Shown here: positions 1-64,000 of the stretch, one piece after another
How the letters are laid out: the number at the start of each line of letters is the position of its first letter
How positions within the stretch are numbered: the first letter of the stretch is position 1
Virus record (IMG/VR): IMGVR_UViG_3300031992_000005
Location: 160,001 to 224,000 of that record
Length of the DNA stretch: 64,000 nt
Strand: one strand, 5' to 3'
Source: a virus
The notes under the pieces: model-generated
What the model was told of the DNA's origin: nothing
The model's database searches: none
What the model saw: only the letters and a program-made list of their open reading frames with translations
Position numbers and translations under genes: made by a program

Positions 1-120
1 GACGAACTTCTCGCCAGTGGATTTAATACGAGACAGACTGATGTAAGACCAGCAAACAGTATTAATACTGCTTTGCAACTTGTAGCTGTAATATTCCAAC
101 TTCAGAGTTTACAGCAATTT
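1..120 (+). CDS. nrdD: anaerobic ribonucleoside-triphosphate reductase NrdD, exon a (5' end outside window)
   Basis: Frame 1 is open from the window edge (...INTALQLVAVIFQLQSLQQFG). It continues as GVSASHLDWTLVPYVKKSF at 387 once 121..386 is removed. Confidence 0.75.
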
Positions 121-386
121 GGTAGGCAAAACTGCCTGTTAAGCCCTTTCCACTAATCAGTGGGGTATAGATGTAATCTATGCTAACGATGAAGCCTAAG
201 TGTTCAGTGATGCGACATAAGGTAATATCGTGGGAATGTAATTTAATAAAATTACAAGCCTGTATCGACTATCTGCGGATCGGCAGAGTAAGGCAACTAT
301 TGATACGTTGTTTGAAATGGGCTTTGCTAGATTTATTAAGTCTAGTTAAGATATAGTCAGTGCATATAGAAATATATGATAAAACG
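121..386 (+). mobile_element. group I intron, ORF-less (nrdD intron 1)
   Basis: The 5' exon ends in U. It has gtatcgactat (P7 5' strand) and aagatatagtcagtgc (classic S element GATATAGTC). The P9 hairpin is catata-gaaa-tatatg and the terminal G is at 386. Confidence 0.65.
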
Positions 387-658
387 GGTGTATCGGCATC
401 ACACCTCGATTGGACTCTTGTTCCATACGTTAAGAAATCGTTTTATAAGCATTTCAAGACAGGAGCAGAATTCATTGAAGGAGTAACAATTCCTATTGAG
501 GAATTTAACGATAAAATGTCGCTCGATGATGAGAAGTATAAGTCGAGCGGAAAAGTTTATACATTTGCTATTAAGCAGACAGAGAAAGAACTAAAGCAAG
601 CAGTGGAGGGAATGTATCATAATCTCAATACACTCCAATCACGTAGTGGGAACCAATT
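387..658 (+). CDS. nrdD: NrdD exon b
   Basis: Reads GVSASHLDWTLVPYVKKSF...MYHNLNTLQSRSGNQ(L). ORF 360..662 runs into a stop just past the junction. Confidence 0.75.
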
Positions 659-1830
659 ATAACTTGCTGATTATCAGCTAGTTACGAAAGTAGCGAAATA
701 TTGATTGGCTATGTAGAAATACATTGAAATAATCGGGGCAAAATCGGTGAACCCTAAATTTTAAATTGTAAAAATTAATTCATTTCACTTTAATAGAAAT
801 TATTATATGGGTAAAAGAGTAAAAATCACAGAAGAATTAAAAAAAGATATTATAAATTTTTATCGCAGTAAGCCAATGTCATTTCTTACAGTAAGCGAAA
901 AATACGGTTTATGTTTGCCAACAATAAGTAAGATTTTAAAAGACGAAGAAAGATACAAGAAAGCGTCTATTTTTAATCCAGACTTTGATGAAGCGTATTT
1001 TGAAAATATTGATACAGAAGCAAAGGCATACTTTTTTGGATTAATAATTGCTGACGGTAATGTTTTTATCGACGAAAAAAATAAAAAAGCGAATAGGCAA
1101 GCAGTTATATCAATAATGCTAAATTCAAGTGATGAATATATACTAGAGCGCTTTAAAAACGAGGTAAAAACAAATACTATTGTTGGACATGATGGTAGAG
1201 GGTGTTCACAAATAGCGGTTAGAAGTAATAAAATGTCAAAAGACTTGGAAAAATATGGTGTTGTGCCAAGAAAAAGTTTTATAACTTATTTACCACAAAT
1301 AGATAAAGAGTTAATGCCGCATTTAATAAGGGGCATAATGGATGGAGACGGCAGTATAAATGCCCATTTAATTAAAAGTGGTAGATTTTTACATTCGATT
1401 GCATTTTGTGGAACTCATAGATTAATGTCTGAAATATCTGATTTTATATATTCTAATGCGAATTTGAATACAAAACCCAAAGTGTATGATTATAAAACTA
1501 GAACACTTAGTGAAATTGCTGTAAGAGGTATCGATGATATGTTTAAACTTGGGGAATTTATTTATAACAATTCAACCATATACTTAAACAGAAAAAGAGA
1601 AACTTATAATATGTTTTTAGAACATTACAATTTTTAAAACAAGGGAATACCGAGGTAATTTCTGAGATTGCGAAAGGCTCAGAAATACCGTAGAGCGTAG
1701 GAGGTGAATAAATATAATCCTCCCAAGAGTGTCCCCCCTTAGCGAGTAAAGTCGAAGGTGAAAATGTACGCCGACCTTATGGGAAACCATAAGAACTATG
1801 GGATAAAAAGCCTGTAGGATAACATAAGTG
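659..1830 (+). mobile_element. group I-like intron carrying a LAGLIDADG homing endonuclease gene (nrdD intron 2)
   Basis: P1 is AAUU/GAUU with U.G at 658. The 3' module ctatgggataaaaagcctgtaggataacataagtg ends in G at 1830. The same 5' (ggggcaaaatcggtgaa) and 3' modules recur in two polA introns. Confidence 0.7.
807..1637 (+). CDS. LAGLIDADG-family homing endonuclease (intron-encoded)
   Basis: Two LAGLIDADG-type motifs, FFGLIIADGNV and LIRGIMDGDGSI. The ORF lies wholly inside the intron. Confidence 0.85.
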   Translation: MGKRVKITEELKKDIINFYRSKPMSFLTVSEKYGLCLPTISKILKDEERYKKASIFNPDFDEAYFENIDTEAKAYFFGLIIADGNVFIDEKNKKANRQAVISIMLNSSDEYILERFKNEVKTNTIVGHDGRGCSQIAVRSNKMSKDLEKYGVVPRKSFITYLPQIDKELMPHLIRGIMDGDGSINAHLIKSGRFLHSIAFCGTHRLMSEISDFIYSNANLNTKPKVYDYKTRTLSEIAVRGIDDMFKLGEFIYNNSTIYLNRKRETYNMFLEHYNF

Positions 1831-1951
1831 GCCATTTACATCTATCAATTACGGTACATGTACGTCCGTAGAAGGTAGAATGGTGATAAAAGCCTTGCTT
1901 GAAGGTTCGATTAATGGTGTGGGTAAATTTCATAGAACATCCATATTCCCT
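1831..1951 (+). CDS. nrdD: NrdD exon c
   Basis: Reads (L)PFTSINYGTCTSVEGRMVIKALLEGSINGVGKFHRTSIFP, containing the NrdD PF(S/T)SINYG block. It is absent from the ORF track because it is short. Confidence 0.75.
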
Positions 1952-2266
1952 AAAAGTACCATTGGGGAAATAAAACAAGGTGAACTGTCAGAGACAGGTG
2001 TGGAAGTAGAATATAGTAGGAAATGACTATTGAGATACTTTTGCTAACAGGGGAAATCTAAACTTTAAATTAAAGCACGACAATCCTGTGCCAAGTTCTT
2101 TTATAGAAAAGGTCAAACGACTATCCTATGACGTTATTTAACTGAGGAGTAGGTCTATAGCGATATAGTTCCGAAGTGCCTTGTACTACTGAAGAGTAGT
2201 AATGATATAGTCTAATCCGGCTTCCTAGTAAGCGTTAAAGTATTGCGAAAGCAACGGTATATAATG
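1952..2266 (+). mobile_element. group I intron, ORF-less (nrdD intron 3)
   Basis: P1 is UCCCU/GGGGA with U.G at 1951. It has aacgactatcctatgacg ... aatgatatagtctaatcc and terminal G at 2266. The core is nearly the same as polA intron 59638..59932. Confidence 0.7.
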
Positions 2267-2449
2267 TGTGGAATTTTCCAGTATATGAAGGGTGTTAATG
2301 ATAAGCCTGGAACGCCAAATTATGATATGTATAAACTTGCATTAGAGTCAACAGCAAAACGTTTGTATCCAAATTATGCGAACGTTGACTGGAGTGGGAA
2401 TGCTGGATATGATAGAAATGATCCAAAAACTTACTTCAGCACGATGGGT
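2267..2449 (+). CDS. nrdD: NrdD exon d
   Basis: Reads CGIFQYMKGVNDKPGTPNYDMYKLALESTAKRLYPNYANVDW...YFSTMG. The N-terminal MRKQRYIM of ORF 2243..2452 is intron read-through. Confidence 0.75.
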
Positions 2450-2703
2450 TAGTGTAAATGTAGCTCATCTAAAATCTCTTGAACCGTGCCAACGGGTGTC
2501 CAGAAATGGGCTAACTGCCAGGCCCTAAAGTTTTAGGGTGAAGCAGTGCTAAGCTTAGAAGAATTTCTAAGAAAGTGTATCGACTATTGGTGATGAATGT
2601 AGCCAAGTAGGGGAGGAGATAGGCACCTCTTCGAAGCGGGAGACTTCTCAGGAAAATGAGAAGAAGATATAGTCAGTGCCTTTGGTAACAAAGGGTTAAC
2701 ATG
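2450..2703 (+). mobile_element. group I intron, ORF-less (nrdD intron 4)
   Basis: P1 is AUGGGU/GCUCAU with U.G at 2449. It has gtatcgactat ... aagatatagtcagtgc, P9 cctttg-gtaa-caaagg and terminal G at 2703. Confidence 0.7.
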
Positions 2704-3642
2704 TGCAGAACTGCAAACGGTTTTGATATAAATGGTTTAGGTCAGTTAAAGGATGGTAGAGGAAATGTATGTCCAGTTACTATCATTATGCCGACCTTAG
2801 CGATGGAAGCCGACAGAGATGTAGAGAAGTTCATGCGTCTCTTAGGAAGAAAAATTGAAGAAGCAAAAGACATGTTAATTGAGAGATTCAACTGGATTTG
2901 TAGTCAAAGTCCAGAGTCTGCTAGATTTATGTATGAGAATAATACTATGGCGGGTTATGTTCCGTCAGAGGGTATTAGGTCTGCATTAAAGCATGGAACT
3001 CTCAGTTTAGGTCAGCTTGGCTTAGCAGAAACTCTCCAGTTATTGATTGGAACGGATCATACAACAGAGGAGGGTATGAAGTTAGCCAAGAGAATTGAGT
3101 CTCTTTTCAAGAAGAGATGTGCAGAATATAAAGAAAAGTATAAATTAAACTTTGGTGTATACTACACACCAGCCGAAAATCTCTGTTATACTGCATTGAA
3201 GAAATTCAGAACAAAATATGGAGTAATAAAGGATGTAAGTGATAAGGAATTTTTCACTAATTCCATCCATGTTCCTGTATGGAGAGATATGAACCCATTT
3301 GAGAAGATTGATATTGAATCTCAGCTCACGGGTTATTCTTCGGCGGGTTGTATTACTTATGTTGAACTCCCATCCACAGTATTAAATAATATTGAGGCTT
3401 TGGAGACGTTAGTGAATTATGCAATGGATAAGGATATTCCTTATTTTGCAGTTAATGTCCCAAATGATACTTGTATGGAATGTGGTCATACTGGTGAGTT
3501 CGATGTTTGTCCTGAATGTGGTTCAGATAATGTAAGTCAGTTAAAGCGAGTTACTGGCTACTTGAATCTAGATTACAGAACTTCTTTCAATGAAGGAAAG
3601 CAGGATGAAGTACGGTATAGAGTAAAACACATCAAAGGTTAG
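2704..3642 (+). CDS. nrdD: NrdD exon e (C-terminal part, glycyl-radical region)
   Basis: Reads CRTANGFD...GRGNVCPVTIIMPTLA. It has a C-terminal Zn ribbon CMECGHTGEFDVCPECG followed by KRVTGYL (glycyl radical motif RVxGY). Confidence 0.85.
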   Translation, partial: CRTANGFDINGLGQLKDGRGNVCPVTIIMPTLAMEADRDVEKFMRLLGRKIEEAKDMLIERFNWICSQSPESARFMYENNTMAGYVPSEGIRSALKHGTLSLGQLGLAETLQLLIGTDHTTEEGMKLAKRIESLFKKRCAEYKEKYKLNFGVYYTPAENLCYTALKKFRTKYGVIKDVSDKEFFTNSIHVPVWRDMNPFEKIDIESQLTGYSSAGCITYVELPSTVLNNIEALETLVNYAMDKDIPYFAVNVPNDTCMECGHTGEFDVCPECGSDNVSQLKRVTGYLNLDYRTSFNEGKQDEVRYRVKHIKG

Positions 3643-3645
3643 TTT

Positions 3646-4143
3646 ATGAGGTATATTAAAATAACAGGCCCTGATGTAGAAAATGGTCTAGGTTTTAGAA
3701 CTACGTTATGGATTTCTGGGTGTAAGTGCCATTGTGAGGGATGTCATAATCCTGAAACATGGTCCTTCACATTCGGAAAGGAGTTCACTGATGAATCTTA
3801 TCAGGAGCTAAAGGAAAATTTATCCAAGCCTTATATCAAGGGGCTAACTTTATCTGGTGGTAATCCAGTTGATTCCCCGGAAGATTTATTAAGTTTATTG
3901 AAAAGAGTAAGAGAGGATTTTGGTAATTCAAAGGACATTTGGCTTTATTCTGGCTATGTATTTGAAGATCTCCTAAAGGATCCTCTATGTAAAGAAATTT
4001 TAGGCTTAGTTGATATAGTGGTAGATGGTCCATTTATCCTAAGCAAAAGAAATACAGCGCTCCCCTTCAGAGGTTCAGAGAATCAAAGAATTATCTTGGT
4101 TCAAGAATCCCTGAAAGAGGGAAATATAATCCTAAAGCAATAA
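3646..4143 (+). CDS. nrdG: anaerobic ribonucleotide reductase activating protein (radical SAM)
   Basis: Has the CxxxCxxC cluster in GCKCHCEGCHNPETW. It starts 3 nt after the nrdD stop. Confidence 0.85.
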   Translation: MRYIKITGPDVENGLGFRTTLWISGCKCHCEGCHNPETWSFTFGKEFTDESYQELKENLSKPYIKGLTLSGGNPVDSPEDLLSLLKRVREDFGNSKDIWLYSGYVFEDLLKDPLCKEILGLVDIVVDGPFILSKRNTALPFRGSENQRIILVQESLKEGNIILKQ

Positions 4144-4493
4144 TAAATAATCCATTCCTCAGGAGAAAACTCTTGGGGAATGGCATCTGCTGAATGAAAA
4201 ATATTCATTTATATCAAAAAATATTCAAAAATAAGCAAGCTTTTTAAAATCACGTGATATTTATATATGAATACTAAGATAAATAATAAAAAAAAATAAG
4301 TGAACTTATGAAACATAAAAATATTAAAGTTGTTTCGATTGACACTGAAAATATGTTGTATACTTGTGACGATGGTAATGAATCCATTAATGGATGGGCT
4401 TGAAACATTGTCAATAGAAGAGTTACAGAAACACATAGATAGTGCAAAACAAGCAACACTTGATATAATTGAAAAAAAAATAGAAAGTAGGCT

Positions 4494-6134
4494 ATGATTA
4501 TACAGAGTAAGTATACAAAGATATTCCATTCAAAGGATTTAACTCGTCAGAAGTATGATGAGTTAAATGACTTTGCTGTGCTTATTCAAAACCATAAAAA
4601 CACCGTGTCACAATACGTTAATGATAACATTCTTCATTTCTTGGAATACAATAAGTTCCAATTCCTTAAGGTAATGAGAGAACGTTTCAAAGAAGTTATC
4701 CCAAGTTCATTTGATGCACAACTTTATACACAAGTGTTCACTTGTTATCAGAATAAATTCGATGCAATACAACGTAAACTTGTCTTTGAAATCGTTACAT
4801 TTAAAGGATTTGAGTTTTATAAACGTGATACCAAGAAACATAAGGAAGGTGACTTGAAAAAAGTAGTTTTTGATAAGAAACAAACACCATTATCTAACTG
4901 TCTTACTTATCTTGCGAGATACAGTAATGAGAATACAATAGACTACATCAATGACAATATAAGCAAGTGTGACGAGAAGAAACGTGAGTTCTATAACAAC
5001 ATACTAAGATGTTGTGATAAATTCGGATTTGAACGTCTCTACAATCTTGCTTTGTCAAAAAGAAAACGTGTTGTCAAGCATTATTCTGAATATCCTATTG
5101 AGTTCAAGTCATTAACGTTCAGTGGTAGGTGTAGGAAGACAAGGATAATAGACTACAACAGTAGGTTTGGTTCAGTAATCAATTCATTCGTAAGTCTCAG
5201 TGGAATTGGTAGGAAATCATTTGATGTACCAGTTACCTTTAATAAAGGTTGGCATGGAAGTATGAAGGATTACAGAAAGAAAAATAACGATTATGAATAC
5301 ACGCTTACATTTAATGAAAAGAATCACCAAGTGAATATTCATCTGTGTAAAGATGGAGAAAGGTATATACCACAAGTACATGGTGAAACAATAGGCATTG
5401 ATGTTAATTGCAAACATAATTTGTTCAGTTTGTCAGATGAAACCACTTATGACTATGATAGAAAACTTGTTAATGACTTCTGTAAACTATCTCTTGAAAT
5501 AGATAAATTGAAAGAAAAAGATAAAAAATATAAGGTTGGTAAACGTAAACAGCAGAAACTTGATACTCTCAAATCCAAAATGATTAAGTCTGAGCAGCAA
5601 CTTATTGCTAATATGTGTAAGGTATTACATTCACAAGGTGTGGGGCATATTGTAATGGAAGACCTTGATAATGGATTTGGCAAATGCTATGTTAAAGATA
5701 AGGATAATGAGAATATAAATTACAACAGAAAGGTTAAATTCCTTGGCTTGAGTAGTCTTAAACAAGAAGTTGAGCGTATTGCAAAGAAATATGATATTGC
5801 GGTTTCAACAGTTCAAGCAAGTTATACATCGAAGATGTGTCCTATGTGTGGATGTATTGAGGACGAAAACAGACCAAACCAAGAAACATTTGAATGTGTT
5901 GAATGTGGACATAAAGATAATGCAGACTTTAATGCTGCAAAGAACATAAGGAACAGAGTGCTTGTAATCGTGTTACGAGATTTGCTCTTAAAACAAAAGG
6001 ATAATGGTGCTTTTGAGCCTAAGAAACTTAAACGTGAGAAGGTAAAGGAGGTATTGTTATCGTTTCGAAGAAGCCTACAAAATGTAGGAAGTGAATGTAC
6101 AGAAAGTAGTGTGACTACTTTTGACTATGTTTAA
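4494..6134 (+). CDS. tnpB: TnpB-like (IS200/IS605 OrfB / Cas12-ancestor) RNA-guided endonuclease, no tnpA nearby
   Basis: RuvC-I is IGIDVN, RuvC-II is HIVMEDL, the Zn ribbon is CPMCG...CVECGH and RuvC-III is NADFNAAKNI. All catalytic positions are present. Confidence 0.85.
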   Translation: MIIQSKYTKIFHSKDLTRQKYDELNDFAVLIQNHKNTVSQYVNDNILHFLEYNKFQFLKVMRERFKEVIPSSFDAQLYTQVFTCYQNKFDAIQRKLVFEIVTFKGFEFYKRDTKKHKEGDLKKVVFDKKQTPLSNCLTYLARYSNENTIDYINDNISKCDEKKREFYNNILRCCDKFGFERLYNLALSKRKRVVKHYSEYPIEFKSLTFSGRCRKTRIIDYNSRFGSVINSFVSLSGIGRKSFDVPVTFNKGWHGSMKDYRKKNNDYEYTLTFNEKNHQVNIHLCKDGERYIPQVHGETIGIDVNCKHNLFSLSDETTYDYDRKLVNDFCKLSLEIDKLKEKDKKYKVGKRKQQKLDTLKSKMIKSEQQLIANMCKVLHSQGVGHIVMEDLDNGFGKCYVKDKDNENINYNRKVKFLGLSSLKQEVERIAKKYDIAVSTVQASYTSKMCPMCGCIEDENRPNQETFECVECGHKDNADFNAAKNIRNRVLVIVLRDLLLKQKDNGAFEPKKLKREKVKEVLLSFRRSLQNVGSECTESSVTTFDYV

Positions 6135-6164
6135 TTCTTCGGAATGGAGTAAATTAATAGTGAG

Positions 6165-6419
6165 ATGGAATTATACAAAGAAGATTTATTTGGTATAGGT
6201 ATTCCTGATAAAGATTCAGAAGATAATACCTTTTTTGCACTTGAGCATGGTTCTGGCACTTATGTAGCCAAAATTATTCTTAGAGAAGTTTTAAGGCTTT
6301 GGAATTATGAAATCAAGGAGGAGAAGGACATTGTTATGGATTCTCAATTCATGTTAGGTTGTTATACTAACATGCCTTGGTCTGTATTTAAAGATTTTCG
6401 CAAAAATTTTGTGAAATAA
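6165..6419 (+). CDS. hypothetical protein
   Basis: From the ORF track. It starts 30 nt after tnpB and could overlap the TnpB guide-RNA region. No motif recognised. Confidence 0.4.
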   Translation: MELYKEDLFGIGIPDKDSEDNTFFALEHGSGTYVAKIILREVLRLWNYEIKEEKDIVMDSQFMLGCYTNMPWSVFKDFRKNFVK

Positions 6420-6489
6420 TAGTAGGTTGTTGTTAATAATAGATTAATGAACCTATAAAATTACATTTAAGATGAAGTAAAGAATCGTT

Positions 6490-6870
6490 ATGACGGAGAA
6501 GCAGATAGATCTTTTAATAGATCTAAGAAATCAATGTATAGGAAGAGGTGTAATGTATTTAACCATTCCTGAGCAGAAGCCGGAGTCTATTAGTAGTAGT
6601 ACTAGTATTATTGCTTCTACTCCTAAGAATCCGTTCACAAAGGAAGAGGTAGACCTTCTTATTCAGATGTTATTGAAGACATTTGAATTTAAGGGAATTA
6701 TGAAAAAGGGTGATGAGCATTTTCTATGGTCGAGTATCCTAGGAGATCATGCAACAAATCCTTTTTACATATTCGAGTCTCCTGGTTATCGCATTGAACT
6801 GACAACAGTAGATAAGCGCTTTATAGCTGAATTAAGGGCAACTGTCGAGGAAACATCTTCCAAATCGTAA
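6490..6870 (+). CDS. hypothetical protein
   Basis: From the ORF track, tiling with same-strand neighbours. No motif recognised. Confidence 0.5.
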   Translation: MTEKQIDLLIDLRNQCIGRGVMYLTIPEQKPESISSSTSIIASTPKNPFTKEEVDLLIQMLLKTFEFKGIMKKGDEHFLWSSILGDHATNPFYIFESPGYRIELTTVDKRFIAELRATVEETSSKS

Positions 6871-6972
6871 AAACTCTGTTATGAGAACTTAAAACTCTTA
6901 CTTAAGATTAAACAAAAAGAGATTCAGGTCTCTGTTGAGTTAGATTATAACAATTAATTTTTTATATATTAT

Positions 6973-8103
6973 ATGTTTGATGATGAAGATTTTCTTCTAG
7001 ATGATGAAGATTCAGATTCGGGTTATATAGTAACCCCAGCGGATGAAGATGCTGAGGATGACAATGACGATGAGAATGGGTCGGAAGTTGAAGAAGAAGC
7101 CAAACCCACTAGAAAAAAGAAAGCAACTGAGGATGATTATGATAATCGAATGACTCATGATGAGTTAGCCCTTAGTAGTGCTTACGATGATATTCGGGCT
7201 GCTAGTAAGAATCCGGATAAGATTTCTGTGGGTGGTAAAATGTTTGATCAAAACATTATAGATGCGGTAAGAACTATTATTGGTTGTTCACCAGCTAATA
7301 CTTCTACTCACTTTATTGAGAAGATAACACTTGAATTCTTCCAATCTCAGGGTCATAATCGTATTCCATCCAGCGTATATACTCCAGATCAGCCATTACG
7401 TGGAAGTTCAATTGGTGAGGAATTTGGTGGTCAGGATGATAATGGTTTCAATGAGCAATATGCTAAAGAAGCCAGAGAGCAGATTGCGAGGTTTATAAAA
7501 TACTTGGCGGATAGAGATTTGAGTAAAGATTCTACTGTAAGTAGAAAAAGGAAGTTAAGACAGCTCCCTGCTTTTATCATTTTCCTATTCAGTTCTGGTA
7601 TGTACGACCTTCTCCTGAACTGTGAGACATTACCACCGGAGTATAAAACTCAGGTGAATAATGCTTTCAAGAGAATTCAGAAACAGAAATATGATATTGT
7701 TGAGGCATTGGCTAAGCGTTATGAAGAGCTAGGTAGGCAGGCTATAGCAGATAGAGTGAGAAAAATGGGTCTCACTTGGTTTGATAAGGAGCCAGCTGAA
7801 TTAACGGGGTTAAAGACTTTCAAAGATCTTGACCTAACCCATGAGGATATCATGGTATATCGTGAATTTAGACCTAGATATGTAAACGCTAGTAAAAATA
7901 TAACTCAGGAATTAATATCAGATATGATTGAAGTTGTCTTAGTCCCTGGCAAGATTTATGAAAAGCTAAAGGATAAGACTAGATTTGATGCTATCTCTGA
8001 TGTTAAGCAAGTCTACAAAGATTGGTCCGCTAATAATGCAGTGGATTCTGAGCTTGCCTCAAAAATTATCTGGAAAGATCCTAAATTAGTAAATAAACAA
8101 TAA
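6973..8103 (+). CDS. hypothetical protein with highly acidic N-terminus, immediately upstream of RNAP beta-prime gene
   Basis: A 376-aa ORF with an N-terminal D/E-rich run. Its stop is 2 nt before the beta-prime start. Confidence 0.6.
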   Translation: MFDDEDFLLDDEDSDSGYIVTPADEDAEDDNDDENGSEVEEEAKPTRKKKATEDDYDNRMTHDELALSSAYDDIRAASKNPDKISVGGKMFDQNIIDAVRTIIGCSPANTSTHFIEKITLEFFQSQGHNRIPSSVYTPDQPLRGSSIGEEFGGQDDNGFNEQYAKEAREQIARFIKYLADRDLSKDSTVSRKRKLRQLPAFIIFLFSSGMYDLLLNCETLPPEYKTQVNNAFKRIQKQKYDIVEALAKRYEELGRQAIADRVRKMGLTWFDKEPAELTGLKTFKDLDLTHEDIMVYREFRPRYVNASKNITQELISDMIEVVLVPGKIYEKLKDKTRFDAISDVKQVYKDWSANNAVDSELASKIIWKDPKLVNKQ

Positions 8104-8105
8104 AT

Positions 8106-9244
8106 ATGGCAGATGTAAATCTAGAATTATTAACAGACGAAGATATTATTGACTATACTAGATCAGATGGTCGTGATAGAATTGTTAATAATCATAGAGA
8201 CTTAAACTTAAGGTTTGATTACATAAAACCAGAAGGTGGTGGAGTGTATGATACTGAAATTTTTGGTTCCCCATATGAAGATAGATGTATTTGTGGTTAT
8301 ATTAGACAACCCTCGGCAGAGCCTTGTCCTAACTGCGGAGCACGTGTATATTCTATGGAAGAAGGCTTGAGACGTTTTGCCAGAGTTGAATTACCATTTT
8401 ATTATCTTAATGAACTTAGATTTAATATCTTTAAGGAATTTTTCGATAAGATATTTGAAGGGAGTACCATTAAGCTTGAATTTTTTGGTGATGACTTAAG
8501 GAGAAACGGTTATGCTGAAGGACGAAGTAAGAAAAAGCTTGGTATTAAAGTTTTTGATACTTGCCAGTTTGAGTATAATAAAGCTAAGAAGGAACTAACT
8601 ATTTCAGAGTTTATTACCGACGAATCCAAATGTTCCTACGAAGGTCTCATGAAGATTATTGAGGAAAATTTTCCTGAGAGTCTCATGGACTATAAACGGC
8701 TGATCAATAGATATTATCTTATACTACCAGCTATGATGAGAAGATTTAGTCTTGTCAAGGAAGGTACATCTACGAAGATGAATACTAACAAGCTGAGTAT
8801 ATGGTATTCTATTATAATTCGTCTCTGTTGTGTAGAAGATGATAAGAAAAATCCATCCAACTATAAAACAGTGATGGACATGTTTAAGACTCCTGGTGAG
8901 AGAGTAAGATATACTGCTCTCCTAAGAGCTCTTATTAATGTAGGTAAGAAACAGTCAACGGAGCTTCTAAATACTTCAAAGAAAAACTTATCACGAAAGG
9001 TTTATTCAGTTCGTGTAAAGAATTCTGCCAGAAGCCCTATTGTTCCAAGTACTACCTTGAAAGTAGATGAACTAGGTGTTCCTAGATATCTTGCTTATGA
9101 AATGTGTAGAGAGGGATTCATAAAATATCTTTGTGAAGAACTAAACTTTACTCCAGAACAAGCAAGAAAATCTACAAAAGATGAATCTGATAATCTTGAA
9201 CTGCAAAGACTCTTTAAGGAGTATGCAGAGAAAAGATACGTGCT
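8106..9244 (+). CDS. multisubunit RNA polymerase beta-prime-like subunit, exon 1
   Basis: N-terminal Zn motif CICGY...CPNCG. It ends ...KRYVL, and YVL|VTRQPVLH is restored after splicing (cf. LNRAPTLH). Confidence 0.8.
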
Positions 9245-9958
9245 AGTGTACTAATTGGTACGTAATTTTGAGAATTGCTGAAACCTGAATAAATCCGGGA
9301 ACCAGCAGCTAGTTTTGGGTTTCTACAAAATAATGCCTATGATAGAAGAAGAAAAGCCCTGGTCTAGGAGTGAACATATGAAATACCTACACAGTCAAGG
9401 AAGATATCTTGGCACAAGTAAGATAGGTCAATGGAATTCTAGTCCAGAGAAACATCTTAGGATGATATCAATTCGTGAAAAGAATCTCTTAGATAAATCG
9501 TCTCATGGTTATGGGTCGGAATATCATATGAGGTTAGCAAATAGAACCCTATTACATAATAAATTTCAAGGAGAGGAAGGTTTTCTTTATTTCTTAGATT
9601 TTCCCGCTAGTGTTAAAGTGGGATTTTCAAAAGATTGGGAAAGAAGGATTAACCAACAATTGCCAAAGCAGATATTAGGTGGGAAAGTTATAGCGATTAT
9701 ATCAGGTCCCACTAATGACCTGGCTGATCTGGAATTTGATACTTTTGTCAAGTTCCAGAAATATACTAAATTAGATTCCACCGGAACTAGGTATACTGAA
9801 TTCTTGGAGAAAAGAAAAAAATCAGAAATCTATAAGTTCTTGAAAGAGTCTGTTAAAAATAATAAGAACCTTAAATTTGAAATTCAAAACTAGTTCAACG
9901 ACTATGTGCAAAAGAAAAAGATATAGTCTGTCCTAGGTCGAAAGACTTAGGGGTAACG
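9245..9958 (+). mobile_element. group I intron with endonuclease-like ORF (beta-prime intron 1)
   Basis: P1 is GUGCU/GGUAC with U.G at 9244. It has aagatatagtctgtcc, P9 cctaggtc-gaaa-gacttagg and terminal G at 9958. Confidence 0.7.
9315..9893 (+). CDS. intron-encoded protein, T5orf172/GIY-YIG-superfamily-like putative homing endonuclease
   Basis: GFLYFLDF...VKVGFSKDWERRI ... YTEFL resembles the T5orf172 pattern (GxVYIL...KIGxT...R...EWF). It lies inside the intron. Confidence 0.5.
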   Translation: MGFYKIMPMIEEEKPWSRSEHMKYLHSQGRYLGTSKIGQWNSSPEKHLRMISIREKNLLDKSSHGYGSEYHMRLANRTLLHNKFQGEEGFLYFLDFPASVKVGFSKDWERRINQQLPKQILGGKVIAIISGPTNDLADLEFDTFVKFQKYTKLDSTGTRYTEFLEKRKKSEIYKFLKESVKNNKNLKFEIQN

Positions 9959-10978
9959 AGTAACACGACAGCCAGTACTTCATGAATATAATATTTACTG
10001 TCAGAAGATTAGGATAGTTGATCAAGATGCAGTAGCTTATCCAATTGAGCTCTGTGGACCACTTAACGCTGACTTTGATGGTGATACTGTATCTATGATC
10101 CTGGTTCCTGATGAAGTAGCTGAGGATACCTATAAAAAGATGAGTCCTAGGTATAACAAGATTTATAAGAAAAATCTTGAAAATGTCTTTGTATTCAATC
10201 ATGAAACTCTTAATGGTCTAGCCAATGCTACTGAATATACTCCTGACGATCCTAATGATCTGAAGGAACCTAAGTATTATTACACTGATTATACAGAACT
10301 CCTAAAAGATGTTGAGGTTAATCATAAGATTAATTATGGTACACCTATTGTCTTTACAGGAAAAATAGGGGATGTAGATTATCAGAGTAAGATTACTACA
10401 TACGGACGTCTTAGAATATCTAAGATAATTGATGCAGACCTTGATGAGATCCGAGTAGAAGGTAAGCCTATTATGGAAAATCCGTATGAAAGACTAAACG
10501 CGAAGACAGCAGGTAAACTGATGTCTTATCTCTATGGTTTCGATAACTGGGTAGAGAAGGCAAATGAATTACAAAAATTTGCCCTAAAGGTTGTAACTAA
10601 GACAGGTGTAGTAACATTTGACTATTCAACCTTGTATGCTGATACTGATAATGAAACTTATAGAGATATTAGAAAAATTGCTGATTCGGAAGATCTTACA
10701 GATAAGCAGAAACTTACCTTAATTACAGAGAGATATGGAAAATATCTCAAAGGCCTTGAGAGAGATTTTAGTTCCGACCTGAAGAAAGAACTAGATAGAT
10801 CTGCTAGGGTAAAGTTAAATTCCATTATTGCTATTAATGCACCGTCATTGATTATCAATGGTCCGGAAGAAAAGGTAGTAGTAACTCATGGAAATCTTTT
10901 GGAAGGTTTTAGTGAAAAGGAATACTTGTATCATGCTATCGAAAATAGATCCCTCCTGACGATCAAGCAGAGTGGCGT
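9959..10978 (+). CDS. RNAP beta-prime-like subunit, exon 2 (catalytic loop)
   Basis: Reads VTRQPVLHEYNIYCQKIRIVDQDAVAYPIELCGPLNADFDGDTVSM. The absolutely conserved NADFDGD is at about 10065..10085. Confidence 0.8.
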
Positions 10979-11344
10979 CAATAGTTTTTATCGGTGCGTC
11001 ACTATAAAAACCACAACTATTGCTGGAAAATAATAAAATAAATTATAATCAGCAACTTATTATGAAAGAAAAAGTATTAAATTGGGTAGAACTACTAACT
11101 GCAGTGGCAGCTGTTATTGGTGGTATTGGAGAGATCCTCAAGCAATTTGGAATTGCCTCTGACAAAGTGAAGGAGACAATTAAAGCTAAGAGGGAAGAGG
11201 CTTTTATGAATAATAAGCCCAACGACTATTGTTGTGGCACTCAGGAAGAACAGAGTGAGAAACCTGAGTGATGGTATAGTCTATCCTGGATTGAAAGATT
11301 CAGGGCGGCGTGGGTTGAAAACTAACTCACGTCTGGCCGATTGG
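10979..11344 (+). mobile_element. group I intron (beta-prime intron 2)
   Basis: P1 is GCGU/GUGC with U.G at 10978. It has cgactat ... ggtatagtctatcc and P9 cctggatt-gaaa-gattcagg. The 3' site was chosen so that ...KQSGV|GYLTRQ is restored, so the boundary is +/-3 nt. Confidence 0.6.
11020..11271 (+). CDS. possible small intron-internal ORF (one hydrophobic segment)
   Basis: An 83-aa ORF inside the 366-nt intron, overlapping the P7 5' strand. It may be fortuitous. Confidence 0.25.
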   Translation: MLENNKINYNQQLIMKEKVLNWVELLTAVAAVIGGIGEILKQFGIASDKVKETIKAKREEAFMNNKPNDYCCGTQEEQSEKPE

Positions 11345-12545
11345 TGGTTATTTAACTAGACAGATCTCATTCTTGTTGAATAATTACACTTATAGAGAAA
11401 AGGGAGAAGATAAGGAAAATCCTGGTCTTCTTATTCCTAGATACGTGGCTACTGGTAGAACTTCTCCTACAGGAAAGGTATATCCAGCAGTTACAAAGAA
11501 AAATGAAGATGAACTAGTACCTGTTAGATCTATTGTAACTAAATGTAAAGGAAACTTATATGAAGTTACTCCAGATCTCTTGGGCAAAGCTTTCTTAAAG
11601 GCTAGTTTTCCTGATGGATCTGCAATCGGTCCTAGTGTTGGTACTAGTTTTACAGAAAGTACTACTCAAGGTATCCTTGCTCTTAAACATGGTGGTCATG
11701 AAAGAAAGCAAGCAGTTGAAGGAAACTTATATGCACCTAAAGATTGCGAGCTTATTGAAGATGGTAAGTTCTTGAAACTAAAAGTAAGAGGTAACAAAGA
11801 ATTAGTCTATCCTAAACCTAGTAATTGGGTTGGACTTGGTAAAACGGAGTTCAAGGAAGGTGAATTGGTCGGTACTGCTTACAATACTTCTTCGCCAATT
11901 ATCATGCTTAATTCTGTCTTAAAGCTTATGCAGGCTAAGGGCGGAACTGGTAGTAAATACTTTGAAAAGGATAACGTTATTATATCAGACTGTTATGCTT
12001 ATGAAGAAGGTGTAATAAACTACGTTGAGGATAAGCATGGAAGAATGAATGTAACTATTGGAAATAGATACTATGCTTATAATCCAGAGGCTATGTATTA
12101 TTATCCTTCAGGAACTACTATTAAGAAGTTTCAGAGATTTTGTTCTGGTGTAGTTAATATGAGACAGGTTTCTTCTGACTTAGGTGGTGATCTTAGCTCA
12201 ATCTTTAATATTTTCCGAAGACAATATTATACATTGGTTAAGGATGATTTTATTGAAAATGGAGTTGGACCACATGATATGCCAGAGGAAATTGTAGAGA
12301 TTGTATTTGCTGGACTTACTAATATTGTTAGAACAGATAAGGGCGATGTAACTGAAGTAGAGTTTCAGGGAACTCAGACGTCTATTACAAACAATAAGAG
12401 TAAATCATTCTTTACTGCTCTGTCATTCGGTTGGTCAGAAAGTGCAGTCGATAAGGCTATTAGAGGAGAACTTAATCTTGAAAAGGATACCATGACTGAA
12501 ACAGTACTTGGTTTGTTATTAAATGATAATTTAGATAAAGTTTAG
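11345..12545 (+). CDS. RNAP beta-prime-like subunit, exon 3
   Basis: Begins (V)GYLTRQISFLL (cf. SGYLTRRLVDV) and stays open to the stop at 12545. Confidence 0.75.
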
Positions 12546-12547
12546 TA

Positions 12548-12775
12548 ATGGGATTAGTAAAATTTGAAGTAGAAATCCCAGACTTTGACAATGAATTAAC
12601 GATTTCAGTTACTTTAAAAAAGGACGGTGAAGTAGTAGAGGAAAATACTACTTCACTTCCTGATCAAAGTCAGGGGAAAAGAAAAATTGCCAGAACTAAG
12701 CCGGTTAATAATTCAGGGGGAACTGAAGCAAAACCGGCAAGAGTTGCTGGAAACTTAATGAACGAAGATTTCTAA
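12548..12775 (+). CDS. hypothetical protein (between RNAP subunit genes)
   Basis: From the ORF track. It starts 2 nt after the beta-prime stop. Confidence 0.5.
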   Translation: MGLVKFEVEIPDFDNELTISVTLKKDGEVVEENTTSLPDQSQGKRKIARTKPVNNSGGTEAKPARVAGNLMNEDF

Positions 12776-12783
12776 GAACGGCT

Positions 12784-13149
12784 ATGAATAAAAATAATGA
12801 TAGTTATTATTACAAAATAGTTTTGGCGTATGAAATACCATACAACGTCTTAGATAGTAACGATCCTGATAAGATCTTAGCTAGGGAGAATCTATATCAA
12901 GCGATAACTAAGATTATTCCCACTAGTAAGTATGATAAATTTTCAGTTAAACTTATGCTTTTTCAATTAAAGGATACGTTTAACTACGTGGTGATGTTTG
13001 ACTCTTTCTTTAGGTCTACAGAAGGTTTACCTATGAGTGAGTACACTGAGGCTAGTAAGATTAAACAGGCAGCTAAGGATGAACTAGAGAAATACTTTAA
13101 TTCACTCGACTGCGATTATAAACCACTGAATATAATTACATTATTATAA
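12784..13149 (+). CDS. hypothetical protein (between RNAP subunit genes)
   Basis: From the ORF track. Its stop overlaps the beta start (ATAATG). Confidence 0.55.
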   Translation: MNKNNDSYYYKIVLAYEIPYNVLDSNDPDKILARENLYQAITKIIPTSKYDKFSVKLMLFQLKDTFNYVVMFDSFFRSTEGLPMSEYTEASKIKQAAKDELEKYFNSLDCDYKPLNIITLL

Positions 13150-16100
13150 TGAGTAATTTTAATCAATTTTTCAAAAATCAAGGGGCAAAGACGATGGTAG
13201 AGCGTTTCTTTACCGGAATAGATGAATATACGCCAAATAAGAAACTAACAAACCTAACTTGGCATCTAGCCGAAGAAGATAAACGCCCAGCTTCATATTT
13301 CATAGAAAATGGATTAACTGCAACTCATAAGGTAATCCTGGAGTATACAATTAACTATGATGATGAAATTCGTACATCTGAGTTTGAAGTCCCTAGAGAA
13401 ATAGACGGTGTATTTATTATAGAAGGAGCTTATCGTATTGCTACTAATAACCTAGGAAAAGACTATGATTGTAGAATCAATATGTCAGGTACTGGTAGAC
13501 AATACATTAACTTTGACTATGGTAGAGAATATGACATCAAGACTGGTATTCTTAAAATAAAGAGGGTAAATCCTGACTTAGGTTTACCTGAAAAAGTAAG
13601 AGAATATAAGTTAGATGAAATAGATGAACTCAGTGGTATTGAAAAAGAAGTTCTAAAACTTTCTGAAAGACAGAGAAAGAAGTTTCAGGTAAAGCTTGAT
13701 ATTGATTATTCCCCGGATTATATTTCAAAGAAGCTTATCGAGGATTGTATTGCTTATGGCGATGATAGAATTCGAGATCTTATTATTGATAAGAAGATTG
13801 ATTCTGTTCCCGTTGGTTTTATGAAGTATATCTTCAATGGAGGTAATAATAAGAACTTCTATGGTACAAAATCCCAACTAAGAAACTATTGGAGTAAGCA
13901 AGGTAAGTTACAGGACCAGATTAATGTACTTACAAATCTTTGTGCTAGATACTGGAAAGGTAGTAGTTCAAAGAAGAAAGGAGAGGATAATGATGTTCAA
14001 GTTTCTCCTGGTGTAAATGCCATGAACCTGGAAAGTATCACGAATAAAATCTATATTCCTGAAACTGTAGCTTATAATACTACCTTTAGTGACTTGATTT
14101 GTGTTGGTGCTACACCAAATAATGGTAACATCGGTAAGCAGAATGCCTTGACTGTATCTACCCATATTACAGATGAGGATGTTCTCTTTGACTGTTATAC
14201 TACCAAGTTTCAAAAGATCACTATCCCATACTTGGATTATCTTAATCATAAGGTATGTGCTAGTGAGTACGTTGACTATGATACTAATACCGTTAAACCC
14301 GATAAGGATGGTAAGGTAGAAGTTAAGCATAGAATGCGTAGAAAGATGGTACCAGTGGAGGAAATTGAGTTAATTGACCTTCACCCAGACTATCGTTTAT
14401 CAGAAGAAGTAAGACGTATACCGTTTGTGAATTTTACTGACTCTGTTCGTATCTGTATGGGTAGTGGTATGTTAAAGCAAGCTATTCCACTTGTTAATGC
14501 AGAAAGACCTCTAGTAGATACAGGTAACTATGAAGAGCTTCATACAAACGTCTTGAATGAACGTTTTAAAGAAGAGTCTGGTGTAGTTAAGGATGTAAAT
14601 GAAGAGGGAGTATTAATAGAACTTCCTAATAAGGATGAAATTCTTATTCCAAGAAAAACTGCTATTCAGAGTATAAATGATGTTGACGTCTTTACTGAGC
14701 CTAAAGTTAAGAAAGGCCAAAAGGTAAAGAAGGGTGATGTTATTACTGGAGCAGTTGGCTTGGAAGAAGATACCTATAAAATGGGTATTAATGCTCTCGT
14801 CTTATTCCATGCAATGTTTGGTGATGTCAATGAAGATGCCTTAGTAGTTAGTGAGTCTTTCTCAAAGAAAATGCACTCTTACTCTGTTATCGACCTGATA
14901 TATGAAGTAAGAACTAATGAGGCAATCAAATGGATAGCTCCAATAGGTCAACAGGTAAAGTCTAAAGATCCCGTCATGATGACCTATAAGGCTGTTAAAC
15001 TTGACTTAGTCAATAAGGCCTTGAATGATAAATTAGGTGGTATCTTTGGAGATCAAAAACTAGATCTCTCTGAATATACTATTGAAAGTAACTTGGAAGT
15101 TCCTAATGACATTGATGAAGCTTATGTTAGTGATGTTAGAATTCAGGAAAATTTACACCCTAGAGTTCCTGGTGGTACTAAGAGACCTGACTTAACTTAT
15201 GCTCATACATCAGAGGAGACTATCAAAGATTATAATTTTGATAGAAAAATTATCTATGATAGATATCCAGAATATATTGCAGCAGATAGACTTAAGGATA
15301 TATCATTAGCAGATAAGGATTATAAGATTGTTTATGTAGTTCGTATTAGACTTATTAAGAGAACAAATCTTATGATCGGATCTAAGGTTACCAACCGTTA
15401 TGGTGGTAAGGGTGTCATTTCTAAGATCTTGCCAGATGATAAGATGCCAATCATGGTAGAATCTGCAACTGGTAATAAGAAAGTTGTGGATATTGTCATG
15501 AACCCTTATAGTACAATTAACCGAAAGATTCCTTCTGTTAATATGGAGAGTCTCTTAGGTTCAATTGCGCATAGAATTCATGACATAGTAGATGAGAGGA
15601 AAAATGATAAGAAAAAACAGGAAACTATCATGCCTCTTGTTCAGAAGTATTATCCTGGTCGATTTGATGGAATGACATTAGAGAAGTTCTTGAAGTTACA
15701 TGAAAATAGTAAACTTGAGGACGTATATTACTTCAATGTAGGTAGTTACTCTAGACTTACTCCAAAGCAGATAGATGAATGGGCAAAGGAATTAGGTGTT
15801 ACACCTCAATCAAAGATTCTCATGCCTAGTGATACTATCGCTGACCTTGATGAGCTTAAAGCGAACTTAAGTGAGGAAGAATATAATACCGCCGTTAAGA
15901 ACTTGACAGGTAGATACGTAGAAGTTGAAAAGCCACTTAGTGTTGGTTATATGACTATGGAAGAACTATATCAAATTCCAACTTATAGTGATAAGGTAAC
16001 TTCTAGTATGTTCGGTGTTGATGTTAATGAGTGGGTAGATTCTCCTATTATGGGTAGAGGTGGTTATAGAAAAACTGGTCAGATTATCGGTGAAATGGAG

Positions 16101-16310
16101 CTCATGGCATACTTGTCAAGAAATGCCAGAGATTTCATTAAGCTCTCTAGAGGAGATACCTCAAGAGAAGATAATCAGCTCTTCTTGAATAACCTCTTAG
16201 GTCTTGGTCTAACTGTTACAGACAGTAAGGGTTATAATCAGGGCGGTTCATCTCTCAAGAGTAGACTTGGTGAGATGAAGACTAAATTCAGACTAAAGAA
16301 TCAGAAATAA
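13149..16310 (+). CDS. multisubunit RNA polymerase beta-like subunit
   Basis: TNRYGGKGVISKILP (cf. SRHGNKGVISKI), VDIVMNPYSTINRKIPS (cf. LNPLGVPSRMN) and GQIIGEMELMAYLS (cf. GEMEVWALEAYG). Uninterrupted, 1053 aa. Confidence 0.85.
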   Translation: MSNFNQFFKNQGAKTMVERFFTGIDEYTPNKKLTNLTWHLAEEDKRPASYFIENGLTATHKVILEYTINYDDEIRTSEFEVPREIDGVFIIEGAYRIATNNLGKDYDCRINMSGTGRQYINFDYGREYDIKTGILKIKRVNPDLGLPEKVREYKLDEIDELSGIEKEVLKLSERQRKKFQVKLDIDYSPDYISKKLIEDCIAYGDDRIRDLIIDKKIDSVPVGFMKYIFNGGNNKNFYGTKSQLRNYWSKQGKLQDQINVLTNLCARYWKGSSSKKKGEDNDVQVSPGVNAMNLESITNKIYIPETVAYNTTFSDLICVGATPNNGNIGKQNALTVSTHITDEDVLFDCYTTKFQKITIPYLDYLNHKVCASEYVDYDTNTVKPDKDGKVEVKHRMRRKMVPVEEIELIDLHPDYRLSEEVRRIPFVNFTDSVRICMGSGMLKQAIPLVNAERPLVDTGNYEELHTNVLNERFKEESGVVKDVNEEGVLIELPNKDEILIPRKTAIQSINDVDVFTEPKVKKGQKVKKGDVITGAVGLEEDTYKMGINALVLFHAMFGDVNEDALVVSESFSKKMHSYSVIDLIYEVRTNEAIKWIAPIGQQVKSKDPVMMTYKAVKLDLVNKALNDKLGGIFGDQKLDLSEYTIESNLEVPNDIDEAYVSDVRIQENLHPRVPGGTKRPDLTYAHTSEETIKDYNFDRKIIYDRYPEYIAADRLKDISLADKDYKIVYVVRIRLIKRTNLMIGSKVTNRYGGKGVISKILPDDKMPIMVESATGNKKVVDIVMNPYSTINRKIPSVNMESLLGSIAHRIHDIVDERKNDKKKQETIMPLVQKYYPGRFDGMTLEKFLKLHENSKLEDVYYFNVGSYSRLTPKQIDEWAKELGVTPQSKILMPSDTIADLDELKANLSEEEYNTAVKNLTGRYVEVEKPLSVGYMTMEELYQIPTYSDKVTSSMFGVDVNEWVDSPIMGRGGYRKTGQIIGEMELMAYLSRNARDFIKLSRGDTSREDNQLFLNNLLGLGLTVTDSKGYNQGGSSLKSRLGEMKTKFRLKNQK

Positions 16311-16311
16311 A

Positions 16312-16974
16312 ATGGAAGATACTCAGAACATTAGTAGCAGCTGTATTATGTTAGCTGCTAATCTCAGTACTCCCGTGTCTATGAAGGCTATTTTTGATTC
16401 GGGAGATCTGAAGGATACAGGAATTGAATTTGATTCACATATAACATTACTCTATGCCAGGAAGTTTATTGATAAGAGAGAAATATTACCTCTTCTTAGA
16501 ACCTTTGATTTTGGAGATATTCCAGACTTAGGTGGAAGAAATATACAGGACTTCTTGGAATATCAGAAGAATCCACTAGACTTTTCATGTCCAGTTTATG
16601 ATATTTTTGAATTGAGTAGTTTTGAAAATGATAGTGGGTATGTTATATTGAAGTTGAAAAATAATAATCTCTGGTATGATGTATGTTCCCAGATCAATAA
16701 GGTATTTGGGAAATATTATAATGTAACCAGTGATTTTAGTACTTACACACCTCATCTAACTTTAGCAGAATTAGAGCCAGGATTAACTGAAAAATATCTT
16801 GACAATGAGACTCTAAAGTTAGTTCTAAGGGATAGTATTGTTCATTTTGAAGACTTAGTTATCTCCTATAGTAGGGAAGATTCTAAGGAGTATGATCAAT
16901 ATAATATCACAACTAATCGTGCTGTTGATAGATTCTTTAGAGAAAGGGAGCTTAGGAGCGTCGAAATTGAGTAA
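16312..16974 (+). CDS. 2H phosphoesterase superfamily protein (LigT / 2',5'-RNA ligase / cyclic phosphodiesterase-like)
   Basis: Two H-x-T-x motifs about 100 aa apart, FDSHITLLYA and YTPHLTLAEL. Confidence 0.65.
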   Translation: MEDTQNISSSCIMLAANLSTPVSMKAIFDSGDLKDTGIEFDSHITLLYARKFIDKREILPLLRTFDFGDIPDLGGRNIQDFLEYQKNPLDFSCPVYDIFELSSFENDSGYVILKLKNNNLWYDVCSQINKVFGKYYNVTSDFSTYTPHLTLAELEPGLTEKYLDNETLKLVLRDSIVHFEDLVISYSREDSKEYDQYNITTNRAVDRFFRERELRSVEIE

Positions 16975-16994
16975 AAACTCACTTCCTGAGCTGG

Positions 16995-17195
16995 GAAATC
17001 CTTATGTGTGTGGAAATAAGTCTCAGTTGAGAGGGCTTGCGGGGAAAATCAATGAATACGTGGCGCAGTATTCTCCGGTCTGTTTTATCAGGATAAAAAT
17101 TGAGAAAACCTCTCCTTAAAAAATAAAAACCTCGCCTCTTTTTTCGAGGGGTCATGCGTAATATAGGCGCTCTACAAGGTTCGAATCCTTGGTGG
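16995..17195 (+). promoter_or_regulatory. promoter-like motif plus about 190-nt structured leader ending in a tRNA T-arm/acceptor-like element
   Basis: gggaaatccttatgtgtg matches the phage promoter consensus. There is a hairpin cctcg...cgagg, and caaggTTCGAATccttg+gtggcct looks like a tRNA T-arm plus 3' acceptor strand. No complete tRNA can be drawn. Confidence 0.3.
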
Positions 17196-17205
17196 CCTCC
17201 TAATT

Positions 17206-17409
17206 ATGTTACAGAATTTTAGTTTAAACAATATTGAGTACGAACGTGCTCAGCAATTTGAAAAAGACCATAGTCACAGAGAAGAAGGTGGTGCAATCGG
17301 CGGTTACATTTCAGTTAGATTTAATATAACTAGTATTGGTACACTAAAAACCATAAAATGTAGTGTATGTGATTGTGAGATGAATATAACAGACTACGAT
17401 TCAATTTAA
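17206..17409 (+). CDS. hypothetical small protein (first ORF of methyltransferase operon)
   Basis: From the ORF track. It has a C-terminal CSVCDC and its stop is 5 nt before the MTase start. Confidence 0.45.
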   Translation: MLQNFSLNNIEYERAQQFEKDHSHREEGGAIGGYISVRFNITSIGTLKTIKCSVCDCEMNITDYDSI

Positions 17410-17414
17410 GGAAA

Positions 17415-18524
17415 ATGAGAAAGAAAAAAGAAAAAGAAAAAGTAAAAGTAGATCAGCCTGAATTGATCGAAGAGGTTGTAGAACAACAGCCTGAAGAAAA
17501 CCTGGCTAAGGAAAATTCGGCTGAAGAAAAAGTTGTAGCGGAAGTTCCTAAGAAAAAGACTTCGAGAAATTCAAATCTTCACGAAGCTAAACGTGCGAAG
17601 AATGATGAATTCTATACTCAATTAACGGATATTGAAAAGGAATTGTCACATTATAAAAAACATTTTAAAGGGAAAGTTGTTTTTTGTAACTGTAATGATG
17701 CAATTCATGGTAACTTTGCCAAATATTTTTCTTTAAGCTTTGAAGCCCTAGGATTAAAACAACTAATCTGTACTTCCTATGGAGAGAATGCTAAGGTCTT
17801 TATCTATAGTGGAGATAAGAATGGCAATAGAGTCCCAGACTTAGAAGATTGGGAAATTCAAGACTTAAAGGGTGACGGTGATTTCAGGAGTGATGAAATG
17901 ATTGAACTCCTTAAGAAGGCTGATATTGTTTGTACAAATCCACCATTTTCTTTGTTTAGGGAGTATATCGCTCAGTTAATTCAGTTTGATAAAAAATTCC
18001 TCATCATTGGTAATGGAAATGCTGTTACATACAAGGAGTTTTTCCCACTTATAAAAGAAAATAAAGTATGGCTTGGATGCACCTTATTCTGTGGAAAAAT
18101 GCCTTTTTTTAAGGTTCCAAATGACACAGATGTTTCTAAAGGCGCAAAGCATTACTATGATAAGAACGGAGAGCTTTTTAAACAAGTAAATTCTATTGCA
18201 TGGTTTACTAATCTTGACCATAACCGTCGTCATCAGCCAATAGATTTATATAAGAAATATACTCCAGAGGAATTTCCAAAGTATGACAATTATGACGCTA
18301 TCAACGTAGACAAAACTTGTGATATTCCAATAGATTATAATGGAGTTATGGGTGTGCCAATTTCATTTCTAGATAAATATTGTCCTACTCAATTTCAAAT
18401 CATAGGAATAACAGAAAATGCGAATTATCTAAGTGGTTTATATATTAAAGGCTGTGATAAATATGACAGACCTTATATTAATGGGAAAAGAATGTATAGT
18501 AGAATTTTAATTAAGAAACTATAA
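17415..18524 (+). CDS. N6-adenine DNA methyltransferase (EcoRI-methylase-like family)
   Basis: NDEFYTQ ... VFCNCND ... IVCTNPPFSLF (motif IV NPPF). The N-terminus is K/E-rich. Confidence 0.8.
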   Translation: MRKKKEKEKVKVDQPELIEEVVEQQPEENLAKENSAEEKVVAEVPKKKTSRNSNLHEAKRAKNDEFYTQLTDIEKELSHYKKHFKGKVVFCNCNDAIHGNFAKYFSLSFEALGLKQLICTSYGENAKVFIYSGDKNGNRVPDLEDWEIQDLKGDGDFRSDEMIELLKKADIVCTNPPFSLFREYIAQLIQFDKKFLIIGNGNAVTYKEFFPLIKENKVWLGCTLFCGKMPFFKVPNDTDVSKGAKHYYDKNGELFKQVNSIAWFTNLDHNRRHQPIDLYKKYTPEEFPKYDNYDAINVDKTCDIPIDYNGVMGVPISFLDKYCPTQFQIIGITENANYLSGLYIKGCDKYDRPYINGKRMYSRILIKKL

Positions 18525-18532
18525 TTTTCACA

Positions 18533-19630
18533 ATGAACATTACTCATAGATCAATAGCGATAAGAGAAATTTTTGAAGGTTATAAGGACAATCAAGAAGA
18601 AGGTGTTACAGCATTTAATGGAAAATTAAATGTTAGGCCACCTTATCAGAGAGAATTTGTTTATGACGATAAAAAGCGAAATGCCGTCATAGAGACCATT
18701 AAGAAAGGTTTTCCGCTTAATGTTATGTATTGGGCGAAGAATTCAGACGATTCTTATGAAGTTCTTGATGGTCAGCAGAGAACTATTTCATTTTGTCAAT
18801 ACTTAAATGGTGATTTTTCAGTAGATAATTTATATTTTTATAATCTCACTGATGTTGATCAGAGTAAGATATTGAATTATGAAGTAGAAATATACATCTG
18901 CGAAGGGAATGATAAAGAAAGGCTGGATTGGTTTGAGACTATAAATATAGCAGGTGAAAGATTAACCAAACAGGAGCTTAGAAATATTAACTATACTGGA
19001 AAATGGTTATCTGATGCTAAGAGAAAATTCTCAAAGACCAACTGTGTTGCCTATAAAATAGGATCGAAATACTTAAAAGGATCCCCTATTAGACAAGAGT
19101 ACCTGGAGACTGTCTTATCTTGGATAAGTCACGGAGATATTGAAGGTTACATGGCATTCCACCAGAAGGATGATAATGCTTCTGCGCTCTTGGCATATTT
19201 TACTGCTGTAATAGACTGGATTACTAAGGTATTTCCTCCTAAGTATTATCGAAAAGAATTGCAGGGCTTAGATTGGGGAAGATTATACGAAGCTTATCAT
19301 AAAAATGAGTATTCCCCAGAAGAGATGGAGAAGAAAGTAAAGGAGCTAATTTTAGACGATGAAGTGACGAGTAAGAAAGGTATTTTTGAATATCTTTTGT
19401 CAGGCTGTACTAAAGAGTCCTGCCTTAGTCTTAGAAAGTTTTCAGATGCTCAGAAATTAGCGGCTTATGAAAAGCAAAAGGGTATTTGTCCTATTTGCGG
19501 AAAGAAATTTTCTATCGATGATATGGACGGTGATCATATAGTTCCTTGGTCACAGGGAGGAAAGACAACTCCAGATAATCTGCAGCTCTTATGTCGTACC
19601 TGCAATCTGAAAAAGGGAGCAAAAAAATAA
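18533..19630 (+). CDS. DUF262 (GmrS/ParB-like) domain protein fused to C-terminal HNH nuclease
   Basis: RPPYQREFV ... VLDGQQRT (DUF262 signature). The C-terminus is CPICG...DGDHIVPWSQGG...NLQLLCRTCNLKKG (HNH). Confidence 0.8.
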   Translation: MNITHRSIAIREIFEGYKDNQEEGVTAFNGKLNVRPPYQREFVYDDKKRNAVIETIKKGFPLNVMYWAKNSDDSYEVLDGQQRTISFCQYLNGDFSVDNLYFYNLTDVDQSKILNYEVEIYICEGNDKERLDWFETINIAGERLTKQELRNINYTGKWLSDAKRKFSKTNCVAYKIGSKYLKGSPIRQEYLETVLSWISHGDIEGYMAFHQKDDNASALLAYFTAVIDWITKVFPPKYYRKELQGLDWGRLYEAYHKNEYSPEEMEKKVKELILDDEVTSKKGIFEYLLSGCTKESCLSLRKFSDAQKLAAYEKQKGICPICGKKFSIDDMDGDHIVPWSQGGKTTPDNLQLLCRTCNLKKGAKK

Positions 19631-19732
19631 AGCTATTTGTTTGTCATACAATTGGGGGATTGGATAGAAATCTTATCCAAAAGTTCGTTCAATCCCCTAC
19701 TTTTTTGCTTACACATTTGAATTAAACTAAGT

Positions 19733-20365
19733 ATGATAACTTTTAGACCTAAACCTACTGCCACTATAGAACTTTCTTCAACTTCAGTTAAACTGATTCA
19801 GGGTGGTAAATTCTATAAGACCGTTACTAATACAGCTTCTTATCTAAAGAATAACATCTTAGATCCGGAGCTATACAAGGAAAATGTTCTTCCAGCTATA
19901 AAGGAATATGTAAAGATGTCGGGAGTTTCCCCAGACAGGATTAACTGTATTGGTACGGCTGTTTATAGAAATTCCAGGAATATCGATGAAATTAAAGCTA
20001 TAATTCGGAAAGAAACTGGGCTTAGATTACGAGTATTATCTGGAAAGGAAGAGGCAATGCTGCCACTTCAGAAATACATGGGATATACCAAGAAATATGA
20101 CTACGTATTGACTATAGATGCAGGTGGTTTGAGTACGGATATAGCTTGTTCCTCTGATGATTGGATATCGCTGAATGTCGGATCCAGGGACTCCAGTAAG
20201 CTAACGAAAGAACTTCAGAGGCTAGAGAAGGCTTTTGGTTGGTTGAGAAATGAAGATAGTGTTATTATGATAGGACTAGGAAAATTACATAGTTCTCCTA
20301 GGCCAAAATATTTGGTGGAAATCTTAGAGGTTCTTGGAAACCATAAACTTATATTGGAGAGGTGA
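19733..20365 (+). CDS. Ppx/GppA-like ASKHA-fold phosphatase (single N-terminal domain)
   Basis: Phosphate-1-like TIELSSTSVKLI and phosphate-2-like TIDAGGLSTDIA. Confidence 0.5.
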   Translation: MITFRPKPTATIELSSTSVKLIQGGKFYKTVTNTASYLKNNILDPELYKENVLPAIKEYVKMSGVSPDRINCIGTAVYRNSRNIDEIKAIIRKETGLRLRVLSGKEEAMLPLQKYMGYTKKYDYVLTIDAGGLSTDIACSSDDWISLNVGSRDSSKLTKELQRLEKAFGWLRNEDSVIMIGLGKLHSSPRPKYLVEILEVLGNHKLILER

Positions 20366-20385
20366 GTCCATCGCAAAATATATAT

Positions 20386-20458
20386 CGCGGGATGGAGCAG
20401 TTGGTAGCTCGCCAGCCCCATAAGCTGGAGGTCGGGGGTTCGAATCCTTCTCCCGCAA
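20386..20458 (+). tRNA. tRNA-Met (CAT), initiator-like
   Basis: Cloverleaf is CGCGGGA-TG-GAGC/AGTTGGTA/GCTC-G-CCAGC/CCCATAA/GCTGG-AGGTC-GGGGG/TTCGAAT/CCTTC-TCCCGCA-A. It has a C1.A72 mismatch as in bacterial tRNA-fMet. No CCA is encoded. Confidence 0.85.
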
Positions 20459-20537
20459 CTATAATAATTTTTAAGGCCACCCAAATCCTTATAATTGTAC
20501 TAAAATTCAATTTTTTATTAACTTAATTAAAGTGTTT

Positions 20538-21599
20538 ATGAAAAAAATTTTATTTACTTTGGCACTTATTTTAGTAAGTGTATTGGACATTAACGCGCAA
20601 TCAGCACGAGAAGTTTCTTCGGGTGTTTTTGACGGTACTTATGTTGGCGTCAATTTCGGATTATCAAGCAAGACGGTTCAGCCAGGCGGAGGTTGGTTTA
20701 AGCAGACCTTCGAAAATCTCAATACGAACGCAGGAATCCGTCTAGGTAAGTGGATTACTCCTGTTTGGGGTGTGGCTATTGATGCAGATGCTTATTTCCG
20801 GAATGCTCCAGCTCCAAGTACGGGCACCTTTGTTCGAGCAGCAGACTTTACTGCCCTCGCTACAATGAACCTATCTAATCTTATTGGTAGATACAAAGGC
20901 TATCCTAGGACATTTGAAGTTATTCCTGTTGCTGGTTTTGGAATCGGAAAAGTCTTCCGAGAGTCTCATTCAGATCATCCTAAGGTGAAGCGAGGTTATC
21001 TTACTACAAAACTTGGTATTGACTTTGCATGGAACTTAGGAAAAGCGAAGGCTTGGCAATTTTATCTAGAACCTTCCATTAATCATATCCTGAATGCCAA
21101 TAAACACCTGGAATTCAATGTAAATCATTCGTTCCTTCAGGTAAAGGCTGGTGTAGTGTATAAGCTTCCATTCAAGGGTACTGGCCTGCACTACTTCCGA
21201 CTACATGATATTGATTATTACGACGCAAAGGTAGCGGCTCTCCAGAAGGACGTAGAGTATCAGAAGGAGCTCTTGGCCAATAGAAAGGGAGAGGTTGTTC
21301 CTGGGCAAGATCGAGTTGTAAAGATCTCTGATACTTATGTGGTAGAGTTTGCAAAAGATAGCTATGAACTTACCACAGTGGCTAGGGAAACTCTCAGCAA
21401 GATCAAGAAAGGCGTAGCAGTTGATATTACAGCTGGTGCTACCAATGAAGGATCTAGTGAATACAACCTAGTTCTCTCTCAGAATCGAGCAAACATTGTG
21501 GCTGAATATCTTCGCCAGAGAGGTGTAAGAATTGATTCAGTTAAGGGCCTTGGTGCGAGTGAGACAGGTAATCGTATTGCTATTGTCAAGATTAAGTGA
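20538..21599 (+). CDS. OmpA-family outer-membrane protein (beta-barrel + coiled coil + OmpA-like domain)
   Basis: Signal peptide MKKILFTLALILVSVLDINAQ. C-terminal block is NLVLSQNRANIVAEYLRQRGV...NRIAIVKIK. It is visibly richer in G+C than the surrounding genes. Confidence 0.8.
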   Translation: MKKILFTLALILVSVLDINAQSAREVSSGVFDGTYVGVNFGLSSKTVQPGGGWFKQTFENLNTNAGIRLGKWITPVWGVAIDADAYFRNAPAPSTGTFVRAADFTALATMNLSNLIGRYKGYPRTFEVIPVAGFGIGKVFRESHSDHPKVKRGYLTTKLGIDFAWNLGKAKAWQFYLEPSINHILNANKHLEFNVNHSFLQVKAGVVYKLPFKGTGLHYFRLHDIDYYDAKVAALQKDVEYQKELLANRKGEVVPGQDRVVKISDTYVVEFAKDSYELTTVARETLSKIKKGVAVDITAGATNEGSSEYNLVLSQNRANIVAEYLRQRGVRIDSVKGLGASETGNRIAIVKIK

Positions 21600-21822
21600 G
21601 AAATTATGGGGAAGTGATCTAAAGTCACTTCCCTTTCTCTTTATTAAGAATATCATATTTAACATAATAAAACCTTTTAGTGGTCACTGGAACCTAGCCA
21701 CAAACTCGACACTATTAAAGCTCTAATATGCCAAACTATTATCTGGTAATAGGTGTTGGAGTTACAAACAGTTATCTAGGCACGGGGAAGGAGAGGTTGA
21801 CTTCCCCCATTTTTTATATAAC

Positions 21823-22710
21823 ATGGACATCGATTTTGTTATTACTTATGTGGATTGTAATGATCCTGTTTGGCAAGAAACTTATGCCAAGAATGTAAAA
21901 AGAAAATCTTTCAATGCCTCAAGATATAGAAGTTGGGATAACCTAGTTTATCTCTTCAGAGGCGTAGCTAAATTTATGCCTTGGATACGTAACTTATATC
22001 TCGTTGTCCAAAGCGAAAGTCAGGTACCTGCTTGGGTAAATAGAAGTACCGTAAAGGTTATTACACATGATATGATTATACCTAAGAGGTTTCTTCCTAC
22101 ATTTAATTCGTGTACGATAGAAATGTTCTTATGGAAAATTCCAGGTCTTAGTGAGAATTGGATTTATTCAAATGATGATACGTTTCCCATCGGAGACTTA
22201 AAAGAATCTGATTTCTTTGCCTCCAATGGTTATCCTAAGATTCATTTTAAAGGCCCAATGAGATTTAATGATTTTAATCTTTTTAGAAGCCAGTGTAGAT
22301 CTGGAATGGATATCTCGGGAGTTTTCCCAGATGAAAGAAATATTATCATTAAGCCAGATCATATTTTCTTAGCTCATAGGAAATCGACTGGTGAAAGACT
22401 TTATGCTGCTAATAATAGCAGAATTCATGACACAATAACAAAAACTAGACACAGAAAAAACTGTAATCAATATATTTATTCTTACAGTGAATATAGATAT
22501 AAAACTTACATTGATCACAAAATAAATTATATTTATTCTTGTTTCTCACAAACACCACTTAAGAAAATGTTAAGTGCCATTACATCAGGAAAATATCAAG
22601 CAATATGCGTGAACGATGATATGATGGACATTGATTTTGAGTATTATAAAAAATCAATAAATTCTGCTTTCTCAGCTATCCTGGGAGAGAAATCTAAGTA
22701 TGAGATATAA
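21823..22710 (+). CDS. Stealth-family-like capsular sugar-phosphotransferase
   Basis: N-terminal DIDFVITYVDCNDPVWQ resembles Stealth CR1, and IYSNDDTFP resembles CR2. Confidence 0.6.
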   Translation: MDIDFVITYVDCNDPVWQETYAKNVKRKSFNASRYRSWDNLVYLFRGVAKFMPWIRNLYLVVQSESQVPAWVNRSTVKVITHDMIIPKRFLPTFNSCTIEMFLWKIPGLSENWIYSNDDTFPIGDLKESDFFASNGYPKIHFKGPMRFNDFNLFRSQCRSGMDISGVFPDERNIIIKPDHIFLAHRKSTGERLYAANNSRIHDTITKTRHRKNCNQYIYSYSEYRYKTYIDHKINYIYSCFSQTPLKKMLSAITSGKYQAICVNDDMMDIDFEYYKKSINSAFSAILGEKSKYEI

Positions 22711-23038
22711 CGAAGAATATTTAAACATTCCAATTAGTAAAGTAGCAATTGACTTAGCTTATAATAATCACGGGTACAGTGTCTTTTATAACGTATTAAT
22801 GAGAGTAGCTAAGCTATATAAGGGAGGAGATCCCCTCTTATTGAGAAGAATTATTGAAGACATTGCCTTGAAACACTCTAAGAGTATATACTACGGGAAA
22901 ATATGTGGAATATCAGGACAAGATTATTTTCCTAGTAGTATGGCTGAATTCATTCAACATACTCTTCTGAGATACATGGTTGTAGCTGAATTGGAATGGA
23001 ATATTAGTGGCATAATAAGTGAAAGATATGAACGATGA
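22700..23038 (+). CDS. hypothetical protein
   Basis: From the ORF track. It overlaps its neighbours at both ends (operonic). Confidence 0.5.
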   Translation: MRYNEEYLNIPISKVAIDLAYNNHGYSVFYNVLMRVAKLYKGGDPLLLRRIIEDIALKHSKSIYYGKICGISGQDYFPSSMAEFIQHTLLRYMVVAELEWNISGIISERYER

Positions 23039-25028
23039 ACAATATATGTTTGTATTTGATTCGGATGAAGAAAGAATAGCTCACGAAGAGGGAGACACTT
23101 ATACGGAACCATATGTCTCCCTTATTCGGGGAACGGATCAAGTACGTTATAATAGTGAAGGGGTAGAAGTGACTTACTTAATTCCCCAAAATATATGGAA
23201 TGGTCCAGGAATTTATCCTTTCTGGGCTGGAACTACAACGACAGACTACCCTTTTAATAGAATACTGGTTGATGGAAAAGACTCCTATGATATAGAAGAT
23301 CTTAATCCAAAGACCGGGGTTTTTTTTAATACCCCCGGAGTACATACAGTTAGATTTTTCTTAACTGATAAGACATTCTTTGGAAATACTGATAATAAGC
23401 CATTTTTTGAAAATATTCCATTAATGGTTTTAGGGATAAAATTTCCGAATACATTAACTGAAATTGGGGATAATTTATTAGCTGGTAGTGGTCAATACAT
23501 AGAACACCTAGTAATACCAGAAGGAGTTACTACGATAGGAAATCATGCATTTCCCGTTTGTGTAAAATTAAAGTCCCTTAGCCTTCCAAGTACATTAGTA
23601 AGTATTGGTACTGCAGCATTTCTTGCTATGGGATATGAAAATGAATCACCACTAAATATAGTATTACCTAACTCTGTTACTACTATAGGTACCGATTGTT
23701 TTCAGGATGCTAAGATAGGTTCAATTATATTGAGTTCTTCCTTAGAGAGAATTCCAGAGAGAGCATTTATGAATTGTACTTATTTAACAAGAATTGTTAT
23801 CCCTTCTAGTGTAGTTGATATTTTTGATCGTGCTTTTTATGGAGATACTTTACTGAGTACAGTTGAATTGTTTGAGGGAGAATTAGATTATATTGGAGTA
23901 AAGTCTTTTTTCGGGTGTCCAATTAATCGTCTTGTCATACCAGAGGGAGTAATTAGTTTGGGTTCAAATTTCATAACAAGCCATGAGTTAGAAACTTTAG
24001 TAATACCTGACTCTGTTACTGAAATAGATGGAAATTATTCATCACCCCTCTTTAGAGAAGAGGATGAAATTATTGTTCATAATCTAAAAATTGGCTCTGG
24101 ATTTCCATTTACTCACGGGTATACTTTAGGAATTCATCAAGTGGGAACTGTCGAATATAGTGGAAATACTATACCAGACCATTTTATTAGTAATAATTTC
24201 GGTAGTGTTGATGAAATTAAGTTAACAGGTTCTCCAACTACAATTGGAGAGAGTGCTTTTAGAGGATTTTATGGTGAGTACTTAGATTTACCACAGAGTA
24301 TAACTACGCTTGGGAGAGGTGCTTTTAGAGATTGTCCTGATTTGAAGAAGCTTATCATACCCCCATTAGTTACAGAATTACCTCCTGCTTTGTGTATGGG
24401 AAACAATTCCCTTAAAGAAGTTATTTTACCGAGGAACCTAGTATCTATGGGTGATAGTGCATTCTCTGATTGTATTTTTACTGAAATTACCCTACCTAGT
24501 ACGTTAACTTCTATAGGAGTCGAGGCTTTCCCTTATACTTTAAAAACAATAAATATACCAGCTAATATAAATCTACAGTATGTAGGAACTGGATCTTTGA
24601 CTGAAATTAAGTGGTATTCAACTTTAGTCGGTGAAGTATATATAGGAAAAGTATTAATTAAGCCAGTATTAGATTTGCAAGGTAGATATGTAGTCAAAGA
24701 GGGGACGACAAAAATATGTGATAAGACTTTTCAAAACTCAACATCATTGGTACGTGTAACTTTGCCAAGTACCCTAGTAGAGATAGGTGAGCATGCATTT
24801 GCTGGTTGTAGAAATTTATCTATTATAGTAAGCAATGCAGTGGAAGCACCTTTAGCTGAATATAGGGCATTTGGAGATAGCAGAGAAGGATATGCAGGTG
24901 CAGCTGGTAGTGTAAATCCAGGTACTAATAAATTATATGTTCCAATAGATGCAACTGGTTATGATCAAGATGAATGGTCAGTATTAATAAATGAATCTAA
25001 AGGAGGATTTCAAATTATAAATGGCTAA
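23019..25028 (+). CDS. BspA-type leucine-rich-repeat protein, putative tail fibre/receptor-binding protein
   Basis: Many repeats of the form IPEGVTTIGNHAF..C..L.S..LP.S (LRR_5-like). The true start is probably ATG 23028. Confidence 0.75.
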   Translation: MKDMNDEQYMFVFDSDEERIAHEEGDTYTEPYVSLIRGTDQVRYNSEGVEVTYLIPQNIWNGPGIYPFWAGTTTTDYPFNRILVDGKDSYDIEDLNPKTGVFFNTPGVHTVRFFLTDKTFFGNTDNKPFFENIPLMVLGIKFPNTLTEIGDNLLAGSGQYIEHLVIPEGVTTIGNHAFPVCVKLKSLSLPSTLVSIGTAAFLAMGYENESPLNIVLPNSVTTIGTDCFQDAKIGSIILSSSLERIPERAFMNCTYLTRIVIPSSVVDIFDRAFYGDTLLSTVELFEGELDYIGVKSFFGCPINRLVIPEGVISLGSNFITSHELETLVIPDSVTEIDGNYSSPLFREEDEIIVHNLKIGSGFPFTHGYTLGIHQVGTVEYSGNTIPDHFISNNFGSVDEIKLTGSPTTIGESAFRGFYGEYLDLPQSITTLGRGAFRDCPDLKKLIIPPLVTELPPALCMGNNSLKEVILPRNLVSMGDSAFSDCIFTEITLPSTLTSIGVEAFPYTLKTINIPANINLQYVGTGSLTEIKWYSTLVGEVYIGKVLIKPVLDLQGRYVVKEGTTKICDKTFQNSTSLVRVTLPSTLVEIGEHAFAGCRNLSIIVSNAVEAPLAEYRAFGDSREGYAGAAGSVNPGTNKLYVPIDATGYDQDEWSVLINESKGGFQIING

Positions 25029-28000
25029 TAAAAAATATATGCATAGGTTCAGTACTACAGTGGATAGACTGAACTATGAAGATAATCCTACTATCTACAC
25101 CGAGCCTTATCTTAGTGTAGTAGAGGAAAACAAACTAACAGTATATTATAATAAGTCAAGTGCAGAAACTGGATATCTGAAATTTACTCAACTTGGAGAA
25201 GATGGTGGTACAATTGGTATTATTGAAAATAATAATAATATCAACTTAGAATATTCTTTCGATGGGAAAATCTGGATTCCCTTTCCAGTATCTGGGTTAT
25301 TTTTGAATAGTGGTGAAAGTGCTCTCTTAAAGGGAAATAATACTACAATATATCCAGCTAGATTTACAATGACTGGATTAGTGAGAGCCTCTGGTAGTAT
25401 AATGTCTATTCTCTACGGCGAATCTTTCAAAGATAGTACTACTATTCCATCAGAGAATTGTTTTCAAGGATTATTTTCAAACTGTACTTCACTTACTTTT
25501 GCCCCTGAACTTCCCGCTACAACTTTAACGGAAGGTTGTTATGCAGCTATGTTTCAGGGCACTAGTATAACTAATTTCCCAACTTTACCTGCTTCATATG
25601 TACCTAACGGATCTTATGCTAGAATGTTTTTTGACTGTACGAATCTTAGGGGTACTGGTTATATATCAGCTCTAACTAGTGAGGAAAATTCGTTCTTTAG
25701 GATGTTTTCGAGAGCAGGTTTACAAGGGGAATTAACTATAGTTAGACCACCTAATGCTACTTGGCCAGTTGAAGAGTTTATAGGAGAGGGCGTTAATGTA
25801 ACATCAGTTCCAGACGAAAATGATAAGATCCAGGTAAGAAGATTGTATAAGACCGAAACAAAGTATTCTACTGATAATGGTAGTGTAGGAAATTTATACT
25901 ATGACGATGAAGAGTGGTATGAGTATGTAGGAAGACATGTAATCGATGGACATAGCTATTATTTGTGGGAAAAGAATGATAATAGGAGTAGTGGAAGTGA
26001 GCGGAATTCTGTTATGAAGCGTTATGCAATAACAGAAAATAGATACCCTACGTGTGATCTTGAATATCCATATACACCTCTAGGTTTCTTAACAAGCGAT
26101 TTTGATGCTAGTTATTCGGGTCCTGATATTAGTGACACTTTTTTTGTTTACTACGATTCACAAAACGATAGGTTGTATAAAGAGGCACTTAGTTACTTAG
26201 GACCAGACCTAGTAGATTGGTATGAATATTCGAACCCAATTATTATTGATGGGTATACATATCATGCGTGGAAAAAGAAAACTTCTTCTAGGGTCGAGGG
26301 AGAACACCTTATTAACACTGCAGGTACTACACGACCTTCTCATTTCTACCTTTTACTTGATACATTAAACCCTGTATGTAGTGGTAGTAATCCAATTACT
26401 GCATTAGGGTATTTGAGACCTGATCAGTCTATGTATTTTATGAATTCTGGGTCTGATTATATCATCAAGTATGATAGTCGGACGCTAGGTTGGAAAAGAT
26501 GGTGTAGGGCAGAGAACAACGAAACAGGCGCATATGCAGAATTTTTTACAATAGATGGATATAGCATTGAGTATGAGACTTTACGTAGTGTTTTCTTGGA
26601 TCAATTAGACGGTATCGCTGGGATAAAGCTAATTATTGGGTATGAAGGTTTATTAGATATTAATCTTGAGTTATTAGGGCTTTCTAGTCTAGTAAAAGAT
26701 TTAGTCCTAGTTGGTTCTCTAAAAAGTTGTAAAATACCTGGCATTAATTCACTACAGACATTAAATCTAGAAAATTCATCTATAACCGATCTTAATATTT
26801 CAAGTGGAAGTACTAATCTAAGAAGTATTGTTTTTCCACCTAACTTAGAGTTTATTGGAAGTATTAAGGAAACTGCGATGAGTGAGCTTGTAATACCTCC
26901 TACTGTAAAATATATAAGTTCTCATGCCTTTACGGGAAGCACACGTTTAAATAATGTGGTTTTATCAAGTGGATTGTCTGGTATTGGATCTGAAGCATTT
27001 GAAGGGTGTACTTCATTGGAAGAAATTGTTATTCCGAGAAGTGTTATTTATTTAGGGACAAACTTATTTTCTGATAGTGGGTTAAAAACTGTAGTTGTTA
27101 ATGCAAGTATTAAGTCTCTTCTTAAAGTCTTTAATGATTGCCCTAATTTATCCCAAGTAACTCTACCAGAGTGTTTGGAAAACATAGGTAACTATTGTTT
27201 TAGTTACTGTACTCAACTGACGAGTATTAATCTACCTAATGGATTAAATAGTCTAGATGACCATGCATTTTCGGCTTCAGGAATTACATCTATACAAATA
27301 CCCCCTCAGGTTAATGTTATAGGTAGTAGTGTTTTCTATGATTGCTCTGAACTTACCGATGTAGAGATACAGACTACCAATAATACTGTCGAGGTCCAAA
27401 AGAATGCTTTTTATAACTGTACTAAATTGACGCATATTAATTTAGAAAAATTAACAACTATAGACGAATATGCATTCTGTAATTGTAATAGTTTAACTTC
27501 TGTTAATTTAGAGAAAATTTCTACAATTAAGGCCAATGCTTTTGCGAGGTGTACTTCTTTAACCGATGTTAGCATTTCATCTCCAGTAACTAGAGTAATC
27601 TCCAGTAATACTATCTTTCCTAACTGTGATAATATAAAAACAGTTTATATCAATTGTACAAACTTTAGTACTTCAATTTTTTCCACAACTTCATTGAATA
27701 GTGTGGAGGAAGTTATACTTGGAACTAAGTGTTCATCTATTCCTGGAAAATTTACTAACTTCGCTAATCTTAGGTCTGTCATAATACAAGGAAATCTAAT
27801 AAGGTCTTTAGGTTTAAATTTATTTAAGGGTTGTACTAATCTGACCTCGCTTGAGATACCATCTTCTGTTACGAGTATTGGGTCTAATGCTTTTAAGGAA
27901 AGCGGTTTAGAAGAAATAACTATTCCAGATTCAGTAAAAACTATATCTTCTCATGCTTTCGACGGATGTACTAGTTTGGCGAGAGTTAGTGTTGGATCTG

Positions 28001-28620
28001 GCTTAACAAATGTTGGTGATAGTTCATTTGGTAACTGCTCTTCTCTAGAGTATTTATATGTTAATAATTCTAATATCGCCTTATATGATCTCGGATTGGA
28101 TGGGACAACAAATATTAAAGAAATTGTATTAGGTGACTTAGTTAATAGGGAATTTCTTGACTCTGGTCGTCTTGAATTACGAGAATATGAGCCTAATATA
28201 GAAACCTTTACTTTTGGTGCGGGCTTTGATAGACTTTGCAAAAAATTTTTCAAGAAGTGTACTAAATTGAAGTCTGTTACTCTTGGTAAAAACATGACTT
28301 CTATAGAAGAAAACGCCTTTCTTGGGTGTACTATGTTACCATCCATTGTTATTCCTGCGTCTGTAACTAGTATTGGTGAGTATGCTTTCTCAGATTGTAT
28401 TAGACTAAAGGATATCACTTCAAAAAATCCAACTCCACCAACAGTAGCGGATAATACTTTTGGAACTGGTCAGCCAGATAATGGATTTACTGGTCGAAAT
28501 ACATATAACCAGAATGTTAATAAACTTCATGTGCCTAAGGGAGCAACTGCCTATAATACTGCTTGGAGTAGGTTGTTGGTTTATTATTGGTCAGGATTTA
28601 CAGTAGAATACAATGGATAA
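25021..28620 (+). CDS. large BspA-type leucine-rich-repeat protein, putative tail fibre/receptor-binding protein
   Basis: 1199 aa. It has an N-terminal module shared with 23019 and 45748, an internal duplication (...WYEY...IDG.SY..W.K...) and a long LRR_5-like array. Confidence 0.75.
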   Translation: MANKKYMHRFSTTVDRLNYEDNPTIYTEPYLSVVEENKLTVYYNKSSAETGYLKFTQLGEDGGTIGIIENNNNINLEYSFDGKIWIPFPVSGLFLNSGESALLKGNNTTIYPARFTMTGLVRASGSIMSILYGESFKDSTTIPSENCFQGLFSNCTSLTFAPELPATTLTEGCYAAMFQGTSITNFPTLPASYVPNGSYARMFFDCTNLRGTGYISALTSEENSFFRMFSRAGLQGELTIVRPPNATWPVEEFIGEGVNVTSVPDENDKIQVRRLYKTETKYSTDNGSVGNLYYDDEEWYEYVGRHVIDGHSYYLWEKNDNRSSGSERNSVMKRYAITENRYPTCDLEYPYTPLGFLTSDFDASYSGPDISDTFFVYYDSQNDRLYKEALSYLGPDLVDWYEYSNPIIIDGYTYHAWKKKTSSRVEGEHLINTAGTTRPSHFYLLLDTLNPVCSGSNPITALGYLRPDQSMYFMNSGSDYIIKYDSRTLGWKRWCRAENNETGAYAEFFTIDGYSIEYETLRSVFLDQLDGIAGIKLIIGYEGLLDINLELLGLSSLVKDLVLVGSLKSCKIPGINSLQTLNLENSSITDLNISSGSTNLRSIVFPPNLEFIGSIKETAMSELVIPPTVKYISSHAFTGSTRLNNVVLSSGLSGIGSEAFEGCTSLEEIVIPRSVIYLGTNLFSDSGLKTVVVNASIKSLLKVFNDCPNLSQVTLPECLENIGNYCFSYCTQLTSINLPNGLNSLDDHAFSASGITSIQIPPQVNVIGSSVFYDCSELTDVEIQTTNNTVEVQKNAFYNCTKLTHINLEKLTTIDEYAFCNCNSLTSVNLEKISTIKANAFARCTSLTDVSISSPVTRVISSNTIFPNCDNIKTVYINCTNFSTSIFSTTSLNSVEEVILGTKCSSIPGKFTNFANLRSVIIQGNLIRSLGLNLFKGCTNLTSLEIPSSVTSIGSNAFKESGLEEITIPDSVKTISSHAFDGCTSLARVSVGSGLTNVGDSSFGNCSSLEYLYVNNSNIALYDLGLDGTTNIKEIVLGDLVNREFLDSGRLELREYEPNIETFTFGAGFDRLCKKFFKKCTKLKSVTLGKNMTSIEENAFLGCTMLPSIVIPASVTSIGEYAFSDCIRLKDITSKNPTPPTVADNTFGTGQPDNGFTGRNTYNQNVNKLHVPKGATAYNTAWSRLLVYYWSGFTVEYNG

Positions 28621-29044
28621 GGAAATTTTAGTAGGAAGTAGGGCTTTTTTCTCTGAGTTTCCAGATTTTAATTCAAAAGATAAAGATTTGGTTAAATTAG
28701 TAGATTCAAGCCCCTTCTTTAAAAAATATGGTCAGATACATTTAAGAAACCTTTGTTGTTTTGAATTTATCATGACCACAAAAGAACAATTTATACAAGA
28801 TGCGTTAGATTCAGAATTAGGGATGACATTGGGAAAATTTTTAGTTCCAGAATTTTGTAAAGAAATAGATTTTACAATAGAAGATCTTCCTAGGCTAAGA
28901 CACCTAGTTGAGATCTTAGACCCTAAACATTCTTATGAGAAGTTGATTTATGACTTCTACTTAGAGAATGGAGAAATGATTCTAACAAAAAATCAATTAC
29001 AAATAGTCTACGAAGAATATAAGAAAACTCGGGAGGCGGAATAA
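28613..29044 (+). CDS. hypothetical protein
   Basis: From the ORF track. Its start overlaps the stop of the LRR gene. Confidence 0.5.
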   Translation: MDKEILVGSRAFFSEFPDFNSKDKDLVKLVDSSPFFKKYGQIHLRNLCCFEFIMTTKEQFIQDALDSELGMTLGKFLVPEFCKEIDFTIEDLPRLRHLVEILDPKHSYEKLIYDFYLENGEMILTKNQLQIVYEEYKKTREAE

Positions 29045-29074
29045 TATGTTCCCCTCCCATTAATAATAATTGTT

Positions 29075-29497
29075 ATGAAGAAATTAGTTATGGCTGCCTT
29101 CCTCTTGTTGCTATCTTGGAAGGTTTTTGCTCAGGATTCAACCAATTATTGGACCCCGATTATAGAAGCAATAATAAAAGTAGAAAGTGGCGGAAATCCT
29201 AAGGCAGTGTCTAGGACAGGAGCTTACGTTGGTATACTTCAGATCTCAAAGGGCCTAGTTGATGATGTTAATTCTTACCTAAGACATAAAGGTGAAACAA
29301 CTAGGTACGCTTATTCCGATCGACTTAATCCTGATAAATCTAAGGAAATGTTTATCCTATATCAGGAAAAGTACAATAAGCATAAAAGTGTAGAAAAAGC
29401 AATAAGAATCTGGAACGGTGGTCCTAAGCATACCATCAAAGGAACACAAGCTTACCTAAAGAGAGTTCTGAGACACCTGGAACCAGGGGAGGGATAA
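29075..29497 (+). CDS. secreted lytic transglycosylase / lysozyme-like (SLT domain)
   Basis: Signal peptide MKKLVMAAFLLLLSWKVFAQ. Catalytic region is IKVESGGNPKAVS...GILQIS. Confidence 0.75.
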   Translation: MKKLVMAAFLLLLSWKVFAQDSTNYWTPIIEAIIKVESGGNPKAVSRTGAYVGILQISKGLVDDVNSYLRHKGETTRYAYSDRLNPDKSKEMFILYQEKYNKHKSVEKAIRIWNGGPKHTIKGTQAYLKRVLRHLEPGEG

Positions 29498-29541
29498 AAA
29501 CCTCCCTCTAGGAAGCCACTATTTCCTTACTAATGGAGGTT

Positions 29542-29627
29542 GCCGGGATGACGGAATGGGTGAGACGTGACAGATTTAAAATCTGTTGGCTATTGCAGCC
29601 GTGTGGGTTCGAATCCCATTCCCGGTA
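29542..29627 (+). tRNA. tRNA-Leu (TAA)
   Basis: Acceptor is GCCGGGA/TCCCGGT and the anticodon arm is ACAGA/TTTAAAA/TCTGT. The long variable arm is GGCTATTGCAGCC and the T-arm is GTGGG/TTCGAAT/CCCAT. Confidence 0.85.
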
Positions 29628-29706
29628 CTTACAGCATTCGAACATGATATTTTTATGGTTTTTTGGAAGGGTCCGTCCGTGAGGGATAGATCCTTCTTTT
29701 TTTCTT

Positions 29707-29727
29707 CCCCTTAATGCCTTATATATG
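29707..29727 (+). promoter_or_regulatory. phage promoter-like consensus
   Basis: CCCCTTAATGCCTTATATATG. Confidence 0.5.
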
Positions 29728-29841
29728 TAATGTTTATTTTTCATTATTAATTTATTTTATATGTAATGTTTATTTTTCATTATTAATTTATTTTGAATTG
29801 GGAAGAGTCAGTCCGGGATGGATAGACTCTTTTTTTTTTAT

Positions 29842-29864
29842 CCCCCCAATGCCTTATATATAAG
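29842..29864 (+). promoter_or_regulatory. phage promoter-like consensus
   Basis: CCCCCCAATGCCTTATATATAAG. Confidence 0.5.
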
Positions 29865-29936
29865 ATTCCATTTTTATATTTTTATATTGGTTTTAGAAGG
29901 ATCAGTCCGAGATGGATAGATCTTTCTTTTTTATTC

Positions 29937-29960
29937 CCCTTAATGCCTTATATATATAGA
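29937..29960 (+). promoter_or_regulatory. phage promoter-like consensus
   Basis: CCCCTTAATGCCTTATATATATAG. Confidence 0.5.
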
Positions 29961-30031
29961 AATTTTGTTTTTACCATATTTAAATTGGGAAGAGTCAGTC
30001 CGAGATGGATAGGCTCTTTTTTTTTACCCTT

Positions 30032-30056
30032 CCCCATTAATGCCTTATGTATATAA
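30032..30056 (+). promoter_or_regulatory. phage promoter-like consensus (drives gene at 30068)
   Basis: CCCCATTAATGCCTTATGTATATAA. The ATG at 30047 lies inside this motif. Confidence 0.5.
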
Positions 30057-30067
30057 ATTTAATAAAA

Positions 30068-30328
30068 ATGCAATGTATGAACTATGAAAGGTTATATTCC
30101 CCGGATACGAAAGTGGTTTGTAAAACAGTAGGGGAAGATATCTCTGCTACTCACATAGCGGAGATATTAAAGAATAAGTTTTTAGAGAATGATATCTTCC
30201 TTCAGGAGGGTGATCATTTTATATTGGGGAAATCGCAGTATTTCATTGTCCTAGTTTCCCCAGTGGTGAACGAAGGAATGGATTTCTTTGAGGAGATCCA
30301 ATTTACAGTTGAAACGGTAGAGATGTAG
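30068..30328 (+). CDS. hypothetical protein
   Basis: This is ORF 30047..30328 trimmed to the first ATG downstream of the promoter motif. A terminator hairpin agatgta-gaaa-tacatct overlaps the stop. Confidence 0.5.
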   Translation: MQCMNYERLYSPDTKVVCKTVGEDISATHIAEILKNKFLENDIFLQEGDHFILGKSQYFIVLVSPVVNEGMDFFEEIQFTVETVEM

Positions 30329-30396
30329 AAATACATCTTTACTTTTTTCTTTCCTTAAAAGCTTTAATAATGTATAGTTAATAAATAAGAAAAATT

Positions 30397-31059
30397 ATGA
30401 AATACCTATTAGAGTATTTAGAAGAAGTTGTTAAAATAACACCAAAAGGTGAAGTAACGACAGAAGAAGACGAAATTAATGGTCTTTCAGGTGAAAGTGT
30501 TTATATAGATGGTAAGTGTAGTGATATTTTCGTCGCCCACGTAGATTATCTTAGGTGGATTGAAAGAGTTTTAGAGGAAAGTATCGCTGATGAAAGATAT
30601 AATGTTGGCGATTGGGTTATCGACGAAGATGGATGCGCATGGTTTATTGAGGAAATTAATCCCGTAAGCTATAAATTAGTGTCTAAGTCAGCCCAAAGAA
30701 AACTGATAAGTAGATCTGAAGCTCGCACTACACTTAGACCTTGGACGATAGATGATGCTAAGGCATTCGATTACTTGATGGTGAGAAGCAAAGATTACGG
30801 CTATGTGGCTATTATTATGTGTGGTCAAGATAGTACTAATGGTCTCATTTGTGGTATATGTGGAATTGAGCTCGTAAAGAACGAAAACATACATGCTCCT
30901 TGGTTAAAAGGAATATCCACAAAGGATTATATTATTGTACCAGCATTAGATGGTCAGAGGCAAGAATTATCGAAACTTGGGCCAAACTCTCCCGAAGTAA
31001 TTATGAGTGAGGAGATGAGGAGAGAGTTCTTAGCTTATTCAATTACTAACCGATCATGA
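30397..31059 (+). CDS. hypothetical protein
   Basis: From the ORF track. Its stop overlaps the next start (ATGA). Confidence 0.55.
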   Translation: MKYLLEYLEEVVKITPKGEVTTEEDEINGLSGESVYIDGKCSDIFVAHVDYLRWIERVLEESIADERYNVGDWVIDEDGCAWFIEEINPVSYKLVSKSAQRKLISRSEARTTLRPWTIDDAKAFDYLMVRSKDYGYVAIIMCGQDSTNGLICGICGIELVKNENIHAPWLKGISTKDYIIVPALDGQRQELSKLGPNSPEVIMSEEMRREFLAYSITNRS

Positions 31060-31250
31060 CAAGTTCATCCAAGTATTTCTTTAAAAAGAATAGAAGACGT
31101 ATTGCAACCAGTATTTGGTTTATTGCATTTATCGTATGGTGTATTTATCTACCAACTGTAACGAGGATTGAACCTTTGTGGGTTTGGGTAGTACCGTACG
31201 TAATCGCATTCTTGTTTGCATCAATTGTTTACTTAGCTATAGTCAGATAA
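31056..31250 (+). CDS. small 2-TM membrane protein, paralog 1 of 7
   Basis: MTSSSKYFFKKNRRRIATSIWFIAFIVW... followed by a second hydrophobic segment. Confidence 0.6.
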   Translation: MTSSSKYFFKKNRRRIATSIWFIAFIVWCIYLPTVTRIEPLWVWVVPYVIAFLFASIVYLAIVR

Positions 31251-31251
31251 T

Positions 31252-31455
31252 ATGATAAGCAGTAGGAAGTATTTTTATGAGAGATATAAGGGTGCAATTG
31301 CATTTGTAATTGCAATAGTAGCACTTATGGTATTTTTCGCATTTCTCGTTAAAGTGATAGATACTGGAGATAATTTATTAATAGTGTCGTATGTAACGCT
31401 ATTCCTTATTACGTTTGCAGTATATTTATTCATCGTACTTTACAAATTTACATGA
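31252..31455 (+). CDS. small 2-TM membrane protein, paralog 2 of 7
   Basis: MISSRKYFYERYKGAIAFVIAIVALMVF... Confidence 0.6.
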   Translation: MISSRKYFYERYKGAIAFVIAIVALMVFFAFLVKVIDTGDNLLIVSYVTLFLITFAVYLFIVLYKFT

Positions 31456-31649
31456 AAAGTTCGTATAGTTATTTTACTGAAAAGTACTGGGAAGGCATTT
31501 CTATCGGTATTTGGATAGTAGCACTTATAGTTTGGGCAATATTTGCACCAACCGTAAAAGAGATAGGGGCTGTTTGGTTTATACTATATACGCTTTTATT
31601 CATTATTGCATCGCTCGCGTATTTTGTTATACTATCACGCCATGATTAG
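31452..31649 (+). CDS. small 2-TM membrane protein, paralog 3 of 7
   Basis: MKSSYSYFTEKYWEGISIGIWIVALIVW... Confidence 0.6.
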   Translation: MKSSYSYFTEKYWEGISIGIWIVALIVWAIFAPTVKEIGAVWFILYTLLFIIASLAYFVILSRHD

Positions 31650-31848
31650 TTCAAGGAAATACTTTTTTAAGAAAAATAGACGTATAATTGTTTTCTGTAT
31701 TTGGGCAATTATAGCTGTATTTTGGGGAATATATTTACCCAAAGCTGCATGTACTTCAATCTCAATCTTCCTGGTATACTTTATACTGGGCATTGCTATG
31801 TCGGTATTATTATTTCATAAGTACATTATACCGGAAGACGATGACTAG
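31642..31848 (+). CDS. small 2-TM membrane protein, paralog 4 of 7
   Basis: MISSRKYFFKKNRRIIVFCIWAIIAVFW... This is ORF 31606 trimmed to the family-conserved Met. Confidence 0.55.
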   Translation: MISSRKYFFKKNRRIIVFCIWAIIAVFWGIYLPKAACTSISIFLVYFILGIAMSVLLFHKYIIPEDDD

Positions 31849-32047
31849 TTATAGGAAATATTTATATAGAAAATATAAGAGCGGTTTATACTATTGTATT
31901 TCAGTAGTTCTTTCCGTAACTTATGCGATCTACTCAATTATGTTTATGGCTATGAATGGAATAAAGATATTCACATGGTTTTTATTCACTATTCCTATAG
32001 TTATATTAGTAATAATATTTTTAAACCACCTAGCAAGACATAGTTAA
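31841..32047 (+). CDS. small 2-TM membrane protein, paralog 5 of 7
   Basis: MTSYRKYLYRKYKSGLYYCISVVLSVTY... This is ORF 31793 trimmed to the family-conserved Met. Confidence 0.55.
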   Translation: MTSYRKYLYRKYKSGLYYCISVVLSVTYAIYSIMFMAMNGIKIFTWFLFTIPIVILVIIFLNHLARHS

Positions 32048-32048
32048 T

Positions 32049-32276
32049 ATGCAAAGTCCATTTAAGTATTTTCTAAAAAAGCATAAAGAAGATATATACT
32101 TTTATGTATGGGTATTGTTAACTATAGTAGATGCAATTTATTTGGCTATATCCTTGGCATTATCCATAATTGATGAAAGTAAAGGTGCTTTTTATGCGCG
32201 GTGTAGTACAATATTAGCTTTTTGCGCATTTGGAATCTTTACCGTGATATTAAGTTATTTAAAAGAAAAAGGTTGA
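32049..32276 (+). CDS. small 2-TM membrane protein, paralog 6 of 7
   Basis: MQSPFKYFLKKHKEDIYFYVWVLLTIVD... Confidence 0.6.
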   Translation: MQSPFKYFLKKHKEDIYFYVWVLLTIVDAIYLAISLALSIIDESKGAFYARCSTILAFCAFGIFTVILSYLKEKG

Positions 32277-32280
32277 AGAT

Positions 32281-32517
32281 ATGCAAAGTTCATTTAGTTA
32301 TTTCAGAAGAAAACACCTAGGTAATATCCTAGTAATTACGTGGGTACTAATAATAGTGGTAGGGTTAATTGATTTACTGGTTTTCGCAAATTGTTTGTTA
32401 TTTGAGGTTGAATCTGTGTGGAAACCAGCCTTACTTTGGTTTGGGATACTGTTTGCGGCATTTATTCTAATAACAGTATTAATGATGTACTTATTTGCTA
32501 CGAATCGGATAGAATAA
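32281..32517 (+). CDS. small 2-TM membrane protein, paralog 7 of 7
   Basis: MQSSFSYFRRKHLGNILVITWVLIIVVG... Confidence 0.6.
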   Translation: MQSSFSYFRRKHLGNILVITWVLIIVVGLIDLLVFANCLLFEVESVWKPALLWFGILFAAFILITVLMMYLFATNRIE

Positions 32518-32804
32518 TGACAAAAAAGTATTGGAATGATTGGAAAAGAAGAATAGGTGAAACTATAAATATACACCTATTCTGGAACCGCATAGATGGA
32601 ACAATAATACGGAAAGCCAATAGTGGATTATTAGATCCAGAGGATAGAATAGTCAAGGCGACATTTCATGAAAAATCTGTTGACTTAACTATCGAACGTA
32701 GCAATTATTATTATATCGGTTCACACTATCTTTCTAAAAATGAATATATTACTTTGGAAAGAGAAAAAATAGCATGTATAATTTTTAAGAAAAATGGAAA
32801 ATAG
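32517..32804 (+). CDS. hypothetical protein
   Basis: This is ORF 32418..32804 trimmed to ATG 32517 (TAATG overlap). It reads MTKKYWNDWKRR... Confidence 0.5.
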   Translation: MTKKYWNDWKRRIGETINIHLFWNRIDGTIIRKANSGLLDPEDRIVKATFHEKSVDLTIERSNYYYIGSHYLSKNEYITLEREKIACIIFKKNGK

Positions 32805-32946
32805 CTGGTTATTATTAGAGAACGGTAGAGTAATAGAAGAATATCCTTCTAAGACAAAAGCTAAAAATGCTAAGTGGTGGAAGGAAAAAGAAGCCAGAGA
32901 AAACTGGCTAGACCTAAGTTATGAAATTAAGCCAAAAACTGAATAA
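32794..32946 (+). CDS. hypothetical 50-aa protein (below ORF-track cutoff)
   Basis: Reads MENSWLLLENGRVIEEYPSKTKAKNAKWWKEKEARENWLDLSYEIKPKTE. It fills the gap between its neighbours. Confidence 0.35.
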   Translation: MENSWLLLENGRVIEEYPSKTKAKNAKWWKEKEARENWLDLSYEIKPKTE

Positions 32947-32947
32947 T

Positions 32948-33334
32948 ATGTTAACAGTTTATACTGCCGATGAATACGGTTTGTTACGATTAACTAGGAC
33001 AACCTATTCTTGGCCTGAAGAGAAAAGATCTCCTCGAGAACAGATTAATTGGATTAAGATTCGCATTAAGAATCTTAGGGGCAAAGAATCTATAAAAACT
33101 TTTAGTCCTTACATTTTGAATTATCTCAACTTAGCCCTTGAAAAGGGAGATATCAAGCCAGAAGATCTTGAGGTAATAGAAGTTATCAGATGTGATGATA
33201 GTGTCGAAGAAGTAAGCTTAAAAGTTAAAGATGATAAGGGGAGATGTTTAATAGATACTAGATCTCTATCAGATCCAATTTCTGAAATTTATCAAGAATT
33301 TAATAATCTTAGAAAAAATGAAAATCGAGTATGA
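32948..33334 (+). CDS. hypothetical protein
   Basis: In the ORF 32921..33334 frame. ATG 32948 directly follows the preceding stop. Confidence 0.5.
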   Translation: MLTVYTADEYGLLRLTRTTYSWPEEKRSPREQINWIKIRIKNLRGKESIKTFSPYILNYLNLALEKGDIKPEDLEVIEVIRCDDSVEEVSLKVKDDKGRCLIDTRSLSDPISEIYQEFNNLRKNENRV

Positions 33335-33608
33335 AGATTTAAAAAAGCACATGATCGTTCATTTAAAGATTAATAATGTAAACGTGATCGTATTTTATTT
33401 AACGGCTCAGGAAATAAAAAAGAAACGTATAAATGCTGATGAAGAAGGTTTCTATGGATTTAGAGGTCTTTGGTATAAAGGTAATGGTACGAGATATTCT
33501 TCCTATGGGAAAATTTATAACTTGAGCTATTACAAGAAAGACATGGAATTAGTAAGGACAGGTATTCATGGACTGTCGAAGAAAGAATTAAGGCATATTG
33601 TCAGGTAA
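33318..33608 (+). CDS. hypothetical protein
   Basis: From the ORF track, tiling on the same strand. Confidence 0.5.
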   Translation: MKIEYEDLKKHMIVHLKINNVNVIVFYLTAQEIKKKRINADEEGFYGFRGLWYKGNGTRYSSYGKIYNLSYYKKDMELVRTGIHGLSKKELRHIVR

Positions 33609-33609
33609 A

Positions 33610-33972
33610 ATGAGAAATTGTACTAACTTATCCCAATCGAAGGACTTGAAGAAGTACCTTCCACTTAATAGTGCGGATATGTATTATACTCCGCCCTTAG
33701 TGAATGGATTTACAGAATACTTAGTACATCCGATAAGAAAATTACCCATTGATTGGGAAGTAGAACAAGCTATTCCGTGTTGGACTTTGACTGCTTTGAT
33801 CAACATTCTACCAAGTTCAACACTTGATATATCCGACGATCATTATTGTAGAGTTTCTACGATGAATAGGAGTTCTGAATGGCATGGTAATCCAGTTGAT
33901 GCTTGCGTAGAAATGATTAAGAGATTACATAATTTAGGATTGATGAAAAATGGGAAAGTACGTAGACGTTGA
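33610..33972 (+). CDS. hypothetical protein
   Basis: This is ORF 33598..33972 trimmed to its first ATG. Confidence 0.5.
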   Translation: MRNCTNLSQSKDLKKYLPLNSADMYYTPPLVNGFTEYLVHPIRKLPIDWEVEQAIPCWTLTALINILPSSTLDISDDHYCRVSTMNRSSEWHGNPVDACVEMIKRLHNLGLMKNGKVRRR

Positions 33973-34072
33973 TGCAGTTATTGCAGAGTTAAAGAAAAGA
34001 AAAAAGAAAAACCCCCTAAACGAAGGCGCTTTTGAGGAAGATATTAAACTTCATGAACAAAAACTACTGTAG
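33950..34072 (+). CDS. hypothetical 40-aa protein (below ORF-track cutoff)
   Basis: Reads MGKYVDVDAVIAELKKRKKKNPLNEGAFEEDIKLHEQKLL. It fills the gap between its neighbours. Confidence 0.3.
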   Translation: MGKYVDVDAVIAELKKRKKKNPLNEGAFEEDIKLHEQKLL

Positions 34073-34074
34073 GT

Positions 34075-34380
34075 ATGGGACGACAATATATAGAAAAAAG
34101 TGAATTAGTAAAGGAGATAGAGAAAAGAATAAAAAAATTAAAGGATCTTCATTTTGATACAGTTACGGGTTATGCTGGAGAAATTTCAGGCTTAGAAAGA
34201 CTACTTTCTTTCCTCGATACTCTTGAGACGAAAGAGGTTGTGGCAGAACAGGAAGGTATATGTAATGGCATACTCAATACCATTATAGGAGATACTACTT
34301 GGCATCTTAAGATCCCACTTGATAAGGTAGGGTTAAAACACGGAGATAAAGTAAAAATATTCATAACAAAAGAAAAGTAG
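34075..34380 (+). CDS. hypothetical protein
   Basis: From the ORF track. Confidence 0.5.
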   Translation: MGRQYIEKSELVKEIEKRIKKLKDLHFDTVTGYAGEISGLERLLSFLDTLETKEVVAEQEGICNGILNTIIGDTTWHLKIPLDKVGLKHGDKVKIFITKEK

Positions 34381-34387
34381 TTTGATT

Positions 34388-34729
34388 ATGAAAGCAAAAA
34401 TACGAAAAACAGGTGAAATAGTAGACGTAATTTGTTATGGAGGGAGTCCTAATAGGAGAAGTGATGCACTTGACTACGTGAATTATATTGATTCACGGGG
34501 TGTTGAGCATACAGAATCAAATAACTTAAATTATTATTGGGACTTTGAACCAATAGAGACTACTGATGAGTATTGGCAAGAAGTAAGAAAACGTGCTGCT
34601 ATTGCTGCTTTACAGGGTCTTTCAGCAAATCCCGATTTAGTCTATGATAACGGTGATGAGAAAGTAGACATTGTTGCAAGAGCAATGAGATACGCTGATA
34701 AACTTGTTGAGAGACTTAAAAAGAAATAA
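34388..34729 (+). CDS. hypothetical protein
   Basis: This is ORF 34382..34729 trimmed to its first ATG. Confidence 0.5.
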   Translation: MKAKIRKTGEIVDVICYGGSPNRRSDALDYVNYIDSRGVEHTESNNLNYYWDFEPIETTDEYWQEVRKRAAIAALQGLSANPDLVYDNGDEKVDIVARAMRYADKLVERLKKK

Positions 34730-34731
34730 TT

Positions 34732-35100
34732 ATGGCAACGATTAAGAGCAATTTACTAATTAAAATTGACAGCTTAAAAAACGCTGTAGAAAAAGAAGAT
34801 GTAGAGGTTTTAATCCACTTAATTGATGATATGGGTTTTGACAACAGAAAATCATCAATGATAGTGGATTTTGCAAAACAAATCATTATAAATTTTATAT
34901 CAGACTATATTAAGGAAAAAGATATAGAGACATTAAGAATAAGTAGAACTGGTGAGTATGGCACAAAAACATACGATACATATAGGAGATGTAAAGAAGA
35001 GCTTTTCCGAAATGGAACTAATGTGCAATGGACTTCTTTAGGTAAACTATATCAGGCGTATAAGTATATAAAGTATTGTATAAAGTATGGCAACAATTAA
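34732..35100 (+). CDS. hypothetical protein
   Basis: From the ORF track. Confidence 0.5.
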   Translation: MATIKSNLLIKIDSLKNAVEKEDVEVLIHLIDDMGFDNRKSSMIVDFAKQIIINFISDYIKEKDIETLRISRTGEYGTKTYDTYRRCKEELFRNGTNVQWTSLGKLYQAYKYIKYCIKYGNN

Positions 35101-35111
35101 GTCATTTGATT

Positions 35112-35360
35112 ATGGAACAAATTTTAGTGAATTTAAGTAACAGTCAAGTACAAGATATCTTAGAAGAACTTGGAATGCTTGAAGATGGCAATTGTTCTTA
35201 TACTGCGGAGGAAATATTTATAGCAGGAATGGAATATGCTATAAATAACGGATTATCGTGGTTAGATAAAAATATAGATTTTGAGCACGACTATCCATCA
35301 TCCAAAGAGGAACTAATTGAAAATTTACTTAAAGCAATGAAAGCAGAAAAAGTAGAATAA
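35112..35360 (+). CDS. hypothetical protein
   Basis: This is ORF 35076..35360 trimmed to the ATG after the upstream stop. Confidence 0.5.
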   Translation: MEQILVNLSNSQVQDILEELGMLEDGNCSYTAEEIFIAGMEYAINNGLSWLDKNIDFEHDYPSSKEELIENLLKAMKAEKVE

Positions 35361-36046
35361 TGTTTATGGAAAATAAATTTAAGATTAAGAAAGGTAATTG
35401 GTATGTTTGCATAAGAAGTTTAGACGATGATTATGGAACAAGGGCATTTCGTAAAGGAGATGTGTATTACTCCACAAAGGATGAAACTCTTATGCCAGAC
35501 AATTCTAACGTTCCTACTAAATTCTCATATTGTTGCCTAGATCAGTATTTCCGTCCTTGGTCTATTAAAGATGCAAGGGAAGGTGACATACTTGCATCTA
35601 AATCAGGGAAAAGAATATTTTCGTATAGCGGAAAACTTGATTTAAAGAATAGACCTTGTGCAAATTATGGTATTTACGAAACATATGATGGATTTATTCT
35701 AACTAAATGTGCTTTTGGTAATTTCTTTACATATGAAGAAGTATATCCTGCCACTAGAGACCAACATAATTTCCTTTTGAGGAAAATGCAAGAGGCTAAT
35801 TGGTCTTGGGATATAAGTAGTAACATGAAGTTAGGCATAAATACAAGAGGGAAGGATGTAGTCATATTTTCTAATGAGACAACTCAGTCTTTTAAGCAGA
35901 ACCATACTTGGAGTGAAGAGGATGAAGAAATGTTCGACTATGCTCTTGATATGGTAGAATGGTATGGAGGTAAAAATGAAGGAAAATCAAGAGATGTATC
36001 TGATTGGATTAAATCTCTTAAGCAAAGAATAAAAGGAAATGGCTGA
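35360..36046 (+). CDS. hypothetical protein
   Basis: From the ORF track. It has start/stop overlaps at both ends. Confidence 0.55.
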   Translation: MFMENKFKIKKGNWYVCIRSLDDDYGTRAFRKGDVYYSTKDETLMPDNSNVPTKFSYCCLDQYFRPWSIKDAREGDILASKSGKRIFSYSGKLDLKNRPCANYGIYETYDGFILTKCAFGNFFTYEEVYPATRDQHNFLLRKMQEANWSWDISSNMKLGINTRGKDVVIFSNETTQSFKQNHTWSEEDEEMFDYALDMVEWYGGKNEGKSRDVSDWIKSLKQRIKGNG

Positions 36047-36326
36047 AAAGATAGGTGGAAAATACAAGCAACCTTGGACTGAAGATCTTCTTGCGCAGAT
36101 AAACAACGAAGATAGTATTACCAAGCGACATCATTTAATCTCAAGGTATCTTCATCAAAGGGAACAACAGATAGAACGTATACTCGCCAATATTGAAAAC
36201 GATGATATTGACTTAACTCTTGTCGTTGAACAGTTATGGGAAGACCTAAAACTCGCCCATAAACAAATTCGACATACAATGGACAGAAGTGATTTTTATG
36301 CTAAATATTATAAATTAGATAAATAA
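36039..36326 (+). CDS. hypothetical protein
   Basis: From the ORF track. Confidence 0.5.
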   Translation: MAEKIGGKYKQPWTEDLLAQINNEDSITKRHHLISRYLHQREQQIERILANIENDDIDLTLVVEQLWEDLKLAHKQIRHTMDRSDFYAKYYKLDK

Positions 36327-36826
36327 TGGACATAAAGGAAGAGCACGTAAGCTTTGAAATAGCAAAACTCCTTAGAGAAAAGGGGTTTGATGAGCATACT
36401 GTTTGTAGATATGTTGACGACAATGGAGCAACTGAGAAATGGTATGACAATTACAGAGAAAAAGTATTACGGTTTGAGCTAAATGCAGGTGACCTAATAG
36501 AACCATCAATAGAACCTAAAGAAAAATACGAACTATATGGTGATACGATCCCTGCACCAACTCTCTATGGGGTAATGGAGTGGTTGAGAAAAAAGTATAA
36601 GCTCTTCTTAGGAGTTGGATTTGGTAATGATGATAAAGGCGAGTTTCTCTATATGGTAGATATTTATGACTTAACTGGCGAAGCTATTGAGGGTAAATAT
36701 AAACCTATTGTAGAAGCAGACGATTATCTTACTGTTAATCCGAAAACTCCAGCAGAAGCTATAGGAGAAGCATTAAAATATTTACTCAAAAAATCTGATT
36801 TATTGGAATGTTATTATAAAAAATAA
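36326..36826 (+). CDS. hypothetical protein
   Basis: From the ORF track. Confidence 0.55.
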   Translation: MDIKEEHVSFEIAKLLREKGFDEHTVCRYVDDNGATEKWYDNYREKVLRFELNAGDLIEPSIEPKEKYELYGDTIPAPTLYGVMEWLRKKYKLFLGVGFGNDDKGEFLYMVDIYDLTGEAIEGKYKPIVEADDYLTVNPKTPAEAIGEALKYLLKKSDLLECYYKK

Positions 36827-36838
36827 AATAATATAGGT

Positions 36839-37126
36839 ATGGACGATAAAATTAAGCTTGATGTGGAAATTAATCCAGTCGTAACACTAAGATTACATGG
36901 TGTTAATAAATATGGTGGTATTATGGATATTAACTATAAGGACATCGAAAGGGTTAGAATTGATCGTGGTAAAACAATGATTCTGTATAAAACAGGTATT
37001 GAGGATAAACCTCTTGATGGATTTTATGTTCAAGAGTCTGTTGAAGAAGTCAATATGCTTATTGAAAAGGCAAAAGAAACTTATTCAATGGCATTAATAA
37101 GTTATAAAGCAGTCAAAATAGATTAA
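36839..37126 (+). CDS. hypothetical protein
   Basis: From the ORF track. Confidence 0.5.
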   Translation: MDDKIKLDVEINPVVTLRLHGVNKYGGIMDINYKDIERVRIDRGKTMILYKTGIEDKPLDGFYVQESVEEVNMLIEKAKETYSMALISYKAVKID

Positions 37127-37168
37127 TTCGATAACGTTAAGAGCAATTAAGTATTGTTTAAAAAAATT

Positions 37169-37393
37169 ATGAAACAGTATAAGTATATAGACAAAGATGC
37201 TTTAGTAGCAGAGTTAGAGAATAAGAAAAAGTACGCTCAGACTTTAGGCGATAATGCTATTAACGGAAGTATGCAGCAGTTCTATGATGGAATGAAGCAA
37301 GGTTGTGTTGATATTCTTTCTTTTGTCAATTCTCTTAAAGTAGTAAAAGTGGATTTGGATGAAGAAATTAAGCGCCTTAAAAGAACTTTATGA
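37169..37393 (+). CDS. hypothetical protein
   Basis: This is ORF 37154..37393 trimmed to its first ATG. Confidence 0.45.
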   Translation: MKQYKYIDKDALVAELENKKKYAQTLGDNAINGSMQQFYDGMKQGCVDILSFVNSLKVVKVDLDEEIKRLKRTL

Positions 37394-37496
37394 AACTAAA
37401 GTGTAATAAGAACAGTCGCCAAATACTTCTATGAACTTGGTCTTAGGAAATAGATCCTATTAATTCTATATTTATATAACATAAACTTATAGTATT

Positions 37497-38288
37497 ATGG
37501 ATAATTGTATAGAAGAATTAAGACAAAATTTGAAAGAATTAGAACTAAAATCAGAGTGGGAAACTTTACATGAGAAGTACTTATCAAAGAAGAAACTGTT
37601 TGAAGGTAAGTGTCTCAGCTCTCATGCACTCGCAAAGCCGCTTTATTCCTATAGTGGGAGAGAAGGGACCTATTTCTCGGCTAATCGTATAGATAAGGTC
37701 TATATTGGCCTCTCATCCTACGGCTACAGAGGCGAAGGACCTGTTATAGAAACCTTCGAGGATTTCAAGGCAATCGGTGGGCAATCCGCGATAATTGCAA
37801 AAGGCGAATGTATATCAATCCGGTTACTACCAGATAATGAGTATGAAATACAATCTAGATCCTTCAGGGAGATATTTGGCCCATCAACTTCTTTTGGTGA
37901 ATATGCACTGTCATTACAGTTATATGAATCACTCAAGGGATTGTTGCGTGGATCTTGTGACAATTTTTTCCACGTTGCTACTAAGAAGTTACAATTTGAT
38001 GTTCACCCTTGTAAGGAACAACTAGAACTATTAGAGGCACATGGGGCAAAGATGATAGACCTGGAGGATGATGAAGTGTACCTATTACATGACAAACCTT
38101 TCAGGTATGGAAGAAAATTGGTAGTGAACGAGATTTCACGGGCAATAATAAAAGATCTTTTAAGGGATGCTAGGGATAGCGACCTAAAAGATAATGGGTT
38201 CTCCGTTAAAGGTGTGTATTATCCACCAACTGGATTTTATAAGAGGATGGTAACTACATTAAGTAATGTCCTAGCAAAAATGAATTAA
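37497..38288 (+). CDS. hypothetical protein
   Basis: From the ORF track, 263 aa. Confidence 0.6.
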   Translation: MDNCIEELRQNLKELELKSEWETLHEKYLSKKKLFEGKCLSSHALAKPLYSYSGREGTYFSANRIDKVYIGLSSYGYRGEGPVIETFEDFKAIGGQSAIIAKGECISIRLLPDNEYEIQSRSFREIFGPSTSFGEYALSLQLYESLKGLLRGSCDNFFHVATKKLQFDVHPCKEQLELLEAHGAKMIDLEDDEVYLLHDKPFRYGRKLVVNEISRAIIKDLLRDARDSDLKDNGFSVKGVYYPPTGFYKRMVTTLSNVLAKMN

Positions 38289-38644
38289 TGGAAAAGAAGA
38301 AAATAATCCCAATCGCTACAAATTACGAACAGGGAAAGATCTTAGAAGAACTTATTGGCACGGATAGTGCAGATATGGTTTATATAGACTATGGATATGC
38401 AACACGACTCTTACCAAAGAATGATATTGATGCAAATTCATATCCTGTAATATGTTGTGCATGGTCATTGCCAGCATTACTTGATATATTGCCTGAGATA
38501 CAGGGTACGTCGCCTGTAGTCCATACTCATGATAATTCTATATCTTATGCAGGTAAGGATGGGTTGACTGTCGTGTCGGATTCTCTTATCAGTGCTAGTT
38601 ATGAGATTATATTAAAACTTCATAAATTAAACTATGTTGGATAA
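38288..38644 (+). CDS. hypothetical protein
   Basis: From the ORF track. Loosely similar to 33610..33972 (...CWTLTALINILPS / CAWSLPALLDILPE...). Confidence 0.5.
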   Translation: MEKKKIIPIATNYEQGKILEELIGTDSADMVYIDYGYATRLLPKNDIDANSYPVICCAWSLPALLDILPEIQGTSPVVHTHDNSISYAGKDGLTVVSDSLISASYEIILKLHKLNYVG

Positions 38645-38972
38645 TTTAAAAATTTGGTTGAGCAGAATCTTTAGGCTTCCAGTATCAAGAAAGGCAATTC
38701 TTAATCGAGTAGTAAAATTGTATAAGGGGAAAACTGATGGATTGTGTGAAGCATTGGAGTGGTCATTGATAGATTATGGGATCTATCTTCATGCAGCTGA
38801 TGTTTTTTCTGAATTTCTTACTCAAGAGAATGCTAAGGGATTTGGTGGTATCCTTCCTGGTTTTTGGTGGCCAAGAAAAGACTGGACGTCTGGAAGATCA
38901 GAGTTCCTAGATTGGCTAATTGAACAGTACAAGAATGATAAAACAAACCTAAGAAATTATGTTCAAAGATAA
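38634..38972 (+). CDS. hypothetical protein
   Basis: From the ORF track. Confidence 0.5.
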   Translation: MLDNLKIWLSRIFRLPVSRKAILNRVVKLYKGKTDGLCEALEWSLIDYGIYLHAADVFSEFLTQENAKGFGGILPGFWWPRKDWTSGRSEFLDWLIEQYKNDKTNLRNYVQR

Positions 38973-39333
38973 TTGTCCTTGGGGAGCTGATGTACCAGAG
39001 GCACCCTGGAATAGAACGGATGCGCCAGAGGAGAACTTTAATGTAGCCATAACTCAAGTTTTGGTCAAGGAAACGGAGATTATGACTAATGATTATAAGT
39101 TAATACCCGGCAGCGAGAACCGAGATACTGATAATACAGATTGGAAGAATGCTTATTACAACAATGATAAGTATACTCCCCTGGATTTGATCAATAAGTT
39201 CAAGGAACTCTTAGAGGAAAATATTCCAGATAAAAAAGTTGATCGCAAGAAGCATTTTTTATACAAAAAGCTTATAAAAGAATGCGATAACTGGATAGTA
39301 AGCGATCTGAATTTTGAAAGAATAGGGGGATAA
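38959..39333 (+). CDS. hypothetical protein
   Basis: From the ORF track. It is followed by the terminator gggggataatatctccc plus a T-run. Confidence 0.5.
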   Translation: MFKDNCPWGADVPEAPWNRTDAPEENFNVAITQVLVKETEIMTNDYKLIPGSENRDTDNTDWKNAYYNNDKYTPLDLINKFKELLEENIPDKKVDRKKHFLYKKLIKECDNWIVSDLNFERIGG

Positions 39334-39354
39334 TATCTCCCTTTCTTTTTTCCT

Positions 39355-39384
39355 CCCCAAAGAAAAAGAAATGCCTTATATATG
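39355..39384 (+). promoter_or_regulatory. phage promoter-like consensus
   Basis: CCCCAAAGAAAAAGAAATGCCTTATATATG. Confidence 0.5.
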
Positions 39385-39442
39385 TAAGAGGAGATATCGG
39401 GATGCCTATAAAAGAACCGGTTAACTTTTAAATATTTAGATT

Positions 39443-39637
39443 ATGTTAAGTAAAGAACAGCGTGAGAAATATCTAGAAATTCTTCGTAAGTGTCTGAAAG
39501 ACGAAGAAGACGAAGAAAATTCTGATATTGAGGGCAATCATAGAATTGCCGACATGGTCTTGACCGATGCTCTTTTGGCATTGGGAGAGAAAGAAATAGT
39601 ACAGGAGTGGGAAAAGCTCGAGAAATGGTATGCATGA
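39443..39637 (+). CDS. hypothetical acidic protein
   Basis: From the ORF track. It lies downstream of a promoter motif, and the antisense ORF 39441..39641 is rejected. Confidence 0.5.
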   Translation: MLSKEQREKYLEILRKCLKDEEDEENSDIEGNHRIADMVLTDALLALGEKEIVQEWEKLEKWYA

Positions 39638-39658
39638 TCATTTCTCATTCGATTAGAA

Positions 39659-39693
39659 GAAAGGAAGCAGAGATTGTTTCCCTTTCTTTTTTT
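39659..39693 (+). terminator. intrinsic terminator, copy 1 of a 3-copy hairpin family preceding tRNA cassettes
   Basis: GAAAGGAAGCAGAGATTGTTTCCCTTTC plus a T-run. The same hairpin occurs on the - strand at 52031-52058 and 52807-52834. Confidence 0.6.
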
Positions 39694-39734
39694 CTTCTCA
39701 GAACCGCCTAAATCCTTACTACTGTAATAAAGTC

Positions 39735-39810
39735 GGGCCTTTAGCTCAGTTGGTCAGTTAGCAACACGCTCATAACGTGGAGGTCGTGGGTTCAAGTCCC
39801 TCAAGGCCCA
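39735..39810 (+). tRNA. tRNA with CAT anticodon (elongator Met or Ile2)
   Basis: Acceptor is GGGCCTT/AAGGCCC and the anticodon loop is CTCATAA. The T-arm is GTGGG/TTCAAGT/CCCTC. Confidence 0.8.
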
Positions 39811-39858
39811 CTTTATTTTTTATTTTTATAGAAACAATAACAAATTAAGAGAAAAAAA

Positions 39859-40047
39859 ATGATTACATTAACTTTCAATTTTTGGTGGATTCCAGTTATA
39901 ATTATTGTATTGTTTGGAATCATCGTATTTATTAAAGCGTATGTCAATAAGAATGATAAATTTGGTTTTGGCGCATTCTTTGGTCTCATTGTTCTCATTG
40001 GTTGTATATTATTGGCGGTTGCTATAGGAGGGTTTACGATTTGGTGA
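39859..40047 (+). CDS. small 2-TM membrane protein
   Basis: From the ORF track, with two hydrophobic segments. The antisense ORF 39813..39998 is rejected. Confidence 0.5.
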   Translation: MITLTFNFWWIPVIIIVLFGIIVFIKAYVNKNDKFGFGAFFGLIVLIGCILLAVAIGGFTIW

Positions 40048-40098
40048 AGATGAAATATTTTTACAGTGATAATAAAATTATTAGTATTTTATTAAACT

Positions 40099-40506
40099 AT
40101 GAATAAAACAGAGATAGTTGAGAAAATTCAGTCAAAGGTTGATTATAAGGTCGGAGATTGGGTTGAAACATGTAATTTTCTCCCAGGCATAGTGCAGAGC
40201 ATTGACATAGGGTATGTCAAGAGAGATGACTATGTGAAAGATGTAGTTGAGATATTTTACCCTCATATGGCTTTTGACAAGAAATATAATGGGAAATATT
40301 GTGGAGGAAGTATTTGTTCCGCCGATAATTGTGGAATACATAAAATCACTTCAGAATATGCCTGTAAACTCATGGCATTGGGTTATGATAGACTTAGTAA
40401 TCTTTGGGAAAGAGCTTGTGAATATTGGAAAACTGATGATAAAAAAGCATGGAAGGATTTTGTAGAAGAAGAGTATAAAAAAGTATTTGAAAGAGCAGAC
40501 CAATAG
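40099..40506 (+). CDS. hypothetical protein
   Basis: From the ORF track. Confidence 0.5.
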   Translation: MNKTEIVEKIQSKVDYKVGDWVETCNFLPGIVQSIDIGYVKRDDYVKDVVEIFYPHMAFDKKYNGKYCGGSICSADNCGIHKITSEYACKLMALGYDRLSNLWERACEYWKTDDKKAWKDFVEEEYKKVFERADQ

Positions 40507-40593
40507 TGGCTCTGCTTTTTATTTTTCCCTTCAATGCCTTAATAATAAGAGATAATTAAAAATAGTATTAACTTTTTAAAATCAAAAAAAAAA

Positions 40594-41001
40594 ATGAGTG
40601 ATGTTAAATTTGGTAGGCAGAAAGGAAATCCAAATGTTGATGATAAGGTAATCATCCGAACTCAAGAAGCTAGAATAAGAAGTCTTGAGGAAAAGCTCGA
40701 GGCTAGTGAAAGAAAAAATAAAACCCTACAGGATGTAATTGATAGGTATCAAGAACACGACAAAAGGCAAAAAGAGATATTCTACGAAGGAACTCTAAAA
40801 AATGCCGTTGACTTCCTATTAAAGTCAATTAAGAGTAAAGAGGAGAACTGTCGTATTATCCTAGACGAGACTAATCAAATGATTAATCTAAATAGCTCTT
40901 GCAGAGGAAAAATTCGAAGCCTGATCAACTACTTAACAAAAACCAGGCTGAAGGAAGAAACTCTTTTAGAGAAACTTCAAGCAATGCTAGAAAATTCCTA
41001 G
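40594..41001 (+). CDS. hypothetical coiled-coil protein
   Basis: From the ORF track. A promoter-like cccttcaatgccttaataataag lies upstream. Confidence 0.5.
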   Translation: MSDVKFGRQKGNPNVDDKVIIRTQEARIRSLEEKLEASERKNKTLQDVIDRYQEHDKRQKEIFYEGTLKNAVDFLLKSIKSKEENCRIILDETNQMINLNSSCRGKIRSLINYLTKTRLKEETLLEKLQAMLENS

Positions 41002-41088
41002 GTTTCCCTAGGGATTTTTTTTTCATCTCAAATCCCTTTAAAATCTTATAGATAGATATAATAATTAAAAATACAAATTTCAAAGATC

Positions 41089-41709
41089 ATGAAAATTACA
41101 ATTACTAGAGCATTAGCAAAATTAACTTCTTTAAAGAAAGAGGTAAAGAAAGACATTCTCACTTATACACCTACAGCTGTTCAGCACGGTAAGATCTTAA
41201 GATCTCCTCATTCAGCTATGACAAGAGAAGTGTTTGAAGATAAGGCGAAGAGTGGTTTCCAATCACTTCATGATAAGCTTAGTTTAATCGAAAAGTTAAA
41301 CAAAGCAATTCTTATCTCAAATGCTACTACTGAAATCGAGATAGCAGGTGTTGTAATGACAGTTGAACAGGCTCTTCTTATTAAGAGGGAAGTTATTCCT
41401 TTAAAGGAAGATATGCTTAGTAGGTATAAGTCGGTCTGGACTGAAACTCGTAAATCCTATGAAGCTGCGCTTAGTGAAAATGAAGCGAAAGTAGAGAGGA
41501 TGATTAGAGATGCTGGTGATAATGACCAGAAGAAGTCCAGAATTGATGCAGAGACTTACGTAAATCAGTCTAAGGCAGTGGATATTGTTGACCCATTGAA
41601 ATTACCTGATGTGATTGAGTCTCTAGAGAAGGAAATAAATGACTTCAATCTTAACGTAGACTATGCTCTCAGCGAGAGTAATAGTACTACATTCATTGAG
41701 ATTGATTAA
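41089..41709 (+). CDS. hypothetical protein
   Basis: From the ORF track. It is the last gene of the + block. Confidence 0.55.
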   Translation: MKITITRALAKLTSLKKEVKKDILTYTPTAVQHGKILRSPHSAMTREVFEDKAKSGFQSLHDKLSLIEKLNKAILISNATTEIEIAGVVMTVEQALLIKREVIPLKEDMLSRYKSVWTETRKSYEAALSENEAKVERMIRDAGDNDQKKSRIDAETYVNQSKAVDIVDPLKLPDVIESLEKEINDFNLNVDYALSESNSTTFIEID

Positions 41710-41717
41710 GTAATATA

Positions 41718-42040
41718 TTCGATGTCATATCGAAAGTGGGCAAAAATAACGCCTTCTTTTGTGTCAAGAAGTGAAATAATGATACGTTATGTAAATCGCA
41801 AACTTACATTGTTAAATCACTTCAAAGCTCAAAGGAAAAAGCTCAAAGCTCAAAGATCAAAGTTTAACTGTTCACTACAATTTAACTTGGTGGAGTTATG
41901 ACTGTCGGTAGTGAACATCAAAGCTTAAACATGAAAGATCCAAAGCTTTACAAAATCCCTGAGTTAATTCATCATGGCAACATGTAGGAGTTTTGCAGTT
42001 ATGCCTCCGCTTACTTATACAGGGCTGATATGACATTGAA
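41718..42040 (+). other. ORF-free element bounded by 14-nt inverted repeats, with a 6x heptamer (CAAAGNT) tract and nested hairpins. Candidate ncRNA or iteron/origin-like region
   Basis: TTCGATGTCATATC (41718) pairs with GATATGACATTGAA (42027). The tract caaagct caaagga aaaagct caaagct caaagat caaagtt spans 41823-41864. Stems are GAAGTGA/TCACTTC and GTTCACTAC/GTAGTGAAC. Confidence 0.4.
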
Positions 42041-42045
42041 TTTTG

Positions 42046-42089
42046 AAAAAAAAAAGAGGTTGAGAATAAAACTCAGCTTCTTTTTTTTT
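42046..42089. terminator. bidirectional intrinsic terminator between convergent blocks
   Basis: A-run, then aggttgag-aataaaa-ctcagctt, then a T-run. Confidence 0.65.
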
Positions 42090-42098
42090 ATTGGCTCA

Positions 42099-42605
42099 TC
42101 AAAGAGCCGCGATTTTACTCAAGAGGCGGGTTAGTTTTGAGTTATCCACCTCCTTCACTGCATAACTTCCTTGGAGGTCACACAATGCCAACTTCGCTAG
42201 ATTTTGGATTGTGCATCCCTCTGGCATATTAGCCAGCTTCTGAGCATCCTCTACGGATCTCCAGAAAAGTGGCTTGATGTGGTTTTGAATATACCACTTT
42301 ATTTCCTCAAAGTGAGGATGATCACGTGGTATAAACTGATTTAAAATCTCTCCACCCACTTTTGCGTGGTTTGGGTAAGACCAGTCCCCTTTGCCATTGC
42401 GGACTGATGTCTTAATTTTTCCAATATCATGGAGAAGGGCAACTAATTGCATGGTTTTATTGCCCTTGAATATTTTTCTTGCTGCCCGCCATACTAAGAT
42501 TGTGTGTTGGTAGGCATTTCCTTCACGGTGGTATTTTACGTGCCCACCAATACACTTTAATACTTGAAGGCGTTTGATTACCCTCCTTGTTGTGCATCTT
42601 TTCAT
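42099..42605 (-). CDS. HD-domain phosphohydrolase
   Basis: VALLHDIGK plus an upstream His (NAYQHT). Confidence 0.65.
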   Translation of the reverse strand: MKRCTTRRVIKRLQVLKCIGGHVKYHREGNAYQHTILVWRAARKIFKGNKTMQLVALLHDIGKIKTSVRNGKGDWSYPNHAKVGGEILNQFIPRDHPHFEEIKWYIQNHIKPLFWRSVEDAQKLANMPEGCTIQNLAKLALCDLQGSYAVKEVDNSKLTRLLSKIAAL

Positions 42606-42713
42606 ACACAGACTGACCTATAGCTTCAAAAGCCCCGGACGTCAGATTCCGGTAATTTATATTCTATTAATAAGGCATTAATAGTAGGAAGGAGAGGAAA
42701 AAAGAAGGGAGGA

Positions 42714-43019
42714 CTATGCCTCTACCTTCTCTTCTCTTGGTCCAAGCAATGAAAGCAATTCTTCATACGAAGAGCATCCCAGAATATTCTGACTAAATTC
42801 CTCAATGTTTTTTCCTTTCATGGCTAACAGTTTTACCTGTGTGCCAATTTTAATCATTTCGAGAATATCCTCAGGATCTTTGCTATTCTGCTTACTGAAA
42901 AATTTATCTCTTAGTTCTCTCGAAGTATGAGCGGCCTCTTCAGCCTCCTTCTTTAGAACATTTAACATCTCAGTCTTCATAAACATGAAGCCGAGTAGTT
43001 GTTCAAAGTTTTCGTTCAT
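42714..43019 (-). CDS. hypothetical protein
   Basis: This is ORF 42714..43043 trimmed to ATG (MNENFEQLL...). The promoter motif ctctatatataaggcatt lies upstream on the - strand. Confidence 0.5.
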   Translation of the reverse strand: MNENFEQLLGFMFMKTEMLNVLKKEAEEAAHTSRELRDKFFSKQNSKDPEDILEMIKIGTQVKLLAMKGKNIEEFSQNILGCSSYEELLSLLGPREEKVEA

Positions 43020-43109
43020 AATTTTTTGCTTTTTATTGAACACTTAGTTATTTAACTCTATATATAAGGCATTTCTTTTACTTTGGGAAGGAAAAAAGAA
43101 AGGGAAGAA

Positions 43110-43316
43110 TTATCTTCCCCCTTCTATGAATTCATCAAAGGCCCTATCTATGTCAGCATATGTCTCGGCCTTTTCTAAGGATTCCTCTAGGCTAGATAAA
43201 TCCCAGCCAAAAAGTGCATTAGATCTTGCTTTTTCATCATCATCTTTGTCATTAACACTTTTTGAAAGTTCTATTTTTTCTTGTTTCACTAATAATATAA
43301 ATTCTATTACATTCAT
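43110..43316 (-). CDS. hypothetical acidic protein
   Basis: From the ORF track. A - strand promoter motif is at about 43345-43370, and the antisense ORF 43126..43335 is rejected. Confidence 0.5.
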   Translation of the reverse strand: MNVIEFILLVKQEKIELSKSVNDKDDDEKARSNALFGWDLSSLEESLEKAETYADIDRAFDEFIEGGR

Positions 43317-43424
43317 TTTTGTTTTTTTTTATTAAGTTAATAATTATATATATAAGGCTTTAAGGGGAAAAACTCACTTGAGGACCCCTCTATTCTTTAC
43401 CTATGAATATAAATTTAAAGTTTA

Positions 43425-43805
43425 ATGTTGAAAAGATTATTATTTATTATACTTCTTGCATTGTTTGGGAGTTCTATATATGCTCAGAATACATACACAA
43501 AGCAATATGAACTGTCAGGGGTAGAAGAAGTTGATTCAGGAAAAATCAAAAAAGCCACTGGATGCGTTAAAGTCAAGTATAACAATGATTTTAATGTAGT
43601 GGAATTAAAGTACATAGTGAATCCAGAGTCCTACTGGCATTTGATTAAGTTGGAAGATGTTATCCTAGAATCTTCTCCTAGGTCTTTTATCTGTAAAAGA
43701 GAAGATGATATTATTTTTGAAATAAAGGAATCCGGAGACGGATATTCCTACATATTAATAAATTATAGTAAAATTAAAAACAAAAACAATGAAGCAAGTA
43801 ATTAA
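43425..43805 (+). CDS. secreted hypothetical protein
   Basis: Signal peptide MLKRLLFIILLALFGSSIYAQ. Confidence 0.55.
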   Translation: MLKRLLFIILLALFGSSIYAQNTYTKQYELSGVEEVDSGKIKKATGCVKVKYNNDFNVVELKYIVNPESYWHLIKLEDVILESSPRSFICKREDDIIFEIKESGDGYSYILINYSKIKNKNNEASN

Positions 43806-44349
43806 ACCTGGTATGGAGTATATACCAGAAAGAGAAAATGTTCGTATTTTCTTAGCGGGAACAATCGACAACGGTTCTTCCGAAGATTGGCAGAAAGAGT
43901 TAACAGACGCTGTAAAAGATGATGCCCCTATTACATTCTTTAATCCTAGACGAGATAAATGGAATCCTGATGAGGGTGAAGAAGGTCTAATTAGGCAGAT
44001 CAAGTGGGAACAGTATTATCTGGATAAGGCAGATGTTATTCTACTGAACTTCGTGGGTAGTAGTAAGTCTCCAATTAGTCTATTGGAGTTGGGTATCTAT
44101 TCTCAGACTAATAAACTTATCGTTCTTTGTCCAAAAGAATACTATAGGTTTATGAATGTAAAGCTAACTTGTGAGAAATATGGTATTCCACTAGTTGAGT
44201 CTGATGATTGGGCAGATCAATTAAATGTACTCAGTCAGATTCTGGAGTTAGAAGGCCCAGCATTACTCGTTAAGCCAGAGTACCTTGAGGATTCCGTTGA
44301 GGAAGAGAATGTAGAGGAAGGAAATAATGATGAATCTGGAAAAGCTTAG
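43789..44349 (+). CDS. nucleoside 2-deoxyribosyltransferase-like protein
   Basis: IFLAGTIDNG (Rossmann-like start) and SPISLLELGIY (catalytic-Glu context of the NDT/Rcl fold). Confidence 0.55.
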   Translation: MKQVIKPGMEYIPERENVRIFLAGTIDNGSSEDWQKELTDAVKDDAPITFFNPRRDKWNPDEGEEGLIRQIKWEQYYLDKADVILLNFVGSSKSPISLLELGIYSQTNKLIVLCPKEYYRFMNVKLTCEKYGIPLVESDDWADQLNVLSQILELEGPALLVKPEYLEDSVEEENVEEGNNDESGKA

Positions 44350-44941
44350 CCTATACCTTAGATCTTGTTTCGCAGGTATATGTATAAGTTTAGGTTGTAT
44401 AATATATCTTAAAGTTGGTGGAGTTATTGGGGCCTGTCTATTCTCGATAGGCCTCATCTCCGTCGTAAGATATGAACTCGACTTATACACTGGTAAAGCT
44501 GGATTTATCAATCTCTTAGGCTTACCTGATTATGCTTACCTAGGAAGAGTTCTTTTGGGCAATATTATAGGATGCCTAATAGTAGGACTCTTATGTAGAT
44601 TTGCATTACCTGACTTGATCGAACCTGCTCAACATATCATTGAGACTAGGGTAACAAAAGGTCCATTAGCAAATGGAATACTTGGAATTGGTTGTGGCAT
44701 GTTAATGACAACCGCAGTATTATTTGCTAAGGCGGATGATGATTATGTACCACTTCTCTTTGCGGTTCCAGTATTTATCTTATCTGGGTTTGTACACTCC
44801 ATCGCAGATTCATGTTACTTCGTAATATCTGGAGGACTTCATTTCTTTACTTATGTATTGAATTACCTCTTTATAGTAATCGGAAATTTTATCGGATGCA
44901 ATGTGTACAGATTTTCTAAAAAGCCTGATGAAATCAATTAA
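44327..44941 (+). CDS. formate/nitrite transporter (FNT) family-like channel, short form
   Basis: YELDLYTGK (cf. ELFTGN), GIGCGMLMTTAV (cf. GILCNWLVCLAV) and GFVHSIADS (cf. GFEHSIANM). There are six hydrophobic segments. Confidence 0.6.
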   Translation: MMNLEKLSLYLRSCFAGICISLGCIIYLKVGGVIGACLFSIGLISVVRYELDLYTGKAGFINLLGLPDYAYLGRVLLGNIIGCLIVGLLCRFALPDLIEPAQHIIETRVTKGPLANGILGIGCGMLMTTAVLFAKADDDYVPLLFAVPVFILSGFVHSIADSCYFVISGGLHFFTYVLNYLFIVIGNFIGCNVYRFSKKPDEIN

Positions 44942-45200
44942 ACGTTTTCTGAGATTAGGCCCAATTGAAGATTATCCAAAGAAAGTGAAAAACCTTAAGC
45001 CTGGAGATGTAGTATTTGGACTAGATGATGGAACATTCTTAGGCACAAGAACTAGGGTTAAAACAATTAGCAGTGATGGTGGAATTTTTAAAGTTTCATT
45101 TGAAAATGATAGTCATAGCTTCTCCGTTGATATTCCAAAAATCTCGGGGAATAGACTAGCATATACATCACAAGAACAGCTTAATAATTATTACAAGTAA
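44928..45200 (+). CDS. hypothetical protein
   Basis: This is ORF 44901..45200 trimmed to ATG 44928. Confidence 0.45.
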   Translation: MKSIKRFLRLGPIEDYPKKVKNLKPGDVVFGLDDGTFLGTRTRVKTISSDGGIFKVSFENDSHSFSVDIPKISGNRLAYTSQEQLNNYYK

Positions 45201-45201
45201 T

Positions 45202-45312
45202 ATGATTTATCTTATCATTGGTTTAGTAGTTGGCTTCTTCTTAGGCCAGCGTTTTTCAGATGTATCTATTAAAGATATTTATCTAAAGATAAAAGAAAAA
45301 ATTAAGAAATAA
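45202..45312 (+). CDS. hypothetical 36-aa single-TM peptide (below ORF-track cutoff)
   Basis: Reads MIYLIIGLVVGFFLGQRFSDVSIKDIYLKIKEKIKK. Its stop overlaps the next ATG (TAATG). Confidence 0.35.
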   Translation: MIYLIIGLVVGFFLGQRFSDVSIKDIYLKIKEKIKK

Positions 45313-45716
45313 TGACAGTAGAAGAAATTCTCAGGCTCGAATCGTTATTAGAAAAACGAGGCTATGTAAAATCCTCAAGTAAAGGGCTTAGATTAACTAA
45401 TGAAGACCATTACTGGTATAAAGGGTTTGGAAGAAAAAATAATCCTTATGAAGAAGGAAGAGCACAATACCAAGTGTTCTTTGCCATATGGGATTTTGAG
45501 AAATATCAGAGGGATGCGGGTTGGAGTTATCAAGTTTATGTGGAAGTAAGTAGGACTGTCTCTGAACTTGTTAAAATAGTCCTGACATCTATTGATAGTA
45601 GTTCTACTATTGAAGAAGTAGAACAAATGGCCGAGAAATTCTTTAAGTTCGTGGATGAGAATTTTTCTATAGGACAAGAATGGATATTAATTAAAAATAA
45701 TAAGAGTAATCCTTGA
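45312..45716 (+). CDS. hypothetical protein
   Basis: From the ORF track. The antisense ORF 45393..45677 is rejected. Confidence 0.5.
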   Translation: MTVEEILRLESLLEKRGYVKSSSKGLRLTNEDHYWYKGFGRKNNPYEEGRAQYQVFFAIWDFEKYQRDAGWSYQVYVEVSRTVSELVKIVLTSIDSSSTIEEVEQMAEKFFKFVDENFSIGQEWILIKNNKSNP

Positions 45717-45747
45717 TTTATTCAAGGGTTACCCTTTCTTTTTCATT

Positions 45748-47004
45748 ATGGAAGAATATATAAAATATTTTGAAACTCAAGAAGAGTATGATGAGTATGT
45801 AACAAGTGGAAATATGAAAAACCCCAATGTATCTTATTGTGAAGATGTTAAGGATGTGCATTATAATCCTTGGACTTGGGCTGATGAATATTTTACAACA
45901 GTTGCATTGGAGAATGGCACGATAACGTTAAACGTACCAGGACATATAGATACACATAATATTTCGTATGTTTCTTATTCAATAAATGGTGGAGCATCAT
46001 GGGTTGACACTGTTGATGTAAATGACTTTGTGGAAGAAACCCCAATAACTATCAATGTTTCTAAGGGTGATGCAATTTTGTGGAAATGTGGAAGTAAGTA
46101 TTATGAAATTCCAAGTGGACTTGGTGGGTGCTTTTTCTCATCTACGTGTAATTTTAACGTAATGGGAAATATAATGTCATTGGCATGTGGTGACAACTTT
46201 AAGGGAGCAAATAGAGGTTCAGAATTTAGCAACTTATTTAAAGATGTTAATGGGAACAAAGAGTGCCTTTTGGTAGATGCATCAAATCTTATCTTTCCAG
46301 CAGTATCTATTGGCTGTAAATCAATGTTTAGTGGCTGTACGAGCTTAGTAAAAGCTCCAAAACTTCCCGCTACTACATTATTGTACTACCAATGTTATTA
46401 TAGTATGTTCCAAGGTTGTACTTCATTAACTACCGCTCCTGAACTTCCTGCTACAACATTAGTTAGTGATTGTTATAGTAGTATGTTCTCTAATTGTACA
46501 AGTTTAACTACCGCCCCTGAGCTTCCCGCTACTACGTTGGCAGACCACTGCTATAGTAGCATGTTCAGTGGTTGTATCTCATTAACTACTGCACCTGAAC
46601 TTCCTGCTACAACGTTGGCAGATTATTGTTATAGCGGTATGTTCAAAGGTTGTACTTCATTAATTGCTGCACCTGAGCTTCCTGCAACGACATTAAGTAG
46701 TAGCTGCTATAGCTGTTATCAGAGTATGTTCGAAGGTTGTACAAGTTTAACAACTGCTCCTGAGCTCCCTATAATAAATCTTAATTCTAGTTATGGTTGT
46801 TATTGGAGAATGTTCTATGGTTGTACAAGTCTTAATTATATTAAAGCGATGTTCACAACAGAACCTTCTTCAGCATATACAAGAGATTGGGTTGATGGTG
46901 TTTCTGCAAATGGTACATTTGTGAAAAATGCAAATGCAACATGGGATGTAAGTGGAACTAATGGTATTCCGACCGGTTGGACAGTAGAAACAGTGACAGT
47001 ATAA
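45748..47004 (+). CDS. repeat protein (GCTSLTTAPELPATTL...CY..MF units), putative fibre/receptor-binding protein
   Basis: It has 7-8 tandem units of about 24 aa. The same unit occurs in 25021..28620 (NCTSLTFAPELPATTLTEGCYAAMF). The N-terminal module is shared with both LRR proteins. Confidence 0.65.
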   Translation: MEEYIKYFETQEEYDEYVTSGNMKNPNVSYCEDVKDVHYNPWTWADEYFTTVALENGTITLNVPGHIDTHNISYVSYSINGGASWVDTVDVNDFVEETPITINVSKGDAILWKCGSKYYEIPSGLGGCFFSSTCNFNVMGNIMSLACGDNFKGANRGSEFSNLFKDVNGNKECLLVDASNLIFPAVSIGCKSMFSGCTSLVKAPKLPATTLLYYQCYYSMFQGCTSLTTAPELPATTLVSDCYSSMFSNCTSLTTAPELPATTLADHCYSSMFSGCISLTTAPELPATTLADYCYSGMFKGCTSLIAAPELPATTLSSSCYSCYQSMFEGCTSLTTAPELPIINLNSSYGCYWRMFYGCTSLNYIKAMFTTEPSSAYTRDWVDGVSANGTFVKNANATWDVSGTNGIPTGWTVETVTV

Positions 47005-47092
47005 ATTTAGGGGAAGACTAGTAATAGTCTTCTCCGTTCTTTTTCCTTTAAATCCTTACATGTGTATTATTATAAATAAAATTTTAAATATT

Positions 47093-48082
47093 ATGGAAAA
47101 AGCAGTAAAAGAAAAGAAAGGATCTGTAGTAAATGACATGTTAAACATGTGTGTTATCTATGCTTCAGATTTTGTAGAAAGAATGAATGCGGCTTCAACT
47201 CAGTCAAAGAAAGCTGAGCTCCTGAACAAAGTAGGTTTTGTAAATACTATTGAGTCCGTTAAGTACAAGGAGATGAGTGCGCTCTTTAAGAGAGCAGAAG
47301 GTTTTTACAAAATTCTCAATCCGATTATTGAGGGTAATTCCCAGGCTTTTTTCGTACCAGCGCAAGGTTTCTTAGAGGTATTGAAGAAATATGACCTTGT
47401 ATGTGGTACATTCAAGCAATATAAGGGCGATGTTCCCCTAGAGAACTTGGAAATAATTAATGATATTCAAGATAAGTACATTAGGAATTACTACCGCTAT
47501 GACTTCTACGGCCTTGATTATCGGACTGATATGGTAAGTGAGATTCGTCCGCACATCAGTCTCAGTAGTAGATGTAGTAGCGCTGATCGGGATTACCTGG
47601 AGAGCTACTTTGTAGATAAAGATTACTGTGAGCTGGATATCATGAAGGATCTCAATCGATTCCCATTCCTGGGTATGATAGATGATTTTGACGATGACGC
47701 AATTGAACGTAAGATTAGGACGCACCTCTTCAAGAAGACTGCAAATGTATTTCAGCGCATATTTAACATATCCAGTTTCTTTGAGAAGAATGCTACTATT
47801 AGAACTACAACTATGACAGAAACAAAGGATAACCTGTTTATCTGTGCGCCAAGAGTGGATATGGTACCTAATATCATAGAAGTAAAGGCTAACGTTGAAC
47901 TGGAAGTGGTGAAGGATCCACTTATTGTATCTCTTGTCAAGACTAATGATATCAAGGGAGTCGTAGTTCATACTGGTTGGGGTATGGAAATCAATACAGA
48001 TGAGATGACCAGAATGAAAGATGCAACTGGAAATTTCATGAGAACTTTCAAGGACTTCGAAAAAAGGTTTTGTATTAAATAA
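47093..48082 (+). CDS. hypothetical protein, paralog of 48091..49041
   Basis: This is ORF 47060 trimmed to the ATG downstream of the promoter-like tttaaatccttacatgtg. It shares ...FICAP...VKDPLIVSL...VVHTGWGMEIN. Confidence 0.55.
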   Translation: MEKAVKEKKGSVVNDMLNMCVIYASDFVERMNAASTQSKKAELLNKVGFVNTIESVKYKEMSALFKRAEGFYKILNPIIEGNSQAFFVPAQGFLEVLKKYDLVCGTFKQYKGDVPLENLEIINDIQDKYIRNYYRYDFYGLDYRTDMVSEIRPHISLSSRCSSADRDYLESYFVDKDYCELDIMKDLNRFPFLGMIDDFDDDAIERKIRTHLFKKTANVFQRIFNISSFFEKNATIRTTTMTETKDNLFICAPRVDMVPNIIEVKANVELEVVKDPLIVSLVKTNDIKGVVVHTGWGMEINTDEMTRMKDATGNFMRTFKDFEKRFCIK

Positions 48083-48090
48083 TTAGTGTT

Positions 48091-49041
48091 ATGGGATATT
48101 TTAGTAAACTGATCAAGAGAGCTCCCACAATGGATGTGGCAGATAGCCTCTTGGTTAAGAGTGACAAGATGTTACTCGGATTAGTGGAGCAGATGAGAGA
48201 ACTGGTTCTCCAGGCGGAGAAAGTAAAGCTTATCCGTGAACTAGGTTTTACTAACTCAGAAGAATCCAGTAAAGTAAAGAAAGTAATAAATCTACTTGAA
48301 GAGATTGAAGAAACCTATAATATTCTGAAATCCCTGACGGATAAAAATGATGACACATTCTTTATTCCATTTCAGGTTTTCAAGGATATCCTGAAAGAAT
48401 ACAACCTTTTCTGCGGAACTTTTGACAAGTACAAAGGAGACATTCCACTAGAGAGCTTGAGGACTATTAAGAAAGTCAAGGATAATATGGATAAAACGAG
48501 CCCATATATCCCGGCTCGAATTGATGTATGTGATAGAATTGATATAATTATTCGTACATTCTATTCATACCAACAAAGTCCAATTACTGACGAGATTAAT
48601 CAGGCATTCTTAAATGGTAGACTTTCATCTATCCTAATGGATTTTCTCAGATTACCATTATCAGATCATAATCTTCCACAAGTTTATGCCAATATACAGA
48701 GATTTATTTCTGAAACGGCCTATGCTCATAATCTATATCCAGTTAATATGCACCAAACTATCAATATCAATAAGAAGAATGTCGAAAATCTTCTTATCTG
48801 TGCACCCGCTGATAAAATGAATACAATGGTGGAGAAAATAACATTCGACGTAAAAGAGGTTAAGCCAATAACAAAGGACCCACTGATAATATCAATTACT
48901 AGATCTTCTTCGGGGGTCATTGTTCATACCGGTTGGGGTATGGAAATGAACTTAGATGTTGTAAAAAGTTATCAGGAATCAACTAAGAGGTTCTTAGAAA
49001 AAGCAGAGCCTTTTATGGAGGGAATGAAACAAATCGTATGA
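48091..49041 (+). CDS. hypothetical protein, paralog of 47093..48082
   Basis: Shares ...LICAP...TKDPLIISI...IVHTGWGMEMN and N-terminal KVGFVNT/ELGFTNS blocks. Confidence 0.55.
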   Translation: MGYFSKLIKRAPTMDVADSLLVKSDKMLLGLVEQMRELVLQAEKVKLIRELGFTNSEESSKVKKVINLLEEIEETYNILKSLTDKNDDTFFIPFQVFKDILKEYNLFCGTFDKYKGDIPLESLRTIKKVKDNMDKTSPYIPARIDVCDRIDIIIRTFYSYQQSPITDEINQAFLNGRLSSILMDFLRLPLSDHNLPQVYANIQRFISETAYAHNLYPVNMHQTININKKNVENLLICAPADKMNTMVEKITFDVKEVKPITKDPLIISITRSSSGVIVHTGWGMEMNLDVVKSYQESTKRFLEKAEPFMEGMKQIV

Positions 49042-49457
49042 AACAATTTCTTGTAAAAAAGCCAATTAAGACGTTTAAGATCGTTAAGCTGTTAAAGGAT
49101 AATACATTTGTTCCTTACTTCTTTAGCGATTCTATGAACTACAAACTTGGCGAGTTGTATGAAAAAGACGACTTTTCATTCGAGAAAAAAGACGCCTACT
49201 TTTCATATGACATGAAGAAAAGAGGTTTTTGGATAACAGATACTAAAATCATTACGTTTGAATTACTATTAGGCTTTATCCCAAATCTGTTTACAATATT
49301 TACGTATAGGAAGCATCCTGGCTCATTTGACCTTGCTATTCTGGAGTGTGAAATCCCAGAGGGATCTTATGCTACAAATATAGGGCAGGGGAAAATAGCT
49401 AGTAATAAGTTAAGAGTTAAGCACATAATGTATGTGTTGGACTGGGAAATCTTCTGA
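49038..49457 (+). CDS. hypothetical protein, paralog of 49432..49941
   Basis: KPIKTFKIVKLL...FVPYF compares with KPVVTFKLVVLK...FSPMY. Confidence 0.5.
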   Translation: MKQFLVKKPIKTFKIVKLLKDNTFVPYFFSDSMNYKLGELYEKDDFSFEKKDAYFSYDMKKRGFWITDTKIITFELLLGFIPNLFTIFTYRKHPGSFDLAILECEIPEGSYATNIGQGKIASNKLRVKHIMYVLDWEIF

Positions 49458-49941
49458 TAGAAAATTTGCGTTTAAACCAGTAGTGACTTTTAAACTAGTG
49501 GTATTAAAAGCAAGCGGATTATTTTCCCCAATGTACGCTCTGTCTAACTTCTTCTATTACAAAGGAAGACGATGTGATAGGGTTGAGTTAGTAGAGGAAC
49601 CATCAGAACTATTTCAAGGGCTAATTGATATACATAAAGGATATCATTCTTATTCTCAGGATAAAGTAAGATTTTCTGCAAATAAGCTAAAAATTATAAC
49701 CAGCATAGATATACTTAATGCTGATAATAAACTGATCGATAAGATAATAACCTATATGGATATCAATGGTGAAATACGAGAAATGTGTAACAAGGAAGTA
49801 CTAGTATTCTTAAGATGTACTGTACCACAAGGATCACCCTATTACGAAAATTCTGATGGAGAAATAGTAAGCGAATTCTTGGATATAGAGGAAAGTTGGA
49901 CTGTAAATGAACTTATGAAATATCATGACTCCAGAAACTAG
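49432..49941 (+). CDS. hypothetical protein, paralog of 49038..49457
   Basis: From the ORF track. It overlaps the upstream gene by 26 nt. Confidence 0.5.
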   Translation: MCWTGKSSDRKFAFKPVVTFKLVVLKASGLFSPMYALSNFFYYKGRRCDRVELVEEPSELFQGLIDIHKGYHSYSQDKVRFSANKLKIITSIDILNADNKLIDKIITYMDINGEIREMCNKEVLVFLRCTVPQGSPYYENSDGEIVSEFLDIEESWTVNELMKYHDSRN

Positions 49942-50419
49942 ATATAAAAGTGATAGAGAGAAATATCTGAAAAAAGAAGAATTAGGTTATTCAACTATAG
50001 ATGTTGAATTTGGGCCTAATTATAACATATATACTTTGAATTTTAAGGATAATATTGTCGTAAATCTTTGGATCTCATTAGATGATGATACTGAACCAGA
50101 TGATGAAGCCATAGCATCTTTTGAGAAGAATGGAGTCCTAATGAGAATCCTCCCAGTGAGGTTGAAAATTCTATCTTCATTCCTAAAAGAGAATACAACA
50201 ACGCTCAAAGAATATATTAAGCCGCAAATAAAAGAAAAGATTGAAGTAAAAACTAACATCCTATCAAAGGAGGGAGAAGAACCGGAGCCTAATTCAGGAC
50301 AAGAAGAACTTCCTCTCCCAGAACCTAAGAAGGTTTATCACAAACCAAAGATGAAGGTAAAAAAAGATACTGGCTTCATTGGACTAGTAAGAAATCTTTG
50401 GAAAGCATGGATAGGATAA
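49925..50419 (+). CDS. hypothetical protein
   Basis: From the ORF track. It is the last gene of this + block. Confidence 0.5.
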   Translation: MTPETRYKSDREKYLKKEELGYSTIDVEFGPNYNIYTLNFKDNIVVNLWISLDDDTEPDDEAIASFEKNGVLMRILPVRLKILSSFLKENTTTLKEYIKPQIKEKIEVKTNILSKEGEEPEPNSGQEELPLPEPKKVYHKPKMKVKKDTGFIGLVRNLWKAWIG

Positions 50420-50437
50420 AAAAGAAAGGGAACCCCA

Positions 50438-51028
50438 TTAAGAGGGGCTCTCTTTTTTTATTGTTCCCGTCCACCTACCTTTGGCGGTAGTGCCAGGAGT
50501 TAAGATGTCGATTCTCCTAATCCATCTGGGATTCATTCTATCATGGATGGTATATGTTCCATCCACGGAGCCAGTACCTGTTAAGGTAATTCGGTCTCCA
50601 TACTTAAAATGTTCCAGAAGATCAGGGGAGATTGCAATCCACTTTTCCTTCCCGGTTTTTATCTTACTACCATCGGCCGTAATAGATGGTGTACTATCAC
50701 ACTGCGACCGAACTGGATTATACCTAGTTACGGTCACCCTAATTTCCTTTACCTGTCGTATGGGTACAGGCCTAGGGGTTTCTTTGAGCCTCAATGCGTC
50801 CTCACGACGCTGCTGAAGCTCCTTCTCATAATCATCTAGATCGACATTGTACAAGACTGTGTCGACCCTAAGGTCATAATGCTCCTCCTCATACTCCCGG
50901 AGCAAGTGGGAGCGGTGCTGTTCCTTTGCCGCACCGAACAGAAAGTATAATACTACCCCTAAAAAGAAGTAGAGTATTATCTTACCTATGTAGTCAATGA
51001 CCACAGGGTTGTTAATAGGATTTTTCAT
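50438..51028 (-). CDS. membrane-anchored 3D-domain (MltA/RlpA-like) cell-wall hydrolase
   Basis: N-terminal TM segment. It has VTVTRYNP..QCDSTPSITADGSKI...IAISPDLL...GDRITL...YTIHDRMNPRW..RIDIL. Confidence 0.65.
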   Translation of the reverse strand: MKNPINNPVVIDYIGKIILYFFLGVVLYFLFGAAKEQHRSHLLREYEEEHYDLRVDTVLYNVDLDDYEKELQQRREDALRLKETPRPVPIRQVKEIRVTVTRYNPVRSQCDSTPSITADGSKIKTGKEKWIAISPDLLEHFKYGDRITLTGTGSVDGTYTIHDRMNPRWIRRIDILTPGTTAKGRWTGTIKKESPS

Positions 51029-51068
51029 AATTCTTAATTTTTTTTTCGTTAGACATTTTCTTTATAAA

Positions 51069-51093
51069 CTCTATATATAAGGCATTAATGGGG
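51069..51093 (-). promoter_or_regulatory. phage promoter-like consensus (- strand, drives 50438..51028)
   Basis: Reverse complement is CCCCATTAATGCCTTATATATAGAG. Confidence 0.5.
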
Positions 51094-51150
51094 AGAACAA
51101 AAAAAAACACAGCGTTTACTGTGTTTTTTGAAAAGCTTCAACAGTTCCTC

Positions 51151-51447
51151 TTATAAATCTCCAGCTTTTACGAGCTGTTCGAGGAACGACTGAAGGTCGT
51201 CCTTCTTCAAAGGATTTCCGGCCATATCAAAAAGGCCGTATCCCCCGACGTTAACCTTCTTGCCACCTACGATATAGTCGCAAGAAGCAACTATGTCACT
51301 TAAGTAAGCCTTATGGTTGTCGACGTATTCTAACGCCTTATACCTTACGTCAACAACCATTCCGGCGAATTTACCGGAAGTTGGGATCATCTCAATAATG
51401 TGATAGACCCGAGATCCATCATCATGCTTTGAAAATAAGTATTCCAT
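51151..51447 (-). CDS. hypothetical protein
   Basis: From the ORF track. It has its own upstream promoter motif (ctcataaataaggcattg). Confidence 0.55.
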   Translation of the reverse strand: MEYLFSKHDDGSRVYHIIEMIPTSGKFAGMVVDVRYKALEYVDNHKAYLSDIVASCDYIVGGKKVNVGGYGLFDMAGNPLKKDDLQSFLEQLVKAGDL

Positions 51448-51531
51448 AATCTTTTTTTTAAATTAAACATTAATTAATTATCTCATAAATAAGGCATTGA
51501 TTATTCTTTGGGGAAGAAAAAAGGGGAGGCC

Positions 51532-51843
51532 TTAGACCTCCTCCTCTTTAAACTCGTTTATTACACTTAACAGAGTATCCTCGGTTTCCTTTACCAAGGA
51601 TACTATGAAATTTTTCGCTTCTTTGTCATTTTCGACTTCTCTTTCTGAAATTTTTAAAACCTCTATCAGATATCTTAACTCATTACATTGAAAAACAAGA
51701 TTAAGCATCAATAGAGATACTATATCTTTTTCACTTGCCTCATTTGCCGCTAACCACTTTTGAATCTCCTCTGCAGTCCCTTTGCATCTAACTCCAAGGT
51801 CTTTGGCCCTGAGTGCTAAATTTTTTAATACTTTTGTTTCCAT
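51532..51843 (-). CDS. hypothetical protein
   Basis: From the ORF track. It has its own upstream promoter motif (cctatatataaggcaata). Confidence 0.55.
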   Translation of the reverse strand: METKVLKNLALRAKDLGVRCKGTAEEIQKWLAANEASEKDIVSLLMLNLVFQCNELRYLIEVLKISEREVENDKEAKNFIVSLVKETEDTLLSVINEFKEEEV

Positions 51844-51920
51844 CTTTTTTGTTTTTTATAAATTAAACCTATATATAAGGCAATAACGACATTGATTAAC
51901 ATTTGGGGAAGAAAAAAAAA

Positions 51921-51994
51921 TAATCCGAGAGGGATTCGAACCCTCGACCCCAACATTAAAAGTGTTGTGCTCTGGCCAACTGAGCTATCGAATT
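51921..51994 (-). tRNA. tRNA-Lys (TTT)
   Basis: Cloverleaf is AATTCGA-TA-GCTC/AGTTGGCCA/GAGC-A-CAACA/CTTTTAA/TGTTG-GGGTC-GAGGG/TTCGAAT/CCCTC-TCGGATT-A. The promoter motif ctcatatataaggtttt is directly upstream. Confidence 0.85.
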
Positions 51995-52030
51995 ATATCT
52001 CATATATAAGGTTTTGAAGGGAAAGAAAAA

Positions 52031-52058
52031 GAAAGGGAAACAATCTCTGCTTCCTTTC
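52031..52058 (-). terminator. terminator hairpin family copy 2
   Basis: Reverse complement is GAAAGGAAGCAGAGATTGTTTCCCTTTC plus a U-run. Confidence 0.55.
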
Positions 52059-52085
52059 TTTTCTTATCCTAGTTCTCTCTCAGAC

Positions 52086-52592
52086 CTAAAACAATCGTTC
52101 GAGAACTTGTTGGAATTGAAGTTCATTACCTGTTTGCCACTTGTCTTGGCAAAGATGTAACTGAACCTCGCCCCACTTGGAGGCAAACGTTATCACTTCC
52201 CCTTCTTTTCTCCCTTCGAATAATTCTATTGGGAGATAGCTTGGGAATCTATAATTATCTCGGAGAGCAAGCCACTCTCCTACTGCTGTGCTTTTTCGTG
52301 GCACAAAGGCATCAATACCCTCTTTTGCCCAATCGGACAATGTGCCAATACCTAAGTTACATGACTCGCAGTGGACCCTAACCAGTCCCTTAGAGTCCTT
52401 GAACTCCTTGATTCCGGAATTATTTGCATAAGCATCTAGAATCTCGGAATAACGATCACTGTTCTTCTCTGAAATAGTATCAGTATCGATGCCAAGAACG
52501 ATCGATACGTTACCTTCCAAAACTTGTTCCATACTTGTCTCCATATTCAAATACACTAAATACGTGTCGTGCGCAACATCTAAATTAAACAT
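52086..52592 (-). CDS. hypothetical protein
   Basis: From the ORF track, with a promoter motif upstream. Confidence 0.55.
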   Translation of the reverse strand: MFNLDVAHDTYLVYLNMETSMEQVLEGNVSIVLGIDTDTISEKNSDRYSEILDAYANNSGIKEFKDSKGLVRVHCESCNLGIGTLSDWAKEGIDAFVPRKSTAVGEWLALRDNYRFPSYLPIELFEGRKEGEVITFASKWGEVQLHLCQDKWQTGNELQFQQVLERLF

Positions 52593-52640
52593 TACTCTAT
52601 ATATAAGGCATTAGTTAACATTTGGGGAAGAAAAAAAAAA

Positions 52641-52761
52641 TAATTCGAGAGGGAATCGAACCCCCGACCTCCCCGATATATTAGCTTTATATACCTGGTG
52701 TTCTACCTCAGAAAACCTAAACATAAGATCTAATCGTAGATTTTCTCTGAACTATCGAATT
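52641..52761 (-). tRNA. aberrant 121-nt tRNA-like gene (canonical acceptor and T-arm, expanded D-loop and anticodon arm, anticodon undetermined)
   Basis: AATTCGA-TA-GTTC-[45-nt loop with hairpin AGAAAATCTA...TAGGTTTTCT]-GAAC-A-[28-nt arm CCAGGTATAT/AAAGCTA/ATATATCGGG]-AGGTC-GGGGG/TTCGATT/CCCTC-TCGAATT-A. It has the same promoter/terminator cassette as tRNA-Lys. Confidence 0.45.
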
Positions 52762-52806
52762 ATTCTTATATATAAGGCTTTGAAGGGTTATATGGAAGAA
52801 AAAAAA

Positions 52807-52834
52807 GAAAGGGAAACAATTTCTGCTTCCTTTC
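52807..52834 (-). terminator. terminator hairpin family copy 3
   Basis: Reverse complement is GAAAGGAAGCAGAAATTGTTTCCCTTTC plus a U-run. Confidence 0.55.
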
Positions 52835-52856
52835 TTTTTATGTTGTTTTAGAAGGG

Positions 52857-53066
52857 TTATTTCCTTCTGATAATGTACCCCTTCTTTTCGAGGTAGTCAA
52901 CCTCGCTCTCCAGAATGGTATATTCGTCACCCTTATTCGTGGTGAGAGTATAAGAGAAAACGCCTTTTGGGTCTCTTACACATTTGTAAAAATCTTCAGG
53001 ATTTAACATTACCGTTGTTGGCGATACTACTGCTTTTTGATCCCAAATTTTAATTTCAACTAACAT
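52857..53066 (-). CDS. hypothetical protein
   Basis: From the ORF track, with a promoter motif upstream. Confidence 0.5.
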   Translation of the reverse strand: MLVEIKIWDQKAVVSPTTVMLNPEDFYKCVRDPKGVFSYTLTTNKGDEYTILESEVDYLEKKGYIIRRK

Positions 53067-53211
53067 AATTTTCTTAATTTTATTAAATTTAACATCATAT
53101 TAATTATCTCTATATATATAAGGCACTAATATGGTTTTGGGGAAGGAAAAAAAGATCCACCTTCACAGGCAGATCCTTTCATAATTCTCGAAAAATTCAA
53201 CAATACATATG

Positions 53212-53285
53212 TGATCCGGAAGAGATTCGGACTCTTGACCTACAGTTTAGAAGACTGTTGCTCTATCCAGCTGAGCTACCGGACC
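53212..53285 (-). tRNA. tRNA-Arg (TCT)
   Basis: Cloverleaf is GGTCCGG-TA-GCTC/AGCTGGATA/GAGC-A-ACAGT/CTTCTAA/ACTGT-AGGTC-AAGAG/TCCGAAT/CTCTT-CCGGATC-A. A family hairpin terminator lies at 53151-53179. Confidence 0.85.
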
Positions 53286-53366
53286 ATTATACTCTATTTA
53301 TAAGATTTTAAGGGGATTTGAGATGAAAAAAAAAAAGAAGTGGCCATTACCACCCCTTTACTATGT

Positions 53367-53819
53367 TTATGCGAACAGGCATATTAAGCTCGCAACAAAG
53401 TAGACTATATGGCAAACTACGTTAGTCGCAAACGCAGCTTCATCGTTATCCTTTGAAGCTTTTTGCCATCTTCGCCACGAAACAATGCTTAATACCAAGA
53501 GAAATATTCCAATTACTATTCCCAAAATATCTGTGTATAATAATTTCCAGATTACTATACCGATGGCAACTCTTCCTAGGTGTGTATTTGAAATTCTCTG
53601 AGCTGAACCCTCAATCGCTCTAAGGCATTCATTAACAGCTATGCCTATCTGCTTGCCAATGTTTGCCCACTTATCGGCGGATTCACTACTCTTCTGGAAG
53701 TTAATCTTTTCTCTTGTTTCACTAGGCAGCTGATTCCACTGCTCTTCTGTTAATACTCTGTCTGCTTGAACATTTAGTCCAAAAAACAGAACACTAAATA
53801 AAAATAATAATCTCTTCAT
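53367..53819 (-). CDS. membrane protein with signal peptide and two C-terminal TM segments
   Basis: MKRLLFLFSVLFFGLNVQA, then hydrophobic segments VAIGIVIWKLL...IVIGIFLLVLSIV and VVCHIVYFVASLICLF. Confidence 0.55.
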   Translation of the reverse strand: MKRLLFLFSVLFFGLNVQADRVLTEEQWNQLPSETREKINFQKSSESADKWANIGKQIGIAVNECLRAIEGSAQRISNTHLGRVAIGIVIWKLLYTDILGIVIGIFLLVLSIVSWRRWQKASKDNDEAAFATNVVCHIVYFVASLICLFA

Positions 53820-53926
53820 AATTGTTGTTTTTAAGTTAATATTAATATATTAGTAAGGATTTTGGGGGATAAAAAAGAAAGAGGTATAGACCTCTGTTCT
53901 TTCTGTACTTTGAAAAGTCAGTTTGA

Positions 53927-54205
53927 CTATGAAACACCAAAGAAAGATACCTCTCTTGTGTTTCCTAAGAATACCTCAGTAAATACTGGCTTTTCGTTAG
54001 CAAATTGTTTGGGCGTGCCTGCCCACAGTATTTTTTCCCCTTCGAAAAGGTAAGGGGCAACCTGATTCTTAGTACCTGCTAGTGCAGATACATAAAAACC
54101 TCCCTCATAGTCAGGGGATTGAATTACACAAAATCCTTTCCCCTCGTTGAATAAGTTGGCTTTCGCCAAAATCTGTAAACTAGTAACTTCCATGACTCTC
54201 ATCAA
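53927..54205 (-). CDS. hypothetical protein
   Basis: From the ORF track, with the - strand promoter motif ctcatatataaggcattt upstream. The overlapping + ORF 53862..54053 is rejected. Confidence 0.5.
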   Translation of the reverse strand: MMRVMEVTSLQILAKANLFNEGKGFCVIQSPDYEGGFYVSALAGTKNQVAPYLFEGEKILWAGTPKQFANEKPVFTEVFLGNTREVSFFGVS

Positions 54206-54267
54206 TTTAAGTTAAACAAATGAATTATCTATCTCATATATAAGGCATTTCTTTTACTTCGGGAAGG

Positions 54268-54375
54268 AAAAAAAATCCATAGCTAGGTAAGACACATTCT
54301 GTCGTTTAGTTGGCTGAGCGGGTTATGTGAATTACTAAGAATCACCGCAAGCATCTTATCTGCTATGGACTATAG
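54268..54375 (-). ncRNA. candidate structured RNA co-transcribed 3' of tRNA-Leu (8-bp closing stem plus U-tract)
   Basis: On the - strand, TCCATAGC...(78 nt)...GCTATGGA is followed by U8. An internal arm GTGATT/CTTAGTA/AATCAC mimics a TAG anticodon loop, and there is no T-loop. Confidence 0.3.
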
Positions 54376-54458
54376 TGCGCCTGACAGGACTCGAACCTGC
54401 ACGTCACCGAGACACTTGATCCTAAGTCAAGCTTGGCTACCAATTACAACACAGGCGC
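54376..54458 (-). tRNA. tRNA-Leu (TAG)
   Basis: Acceptor is GCGCCTG/CAGGCGC and the anticodon arm is CTTGA/CTTAGGA/TCAAG. It has a long variable arm, and the T-arm is GCAGG/TTCGAGT/CCTGT. Confidence 0.85.
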
Positions 54459-54513
54459 ACATAATATACATTAGTAAGGTTTTTGGACTTCCTCAGCTTC
54501 CTTTTCCTTATTT

Positions 54514-55920
54514 ATGAAAAATATTAACATTATGGTATATATATTAACTTGTGAAGAAAGACGTTATTGTTACATTGGATTTGACAATAATGAACAAACA
54601 ATAGAGCAAATCTTGGAGGTGTTTGTGAAATATAATCCAAGTATAGAAGAATATCTTGTCTTAGATGAAGCTAATGAGGAGGATGCATTATCATTGAGTC
54701 TGTTATTTAAAGACCAGGAACATTGCCCGGGTTGGTACAAGTCTGAAAAAATTCTAGAGTTCCTAGGGAAATATGATAGACTGGATCTACTTAGAAAAGA
54801 ATTACCCCATACGAAAGCTAACCTAAGTCCCCAAGATATTGATCAGGGCATGGTTAATTCAATAATGGAATTTTGTGAAGTAAATTCGCAAGAAGACTTA
54901 GTCATATCTATGGTAAATCAAGGAATAGCTACGGGAGATTCATTTAAGTTATTCCTGTCCCATGATTTTCCAGAAAAAGATCAGTTAATTTATGAGTTTT
55001 GGGAAGGTAGGAAAGGAAAGTGGAGTGCAGATGATATTATTACTTACAGTAAGATAAAAGACCTGGTAAAGGGCATAAGTAGTAAAGCTGAACTTTATAA
55101 GTACTTATGTACTATCGATCTTCCTTTCATTGGACTCTTAGAAAAAGACGGGTTATATGAAGCTAAAGTAGTAGTTACTCTTGGAAAAAGAAGAGTAAGG
55201 GGGAATCCAGATCCTGAATATGACTATGAACTTCGTCAAATAGATCAAGTGGCATTGGAAGAGGAGATAAGAAATTCTTTCAAGCTATGGTCTTGCTATA
55301 CAAATCAGGAAATAGAAAACATTTTTTGTGGAATAAAAAGGAGATTAGAAATATCACCTAAGATTCATCTTAATATTAATAAGTATTTCTCTTTTGAGAA
55401 TACTAAAGTAAGAAGACCAGGGACGAGACATTTCCAATCCGCAAAGATACTGTGTGATTGGCTTGGTGATGAACCTAATGCAGAGTCCAGTTTTAAAAAA
55501 GAGCTTTTTAAACTCTTTCCTATTGGGGATAAAATGCCAGTAACTGTGGCAAGAAATAGGTTAAACTATCTCTATAGTAAAGTACAAGGATTTACAAAAA
55601 CTGCAAAAGCAACTGACCTTAGTAGATGGTTTGTGGTTAAATATTGTTGGGTTGATAAGCTCTATAGGGGCGTAGAGATAAAAGCTAAATTGGGAGATCC
55701 TAGTCCACAAAATTTTATTGATATACTAAAACCTCTTGTCCTAGAGAAGTTTAAGTATCAAACTAAAGCAAGTACTGCATCTATAATGGTGTTCCTGGAC
55801 CAATTGTTTCAAGGTTGTGGGTATTGGAGAAAGCCAAAAATAAAGTATATAAAATATTGGTATCCAAATTCAAAGAAATGTATGGTCCTAGGAAAACCTG
55901 GATATAAATTCAATAAATAA
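54514..55920 (+). CDS. hypothetical protein (468 aa), lone + strand gene between - strand blocks
   Basis: From the ORF track. No motif recognised. Confidence 0.6.
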   Translation: MKNINIMVYILTCEERRYCYIGFDNNEQTIEQILEVFVKYNPSIEEYLVLDEANEEDALSLSLLFKDQEHCPGWYKSEKILEFLGKYDRLDLLRKELPHTKANLSPQDIDQGMVNSIMEFCEVNSQEDLVISMVNQGIATGDSFKLFLSHDFPEKDQLIYEFWEGRKGKWSADDIITYSKIKDLVKGISSKAELYKYLCTIDLPFIGLLEKDGLYEAKVVVTLGKRRVRGNPDPEYDYELRQIDQVALEEEIRNSFKLWSCYTNQEIENIFCGIKRRLEISPKIHLNINKYFSFENTKVRRPGTRHFQSAKILCDWLGDEPNAESSFKKELFKLFPIGDKMPVTVARNRLNYLYSKVQGFTKTAKATDLSRWFVVKYCWVDKLYRGVEIKAKLGDPSPQNFIDILKPLVLEKFKYQTKASTASIMVFLDQLFQGCGYWRKPKIKYIKYWYPNSKKCMVLGKPGYKFNK

Positions 55921-55963
55921 AAAAAAGTGAGCAAATCCTTTTGGGACTAGCTCACTCTCTCTT

Positions 55964-56242
55964 TCATTGGAAGGATTGAATTATTCTCTCTTTCACTTCA
56001 TCAAAAAGAGAATAAATTAATTCTATTGGTTGGTTTCTTAACCTTTCCTTTTCCCCCGTTGGTATGGTTCTGTAATAAACTATATCAGATTCTAATACCA
56101 ACTCGTGGTGTGAGTCTTCTTTCAGTGGAAAGATTTCCATCTCCCCCTTCTTCATCCACTTCCCGATAAAGTGGCATCTTGAAAACTTATTGTTACATAA
56201 AGATGCCAAATCTTTTAAGAATTGTTCCTTGTCTAGTTTCAT
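55964..56242 (-). CDS. hypothetical protein
   Basis: From the ORF track, with the promoter motif cttatatatataaggcattaataggg upstream. Confidence 0.5.
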   Translation of the reverse strand: MKLDKEQFLKDLASLCNNKFSRCHFIGKWMKKGEMEIFPLKEDSHHELVLESDIVYYRTIPTGEKERLRNQPIELIYSLFDEVKERIIQSFQ

Positions 56243-56351
56243 ATTTAATCATTTTTTTTTATTGTTAAACTTATATATATAAGGCATTAATAGGGAAGGA
56301 TAAAAAAAAGTAGACCAACCGCCGTTAGTCTACTATAATACGAATTCTTGT

Positions 56352-56861
56352 TTACTTAATGATAAGTCCGCCCTCTTCTTTCCAAACATTCCTGAAATTT
56401 TCTGTCTTCCTCAAAGACTTAATGAGCTCTTTGAACTCTCTTAGGTTACGGTTCTTAATCTTGACACTGATAGCGGTGTCACTGGACTTTCCCCAAATGT
56501 TTTCAGAGGAAAAGTATTGACGATCTTTTGGATCAGCTAGAACTTCATCAAGCTCCTTCTCACGAAAACAGCTTCCGATAGTATCAGCTACAATGTCACG
56601 TGCAGATACCTCCTTTGCCGTGTCATAACCCGAACCAAGGAGAACATCAATCAACCTCTTTTGTGCCTCCTGACTTCTAACCAAGATATAAATCTCAGAT
56701 ACTCTACCATTGAGCGAAGTCTGAAAAAGGTCATTCAAGTCTTCCGTCAGACATTCCTCTTCACAAGAATAGTTTAAGTACGGATATACCTCAATAATCC
56801 CGAACTCTTTCGCTTCATTTTCTTTTGAAGCCTCAATCTTTACATAATACTCGTCGTTCAT
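56352..56861 (-). CDS. hypothetical protein
   Basis: From the ORF track, with the promoter-like aaagtaaggcattgagggg upstream. Confidence 0.55.
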   Translation of the reverse strand: MNDEYYVKIEASKENEAKEFGIIEVYPYLNYSCEEECLTEDLNDLFQTSLNGRVSEIYILVRSQEAQKRLIDVLLGSGYDTAKEVSARDIVADTIGSCFREKELDEVLADPKDRQYFSSENIWGKSSDTAISVKIKNRNLREFKELIKSLRKTENFRNVWKEEGGLIIK

Positions 56862-56938
56862 AGAATTAAAAAAATTAAATATTATTTACAATACAAAAGT
56901 AAGGCATTGAGGGGAGAAAAAAAATACCCCTTCAGAAA

Positions 56939-57369
56939 GGGGATAATGCCTTATATATGTAATTTATATTATCTTTCATACATGTTTACTAAAGGGGATC
57001 GTCCGTGATGGATATATCCCCTCATTTTTTTGTTCAAAAAAAATAGGATCGAGATATACATATTACTATGTATAACCCTGACTGACTATTCTTTTTGAGA
57101 TTTATTATACTCTATATATATCTATTTATAAGGCATTAAGGGGAGAAAAAATACCGCCCCAGAAAGAGAAAAATGCCTTATATATAGAAACAGACGCATA
57201 ATAATTTAATTTCATAATAATAACTAGGGGATCGGTTCGTGATGAATAGATCCTTTTTTTTTCATATCCCTTTAATGCTTTATATATGATCATAAAAAAT
57301 ATTTTTTTAAGTTTGAAAATAATGATTGGAGGATCAGTCCGGGATGGATAGATCCTCTTTTTTTTTTTG
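56939..57369. repeat. four ORF-less mini-cassettes (three on +, one on -)
   Basis: + promoters are at 56939, 57170 and 57267, with family hairpins at 56993-57022, 57226-57255 and 57328-57357 plus T-runs. The - promoter is at 57110-57145, with a hairpin plus U-run at 57036-57075. Confidence 0.55.
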
Positions 57370-57403
57370 TTCAAAAAAAATCCCCCGACACGGGGATTCC
57401 TTT

Positions 57404-57655
57404 TTATACACTTACGTTGAAGCCTAGGATATATTTATAAAATAAATCAGAGATCCTTTCATATATGCTTGGCTTTCCTGTGTAAAATTTTAATACTGAT
57501 CTTCCACTCTTAGTTAGTTTCCATGTTTCACCACTTGGAGAAACTGAAACGCTAATGTAGCCAAGCCTTAGTAATTCATCTACGTCTACTAAGCTTTCAA
57601 TGTCCTTCAATAGGCCTTTAGTTGAACTTAAAGCGTCTTTTAAATTTTTATTCAT
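57404..57655 (-). CDS. hypothetical protein
   Basis: From the ORF track. Its terminator is aatccccgtgtcgggggatt plus a U-run, with the promoter-like cccctcttaatacctt upstream. Confidence 0.55.
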   Translation of the reverse strand: MNKNLKDALSSTKGLLKDIESLVDVDELLRLGYISVSVSPSGETWKLTKSGRSVLKFYTGKPSIYERISDLFYKYILGFNVSV

Positions 57656-57702
57656 AATTGTTAGGTGTTGTGTTTATATACTCTTAAGGTATTAAGAGGG
57701 AA

Positions 57703-57848
57703 GAAAAAAAAAGAGAGGGGAACCCGTTTTAGAGAGTTGACTGATCGTCTGTGCGTCTGTGGGTTCCCCGGAGTGCAGCTGAGCCCGTCCTTTCGATCAT
57801 CGGCGGGGTCCGATCTGCTGCAATTTTCTAAAATCTAATTCCTTTATG
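57703..57848 (-). ncRNA. candidate G+C-rich structured ncRNA of unknown class with own promoter and terminator
   Basis: The - strand promoter CCCCTTAAATCCTTATATATG is at 57851-57871. Stems are TGCAGC/GCTGCA, ATCGG/CCGAT and GGGGAACCC/GGGTTCCCC plus a U-run. It is strikingly GC-rich in an AT-rich context and has no ORF. Confidence 0.5.
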
Positions 57849-57850
57849 TT

Positions 57851-57871
57851 CATATATAAGGATTTAAGGGG
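57851..57871 (-). promoter_or_regulatory. phage promoter-like consensus (- strand)
   Basis: Reverse complement is CCCCTTAAATCCTTATATATG. Confidence 0.5.
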
Positions 57872-57885
57872 ATTTCAGATTCTTC

Positions 57886-58497
57886 AAAAAAAAGAGAGGA
57901 TCTATCCGTCTCGGACCAATCCTCTAAAAATTATTTAACCTAAATATGATTGTTATGAATGTTTTACATATATAAGAGTTTAAGGGGATAAAAAAAAGAG
58001 GATGACCTATCACAGGCGACCCTCTTCTTCAATAACAAAAATTTAAATCTTTAAATCTATGGATATAATATACAACATATATAAGGGTTTAAAGGGATAA
58101 AAAAAAGAGGAGATCTATCCATCTCGGACTGATCTCCACCTGACATCTGAATATACATCATACTAAAATGAGAGTATTACACGTTAATAAGGAATTAAGG
58201 GGATAAAAAAAAAGAGAATCTATCCATCTCGGACTGATCCTCTAATAAGAAACATTCTATTAATTCTTAAACTTTTACATATATAAGAATTTAAGGGGAT
58301 GAAAAAAAAAAAGAGAATCTATCCATCACGAACTGATCCTCTTCAGAGTAAAATAAACATTACACGTACATATATAAGGCATTTAAGGGGTATAAAAAAA
58401 ATGACCGACTCATCACGAGCCAGCCATTGAATAATTTTTGAACTTTTTTTACCCAAGAAAAATAAGTACTTTCATTTATAAGAATTTAAAGGGATTT
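57886..58497 (-). repeat. tandem array of six ORF-less mini-cassettes directly downstream of polA
   Basis: Period is about 100 bp. Promoter motifs are at about 57967, 58073, 58175, 58272, 58363 and 58470. Family hairpins are at 57894-57925, 57998-58027, 58107-58137, 58214-58243, 58313-58344 and 58402-58426, each with a U-run. Confidence 0.6.
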
Positions 58498-58545
58498 GAG
58501 AAAATAGACCAGCCCCACATTAAAGGCTGGCCCACAGAATTAATA

Positions 58546-58935
58546 TTATAGTCGGTGAAACCTAACGGTCACCTTTGATACATCCATCGATATAGAACAA
58601 CCATTTTCTAAGATTGTTCTGTAATATGGATCTTCAATCATCTTCTTTTCTGATACTAGCTCTTCCCTAGTCTTATCACATTCACACCTGATACTAGGGG
58701 AATTCATTAATTTGTCATAAATTAATATAAGATTACTAGCAGGACCAGAAAATTCTATCGTATTTTTGTCTATCTGCGTTAATGGACATGCAGATTCATA
58801 TCCATATCCACACAAAAGATCAAACAGTAACTTTATCTTTGGCCCAATAGTTGCACAATAATCCGTATATTTTTCATCATAATATGCCCTAATATCAAAT
58901 ATGTGATCTATTGGAATAAGATTAGTATTAGAATC
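58546..58935 (-). CDS. polA: family-A DNA polymerase, last exon
   Basis: Begins DSNTNLIPIDHIF..., and joining to ...QPIITVH restores motif C (VHD). The first 4 codons of ORF 58546..58947 are intron. Confidence 0.65.
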   Translation of the reverse strand, partial: DSNTNLIPIDHIFDIRAYYDEKYTDYCATIGPKIKLLFDLLCGYGYESACPLTQIDKNTIEFSGPASNLILIYDKLMNSPSIRCECDKTREELVSEKKMIEDPYYRTILENGCSISMDVSKVTVRFHRL

Positions 58936-59237
58936 CGTTCTCTTCACATAAATTCGCTACATTTATGCCGGGCAATGCCACAGCTAATCATCTCTGATTA
59001 GACGAGACTATATCTTCAGTAAATAATTACTGCCTACTTTTTCGAACACCCATCGCTTGTGCTCTACTCTACTCACTTCTTCAGGTTTCCCCTATGCTTT
59101 CGATAGTCGTTGAATAAGTTTATAACTTACTGCTGATTGACTCTATTCATTGGATTTTTACTTCTATTCGATAGTACCAATGACCTAACAAGTTGTTCCA
59201 GCAATTAAGTAGGTTTATAGTGCACCATAAACTAACA
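58936..59237 (-). mobile_element. group I intron, ORF-less (polA intron 5)
   Basis: P1 is GUGCAU/GUGCAC with U.G at 59238. It has the Q element AATCAGCAG, CGACTATCG ... AAGATATAGTCTCG and terminal G at 58936. It is homologous to the ends of intron 60663..62159. Confidence 0.7.
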
Positions 59238-59637
59238 ATGCACTGTAATAATAGGTTGTAATGGTTGCTTCCAACCATCTTTAATTGATGACCTAATATT
59301 ATTAAAGAATCCACTAGCCATAATTGTACTAGTTCCTCCTTGAATAGGTAAATTTACACCTAATCTTTTGATTCTGGCAATTATATTTTGCGCTTCTTTT
59401 TGATCTTTTGCTTTTGGCAAATATTCATAATACTCCCTTAACCTTAATTTGTCTCCTAACATGGTATTAATGTAACCATCATGATCTAATGGATACTGAC
59501 CCTGAGACTCCACATATTCCCTGAGCTTTGGAAAAGACTTATATAAACTCTGGATAATATTCTCAGCTTCTTCAACAGAACTATCTAGTCGAGCTGCTAA
59601 GGAATTTTTCCCTAAGCCGTACAATACACCCAAGAAT
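59238..59637 (-). CDS. polA: family-A DNA polymerase exon (fingers/motif B)
   Basis: Reads (I)FLGVLYGLGKNSLAARL... and NLPIQGGTSTIMASGF (cf. N.PIQGSAAD), ending ...IITVH. Confidence 0.8.
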
Positions 59638-59932
59638 CATTACTACTCATAATTTCTTATGAGATTAGACTATATCATTATCCGATTATTCGGATAGGTT
59701 GCACTTCGGAATAGAGAATTTCACTCTAAACCTACTCCTCGGTTAAAATTATTTTAACGTCATAGGATAGTCGTTACACTTTCTTAGACTAATCTAAGCT
59801 TAGCACGGTATTGGCATATCTTATTATTAAGACTTAGCTTTCCACCGTTAGCACTAATAAATTAGTACACCCTAGATTTCTAGGTTCACAACCTTTTCAT
59901 TAACTAATTACTTAGTTATGCCACATCTATCT
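59638..59932 (-). mobile_element. group I intron, ORF-less (polA intron 4)
   Basis: P1 is CCAU/GUGG with U.G at 59933. It has AACGACTATCCTATGACG ... AATGATATAGTCTAATC and terminal G at 59638. It is near-identical in core to nrdD intron 3. Confidence 0.7.
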
Positions 59933-60080
59933 ATGGTCTTGAATTTCTTTCTATAAGTCTTTTGTTCTTTTTTACTAAGGTTATTCCAACCTTCTTCACC
60001 TAAATATAGTTTCGAACTATATATGTATATGTCTTCTCCAGCGTTGAACTTACTTATTAGATCAGGATCCAAAGACGCGT
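59933..60080 (-). CDS. polA: family-A DNA polymerase exon
   Basis: Reads (Y)ASLDPDLISKFNAGEDIYIYSSKLYLGEEGWNNLSKKEQKTYRKKFKT(I), cf. Pol I ...S.D..L..AF..G.DIH..TA......R..AK..NFG. Confidence 0.7.
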
Positions 60081-60336
60081 CAATTTTGTTATCCTTAGAA
60101 CTTTTTATTTCTAAGTTCAATTGATTCTTAATTCTCAATTGTTCAGCATATATTTTCACCCTATTAGATAGGGTGGGGAACACTCGTGGTAGGATTATTC
60201 TATTCGTCACCTACTATGCGTTACACTACTAGGATACCTTTAATATTATCTTAGTTAGCACGGTATTGGCATCTCAGCTTTCACCGTTTTTGCTCCCTGT
60301 ACCCCGTAATATTACTATTACGGTGGGCAATTTTTT
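60081..60336 (-). mobile_element. group I-like intron, ORF-less (polA intron 3, same family as nrdD intron 2)
   Basis: P1 is GGGU/GCCC with U.G at 60337. It has GGGAGCAAAAACGGTGAAAGCTGAGATGCCAATACCGTGCTAAC. The 3' module CTTAGAAATAAAAAGTTCTAAGGATAACAAAATTG ends in G at 60081. Confidence 0.6.
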
Positions 60337-60350
60337 ACCCCGCGCTCTTA
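60337..60350 (-). CDS. polA: inferred 14-nt polA micro-exon
   Basis: TAAGAGCGCGGGGT supplies ..(I)KSAG(Y).. between two introns, which keeps the frame and motif A. Confidence 0.4.
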
Positions 60351-60647
60351 CAGATTGTTACCCTATAGGCTTTTTATCCTATAGTTCTATGGATTCATTT
60401 TATCCATAGCTCGGCATATATTTTCATCCTAGATAACTAGGATGACGGACACTCGTGGAGAGATTATATTTATTCACTCTCTATGCTCTACACTACTTAC
60501 TTAACCTTTCGCAATTTAAATAAGTTAGCACGGTATTGGCATCTCAGCTTTCACCGTTTTTGCCCGTTTATTATCACTTACATTACTATAAGTGACGGCT
60601 AAATTTTAACCTCGGCACTACTACATTGTGTTCAGGAGGCACGTTAC
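60351..60647 (-). mobile_element. group I-like intron, ORF-less (polA intron 2, same family as nrdD intron 2)
   Basis: P1 is GGAGAU/GCCUCC with U.G at 60648. It has GGGCAAAAACGGTGAAAGCTGAGATGCCAATACCGTGCTAAC. The 3' module CTATAGGATAAAAAGCCTATAGGGTAACAATCTG ends in G at 60351. Confidence 0.6.
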
Positions 60648-60662
60648 ATCTCCCGGTTCTCA
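60648..60662 (-). CDS. polA: inferred 15-nt polA micro-exon
   Basis: TGAGAACCGGGAGAT supplies (I)ENRE(I). Its Glu aligns with the conserved motif-A Glu (DYSQIELR). Confidence 0.4.
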
Positions 60663-62159
60663 CTTAGCTAAAACTAAGATGAACTCCTACATATCTCTAT
60701 GCAGATCAGACTATATCTTAATCTCATTTCTGAGATTCTTACCGTTTCCACTTAACGATTTCAAGTGTACTCCCATTACTGGGATAGTCGTTGGGGTTTA
60801 AGAATTTAATCAGTTAGTCGGGCTGATTTTCTTTTATTTTTTGAATAAGGACATTACTGTCTGTAATTACTTCAGTGAAATATCCATATTTTTCGTAAAT
60901 TTTTATTTCATTAGTGAAATATAATAATGGTATATTATTTTTCTTAGCATAATCGTACTTCAGATGATCCCTTTTTATAGCAATTTCTGAATAACGTTTA
61001 TCGTTAGGATCAAAATGTTGACACCCATGATACTCTACTAAGATATTATATTCTGGTAAATAAAAGTCAAACCTAAGATGTGATATATTCTTTAAATCTG
61101 GGTAAGTTTTCTCAGATGTAAATTCAATATTATTTCCCGTAAATAGGTCTGCCAAAAATAGTTCCCCATTAGAGTTAATGAGCGGGAATATGCTATCTTT
61201 ATCATCATCAGATAATAATAAGAACCTATAATAGCAATTACGAAATCTTCTATAAAAATCCTTCCTAGATAGGATATTATTGTCAGCAATAAATACCTTA
61301 AAATCTTCTACCGTATTAATATTAGAGTAATCTCTATTATTGTTTGGTAATAGACTTTCTTTCTCCTCTTTAGATAAGAGTCTACTAAATCTGCAATATA
61401 CTTGCTCAAATCTACGACAAAGATCTATTCTGGAGGTTATATTATTTTCTTGAATAAATGAACGAAAATCCTCATATGTATTTATATACGAATAATCTTT
61501 TAGCATACTAGGGAGAATTCTATTTTGATCTTCACTACTCAATTTAATAAACTTATTATATCCTCCTCGAAATCTTTTTTGAAAATCATAACGGCCTACA
61601 ATTTCGTATGTTTTAATGAATTTCCTAAAATCATCCTCAGTATTCAAAGTAGAGTAATCTGCCTTTTTTATAGTTCCTTTATAAGGTAAAATAGTTTCTT
61701 GCTCTTCCTTTGATAGAAAGTTTAAGAACCTAAGATAAGCCCCAGGATATTCAGTATGTAATGTTTTTCGAGAGTGAATATTATTAGTTTTAATAAACCT
61801 TTTAAAGTCGTTTGCAGTATTGAGATTAGAATAATTACCTAAGTTCGAAGGCAGTAATTTTTCTTGTTCATCATTACTTAATTTCTTGAAGCAATTATAA
61901 ACCTTTCTATACTCCTCTCTCAGCCTAGACCTCTTCTCAATACCATTATCTTTTATAAATTTTTTTATTTCCTCATAATCCATTTTTTTTTTAAATTTTA
62001 ATTTTTTTCGTTCTTCTTAAACCTGCTGATTAACTCTATTCCCTAGATTGTTACTGCCGTGACTAAATCGGCTAGTACTAGAGACCTAACAAGTCTTTCC
62101 AGCATTTAGTAAGTTTGTTTTTCATAAGGTCACCCTTATGTGACACTAGTTTCTAGTTA
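60663..62159 (-). mobile_element. group I intron with homing endonuclease gene (polA intron 1)
   Basis: P1 is GACAU/AGUGUC with U.G at 62160. It has the Q element TTAATCAGCAGG, CGACTATCC ... AAGATATAGTCTGATC and P9 CTGCATA-GAGA-TATGTAG. The terminal G is at 60663. Confidence 0.7.
60814..61983 (-). CDS. intron-encoded homing endonuclease, PD-(D/E)xK / Vsr-like (EDxHD-type) nuclease domain with 5 N-terminal tandem repeats
   Basis: It has five repeats of about 55 aa (N.x.DF+.FI..NNI.SR...). The C-terminus is ELFLADLF...LRFDFYLPEYNILVEYHGCQHF...KRDHLKYDYAKKNNIPLLYF. Confidence 0.65.
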   Translation of the reverse strand: MDYEEIKKFIKDNGIEKRSRLREEYRKVYNCFKKLSNDEQEKLLPSNLGNYSNLNTANDFKRFIKTNNIHSRKTLHTEYPGAYLRFLNFLSKEEQETILPYKGTIKKADYSTLNTEDDFRKFIKTYEIVGRYDFQKRFRGGYNKFIKLSSEDQNRILPSMLKDYSYINTYEDFRSFIQENNITSRIDLCRRFEQVYCRFSRLLSKEEKESLLPNNNRDYSNINTVEDFKVFIADNNILSRKDFYRRFRNCYYRFLLLSDDDKDSIFPLINSNGELFLADLFTGNNIEFTSEKTYPDLKNISHLRFDFYLPEYNILVEYHGCQHFDPNDKRYSEIAIKRDHLKYDYAKKNNIPLLYFTNEIKIYEKYGYFTEVITDSNVLIQKIKENQPD

Positions 62160-64000
62160 ATGTCAAAATATGTTAGTAATTGGTCATCCCCACCATATAT
62201 GATATTTCCATTTTTGTTCCGAATTGGAGCAGGAATTAAGCAATTTTTGACAGGGCTATGTGAGGGAATCGTATGAAAACTTGATGACCAGCGTTTACTT
62301 GATTTTTTGAGTACTTCGTATGGAGTAAAATTCTTCTTTACTGCTCCTGGTTCATCCGGATCTGCATCTCTAATTGGAATATGATGCTCATCTTCAATTA
62401 CCCATTTTGCCCTCTTATTAAACATTCCATCTGGACCTACATACACACTTAACATTTTCGCATGTTTCTTATATATGAGGTAGTTGAGTGTGAATTTTCT
62501 CATAAAGTAGAAATCATTACTGAGATCTACCTCAGGATCAAATGGGCTTTCATAATTTAAGTAATCACCCTGATACTCTGGAAAAAGTTGTGTTTGTGTG
62601 TTAAATCCAAGAAAATCTGTCCAAATTTCCTTTACTTTATCTGCGGTTTGATATAAAACTGTCTCTACACCTTTCACACTAACTTTTTTTCCAAGTTTAG
62701 GGCTACCATAAAATTCGAATGCTAGGTCAAATACTTTCTTCGGGTATAATGGGCTTTCGTATTCGCCATTACTGTCATAATACTTTTTCCATTCATCTAA
62801 CATTTCTTGATAACCTTCATCTATATCAGTAATACCTCTACTTGAATAGAATTTTGTTGTCTCAGGTAACTGCTGGATACTTTCTGACATGGCAGCTAAG
62901 AAAGCAGTTTTTCCTTTAAGTCCAGGAATGATAGGATTAACCATCATATCATATACGATTTTATCATTCTGTTCTGGACTAAGACACATGAAATAATTAT
63001 CAGATAGAAACTTAGAATACTCCAAGAGATCCATTTTCTTACCAAAGATATATATTTTCTCTGGGATATTATGAATATCCTTAAGCTGTTTTTTATTTAT
63101 TTTTTCCAGCTCAGTATATATCTTTCGATAATACATGTATTTCTCAAGTTCTATATGCTTCTTATTAATCTTTCCCTCTGAATCAAATTTAAGACTATCA
63201 ATTCCGAAGAGATGTATTGTTTTTTCTGCCAGGACCCCTAAGAATTTCTTTTTCCTAATAATACCTTCGTCGATCTTACCCTTTAACTTAACTTCGCTTG
63301 CAGCTTGTCTAACAAAATCTACGAATTTTTCTCCAAAGTCCTGTCCATATTTCATAACAAGTCCTCCCTCATTTAATCCAGTTTCTGTTGAATCTAGGTA
63401 ATCGAGATTACTTGTTAAGATATATTTTAAGATTTCAATTATATTACCTTGAAAAAAGTTTCCTTCTTCCAATAGTTTTACAGCAATTGGCTTATATCTC
63501 TTTATATTAGTAGCCAAGGATTGATGTTTTTGCATCTTTATCCAACAAAGAGCTCTAGTTGCCCAAGTACTAGACCAAGCCATCATCTCCTTACAATACT
63601 TTTCAAATCTAAGTCTGAATGGCTCATCTATATAGTGGCCATGTGACATAAGTCTTGCGCCAAGTCTCAGGTTATCTAAGAAAACGTTGAAACACTCTTC
63701 TGTATACTCAGACTTTTTCTTAAGATAAATCATAAGAGTATAGAATGAGTCAAGGCAGCAATACTTTCCTAAGATTTCACTTGGGATAGGCATGAATTGA
63801 TTTCCCCAATACTCTAAGATCAGTTCCTTAAATTCATCTTCATATCCAGGATATCTCTTACAAATTTCTCCCCATTCAGGAGTATTTGTAAAGTTTTCTG
63901 GGGTTACTTTTAATTCTAGGTGAATGTCCTTCTTAAGTTTACCAACTTCCTCCAATAGCATGTGTTCAATTAAGTCACTAAGTCTATCGAAGTCAGAATC
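62160..64000 (-). CDS. polA: family-A DNA polymerase, upstream exon (5' end outside window)
   Basis: The frame is open to the window edge (DSDFDRLSDLIEHMLLEEV...). It ends ...GGDDQLLTYFD(I) at the start of motif A. Confidence 0.75.

Follow-up and report, generated by a model that had tools for sequence, protein, structure and literature searches.

Predicted gene-less transcription units, each joining a promoter motif to a conserved terminator hairpin, in tandem downstream of a tRNA gene in an uncultured giant phage

In phages of the T4 type the promoter-early stem-loop (PeSL) cassettes combine a composite stem-loop terminator with an early-type promoter situated just downstream of it (PMC2839356, PMC4122927). 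In phiKZ and 201phi2-1 short transcription units have been described, in which a terminator directly follows the start site and the terminators display conserved motifs (PMC10914365, PMC11512511). The virion RNA polymerases (RNAPs) of jumbo phages recognize AT-rich promoters that are extended and highly conserved, and start transcription only a few nucleotides downstream of them (PMC5312081). What is understood of transcription control in RNAP-carrying jumbo phages has so far come from a few cultured phages of Pseudomonas and Bacillus. Here we describe a locus from an uncultured clade of such phages that shares elements of each of these systems.

The locus was studied in a stretch of 64,000 nucleotides, hereinafter the window (positions 160,001 to 224,000 of the IMG/VR record IMGVR_UViG_3300031992_000005). 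The window encodes an RNAP beta-like subunit (13149-16310; PHROG and the Pfam domain Rpb2_6), which is ~25-28% identical to the corresponding subunits of AR9, PBS1 and Staphylococcus jumbo phages over an aligned quarter of the protein only, and has orthologues with 70-72% identity, carried by IMG/VR contigs as long as 350 kb. These matches place the window in a jumbo phage that has a multisubunit RNA polymerase of its own, of the phiKZ/AR9 type. Directly 3' of a tRNA gene in this giant phage we observed three tandem units devoid of genes, each with a promoter motif (CCCC..AATGCCTTATATAT), a spacer of 30-70 nt (typically ~45 bases) that is ~90% AT, a conserved hairpin and a run of 6-10 T residues (Table 1). 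We favor, with a rough probability of 0.55, the interpretation that autonomous transcription units without genes are arranged here in tandem; the best reading of their design is a PeSL-like terminator/promoter cassette that would give rise to short non-coding transcripts.

Table 1. Coordinates of the array, its flanking genes and the sister arrays in the window
Feature	Position	Strand	Evidence
tRNA-Leu (anticodon UAA), gene upstream of array	29542..29628	+	ARAGORN; Rfam tRNA model 55.4 bits
Family hairpin hp0 and 7-T run, predicted terminator of tRNA/late transcription unit	29664..29703	+	covariance model R1 48.7 bits; fold
Promoter P1: CCCC box (29707-29710) and TTAATGCCTTATATATG (29711-29727)	29707..29727	+	exact motif match
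Perfect 36-bp tandem duplication, 2 copies, in unit-1 spacer; begins in TATATG of P1	29723..29794	+	Tandem Repeats Finder
Spacer 1, AT-rich and without ORF; would form the 5' part of the unit-1 RNA	29728..29799	+	
Family hairpin hp1 and 10-T run	29800..29839	+	R1 53.1 bits; fold
Promoter P2: CCCCCC (29842-29847) and AATGCCTTATATATA (29848-29862)	29842..29862	+	motif match
Spacer 2, homologous to tRNA 3' trailer (29629-29663)	29863..29893	+	repeat family D5; internal homology of array
Family hairpin hp2 and T-run	29894..29932	+	R1 51.1 bits; fold
Promoter P3: CCCC (29936-29939) and TTAATGCCTTATATATA (29940-29956)	29936..29956	+	motif match
Spacer 3, 3' part homologous to spacer 1	29957..29986	+	internal homology of array
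Family hairpin hp3 and 9-T run	29987..30025	+	R1 50.6 bits; fold
Promoter P4: CCCTTCCCC and ATTAATGCCTTATGTATATA, one mismatch; predicted to drive small-ORF block	30027..30055	+	motif match
First gene of small-ORF block, 86 aa	30068..30328	+	called as gene in L003; no family match, no Pfam hit
Sister array B: grammar as above, three units lacking ORFs; no + strand gene follows	56945..57370	+	hairpin core, R1, promoter motif
Sister array C: six to seven units lacking ORFs, located downstream of split DNA polymerase gene	57690..58500	-	hairpin core, R1, promoter motif

A first-pass annotation of this DNA had recognized three units, with promoter motifs at 29707, 29842 and 29937 and T-runs ending at 29839, 29932 and 30025; all three motifs were recovered at most 1-2 nt from these positions and the ends of the T-runs were confirmed. 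The count of three holds for the ORF-less units but leaves out a hairpin and a promoter at the two edges. The stem-loop of hp0 (29664-29699, followed by T residues to 29703) lies 35 nt 3' of tRNA-Leu(UAA), and folds with a 9-bp outer stem, a 1x1 internal loop, a GUCC/GGAU inner stem and a pentaloop. At the other edge P4 carries a copy of the motif with one mismatch (AATGCCTTATGTA, 30039-30051). As the first hairpin would end the tRNA-Leu/late unit and the last promoter would start the small-ORF block, it seems more apt to count four terminators and four promoters in the array, which would also mark the border between two transcription blocks. The units are periodic, with unit periods of 93-136 nt (Tandem Repeats Finder period 94), and show an internal homology of the form A-B-A'-B', which points to duplication of a two-unit block. 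Spacer 2, derived from a duplicated tRNA trailer, has the appearance of recombinational debris.

The position of the region directly 3' of a tRNA, its periodicity and the presence of short ORFs could suggest a mere read-through 3' UTR of tRNA-Leu, a repeat array resembling CRISPR or RNA anti-CRISPRs, or a set of micro-peptide genes. The anatomy has already largely refuted these readings, and we regard them as the least probable of all. The first-pass annotation had itself named the read-through UTR as an outcome that would overturn its proposal, and this is unlikely with a strong hairpin and 7-T run so close to the tRNA and a full promoter consensus in every unit. As for CRISPR, the repeats are only 69-82% identical, their outer stems covary, their periods vary, each unit has its own promoter and no Rfam CRISPR family was matched. 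Rfam searches at the gathering threshold recovered only tRNAs and a group I intron, and a relaxed search of both array regions gave chance-level sRNA matches far below gathering scores. Regarding peptides, the lack of an ORF of useful length was borne out: the only + strand ORFs have 33-49 codons and read through hairpins, T-runs and promoter motifs, the units share no ATG-initiated frame, and the one longer ORF (78 codons) is antisense to the tRNA. The frame GTC-CGN-GAK-GGA-TAG was considered as a micro-ORF and rejected; it forms a 21-codon ORF in one unit of the window and a 39-codon ORF in a relative (L012), with no consistent ATG-initiated frame.

The promoter motif AATGCCTTATATA, with up to two mismatches, has 28 sites in the window versus 4.39 expected, the largest number in any shuffle being 11; in the units its consensus is (CCCC)..AATGCCTTATATAT(R). 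Around 17 sites are located 6-60 nt upstream of co-oriented ORFs, and at one site the 5' end of tRNA-Lys follows the TATATA by 8-10 nt, which bounds the predicted start site. Nearly all of the ~27 sites are directly preceded by a hairpin, a T-run and CCCC, and each unit of the array carries the full consensus seen upstream of genes and tRNAs. A sigma-70 scan of 29000-31000 returned 3 sites versus 7.9 expected and none at the units, where the actual motif is CCTTATATAT(R). In its enrichment and its association with genes this motif parallels the extended AT-rich motifs that jumbo-phage virion RNAPs use upstream of small hypothetical genes, from which we infer that it acts as a promoter.

In T7 the phi1.1A/1.1B origin consists of tandem promoters followed by an AT-rich stretch. 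The tandem promoters and AT-rich spacers of the array resemble this design, raising the thought of a DNA-level role as a transcription-primed origin, comparable to the primary origin of T7 or the R-loop origins of T4. We consider such a role very improbable: the skew has no inflection at 29.7 kb, every spacer leads into a strong terminator whose G·U pairs are of the RNA type, there are three arrays within 64 kb, and no other evidence supports an origin.

The hairpin core GTCCGNGAKGGATAG has 11 matches in the window versus 0.27 expected, and the covariance model R1 likewise detects exactly 11 strong copies (>=36.8 bits), the next match scoring 20.7. Within the window all 11 are confined to the three ORF-less arrays; gene terminators elsewhere use other hairpins, and the 15 RNAP-region loci of relatives (~135 kb) gave only 4 hairpin hits. 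The hairpin comprises an outer stem of 7-10 bp, an inner GUCC/GGAU stem, a GNGA(N) loop and a U-run. The outer stem covaries strongly. For the hairpin, 97% of cells are paired and there are 93 double-sided changes versus 27 in shuffles, and sliding the register lowers pairing to 31-56%. The hairpins are present in every minimum-free-energy fold, the whole unit RNAs having folding energies of -12 to -23 kcal/mol. A stable RNA hairpin with a covarying stem and a U-run directly 3' of it is what is expected of an intrinsic terminator, and we infer termination at these sites. In one relative (L015) the family hairpin lies 3' of a protein gene and has no T-run, so that its link to ORF-less units, or to termination, is not a strict one.

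In contrast to the covarying outer stem, the apex, namely the G·U pair, the GNGA(N) loop and the 3' AUAG, is invariant. The G·U pair is retained in 30/30 copies, which makes the structure specific to the RNA strand. These features look like a protein recognition site and go beyond the specificity that a plain stable stem would call for; apex conservation could also mean common descent together with selection for a very stable terminator of the GNRA type. The boxB hairpin in the nut sites of lambda and P22 is bound by the N protein. It is possible, though we hold it only tentatively, that the arrays are multi-copy genes of a new clade-wide family of short hairpin RNAs, whose apex is bound by a specific phage or host protein. 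Such RNAs might serve in a boxB/N-like terminator switch, acting with the multisubunit phage RNAP such that stacked promoters produce a timed downstream burst, or as decoys that titrate a host factor early in infection.

The same grammar of promoter motif, short ORF-less spacer and family hairpin with T-run is also seen at 57-58.5 kb in the window, in agreement with the earlier proposal that the present array follows the plan of the one at 58 kb. It further recurs in relatives: five loci (L010, L011, L012, L014 and L015) show it, and four others (L016-L019) have arrays of 5-9 units. The array in L014 lies downstream of a DNA polymerase gene, like the 58-kb array of the window. Between L016 and L018 five successive units can be aligned where the flanks are just 80% identical. 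One unit of L012 is filled by an ORF of 39 codons. Given this clade-wide recurrence, we regard the arrays as a genuine feature, either regulatory or small-RNA in nature, but not as a system of a novel kind. Among GenBank phages we found no nucleotide similarity to the array or its flanks, barring one weak match (E = 0.4) in a 735-kb uncultured phage, which has a similar terminator-CCC-CCTTATATATATG arrangement as a single example. The exact hairpin 17-mer had two matches in IMG/VR, both within coding sequence and attributable to chance. A two-hairpin pattern searched in genome contigs gave four matches in unrelated GC-rich MAG contigs; both of those viewed in full were tandem repeats.

Comparison of close relatives reveals plasticity in the array. 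The perfect 36-bp tandem duplication reported in the first unit is real (period 36, 2.0 copies, 100% match at 29722-29794) and does begin inside the TATATG of the promoter, within TATATATG. It had been called fresh, and it indeed varies between genomes: one copy is present in a ~100% identical assembly (L003), and two copies in the window. It is not private to this phage, as the same two-copy state is found in L013, which is 97% identical; the distribution of two copies in L013 and one in L003 implies that the recent event may instead be a loss. Logan contigs break within the repeat, L017 has a 10-nt duplication in its array, and a duplicate of a terminator, promoter and tRNA-Lys fragment is found at 52.7 kb. 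Between close relatives the modules show 18 differences in 253 nt versus a baseline of 2.3%, and the spacers change less than the modules. Divergence among these relatives is mosaic (0-65 differences per 200 nt), and hence no constraint on the spacers was inferred from them. The earlier suggestion that the array evolves by slippage or unequal recombination is thus supported by the 36-bp length polymorphism, the contig breaks, the A-B-A'-B' homology and further module-linked duplications in relatives; these sequence comparisons point to replication slippage at the 36-bp repeat and to unequal or ectopic recombination between the repeated modules.

As a rival explanation, the array could be pure punctuation and recombination debris, with composite terminator-promoter cassettes akin to the T4-type PeSLs stacked empty by unequal recombination, any short transcripts being by-products, and the array at most insulating the late/tRNA unit from the early block. 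PeSL biology of this kind is documented (PMC2839356, PMC4122927), and several of the above observations agree with it, namely the hairpin, T-run and CCCC in front of almost every promoter of the window, the tRNA trailer copied in spacer 2, the A-B-A'-B' structure, the duplicate at 52.7 kb, the excess of module differences between close relatives and the unconserved spacers. We nevertheless judge this explanation doubtful, because empty cassettes should be lost by recombination when their direct repeats are ~95 nt apart, yet the five units of L016 and L018 remain alignable, and arrays recur in phages whose RNAP beta-like subunit is just 70-72% identical. Moreover, the family hairpin is array-specific while other gene terminators are different hairpins, its invariant G·U pair and GNGA loop exceed the needs of a plain terminator, and sister array B is not followed by a gene that it could insulate or drive.

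A role for the spacers themselves was evaluated by considering the units as trans-acting antisense sRNAs, in which the variable 5' spacer would be the seed for a host or phage mRNA and the hairpin only a terminator and stabilizer. The layout of the units, in which an AU-rich 5' part without structure precedes a terminator hairpin, is suggestive of this. In addition, one of the spacers in the 58-kb array gave a duplex of -22.4 kcal/mol, better than 30/30 shuffles, with the start region of gene 54202(-). In RNAduplex searches of each spacer against 94 start regions of the window, no target emerged for the present array, none of its three spacers pairing better than shuffles. Two seemingly perfect matches in these searches were artefacts, being spurious antisense ORFs that overlap the spacers themselves. 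Across relatives spacer identity is 57%, compared with 73% in the modules and 80% in the flanks, and the spacers tolerate the 36-nt and 10-nt duplications. With spacer sequence unconserved, a classical base-pairing sRNA is unlikely.

Returning to the favored interpretation of autonomous gene-less transcription units, transcription of each unit would start at the conserved promoter of the phage, predicted to be within ~8 nt after the TATATA, cross the unconstrained AT-rich spacer, whose length is clustered at 36-68 nt, and stop at the clade-specific intrinsic terminator. The predicted products are non-coding RNAs of ~113, 71 and 70 nt (~77 nt for the first unit without the duplication), with the 3' hairpin as their sole conserved part. 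Selection would act on the promoter and hairpin modules and on the retention of several units rather than on spacer sequence. A protein binding the apex might control termination or antitermination, or the RNA might titrate it; the unit RNAs could also be by-products without function. If the RNAs exist, they would be among the largest paralogous families of phage non-coding RNAs, with about 14 units in 64 kb.

For this uncultured clade of phages of roughly 290-350 kb, sequence data by themselves provide a candidate promoter consensus, a covarying clade-specific hairpin that is a putative terminator, and the apparent design of stacked gene-less units. The modules should be useful in annotating early transcription units in these phages, and they account for local genome plasticity in the form of duplications, indels and assembly breaks. 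The invariant apex offers a bait with which any protein that reads it might be found.

In terms of known systems, the arrays superficially recall CRISPR arrays and the solitary repeat units of RNA anti-CRISPRs in their periodic hairpin "repeats" and variable "spacers", but differ in having a promoter and a terminator in each unit, non-identical repeats with covarying outer stems and varying periods, and no cas genes nearby. The likeness to boxB is that a short 4-bp stem capped by a GNRA-like pentaloop, here GNGA(N), with a conserved apex lies tens of nucleotides (36-68 nt) past a phage promoter motif. Unlike boxB, the present hairpin has an outer stem and a U-run, for which reason it is predicted to terminate transcription rather than to load an antiterminator, and no boxA or N-like protein was noted in a non-systematic inspection; the resemblance is best treated as a lead.

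With phiKZ, 201phi2-1 and AR9 the present phage shares the status of a jumbo phage with a multisubunit RNAP and an extended, highly conserved AT-rich promoter motif that precedes small hypothetical genes and tRNAs (PMC5312081, PMC10914365, PMC11512511). Their terminators, like the predicted ones here, have a common sequence motif, and those phages have transcription units in which a terminator is reached less than 250 nt past the start site; in our case the predicted ORF-less span from start to termination would be 70-113 nt. The motif sequences are unrelated and the RNAPs are as distant as given above; moreover, the short transcripts of those phages are single 5' UTR or intergenic units, whereas those predicted here are in tandem with a promoter per unit. 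The PeSL cassettes of the T4-type phages provide another parallel. In both, a stem-loop terminator immediately upstream of a conserved promoter forms a module repeated often in intergenic regions among small ORFs, and these regions are plastic, being tied to indels, duplications and exchanges between close relatives (here the 36-bp indel, the module differences, the duplicated module with its tRNA fragment and the 10-nt duplication of L017). The present cassettes differ in their promoter, which belongs to a phage equipped with a multisubunit RNAP and is an extended phage-specific motif, not one of the host sigma-70 type with -35 and -10 elements. They also differ in being stacked with no intervening ORF, up to nine in a row in relatives, and in that the ORF-less units have a specific hairpin to themselves, the apex of which is invariant.

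The ORF-less array between tRNA-Leu and the small-ORF block contains three units of identical order: in each, a CCCC box is followed by the motif (TT)AATGCCTTATATAT(R), which an AT-rich spacer separates from a family hairpin with its T-run. All the elements listed in the first-pass annotation lie within 1-2 nt of the positions it gave, and the three units that it counted are indeed present, but the array is better described as four predicted terminators and four predicted promoters.

Elements of the array near 29.7 kb and of its borders
Feature	Window position	Strand	Remarks
tRNA-Leu(UAA)	3' end 29628	+	
Family hairpin hp0 with 7-T run	29664-29699 (hairpin)	+	
Promoters of the three units	starts 29707, 29842, 29936	+	CCCC box, then (TT)AATGCCTTATATAT(R)
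T-runs of the three units	ends 29839, 29932, 30025	+	
Fourth promoter copy, one mismatch	30036-30055	+	13 nt 5' of ATG of 86-codon ORF
86-codon ORF, first in small-ORF block	30068-30328	+	

The perfect 36-bp tandem duplication reported earlier was recovered by Tandem Repeats Finder (29722-29794, period 36, 100% match), and its start falls within TATATATG, i.e. inside the promoter motif, as claimed. The claim that no ORF of useful length exists also holds, with only ORFs of 33-49 codons that cross hairpins, T-runs and promoter motifs, and one ORF antisense to the tRNA. This anatomy contradicts interpretation of the array as a read-through 3' UTR of tRNA-Leu, a CRISPR-like array or a source of micro-peptides. 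For the three units at 29.7 kb the predicted RNAs would measure ~113 nt (77 nt if the duplication is left out), 71 nt and 70 nt. Within the whole window a family hairpin comes after 10-11 of the promoters, with no intervening ORF; counted from the last base of CCTTATATAT, the hairpin core is 36-51 nt away, or 84 nt where the unit contains the duplication. By its position the array also appears to end the late/tRNA unit and to begin the small-ORF block. Sister array B (56.9-57.4 kb, +) has no gene downstream on the same strand, and hence the units do not merely serve as leaders for a following gene. The best-supported reading of these sequences takes every unit for a self-contained transcription unit that lacks a gene, in which transcription would start at the phage's own promoter and end at a clade-specific intrinsic terminator, yielding a short RNA whose only conserved portion would be the 3' hairpin. 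Elsewhere, an insert of ~110 nt that is GC-rich against the 34% G+C of the genome (57690-57852, -) is situated between a family promoter (57865, -) and a T-run. It may represent a structured non-coding RNA, although it has no ORF, no Rfam match and a fold z-score of only -1.5.

Matches to the promoter 13-mer with up to two mismatches number 28 in the window, against 4.4 expected. When every site was extracted together with its surrounding sequence, ~27 were found to share a context of hairpin, T-run, C-rich box and then the motif; ~17 of these are 6-60 nt 5' of a co-oriented ORF, and some are immediately 5' of a tRNA. The 5' end of tRNA-Lys lies 8-10 nt past the TATATA of its promoter motif, which places the start site at most ~8 nt from the motif. 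The virion polymerases of AR9 and the phiKZ type use extended, strongly conserved AT-rich promoters, with a start a few nucleotides downstream, before small early genes (PMC5312081). The window motif, being extended, AT-rich, close to its predicted start site and 5' of small genes, resembles these promoters and shows no likeness to sigma-70 promoters. Relatives with a 70-72% identical RNA polymerase (RNAP) subunit have a related but shifted motif, CCCCTAGAATCCTTAWWAGTGA, which would be what polymerase-promoter co-evolution produces. CYTTA(A/C)TAATG may represent a second promoter class and has two copies (29525-29541 and 30350-30375, +): the first starts 17 nt 5' of tRNA-Leu, the spacing of the main motif to tRNA-Lys, and the second precedes a 220-aa gene, with three independent assemblies (L007-L009) starting just 3' of it at 30383-30389. 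In a 735-kb uncultured phage (LR756501.1; locus L024, 1470-1535) CCTTATATATATG is preceded by a terminator hairpin with its T-run and by CCC, an arrangement like that of the window's module of hairpin, linker and promoter; this one example, a weak BLAST match (E = 0.4), hints that the promoter type might reach very large uncultured phages.

The owner of these promoters has ~34% G+C over the 64-kb window, six tRNA genes and one group I intron there, and a multisubunit RNAP beta-like subunit (13149-16310; PHROG, Pfam Rpb2_6). This subunit shows ~25-28% identity, over an aligned quarter of the protein only, to those of AR9, PBS1 and Staphylococcus giant phages, and 15 IMG/VR contigs, which reach 350 kb in length, carry orthologues of 70-72% identity. 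Window proteins are also matched exactly on contigs of 0.2-1 Mb and 108 kb. The RNAP subunit, the jumbo-phage homologues and the large contigs together point to an uncultured jumbo phage that transcribes with its own polymerases. Phage-encoded LRR_5 (BspA-type) proteins and named SLT-lysozyme homologues (46-51% identity), all from Prevotella MAGs, weakly suggest that the host is possibly a member of Bacteroidota. The window also encodes a 546-aa TnpB-like protein (4494-6134, +) that has a Cas12f1-like TNB domain (PF07282, E = 1e-16) and also matches OrfB_IS605 weakly, and an EcoRI-type adenine methyltransferase (17415-18524, +; PF13651, E = 5e-127), presumably an anti-restriction self-methylase.

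The hairpin core has 11 matches in the window against 0.27 expected. A covariance model likewise finds 11 strong copies, scoring at least 36.8 bits against 20.7 bits for the next match, and all of them lie in three arrays, at 29.7 kb (+), 56.9-57.4 kb (+) and 58.4-57.9 kb (-). Terminators before ordinary gene promoters have hairpins of other types, and RNAP-region loci of relatives (n=15, ~135 kb) contain only four family-hairpin matches. All copies fold alike: an outer stem of 7-10 bp leads, usually through a 1x1 mismatch, to the inner stem GUCC/GGAU, which is capped by a GNGA(N) loop, and a U-run follows the hairpin. In a structure-blind MAFFT alignment of 21 copies 96% of cells are paired, with both-side changes in 42 cells versus 14 in shuffles; for 30 copies (window plus seven loci), in a model-fitted alignment that favours structure, 97% are paired, with 93 double-sided changes versus 27, and the paired fraction falls to 31-56% in slid registers. 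The outer stem covaries freely and the inner stem occasionally, from C-G to U-A. All 30 of 30 copies have G·U as their first inner pair, and little or no variation is seen at the G, G and A positions of the loop or in the 3' AUAG. Because of its G·U pairs, the structure is specific to the transcribed strand. Since a Watson-Crick pair would give more stability at this position, the invariant G·U, combined with the invariant GNGA loop, suggests that the apex may be recognised by a protein, which might regulate termination or be titrated by the RNA.

An identical apex on different outer stems, with the order promoter-spacer-hairpin-promoter preserved, occurs at five other loci: L010, L011 and L014 (AAAGCCTTATATATG), L012, and L015, from a 305-kb IMG/VR contig. 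Searching IMG/VR for two hairpin cores 75-105 nt apart recovered four more contigs of 139-342 kb (L016-L019), which carry arrays of five to nine ORF-less units and the 70-72% identical RNAP subunit. The L014 array is 3' of a family-A DNA polymerase gene, like the window's 58-kb array (57.9-58.4 kb, -). In the window this gene (58549-64000, -) is in at least three coding pieces, with 38%, 30% and 35% identity to the intact 1247-aa gene of L014. Its interruptions are a group I intron at 58984-59262 and, at 60814-61983, an ORF for an HNH endonuclease. Five successive units are alignable between L016 and L018, with 73% identity in modules and 57% in spacers (46% with gaps counted), against 80% in flanking DNA. 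The spacers tolerate tandem duplications of 36 nt and 10 nt. The lack of spacer conservation speaks against the units being antisense sRNAs, a weak alternative, as does the fact that for the array at 29.7 kb no in-window target is better than shuffles. One 58-kb array spacer (57926-57976, -) is able to pair, at -22.4 kcal/mol, across the start-codon region of the gene at 54202 (-), beating 30/30 shuffles, but as one match among ten spacers tested it is a lead only.

The first-pass annotation had regarded the 36-bp duplication as fresh and the array as evolving by slippage or unequal recombination. The former does not hold, as the two-copy state is not private to the window: L013, a 97% relative with the same four hairpins and promoters, also has two copies. 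A near-identical assembly, ERZ27257202 (100% identity over 3.7 kb, 99.9% over the next 1.8 kb), has one, and the repeat number is thus polymorphic. Two Logan contigs, 100% identical to the window, end or begin inside the unit. The two-copy state is older than the split of the window and L013, and the recent event may have been a loss. The tRNA trailer plus hp0 shares homology with spacer 2 plus the third hairpin (hp2), as does spacer 1 plus hp1 with spacer 3 plus hp3, which indicates that the array was born from duplication of a two-unit block. The window and L013 differ at 18 of 253 nt in modules and 1 of 136 nt in spacers (baseline 2.3%); as divergence among these genomes is mosaic, these counts support one inference only, that change is concentrated in the repeated modules, as would be expected of ectopic conversion and T-run slippage. 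A ~95-nt near-identical duplicate of a terminator, promoter and first ~17 nt of tRNA-Lys (52725-52840, -, versus 51960-52075, -) is a truncated pseudo-tRNA unit and shows that modules duplicate along with adjoining sequence. Paralleling the 36-bp duplication, one relative alone has a 10-nt tandem duplication (TTATTAGTTT) in an array spacer (L017 10160-10175 versus L016 3000-3010). Repeat polymorphism, two-block homology and module duplications thus leave the slippage or recombination reading essentially right. In L013 (3520-4440, -; window 29542-29628) tRNA-Leu(UAA) is itself split, with ~0.84 kb inserted into its anticodon loop. This insertion, which codes for an HNH endonuclease of 224 aa, matches the model of group I introns at 40.7 bits (E = 1.3e-8), under the gathering score of 50. 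The flanking exon sequence differs from that of the window's intron-less allele, as expected from co-conversion in intron homing.

Composite modules, duplications and unconserved spacers would be accounted for if the arrays were punctuation and recombination debris of the type of the promoter-early stem-loop (PeSL) cassettes of T4-type phages. We regard this as the less likely reading, as it leaves unexplained the persistence of units, the array-specific hairpin and array B. That several units persist in synteny in spite of direct repeats ~95 nt apart, that the design recurs across the clade, that spacer lengths are clustered and that one hairpin type is confined to these units argue that the units are probably being kept by selection and are not debris. 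A transcription-primed origin of replication, whose sole recommendation is a resemblance in design to T7, is very improbable. The array is a real, clade-wide feature; its promoter consensus, its terminator model and an apex that is a candidate site of protein binding offer testable handles.

The finding broadens known phage regulatory designs without overturning them. The design works like that of PeSL cassettes (PMC2839356, PMC4122927), but the window arrays lack their defining sigma-70 promoter and are stacked without ORFs. The hairpin apex resembles, in appearance only, the GNRA-like pentaloop of lambda boxB. Jumbo phages combine early promoters and terminator motifs that are both conserved with short transcription units in which a terminator comes after the start site (PMC5312081, PMC10914365, PMC11512511), a pattern that the predicted units of the window would fit; however, the units in those reports are single, whereas here they are arrayed, each behind a promoter of its own.

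Follow-up and report, generated by a model that had tools for sequence, protein, structure and literature searches.

A tRNA-Lys-derived tRNA-like RNA gene in a large phage genome, with a D-loop hairpin and a remodelled anticodon arm

A 121-nt gene lying among the tRNA genes of a large phage genome keeps the complete frame of a tRNA, and in every test run it fails as a decoding tRNA. As judged from alignment with its neighbourhood, it is a duplicated tRNA-Lys gene in which the D loop gained a hairpin and the anticodon arm was replaced. The explanation that we prefer, and that we hold with about as much confidence as doubt, is that the gene would encode an independently transcribed, non-decoding tRNA mimic derived from a duplicated tRNA-Lys(UUU) cassette; the gene is probably functional, though dispensable. 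Phage tRNA genes are now viewed as weapons in conflicts over host tRNAs, and we know of no explanation, after about fifty years, for non-decoding tRNA-shaped RNAs such as T4 species 1 RNA. In the present case the parent tRNA-Lys gene lies next door, so that the changes are readable: the elbow gained a hairpin, another arm took the place of the anticodon arm, and the core persisted, with one compensatory change. By analogy, the RNA may be regarded as a Lys-derived instance of the phage tRNA-like small RNAs, a known but unexplained kind, and it suggests that phages use the tRNA frame as a scaffold for non-decoding RNAs.

Genomic location and transcription unit

The window, that is, the whole stretch of 64,000 nucleotides analysed here (G000:C1:160001-224000), belongs to a 353-kb virus record that has direct terminal repeats and is rated complete. 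ARAGORN and Rfam identify six ordinary tRNA genes in the window, namely two for Met and one each for Leu-UAA, Leu-UAG, Lys-UUU, and Arg-UCU. Between tRNA-Arg (53211-53285) and tRNA-Lys, the minus strand carries the 121-nt RNA gene, 650 nt from the tRNA-Lys(UUU) cassette and with the 5' end of the RNA at 52761 and the discriminator A at 52641 (Table 1).

Table 1. Coordinates of the tRNA-like gene, its parts, and its flanking signals within the window
Feature	Position	Strand	Remark
Upstream terminator hairpin and U-run	52799..52838	-	same hairpin family as upstream of tRNA-Lys
Phage promoter box TAACCCTTCAAAGCCTTATATATAAGAAT	52762..52790	-	core CTTATATAT
tRNA-Lys-derived tRNA-like RNA, 121 nt	52641..52761	-	from acceptor stem to discriminator A
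D-loop hairpin insert, 37 nt	52710..52746	-	between G15 and the G18G19 segment
Lengthened anticodon-arm analogue, 27 nt	52672..52698	-	unchanged in three of three haplotypes
Canonical T arm GGGGG/TTCGATT/CCCTC	52649..52665	-	one G.U pair
T10 run directly 3' of the discriminator, without encoded CCA	52631..52640	-	probable termination point, like tRNA-Lys
tRNA-Lys(UUU)	51921..51994	-	paralogue; source of frame and cassette

With a preceding terminator, a promoter box of its own, and a 3' U-run, the gene appears to form a separate transcription unit. The upstream hairpin, which was picked up through matches to terminator-like leaders, closes the preceding unit and recurs with few changes in all three haplotypes of the element described below. 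The core of the promoter box begins 15 nt upstream of the mature 5' end and is present in the genome in 75 copies against 33 expected; the same box precedes tRNA-Lys, tRNA-Arg, and neighbouring genes, and it is unchanged in each of the three haplotypes. None of the genomic tRNA genes (all six checked) encodes CCA, and the phage possesses a nucleotidyltransferase of the CCA-adding-enzyme type outside the window (G000:C1:122293-122673, minus strand; PF01743, 89.4 bits, 464-aa frame).

A T9-T10 run stands directly 3' of both tRNA-Lys (51911-51920) and the tRNA-like gene (52631-52640), on the minus strand in both cases and without a separate hairpin, as if the acceptor/T-arm helix of each were itself the terminator stem. 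tRNA-Arg, by contrast, has a separate terminator hairpin downstream (53150-53210, minus strand).

The arrangement of these signals bears on the idea that the element is a cis-acting, tRNA-like punctuation mark that attracts RNase P or RNase Z and terminates transcription between neighbouring genes. This idea draws on the acceptor/T-arm half and U-run that the element has in common with tRNA-Lys and on weak matches to miniature tRNA-like structures elsewhere in the genome. However, the promoter 15 nt upstream and the terminator hairpin before it point to a separate unit rather than a part of an mRNA, and punctuation would need neither a full D arm nor a conserved 37-nt hairpin nor an invariant 27-nt arm. 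We therefore consider punctuation unlikely.

Structure of the 121-nt RNA

Structure was assigned by a segment-by-segment parse from 52761 to 52641, which confirmed the 121-nt tRNA-like gene that an earlier note on this DNA had placed at 52641-52761, on the minus strand. The acceptor stem (AATTCGA/TCGAATT) comprises seven Watson-Crick pairs and ends in discriminator A73; T8 and A9 lead into a 4-bp D stem (GTTC/GAAC), and A26 separates this stem from the anticodon-arm analogue. Parse and alignment together bear out the description of the acceptor stem, D stem, and T arm as canonical and near to those of tRNA-Lys, and the half of the molecule formed by the 7-bp acceptor stem, the discriminator, and the 5-bp T stem with its T-psi-C loop is that of a canonical tRNA.

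The D loop totals 45 nt and consists of AG, a 37-nt insert, and GAGGTA. The insert, noticed earlier as about 37 extra nucleotides, is a hairpin with a 10-bp stem (AGAAAATCTA/TAGGTTTTCT, one U.G pair; -6.1 to -6.9 kcal/mol) and a 17-nt loop (CGATTAGATCTTATGTT), and it occupies the stretch that normally holds the variable residues 16-17. When the hairpin is left out, the loop reads AGGAGGTA, a normal 8-nt loop with G18G19 placed correctly. Measured against a canonical D arm, which has a stem of 3-4 bp and a loop of about 7-11 nt with A14, G18G19, and A21, the stem and these nucleotides are present and the loop, at 45 nt, is too long.

The anticodon-arm analogue has the sequence CCAGGTATAT / AAAGCTA / ATATATCGGG, in which a stem of 10 positions includes one A.G and one G.U, and it is 5 bp longer than an anticodon arm. 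Its 7-nt loop AAAGCUA (52682-52688) has A33 and U37 and thus lacks both U33 and a purine at position 37, so that the arm departs from the canonical pattern of a 5-bp stem and a 7-nt loop with U33 and purine 37. The 10-bp stem with one A.G and the loop without U33 that the note had reported are both present, whereas the arm measures 27 nt and not 28 nt. The extra G counted there belongs to the variable region, which is present where it had been placed but reads GAGGTC (6 nt) instead of AGGTC.

All core tertiary nucleotides of a tRNA are kept, including T8, A14, G15 with C48, G18G19 with T55 and C56, A21, T54-A58, and G53-C61. The extended cloverleaf has an energy of -28.7 kcal/mol, against -29.7 kcal/mol for the minimum free energy fold. 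Relative to shuffled sequences the folding energy is unremarkable (z = -1.16), and values near those of shuffles are common among tRNAs. A scan of the 353-kb genome for a T arm with a 7-bp closing stem and an interior of up to 450 nt revealed no second credible oversized tRNA-shaped element, and the sequences of the D insert and of the arm have no further copy in the genome, which indicates that the inserted parts are neither a repeat nor a mobile hairpin element.

Other features of the insert and of the loop were considered in passing. A switch of the D insert through an inner hairpin (AUCUA-CGAU-UAGAU) was dropped, as the inner hairpin reaches -1.1 kcal/mol against -6.1 kcal/mol for the full stem. 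A reading frame of 37 codons that runs from an AUG in the D-insert loop through the U-run is spurious by inspection. Apart from the locus of the element itself, the phage genome offers the 17-nt loop no antisense target better than those of shuffled loops. The loop AAAGCUA contains AAA/AAG, which is complementary to the anticodon loop of tRNA-Lys and lies outside the central register of the loop. By our estimate about a quarter of AT-rich 7-nt loops would show this complementarity by chance, and it is mentioned only as an idea.

Comparison with tRNAs, introns, and other RNA classes

Standard tRNA detection does not recognise the gene. ARAGORN in default mode makes no call, and the Rfam tRNA model (RF00005) yields no match at its gathering score (29 bits) and none at E<=10 in a separate run; the best Rfam tRNA signal is a partial one of 14.9 bits at 52649-52692. 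With introns allowed, a check that the earlier note had proposed, ARAGORN returns only a forced and structurally implausible tRNA-Ile(AAU) with a 48-nt intron at position 30/31, a model that drops both 10-bp helices and the GTTC/GAAC stem, is left with a 3-bp D stem without G18G19, and needs A34. When the D insert is removed in silico, ARAGORN in default mode calls the frame a tRNA and names no anticodon. Excision of blocks of 8-12 nt from the arm leads to 80 different tRNA calls with Ile, Tyr, Leu, Asn, Ser, stop, and undefined anticodons, because the arm is a UA repeat, and no excision gives a unique anticodon with a canonical loop.

Known intron types fit the inserts no better. Group I introns are about 200 nt or longer, have a catalytic core, and reside in the anticodon loop; the tRNA-like gene shows no group I signal (RF00028), and its inserts of 37 nt and about 10 nt are far too small. 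No bulge-helix-bulge motif is found at the insert borders, and no bulges flank either insert. The complete 353-kb phage genome lacks a tRNA-splicing endonuclease (PF01974) and RtcB (PF01139) in searches with positive controls, while a search with PF09511 (T4 Rnl1) gave no match in the phage genome or in its control. Removal of a recognised intron type to leave a standard tRNA, the outcome that had been named beforehand as refuting the tRNA-like reading, was thus not obtained.

These results weigh on the proposal, among the options of the earlier note, that the gene is a tRNA with two small non-canonical introns, in other words a precursor of a decoding tRNA whose two inserts are removed by protein enzymes, as with archaeal non-canonical tRNA introns or the "enigmatic introns" of Lak phages. 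The intron-mode call of tRNA-Ile(AAU), the return of a canonical 8-nt D loop upon removal of the insert, and the publication of oversized phage tRNA genes with unexplained inserts (PMC6784885) all lend it some credit. On the other hand, the only ARAGORN solution sacrifices well-formed helices and the D stem, the anticodon obtained from the (UA)n arm varies with the cut and is neither unique nor canonical, and the sizes of the inserts, the borders, and the gene content of the complete genome are all unfavourable. We regard a spliced precursor as very unlikely; if the RNA were spliced after all, it would represent protein-driven tRNA splicing in a bacterial system.

Other tRNA-like RNA classes were compared as well. 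tmRNA combines a tRNA-Ala-like domain with a tag reading frame and pseudoknots; ARAGORN finds no tmRNA here, the only match to RF00023 is an 18-nt T-arm match at 13.6 bits, and G3:U70 is lacking. In YrlA and other bacterial Y RNAs, the ends form a Ro-binding stem and the tRNA-like domain is internal, whereas the ends of the present RNA form the acceptor stem itself, and Rfam gives no match to this class.

An actual intron-like insert was encountered in a close relative of the phage. In L007:1-330 (Logan contig SRR16020863_727153), an insert of about 250 nt interrupts the anticodon loop of tRNA-Arg(UCU), by our reading between positions 34 and 35, and matches the group I model at 30.3 bits (E = 5.9e-6), under the gathering score. 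This gene is the orthologue of window positions 53211-53285, and the copies in G000 and L010 are uninterrupted.

Derivation from tRNA-Lys

Alignment with the tRNA-Lys cassette extends over the upstream terminator hairpin and promoter box of the tRNA-like gene, its first 15 nt and last 32 nt, and its U-run, in agreement with the claim of the earlier note that promoter and upstream hairpin were duplicated from it. A covariance model built from the 121-nt RNA (R1) scores tRNA-Lys at 44 bits and reads both added parts as deletions. The differences within the frame are few: C11U and G24A form a compensatory change in the D stem, A50G turns an A-U into a G.U pair, G69A turns a U.G into a U-A pair, and one further change each is found in the T loop and the variable loop. 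Every one of these differences preserves pairing. The tRNA-Lys variant of one relative (L023) is still closer to the tRNA-like RNA, with an identical T loop TTCGATT and with GGTAGAGCAC against GGTAGAACAC. Since frame and cassette align with tRNA-Lys and the new parts have no other copy, the gene is best read as a tRNA-Lys duplicate; on the same comparison, its tRNA-like pattern is not a product of chance and is homologous to tRNA-Lys across the whole frame.

A separate resemblance concerns the first tRNA-Met(CAU) gene of the window (20386-20459, plus strand), which shares GGAGGTCGGGGGTTCGA, the sequence of the variable loop and 5' strand of the T arm, with the tRNA-like gene. This tRNA-Met starts with C and ends in ...GCAA, with position 1 unpaired against A72, a trait of bacterial initiator tRNAs.

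Distribution and conservation in related phages

Relatives of the locus were gathered through the downstream protein and its distant relatives and come from at least five independent assemblies of different projects. The comparison of orthologous cassettes that had been proposed as a check covers three haplotypes in three gene contexts. In haplotype 1 (G000, L003, and L004), the order is ORF69, element, ORF168, and tRNA-Lys; in haplotype 2 (L005 and L006), ORF67 and ORF84 precede the element, which is followed by ORF165 and tRNA-Lys; and in haplotype 3 (L023), the element lies between ORF173 and ORF161, with a tRNA-Lys variant behind them. Only 4 of the 121 positions vary among the three haplotypes. 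Position 7 is A or G, changing an A-U to a G.U pair; position 117 is A or G, changing a U-A to a U.G pair; position 17 is G or U, the U of L023 breaking the second pair of the D-insert stem; and position 35, in the D-insert loop, is C or U. No variation affects the long arm with its loop, the D stem, or the T arm. No covariation is seen among the three haplotypes, in that no pair has changed on both sides, and covariation consequently speaks neither for nor against the fold.

The RNA stands out from its surroundings as an island of conservation. Between G000 and L005, it is 98.3% identical, compared with 87.6% for the 89 nt upstream, 75.0% for the 48 nt downstream, and 80.5% for the next gene, and the proteins flanking the element are 63% and 79% identical. 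The excess is significant (Fisher p = 2.5e-5), with 0 changes in 81 interior nucleotides (p about 1e-4 or less). The true tRNA-Lys gene displays the same island pattern in this comparison, with 100% identity against 71-75%. A part of the high identity of the RNA could reflect a recent spread of the promoter-RNA module, with recombination at the promoter and terminator repeats, rather than purifying selection over a long time.

The element is absent from the close relatives L010 and L007, in which tRNA-Arg is followed by one gene of the ORF168 family and then tRNA-Lys; L010 has 94% nucleotide identity across the flanking kilobases. This absence indicates that the element is dispensable. Scans for related loci with neighbouring proteins mostly returned nothing, except that the polymerase led to two sister fragments, whose polymerases are 72% and 52% identical and neither of which has a copy of the element, and homologue searches with the small upstream ORFs recovered only the queries themselves. 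BLASTN of positions 52400-53000 against 50,697 phage records gave no match. Exact and degenerate patterns of the T arm and acceptor stem matched nothing in IMG/VR and a single contig in the JGI metagenomes, namely L010, which has the tRNA-Lys and lacks the element. From this distribution, the element is, as far as the gathered genomes tell, an accessory cassette of one narrow lineage, situated in a hot spot of gene turnover between tRNA-Arg and tRNA-Lys.

A pattern for D-loop inserts of 20-50 nt (TAGYYCAG..GGTAGARCA..GGTTCGA), which covers one flavour of D arm, had three matches in IMG/VR. Two of these are chance matches beside normal tRNA-Met genes, and the third is a different thing on an unrelated contig (L016:4556-4658, IMGVR_UViG_3300031965_000128). 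It is a tRNA gene with a normal D arm and an enlarged anticodon region, which ARAGORN calls tRNA-Arg(CCU) only with a 17-nt intron and which model R1 scores at 28.9 bits.

The conservation data bear on the possibility that the gene is a dead tRNA-Lys duplicate, destroyed by two insertions and persisting only as a passenger of a promoter-terminator module moved between phage genomes by recombination. The absence of the element from L007 and L010, its three different gene contexts with repeated promoter and terminator sequences at their borders, and its position in an interval of rapid gene turnover would all be expected of such a remnant, as would the lack of covariation, the stem-breaking change G17U, and the lack of a usable anticodon. 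Yet the RNA differs at only 2-3 of 121 nt where the immediate flanks differ by 12-25%, the remodelled anticodon arm has not changed at all in the three haplotypes, and the promoter is intact and invariant. Moreover, all frame differences from tRNA-Lys keep pairing, one of them by compensation, and both additions are clean helices at positions that the fold tolerates, which would not be expected from random decay. The earlier suggestion of a pseudogene kept in an intact cassette was thus right about the cassette, but a plain pseudogene is weakened by 98% identity in the RNA against 75-88% in its flanks and by the pairing-preserving changes. We regard a dead duplicate as possible but doubtful.

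Comparison with known tRNA-shaped RNAs

Engineered tRNA scaffolds, mascRNA, and the t-elements of plant mitochondria employ the tRNA frame for folding, processing, and stability, with the anticodon arm carrying other sequence. They are artificial or parts of longer eukaryotic or organellar transcripts, whereas the present RNA has a stand-alone phage gene and a D-loop hairpin.

T4 species 1 RNA (rnaC) and species 2 RNA (rnaD) are small stable RNAs whose genes close the T4 tRNA cluster. As annotated, rnaC folds with its 5' and 3' ends paired in a closing stem, which encloses two long hairpins and a canonical T arm (CCGGG/UUCGAAU/CCCGG). Like rnaC, the tRNA-like RNA is phage-encoded, located among tRNA genes, and non-decoding, and it combines a closing stem and a canonical T arm with long replacement hairpins. 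Beyond the T arm, however, there is no homology (model R1 scores rnaC at 7.7 bits, E = 0.19), and the relation is for this reason one of analogy and not of membership. rnaC also lacks the canonical D stem and core, while the tRNA-like RNA keeps a complete tRNA core and is recognisable as a recent tRNA-Lys derivative; the phage group and the host differ, and the tRNA-like gene stands alone in a cassette with a promoter of its own instead of belonging to a tRNA operon. In architecture, T4 species 1 RNA may nevertheless be considered the closest published analogue. Expression of RNAC and RNAD is late, and neither has been assigned a function to date (PMC9697503).

Oversized tRNA genes with "enigmatic introns" have also been described in the Lak megaphages of Prevotella (Devoto et al. 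2019, PMC6784885). The inserts in these gut and rumen phages match none of the intron classes and are nearly the same in different cohorts (PMC6784885), and the tRNA genes are oversized as the tRNA-like gene is. In Lak phages, however, the anticodon and tRNA type are assigned after removal of one insert, whereas the tRNA-like gene has an insert in the D loop in addition to a second one, and neither leads to an assignment.

A third group consists of phage tRNAs with roles in counter-defence. The tRNA-Lys of T5 counters PARIS, a defence system that cleaves tRNA-Lys and in which AriB targets the anticodon stem-loop for recognition (PMC11464382), and escape from anticodon nucleases has been described for phage tRNAs (PMC10264068). 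The tRNA-like gene resembles counter-defence phage tRNA-Lys(UUU) in that it derives from such a tRNA, which lies a short distance away, and in being an accessory, shuffled module, as counter-defence genes often are. It differs in that counter-defence tRNAs decode and replace the cleaved host tRNA, which the tRNA-like RNA, by its loop, could not do.

Proposed maturation and function

Under the preferred reading of a non-decoding tRNA mimic, the primary transcript would be trimmed at its 5' end by host RNase P, although the hairpin beside the elbow might hinder docking of this enzyme. CCA would then be added by the CCA-adding enzyme of the phage, as no phage tRNA gene encodes it. The RNA is predicted to fold into an L shape with two protruding helices. 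The hairpin would project from the D loop at the normally exposed and variable residues 16-17, and with the long arm the anticodon limb would be extended by about half a helical turn. Decoding would be impossible, because the loop is no anticodon loop and does not lie at the right distance from the 3' end. LysRS reads the UUU anticodon, and AlaRS recognises G3:U70. Charging by LysRS is improbable because the UUU anticodon is gone, and the G3:U70 pair for AlaRS is absent from the tRNA-like RNA.

The least certain step is what the RNA does. Most likely, it would offer its tRNA-Lys-like body to a factor that binds tRNAs and so act as a mimic, a decoy, or a stable scaffold in the conflict of phage and host over tRNAs, a suggestion that we make with little confidence. 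Identification of a partner could uncover a new layer of conflict between phage and host. The earlier note had offered a tRNA-derived regulatory RNA or decoy as one option; a tRNA-derived non-decoding RNA is what fits best, whereas the decoy part we only infer.

In a more specific form, the RNA might act as a counter-defence decoy. A host factor directed at tRNA-Lys, such as a nuclease, modification enzyme, or sensor, would bind the CCA-tailed, uncharged tRNA-Lys body through its acceptor/T/D core and be titrated by it; the lengthened arm and the rewritten loop would prevent cleavage or use, while the neighbouring phage tRNA-Lys(UUU) decodes. What makes a decoy or scaffold role in a conflict over tRNA-Lys attractive is the action of phage tRNA-Lys against the PARIS nuclease, together with the evasion of anticodon nucleases by phage tRNAs. 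By the same analogy, however, the idea is weakened, as the anticodon stem-loop recognised by AriB is exactly the part that the tRNA-like RNA has lost. On balance we think a counter-defence decoy unlikely; if true, it would be the first natural tRNA decoy of such a kind shown in a phage.

Neighbouring genes and other tRNA-like matches

Short, weak matches to the tRNA model were recorded at G000:C1:30105-30162 (minus strand, 58 nt, 15.4 bits) and G001:C1:75673-75725 (plus strand, 53 nt, 12.8 bits).

A small ORF of 67-69 aa lies upstream of the element in haplotypes 1 and 2 (window 52857-53066, minus strand, and L005:119-322), and the two versions are 63% identical. It is absent from L007 and L010, two contigs devoid of the element. 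L023 does have the element, and there tblastn finds no such ORF on a contig that comprises about 880 nt upstream of the element, mostly ORF173. The link between this ORF and the element is loose.

The gene downstream of the element belongs to the hypervariable ORF168 family (window 52086-52592, minus strand; relatives in L005, L007, L008, L010, and L023). Identity within the family is 35-83% between phages whose flanks are 91-99% identical, and its distant relatives form 13 clusters. Searches of this family returned no Pfam or PHROG family, no useful Atlas match, and no confident fold. In L020 and L021, distant relatives of ORF168 adjoin a tRNA-Leu(UAG) gene.

Follow-up and report, generated by a model that had tools for sequence, protein, structure and literature searches.

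A G+C-rich candidate small RNA gene in a promoter-terminator array downstream of the DNA polymerase gene of an uncultured jumbo phage

The locus and its phage

The candidate lies on the minus strand of an AT-rich stretch of 64 kb of viral DNA (34.8% G+C), referred to here as the window, in which a group I intron (58984-59262) splits a family-A DNA polymerase gene. Downstream of the polymerase gene seven promoter-terminator units are arranged in tandem, and the candidate is the last of these in the direction of transcription, not the first unit of the array as stated in the original prediction. The features of the unit and of its immediate surroundings are listed below.

57851..57870, minus strand: promoter motif CCCTTAAATCCTTATATATG, with 0 mismatches to the consensus CCYTTAAAYYCTTATATATG
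57823..57850, minus strand: AU-rich leader of 28 nt, unpaired in centroid folds, sequence not conserved
57774..57822, minus strand: hairpin 1, with outer stem UGCAGC/GCUGCA, inner pairing GA.CCCGCC / GG.CGGG.UC and an apical loop
57791..57801, minus strand: apical loop GAUGAUCGAAA of 11 nt, identical in 4/4 lineages
57770..57773, minus strand: linker CUCC between the hairpins, invariant
57717..57769, minus strand: terminator hairpin, with the 9-bp stem GGGGAACCC/GGGUUCCCC and a 35-nt loop that contains a small inner stem GAC/GUC
57746..57761, minus strand: tandem duplication of CACAGACG where the terminator loop begins, in the window lineage only
57704..57712, minus strand: U9 tract at which the RNA is expected to end; relatives have six to nine U
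57672..57699, minus strand: promoter-like element CCTCTTAATACCTTAAGAGTATATAAAC with altered initiator half, from a relaxed motif scan, between the U-tract and ORF83
57404..57655, minus strand: 83-aa ORF (ORF83), directly downstream of the RNA and present wherever the RNA is
57665..57838, plus strand: 57-aa GTG ORF, shifted or truncated in relatives

The window harbors a divergent RNA polymerase beta-like gene at 13149-16310, whose closest phage matches are the beta subunits of PBS1/AR9 and of a jumbo Staphylococcus phage (about 25% identity), and a protein identical to that of ORF83 is also encoded on a contig of 353,905 bases. Together, the polymerase gene and the length of this contig point to an uncultured jumbo phage with a multisubunit RNA polymerase of its own. 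The phage derives from gut or rumen metagenomes, and the phage collection contains no record resembling the local DNA. A 1199-aa protein encoded at 25021-28620 (plus strand) carries BspA-type leucine-rich repeats (LRR_5, E 1.5e-101), as would fit a phage of the gut or rumen. A Shine-Dalgarno-like sequence precedes only 5/36 start codons; we take this scarcity to point to a host that is probably of the Bacteroidota type. ARAGORN finds six tRNA genes in the window. In addition to the intron of the polymerase gene, a second group I intron-like element is located at 2355-2695 on the plus strand (Rfam RF00028, 35.2 bits, E 3e-7, with a gathering score of 50). A 546-aa ORF at 4494-6134 (plus strand) matches the phage 'transposase' families phrog_506 (E 4e-25) and phrog_12300 (E 2e-21) and may be a mobile-element gene within the jumbo phage.

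The motif CCYTTAAAYYCTTATATATG occurs in the window in 15 copies at ≤3 mismatches, compared with 0.2 expected. It is separated from the tRNA-Lys and tRNA-Arg genes downstream by 6-9 nt (51996-52020 and 53286-53314, minus strand), so that each phage tRNA appears to have a promoter of its own and a very short 5' leader. The motif is found again in a relative with only 56% identity in polymerase exon 2, and the copy ahead of the candidate RNA is identical or nearly so across all relatives. Copy number, placement before tRNA genes and recurrence in the relative make the motif a credible phage promoter which also drives stable RNA genes. The promoters of the non-virion polymerase of phiKZ contain TATG with the G as position +1 (PMC5312081), and by analogy transcription of the candidate likely starts at the terminal G of the motif (57851) or at the next base. 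Another promoter copy is followed directly on its 3' side by a tRNA-like gene of about 123 nt (52640-52762, minus strand) with acceptor strands AATTCGA/TCGAATT, D-arm TAGTTCAGAG, T-arm GGGGGTTCGATTCCCTC and an insertion of about 50 nt in place of the anticodon arm. This gene is called by neither ARAGORN nor Rfam and may represent an intron-containing or disrupted tRNA.

Extent and fold of the unit

The candidate unit extends from 57851 to 57704 on the minus strand. A promoter and a terminator of its own had been proposed, and sequence signals for both are indeed found, with a perfect motif at 57870..57851 and, at the other end, a hairpin with a 9-bp G+C stem and U9. The RNA is predicted to be about 147 nt long in the window and 126-137 nt in relatives. 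The G+C content likewise stands out from its surroundings as described: the best 80-nt stretch within 57705-57845 reaches 0.64, which is the maximum of the 64 kb (mean 0.35, 99.9th percentile 0.56) and also lies above all six tRNA genes.

Copies of the unit in relatives were found via the contigs of ORF83 homologues, which are 87–100% identical and fall into four clusters at 90% identity. The RNA accordingly exists in four lineages. That of the window is identical in L004, L005 and L006, a second one (L003, L007, L008) is 93% and a third one (L001) 87% identical to it, and L026 is the most divergent.

The terminator hairpin corresponds in all parts to what had been predicted, with the stem GGGGAACCC/GGGTTCCCC (57769-57761 / 57725-57717), the 35-nt loop and T9 at 57712-57704. 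Its stem contains 7 G-C pairs among the 9 bp and is followed by UCUC and U9, as in an intrinsic terminator. The hairpin has a z-score of -4.27, and 0/200 shuffled sequences fold as well. Owing to loop lengths of 22–35 nt it is missed by a simple terminator scanner that allows loops of 3-8 nt. The stem is conserved in all lineages and invariant, with 8 bp in L026, and the loop comprises 35 nt in the window, 27 nt in L003 and L001 and an unrelated 22 nt in L026.

The nested stems assigned to the preceding hairpin hold in part. The outer stem TGCAGC/GCTGCA is present (57822-57817 / 57779-57774) and persists in all lineages, among which a single C-G to U-G change is seen. The proposed inner stem ATCGG-ACCCCG-CCGAT is specific to the window; it is reduced to 4 bp in L003 and L001 and is gone in L026, and its place is taken by a pairing of CCCGCC with GG(A)CGGG. 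Hairpin 1 alone has a z-score of -1.18 and is not beyond shuffles, which means that its pairing may follow from the C-rich/G-rich composition alone. When each lineage is folded separately, the same succession of unpaired leader, hairpin 1, 4-nt linker and terminator hairpin is obtained, with z-scores for the whole RNA of -1.7, -2.35, -2.97 and -3.89.

Hairpin 1 of L026 has a rewritten 5' strand, with which the 3'-strand changes A63G, U69A and A71G restore a 15-bp helix. Paired with its own 3' strand, the L026 5' strand yields -21.6 kcal/mol, compared with -12.6 kcal/mol when it is combined with the 3' strand of the window. Shuffled versions of the variable 5' segment do as well as the native one in 272/2000 and 839/2000 cases. 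In an alignment fitted to the model, which comprises 26 pairs, 98% of the cells are paired, versus 29-48% if the partners are slid against each other. Compensatory changes are limited to one A-U to U-A swap in the inner stem and one G-U among four distinct sequences, for which shuffles reach the covariation score in 129/500 and the paired fraction in 31/500 cases. Comparison with relatives for covariation, as proposed initially, consequently gives a mixed outcome: the fold is retained in four lineages, but there is a single compensatory pair and the shuffles are not significant. The fold is compatible with the data and retained, not proven by covariation.

Several further structural interpretations were considered and discarded. 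A kissing contact of 6 bp between the hairpin-1 loop (UGAUCG) and the inner loop of the terminator (CGAUCA) is mismatched in L003 and L001 and absent from L026. Neither an HDV-like threading nor a K-loop reading of the loop nor a Shine-Dalgarno mimic, all inspected by hand, fits or is conserved. Contig ends as indicators of transcript ends were also dismissed, as they coincide with repeated cassettes and hence are assembly breaks.

Conservation and distribution

The conservation within the RNA is mosaic. In hairpin 1 the apical loop GAUGAUCGAAA and the 3' strand are conserved, as are the linker and the stem of the terminator, and in the 45-nt block from the loop to the 5' arm of the terminator 42/45 positions are identical between the window and L026. 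Leader, 5' strand of hairpin 1 and terminator loop differ by about 50% between the same two sequences. Overall, the RNA of the window is 74% identical to that of L026, compared with 77-88% for the neighbouring cassettes; third-codon identity of flanking genes is about 85–90% when the window is compared with L001 or L026. All four lineages contain the G+C-rich unit, and neighbouring cassettes are gained and lost.

The segment was described as free of ORFs, and this description stands: no minus-strand ORF of ≥30 aa is present, and short frames are broken by indels in relatives. The lineages are separated by indels of 1 nt and 2 nt in the leader and 5' strand, by a 1-nt deletion in hairpin 1 and by the 8-nt duplication, since CACAGACG is a single copy in L003, L007, L008 and L001; in L026 the terminator loop is wholly replaced. 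The frame comparison, worked out by hand on the lineage alignments, reveals no reading frame preserved among relatives. The 1-, 2- and 8-nt indels together with the loop replacement shift every frame, and the segment is therefore non-coding.

With three lineages as input, a covariance model (R1) picks up the divergent copy of L026 at 64.8 bits. The same model finds no paralogue in the window and no copy in the loci of more distant relatives or beside bacterial ORF83 homologues. Phages with 50-68% identity in polymerase exon 2 share the promoter motif, and no such RNA is found beside their polymerase gene. BLAST of the RNA against phage and plasmid collections gives chance matches of 20-40 nt only. 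The exact 20-mer CCCCGCCGATGATCGAAAGG has no match in IMG/VR and five in JGI metagenomes, all of them on G+C-rich contigs with unrelated flanks, some apparently coding. Exact scans of IMG/VR with GATGATCGAAAGGNCGGGC and GCTGCACTCCGGGGAACC return one chance match each. GATGATCGAAAGGNCGGGC matches 88 times in GTDB genomes, nearly all with 60-70% G+C, and none of the 88 matches is flanked by GCTGCA or GGGGAACC; a host-derived origin or a wide family is thus not supported. Complementary targets were searched in the window and the fetched loci, which yields matches of ≤12 nt and one AT-rich match of 14 nt to the L026 leader, all at chance level. As far as seen, the RNA is single-copy and clade-specific in these sequences, and from its absence in distant relatives and public collections it follows that a function, if there is one, is dispensable for the wider phage group.

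Possible roles of the RNA

The segment is a real, well-delimited non-coding unit. Most likely it is the gene of a small RNA that forms a new orphan family of its own; as an element it is of a kind already known, and it is restricted to one narrow phage lineage. An ncRNA with a transcription unit of its own, as originally predicted, agrees with the layout, the retention in four lineages, the lack of a preserved frame and the kept fold; the inner stem, however, is not conserved, and hairpin 1 does not surpass shuffled C-rich/G-rich strands. We tentatively prefer a stand-alone small non-coding RNA gene whose conserved loop acts as a contact surface. From the layout we infer that transcription would start at the repeated phage promoter motif shared with the tRNA genes and would end about 147 nt further on, at the G+C-rich hairpin and U9. 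The resulting RNA would consist of a variable, unstructured AU-rich leader, a G+C-rich hairpin presenting the invariant loop GAUGAUCGAAA, and a long, irregular terminator hairpin with an inner loop that can vary freely. The invariant loop and the conserved 3' half of hairpin 1 would form the functional surface, with the loop binding a protein or making a loop-loop contact with another RNA, and the G+C-rich stems would mainly serve to hold the loop out and to shield the RNA from nucleases.

The main alternative is that the segment constitutes the 5' leader or attenuator of ORF83, where most transcripts would stop at the hairpin and U9 and the small RNA would be a by-product. We regard this as rather unlikely, although it is the strongest competitor. 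A factor bound to the hairpin-1 loop, possibly the ORF83 protein itself, would allow read-through; alternatively, hairpin 1 would act on the polymerase in the manner of a put-type antiterminator RNA. The put-type RNAs of HK022 consist of two G+C-rich hairpins directly after a phage promoter and before a terminator and gene, an arrangement which the candidate shares. No sequence relation exists between them, and in contrast to HK022 the polymerase acting on the candidate is probably phage-encoded.

RNA and ORF83 occur together in every lineage that has either, and both are limited to the same narrow clade; the ATG of ORF83 follows U9 after only 48 nt. The promoter-like element CCTCTTAATACCTTAAGAGTATATAAAC in this interval is conserved in its upstream half in all lineages, while in every lineage AGAGTATA..., with indels that differ from lineage to lineage, stands in place of its canonical TATATATG half, so that ORF83 may depend on the promoter farther upstream. 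The block of highest conservation, which extends from the loop to the 5' arm of the terminator, is located where a switching region would be expected, and eight of the 11 small RNAs of phage 201phi2-1 arise from premature termination in 5' UTRs (PMC11512511). Against an attenuator speaks the lack of any conserved antiterminator pairing, as CCCCG of hairpin 1 can pair with CGGGG of the terminator 5' arm in the window but this pairing is lost in L026. Neither a riboswitch nor an aptamer nor a leader family is matched, and distant ORF83 homologues on other contigs do not have such an RNA upstream. Furthermore, RNA and ORF83 are separated by the terminator and by the promoter-like element, and the good conservation of the latter suggests that it is functional.

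A second alternative, which we judge unlikely, holds that the unit, as a strong composite terminator of the fail-safe type, as an insulator or as a relic left by DNA shuffling, closes the cassette array and that its RNA has no function of its own. Its G+C richness would then serve termination, and its conservation would reflect recent common ancestry. The array as a whole is made up of ORF-free units with bodies of 45-90 nt and contains nine copies of a terminator-tail/promoter repeat. Between the window, L003, L001 and L026, which are about 90% identical, whole units are present or absent, and the composite repeats coincide with the indel boundaries between these close relatives, as in a PeSL-like cassette array. 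The hyperplastic mini-cassette region spans 56900-58510 on both strands, with the terminator hairpin GGATCAGTCCGAGATGGATAGATCC in at least six copies across the strands. Since close relatives differ in the number of tandem units and the candidate is the last of the seven, it could stem from shuffling of the kind mediated by PeSLs (PMC4122927). The weak structure statistics of hairpin 1, a conservation of the whole unit that does not exceed that of its neighbours, and its absence from more distant relatives are in line with this explanation. However, the other six cassettes have ordinary short terminator hairpins and no G+C-rich insert. In addition, the 11-nt loop and the 45-nt block are nearly invariant in an RNA whose flanking parts are about 50% diverged, and the unit is retained in every lineage while its neighbours are lost. 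The three 3'-strand changes by which L026 regains pairing with its rewritten 5' strand are also unexpected for a relic.

Considerably less probable is a two-part module in which GAUGAUCGAAA would be the binding site of a winged-helix-like ORF83 protein, possibly with a role in anti-defence. ORF83 gives weak winged-helix hints; its AlphaFold model, at a pLDDT of 51.5, is too poor for a fold search. A relative of the protein is found in IMG/VR neither by sequence nor by family profile. It belongs to a wider, remote family of 85-92 aa with the motif LERLGYIENAxSPKGETWKLSKKGK. On the non-phage contigs L117-L121, where the downstream gene is complete, the small gene is followed directly by a 336-aa ORF of no assigned family, and this module adjoins a Lit-like peptidase gene (PADLOC Lit, E 6.6e-7) or, on L122, the gene of a TIR protein. 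By its gene context, the combination of small gene and 336-aa ORF resembles a defence-island module. Of this pair the phage has the small gene but not the 336-aa partner, and its 83-aa protein may be a mimic of a defence-system component; the RNA would then be a new cofactor or regulator carried along with this mimic. It is adjacency to ORF83 alone that links the RNA to the defence-like module.

Membership in a known RNA class (hammerhead, HDV-like, twister type, C/D-box or K-loop RNA, or CRISPR-repeat mimic) is very improbable. In the search of the whole window against Rfam 15, the check proposed for the segment, no match to it is obtained at gathering thresholds, and together with ARAGORN this corroborates the reported lack of similarity to tRNA, tmRNA, SRP and 6S RNA. 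Searches at E≤10 with slices of 801 nt and 171 nt and with the L026 copy give chance-level matches only, and no family reaches E≤0.1 on the segment. The best of them, to the archaeal C/D-box RNA sR58, falls on the apical loop in each case, at 11.5 bits in the window and 15.1 bits in L026, far below the gathering score of 55. The CGAUGA...GAAA string of the loop is, as suspected from the beginning, an incomplete hammerhead core (CCGAUGA-UC-GAAA): a G replaces the conserved U, stem II cannot form from the mere 2 nt between GAUGA and GAAA, and the Rfam hammerhead models do not match at E≤10. The HDV-like order of P1-P4 fails on hand threading, and CRISPR-array-like repeats are not found. A small protein is hardly credible: a 23-codon frame from the loop AUG (MIERTGSAALRGT...) and an 18-codon frame from the ATG of the promoter motif are both open in the window, but indels and loop replacement give the relatives other frames with unrelated C-termini, the promoter-ATG frame stops after 4 codons in L026, and substitutions are not biased to synonymous sites.

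Returning to the small RNA gene as the preferred reading, the closest parallels are found in phages with a multisubunit RNA polymerase of their own. Mapping in the jumbo phage 201phi2-1 revealed 11 small RNAs, each defined by a start site and a termination site a short way behind it (PMC11512511). Like the candidate, the small RNAs of 201phi2-1 and phiKZ are shorter than 250 nt and consist of a phage promoter and a nearby intrinsic terminator, either in intergenic position or just upstream of a gene (PMC11512511). They share no sequence or structural similarity with the candidate and were mapped experimentally, whereas the candidate is predicted from sequence. The candidate is, moreover, far more G+C-rich than its own genome, and its host is presumably of the Bacteroidota type.

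In the PeSL cassettes of T4-type phages, terminator-plus-promoter repeats flank short variable segments as in the array described here (PMC2839356, PMC4122927). These repeats mark the indel breakpoints between close relatives, and the present array gains and loses units in the same way. PeSLs flank small ORFs, in contrast to the ORF-free units found here, and phage group and promoter type differ. The candidate is the content of one cassette unit, unlike a PeSL, which is the cassette itself.

The tRNA cassettes of the same genome resemble the candidate in that the same promoter motif precedes a G+C-rich stable RNA by a few nucleotides in an AT-rich genome. In contrast to them, the candidate has no cloverleaf, matches no tRNA model and possesses a terminator of its own, and its G+C-rich body begins 29 nt past the putative start site.

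The practical value of the RNA is limited, as it is confined to a very narrow lineage of an uncultured phage and is a prediction. The mapping of small RNAs in jumbo phages that encode RNA polymerases of their own has only recently begun, and none of these RNAs has been explained functionally. As a self-contained unit with an invariant 11-nt loop on a freely evolving scaffold, the candidate offers a concrete, mutable target for functional tests.

Follow-up and report, generated by a model that had tools for sequence, protein, structure and literature searches.

Tandem promoter-hairpin cassettes without a payload share their terminator hairpin with tRNA trailers in an uncultured jumbo phage

A tRNA 3' trailer can reportedly act as an RNA in its own right, the example being 3'ETS-leuZ of E. 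coli, from the 2015 work of Lalaouna et al. The 3'ETS is mentioned in PMC6191717. Short composite cassettes and short RNAs are known from phages as well. The PeSL elements of T4-like phages are promoter-early stem-loop cassettes (PMC2839356, PMC4122927), and the principle they embody is that repeated promoter/terminator modules serve as recombination substrates that reshuffle phage genomes. Racr solitary repeat units consist of a promoter, some tens of nucleotides and a repeat-like hairpin, and they act in a dose-dependent way (PMC10651486). The jumbo phages 201phi2-1 and phiKZ, which have multisubunit RNA polymerases of their own, make sRNAs that span less than 250 nt from start site to terminator, and one of these mini-units adjoins a tRNA (PMC11512511, PMC8244752). 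Otherwise, hardly anything has been learned about non-coding RNAs in jumbo phages, a handful of single sRNAs from phiKZ-type phages being all that is reported.

The locus described here lies downstream of polA in the window, by which we mean the whole 64,000-nucleotide stretch of viral DNA that was analysed. It resembles each of these systems in part. Like PeSLs, it is built of short composites of terminator hairpin and promoter, repeated in plastic intergenic regions and forming insulated cassettes, and close strains differ by indels and replacements with the crossover inside the motif (contigs L017, L050 and L051). PeSLs, however, have sigma-70-type early promoters and flank ORFan genes, whereas the present phage, a jumbo phage that encodes a multisubunit polymerase, has a different promoter motif of 21 nt, and its array cassettes lack ORFs and end in hairpins of a single covarying family in which certain loop positions never change. 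Promoter type, phage group and the absence of flanked ORFs thus exclude the units from the PeSLs proper; the mechanism is PeSL-like, but the element is not a PeSL. The predicted unit RNAs would be molecules like the trailers that are released from this phage's tRNA-Leu(UAA) and tRNA-Arg precursors—a 34-40-nt AU-rich stretch, a terminator hairpin and a U-tail—and to that extent recall 3'ETS-leuZ, with the difference that they would be made from promoters of their own and not from behind a tRNA. As with Racr units, a phage-encoded, promoter-proximal short RNA would end in a conserved hairpin, and dosage would matter; in contrast to them, an exact-match scan found no similarity to CRISPR repeats, and the hairpin doubles as an intrinsic terminator that also stands behind phage tRNAs. 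The sRNAs of 201phi2-1 and phiKZ, finally, come from single loci and derive mostly from 5' UTRs, and tandem arrays with one hairpin family have not been reported for them. Composite promoter/terminator cassettes and short phage RNAs are, then, known kinds of element. What appears new is their combination, tandem payload-less cassettes that share a covarying, loop-invariant hairpin with tRNA trailers; the preliminary description knew of no phage system with this exact layout, and neither did the phage collections and papers that we searched yield one.

Units, promoter and hairpin

Array A comprises six consecutive units on the minus strand, each reading promoter motif, AT-rich segment, hairpin and T-run (Table 1). 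The promoters measure 21-22 nt, the variable segments 27-48 nt and the hairpins 25-31 nt, and 8-11 T follow. Six ORF-less units of about 100 bp downstream of polA, with U-runs of 8-11, had been described beforehand; we find the same six, with U8-11 in all of them, and more units elsewhere in the window. The variable segments had been put at 22-45 nt, which our reading corrects to the lengths just given, and the hairpin consensus offered at the time fits four of the six hairpins: the stems of A0 and A4 differ, while keeping to the same design with a GUGAU loop. Directly upstream of the array, the last polA exon ends in a terminator hairpin whose sequence is unrelated to the family. A seventh unit, U6, follows downstream, with the array A type of promoter and a GC-rich RNA candidate in place of the short segment; the candidate has a long-range terminator stem of its own and U9, is kept in all strains, and has no match in Rfam. 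An eighth promoter copy, after U6, precedes an 83-aa gene.

Table 1. Positions of the units, arrays and neighbouring features in the window
Feature	Position	Strand	Parts and remarks
Array A	57886-58493	-	units A0 to A5, read from 58493 to 57886
Unit A0	58394-58493	-	promoter 58473-58493, CCCTTTAAATTCTTATAAATG; variable 58427-58472 (46 nt); hairpin + T-run 58394-58426, GGCUGGCUC-GUGAU-GAGUCGGUC; U8
Unit A1	58302-58390	-	promoter 58369-58390; variable 58342-58368 (27 nt), with TAATGTTTATTTT in common with unit B1; hairpin + T-run 58302-58341; consensus hairpin, U11
Unit A2	58205-58298	-	promoter 58278-58298; variable 58243-58277 (35 nt); hairpin + T-run 58205-58242; consensus hairpin, U9
Unit A3	58099-58202	-	promoter 58182-58202, variant CCCCTTAATTCCTTATTAACG; variable 58138-58181 (44 nt); hairpin + T-run 58099-58137; covarying outer stem GGAGAUC/GAUCUCC, U8
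Unit A4	57990-58096	-	promoter 58076-58096; variable 58028-58075 (48 nt); hairpin + T-run 57990-58027; divergent hairpin GAGGGUC-GCCU-GUGAU-AGGU-C-AUCCUC, U8
Unit A5	57886-57987	-	promoter 57967-57987; variable 57925-57966 (42 nt); hairpin + T-run 57886-57924; hairpin loop GAGAC, U8
Unit U6 (seventh)	57704-57871	-	array A promoter type; 147-nt GC-rich RNA candidate
Last polA exon terminator hairpin	58507-58533	-	directly upstream of array A
Array B	29629-30032	+	tRNA-Leu(UAA) trailer with family hairpin 29629-29703, then B1-B3
Units B1, B2, B3	29707-29841, 29842-29935, 29936-30032	+	ORF-less
Array C	56946-57368	+	C1 56946-57031, C2 57173-57262, C3 57268-57368; interleaved with - strand promoters
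tRNA-Leu(UAA)	29542-29628	+	directly before array B; trailer of 40 nt + family hairpin
tRNA-Arg 3' trailer	53147-53210	-	34-nt AT-rich segment; hairpin GGAUCUGCCU-GUGA-AGGUGGAUC; U7
tRNA-Leu(UAG)	54375-54458		trailer differs from the family hairpin type
TnpB/Cas12f1-like gene	4494-6134		

At least 12 ORF-less units are present in the window: the six of array A, and three each in arrays B and C. Array C is on the strand opposite to array A and converges with the 3' end of the 83-aa gene. ARAGORN and Rfam detected no tRNA or RNA family inside the 12 units, nor do these contain an ORF; at a permissive threshold, Rfam returned for array A only McaS, at E=0.28, which we take to be chance. Micro-ORFs were considered and dropped: the ATG that ends the promoter meets TAA at once in A2, A5 and B1, and the units have no frame or peptide in common. 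An 82-aa ORF on the minus strand at 57126-57374 is nothing other than hairpins read backwards.

The 12 units match bona fide tRNA units of the same phage in their promoter and in the family of their terminator hairpin. That the tRNA-Arg and tRNA-Leu genes use the same cassette layout had been claimed already, and it is borne out, the tRNA-Leu concerned being tRNA-Leu(UAA) and not tRNA-Leu(UAG). A covariance model built from the hairpins (R1) scores the tRNA-Leu(UAA) trailer at 47.6 bits and the tRNA-Arg trailer at 38.4 bits. The units themselves are neither tRNA genes nor remnants of them, for the two programs call none and the variable parts are about 80% AT. The label 'emptied tRNA cassette', one of several proposed in the preliminary description, therefore needs qualifying: a tRNA-type cassette without a tRNA is what the data suit best, but not a cassette whose tRNA has eroded in place. 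Erosion may be seen elsewhere. The tRNA-Lys cassette has a whole paralog at 52.7 kb with promoter and terminator intact and the tRNA payload decayed beyond recognition; neither ARAGORN nor Rfam confirmed a tRNA identity for it.

The promoter consensus is CCCYTTAA-N3/4-CTTATATATG, a contiguous 21-mer ending in TATG. The sequence CCCYTTAANNNCTTAWWW occurs 18 times in the window against an expectation of 0.38, a count reached by none of 100 shuffles, and a looser pattern brings the copies to about 29, all of them intergenic and co-oriented with the element that follows. Some precede small genes elsewhere in the window; nearly half (about 14) precede units with no protein or tRNA product, and seven stand at a spacing of 91-116 nt. 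The motif lies 20-35 nt upstream of start codons, the mRNA leaders between being A-rich and without a Shine-Dalgarno sequence, and 5-11 nt upstream of tRNA 5' ends, so that transcription probably starts at or near its last bases. The late promoter of phiKZ is TATG, with the G as +1 (PMC4666361), and if phiKZ can serve as a guide—it is an analogy only—the most likely start is the final G or a base beside it. There is no enrichment of sigma-70-like sites (60 against 51.5 +/- 8.1). The motif is kept in two distant relatives whose polA is only 56-58% identical (L008 and L009), and it occurs in L003, a 254-kb IMG/VR contig of no established relationship to the phage; this recurrence would fit a phage-encoded specificity. 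Promoter activity, the start site and transcription itself are predictions from the DNA sequence.

The hairpin core gives six matches at up to three mismatches where 0.00 are expected. The family has 14 copies in the window, exactly the set that R1 finds there, and 17 distinct sequences when the strains are added. Across these 17, the 12-bp helix is 97.1% paired, and 11 of its 12 pairs have changed on both sides; none of 500 shuffles does as well, and pairing drops to 34-57% once the 3' strand is shifted out of register. One G.U pair is present in all 17. The loop keeps the same base at positions 1, 3 and 4 (G-N-G-A) in every sequence, and A0, A4 and the tRNA-Arg trailer are no exception, although their stems differ from the rest at most positions. 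The G.U pairs form only in the RNA of the promoter-bearing strand. Covariation and strand-specific wobble pairs make the hairpin a genuine RNA-level structure. Some 12 protein-gene terminators that we read in the window are built on other stems and loops, unrelated to these. Terminator-like sites number 22 between 50 and 64 kb, against 7.9 +/- 3.1, and hairpin, T-run and promoter together form one repeated module of about 65-70 nt. An ordinary terminator needs no fixed loop and no wobble pair, and we therefore infer that the hairpin has a sequence-specific partner. Gene conversion among the repeats could explain why promoters and hairpins stay similar, with no need for every unit to be selected, and conversion tracts may account for some of the 'compensatory' changes. 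The family was found only in strains of one phage species, and its conservation is accordingly shallow in time. The units had been described as having the layout of independently transcribed small RNAs. As architecture this holds up—the promoter motif, the brief 5' stretch without structure and the shared 3' hairpin are all real—while expression is predicted.

The phage and its strains

Neither blastn with the locus nor tblastn with the 602-aa polA exon found anything in INPHARED, and the polA fragment is at most 29% identical to that of any phage there (Maribacter and Bacillus phages). IMG/VR, queried with the polA exon, the hairpin, the promoter and a two-promoter pattern, returned nothing related save single promoter matches; the five matches to the two-promoter pattern lie inside a coding region and are chance. 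The N-terminal polA exon, on the other hand, has hundreds of homologs, at 47-98% identity, on ENA/Logan contigs of 240-600 kb, one of the contigs in the 83-aa protein's cluster is 353,905 nt long, and the window encodes an RNA polymerase beta-like subunit (Rpb2_6). The source is therefore an uncultured jumbo phage, of about 354 kb, with its own multisubunit RNA polymerase; it is unrelated to the T4-like phages. Seven distant relatives (L004 and L006-L011), with polA 56-71% identical, have other genes after polA, no array, and no match to R1. Scanning metagenomes for hairpin plus promoter yielded 21 loci, of which one (L048) is related and the rest appear to be chance.

Closer strains were found as contigs encoding the proteins that flank array A, and among them the array proves to be highly changeable. 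The window has six units, L017 and L020 have five, L050 has four and L051 has three; L016 and L022 are identical to the window. In L017 and L020, whose 83-aa gene is 97% identical in nucleotide sequence, A4 is missing, and at the junction stands a chimeric promoter in which CCCTTTAAAC of A4 runs into TCTTATATATG of A5. L050 (90% identical) has A0, a unit X that replaces A1 and A2, then A3 and A5. L051 has A0, a diverged A1, and one unit that combines the A3 variable segment with a chimeric A3/A5 hairpin. A4 is thus absent from L017, L020, L050 and L051. The deletion junctions fall inside promoter or hairpin repeats. U6 and the 83-aa gene are kept in all lineages, A0 and A3 are retained everywhere, and the retained units have, in all four lineages, an intact promoter, stem pairing and U-run. 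It had been considered in advance that the units might be decaying remnants, with relatives holding only intact tRNA genes. The relatives do not bear this out: they keep intact promoters and hairpins, and no tRNA remnants lie inside their units. 

Array B varies as well. It is intact in L048 (97.5-98.7%), and a 36-nt internal duplication in B1 is missing from L059, which comes from sample ERZ27257202; the same sample also holds a contig 100% identical to the window. In L019, a contig 99.75% identical, the A4 slot holds sequence that resembles the 3' part of a long-arm tRNA, and there the contig ends. ARAGORN and Rfam did not call this end a tRNA; the variant could be an assembly chimera, and we treat it as a lead only.

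What the units may be for

We favour, tentatively, an explanation in which the arrays are a non-coding and highly plastic island made from one modular expression cassette. The promoter would most likely be read by the phage-encoded multisubunit RNA polymerase, starting at or next to the final G, and would be followed by a short, AT-rich, unstructured and weakly constrained leader. The terminator would be the one hairpin family, with its 12 covarying base pairs, invariant G.U, G-N-G-A-Y loop and U8-11. Each unit, transcribed alone, would give an RNA of about 68-87 nt, of the same design as the trailers of the tRNA-Leu(UAA) and tRNA-Arg precursors (34-40 nt AT-rich, hairpin, U-tail); from that likeness of design, the units can be looked upon as tRNA-type cassettes without the tRNA. 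Promoter and hairpin repeats would act as substrates for homologous recombination, by which units are deleted, fused and replaced between strains. Selection seems to fall on the promoter and the hairpin and not on the variable segment, and for this reason we would place the function in the hairpin-terminated RNA, whether in its dosage or in a partner shared with the tRNA trailers. Many copies of such an RNA might engage the same factor that handles the trailers, a processing, stabilizing or termination-modulating protein perhaps. Taken as a whole—payload-less tRNA-type cassettes, reshuffled as PeSLs are, with selection on the hairpin and function in the RNA that it terminates—this is the explanation we would choose at present, at somewhat less than even confidence, and any function of the predicted RNAs is conjectured from their sequence. 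Should the RNAs be produced and the hairpin prove to have a partner, the units would make a compact and testable system, with a 21-nt promoter, a 30-nt hairpin and natural variants of three to six units. It could then be used to study initiation and termination by a phage multisubunit polymerase, and to look for RNA decoys.

Comparison with L050 and L051 illustrates where the constraint lies. Promoters are 91-92% identical and hairpins 94-95%, with no more than one gap column, and the variable segments are 93% identical where they can be aligned, gaps making up 17% and 9% of their columns. The flanking genes are 85-90% identical at third codon positions, by which measure the variable parts do not substitute any faster; it is their length and their middle portions that are free. 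In predicted folds the 5' parts are largely open and the 3' hairpin is dominant. For the most part the segments show no kinship, either among themselves or with the tRNA trailers. The strongest signals, A1 with B1 (13 identical nt, p=0.003) and B2 with the tRNA-Leu trailer (p=0.017), are uncorrected for 105 comparisons, and with relatedness this weak a common origin of the units from tRNA cassettes is plausible rather than demonstrated.

Much of this might be expected also if the arrays were inert recombination debris, empty shells that arose as promoter/terminator modules were duplicated and recombined unequally, and that are kept by gene conversion and by the low cost of short terminated transcripts. 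The range from six units to three among close strains, with the junctions inside repeats, would be natural for debris, as would the freedom of indels in the variable segments and the lack of targets in the window, and the tRNA-Lys paralog is a ready example of a decayed payload between an intact promoter and an intact terminator. Debris does not account so easily for the retained units, which keep promoter, pairing and U-run in all four lineages, or for the presence of A0, A3 and U6 everywhere. Nor does it account for the G-N-G-A loop and the G.U pair, which are invariant even where every stem position has changed; conversion alone hardly explains this, because conversion is evidently not at work on the divergent A0, A4 and tRNA-Arg trailer. 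Phage genomes, moreover, do not keep direct repeats stably, and arrays of no benefit should therefore collapse to a single unit. On balance, we consider inertness unlikely, yet by no means far-fetched. If the units were inert after all, they would extend the PeSL principle beyond T4-like phages and beyond cassettes that carry genes.

Quite unlikely, in our estimation, is that the units encode trans-acting antisense (seed-type) sRNAs or guides, the variable 5' part pairing with phage or host RNA or DNA and the hairpin serving as a handle. The predicted anatomy matches that of bacterial base-pairing sRNAs, which have a promoter to themselves, a 5' part free of structure and, at the 3' end, a terminator hairpin with a U-tail. 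A3 and A5 each begin with 14-16 nt that do not differ between any of the strains, as a 5' seed might, although at such low divergence the identity is not significant. The variable parts, however, tolerate indels and, in B1, a 36-nt duplication, and from strain to strain entire units disappear or give way to others. Within the window, which is 64 kb of a phage genome of about 354 kb, exact complementarity to the variable segments extends over 11-15 nt at the longest, no better than for shuffled segments (mean 11-14, maximum 15-18). The guide or seed role suggested in the preliminary description thus finds little in the variable parts to recommend it. The phage does encode a TnpB/Cas12f1-like protein, as a guide-based role might lead one to expect. 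Guides of type V and TnpB proteins sit 3' of the scaffold, though, a polarity opposite to that of the units, and the gene, which is more than 50 kb from array A, has no repeats adjoining it.

Attention can be shifted from the 5' part to the hairpin. The units might specify at least 12 autonomously transcribed mini-RNAs in which the hairpin is a specific protein-binding handle, the RNAs being either decoys that at high dosage disarm a host protein—an RNA-binding immune protein, say, or an RNA-processing one—or carriers that present their 5' segments to a phage effector. The invariant loop and wobble pair from which we infer a partner would suit this, but we regard it as decidedly improbable. 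Were it true, it would add a novel class to the RNA weapons of phages, one patterned after the tRNA trailer.

A narrower proposal is that the units are anti-defence decoys of the Racr type, their hairpin imitating some host RNA, be it a CRISPR repeat or a different hairpin to which protein binds, and titrating a host protein. The layout is that of solitary repeat units (PMC10651486), the hairpin has invariant positions, and the units are multi-copy with promoters of their own. We searched 185,579 species genomes for the 21-nt hairpin core and found seven matches, all in Bacteroidales and all encoding the motif ISPGWID of one dehydrogenase-type family; as evidence of host mimicry these were set aside, being codons of a single enzyme family and coincidental. 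None of the seven is in a repeat array, a weak negative, the scan having been for exact matches across species genomes at large. The hairpin is, besides, a full-length palindrome followed by a U-run, and it lacks the single-stranded handles that CRISPR repeats usually have. Its use at the end of the phage's own tRNA trailers suggests a part in the RNA handling of the phage itself. A decoy of this type is accordingly very improbable.

Least probable of all is that the arrays work at the level of DNA or of transcription, as an R-loop-primed origin in the style of T7 or T4, or as factor-controlled terminators gating read-through into U6 and the 83-aa gene. Array A does lie beside the polymerase gene, its promoters leading into segments of about 80% AT, and arrays on both strands converge in a 1.6-kb stretch with only one ORF. 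GNRA-like pentaloops are bound by antiterminators, as boxB is by lambda N, and the G-N-G-A-Y loop bears some resemblance to these. Against this, there are three separate arrays within 64 kb, the module also stands behind tRNAs, unit number is not conserved, the strong stem and U8-11 of every unit should release transcripts efficiently, an invariant G.U makes sense for RNA but not for duplex DNA, and GC skew displays no feature at array A beyond the change in gene orientation. Two familiar classes of array were rejected: a CRISPR array, in view of the irregular 91-116 nt spacing, the promoter and terminator in each unit and the lack of nearby cas genes, and a type III antitoxin (ToxI-like) array, in view of the unique cores, the individual promoters and terminators, the failure of TRF to find a tandem array and the want of a toxin-gene neighbour.

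The family hairpin is not the only repeated one in the window. A second family, GGAAGCA-GAGAU-UGUUUCC, is present in three copies upstream of tRNA-type promoters, and its loop, too, is GAGAU.

RNA candidates in and around the cassette arrays

Beyond the last cassettes of array A lies a seventh unit, U6, in which the array promoter is followed by a GC-rich, 147-nt RNA candidate (see the table for coordinates). Its core, CCGAUGAUCGAAAGGRCGGGC, is conserved, and the stem of its terminator is long-range (GGGGAACCC/GGGUUCCCC). Each of the four strain lineages retains U6, and indels occur in its terminator loop. Nothing in Rfam matched it, and no covariation was found in the alignment, which comprises four sequences only.

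Array C harbors an ORF-less unit of ~200 nt on the opposite strand, complete with its own promoter and terminator. This unit spans C1, the first cassette of the array, in antisense, and so the C1 RNA and the minus-strand RNA, both of them predicted, would be fully complementary. An 82-aa 'ORF' on the minus strand here was rejected as an artefact: it is the array C hairpins in backward reading, and it contains the repeated peptides RIYPSRTDP and RIYSSRTDP.

The variable segment of B1, the first cassette of array B, includes a 36-nt tandem duplication that begins within the TATATG of the promoter. The duplication occurs in the window and in L048, a 97.5–98.7% identical strain, but not in contig L059 (4632–4720) from sample ERZ27257202, even though another contig of that sample matches the window at 100% identity.

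Coordinates of features in the window
Feature	Position	Strand	Remark
U6	57704–57871	-
Antisense unit of C1	56927–57143	-	promoter 57126–57143; terminator 56942–56927
82-aa 'ORF'	57126–57374	-	artefact
B1 variable segment	29727–29798	+
tRNA-Lys paralog	52630–52835	-
Second-family hairpins	39663–39681	+
	52036–52054	-
	52812–52830	-
polA, stretch with the introns	58984–62150	-
polA exon ORFs	62153–63961, 59908–60210, 59232–59633, 58546–58947	-
Group I intron matches (RF00028)	58984–59262	-	Rfam, 63 bits
	59646–59892	-	Rfam, 49.6 bits
	60387–60618	-	Rfam, 38 bits
Fourth RF00028 match	60687 (start)	-	Rfam
389-aa ORF	60814–61983
TnpB/Cas12f-like gene	4494–6134	+	546 aa
RNA polymerase beta-like subunit	13149–16310	+	1053 aa

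A second hairpin family and variant tRNA genes

A second conserved family of terminator hairpins, GGAAGCA-GAGAU-UGUUUCC, has three copies in the window, one of them with the loop GAAAU. Its loop is identical to that of the main family, and immediately downstream of every copy is a tRNA-type promoter.

The entire tRNA-Lys cassette has a paralog that shares its upstream hairpin, promoter, acceptor, T-arm and U-run, but differs by a ~36-nt insertion 3' of the D-stem and by an altered anticodon arm. Neither ARAGORN nor Rfam calls a tRNA here; the paralog is either a decayed tRNA gene or an interrupted one. In L048, tRNA-Leu(UAA) is split by an insertion of ~850 nt (3571–4420, versus window 29559–29599) that contains one ORF and a group-I-like GAAGAUAUAGUCC element, with no Rfam call at the gathering threshold. 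Since the window copy is uninterrupted, the insertion may represent an intron presence/absence polymorphism. In L004, a relative of 58% identity, two tRNA-like genes (8190–8520 and 8550–8900) look interrupted by long inserts within or close to the anticodon loop; the tRNAs of L004 are clustered, without a promoter for each.

Introns, messenger leaders and phage proteins

Several group I introns interrupt polA, and the fourth match appears to house a 389-aa ORF.

Messenger leaders that follow promoters are A-rich and 20–35 nt long (e.g. 56250–56294, 43320–43367 and 51050–51092), and none in the window has a Shine-Dalgarno sequence, which hints at a host, one of the Bacteroidota for example, that initiates independently of such sequences.

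A Cas12f1-like TNB domain (PF07282, E=1e-16), together with PHROG matches to 'transposase', identifies a TnpB/Cas12f-like gene in this jumbo phage; no repeat array and no obvious guide-RNA region lies beside it. Another protein carries Rpb2 domain 6 and matches PHROG RNA polymerase beta. This phage has a multisubunit polymerase of its own, a property it has in common with phiKZ-type jumbo phages.
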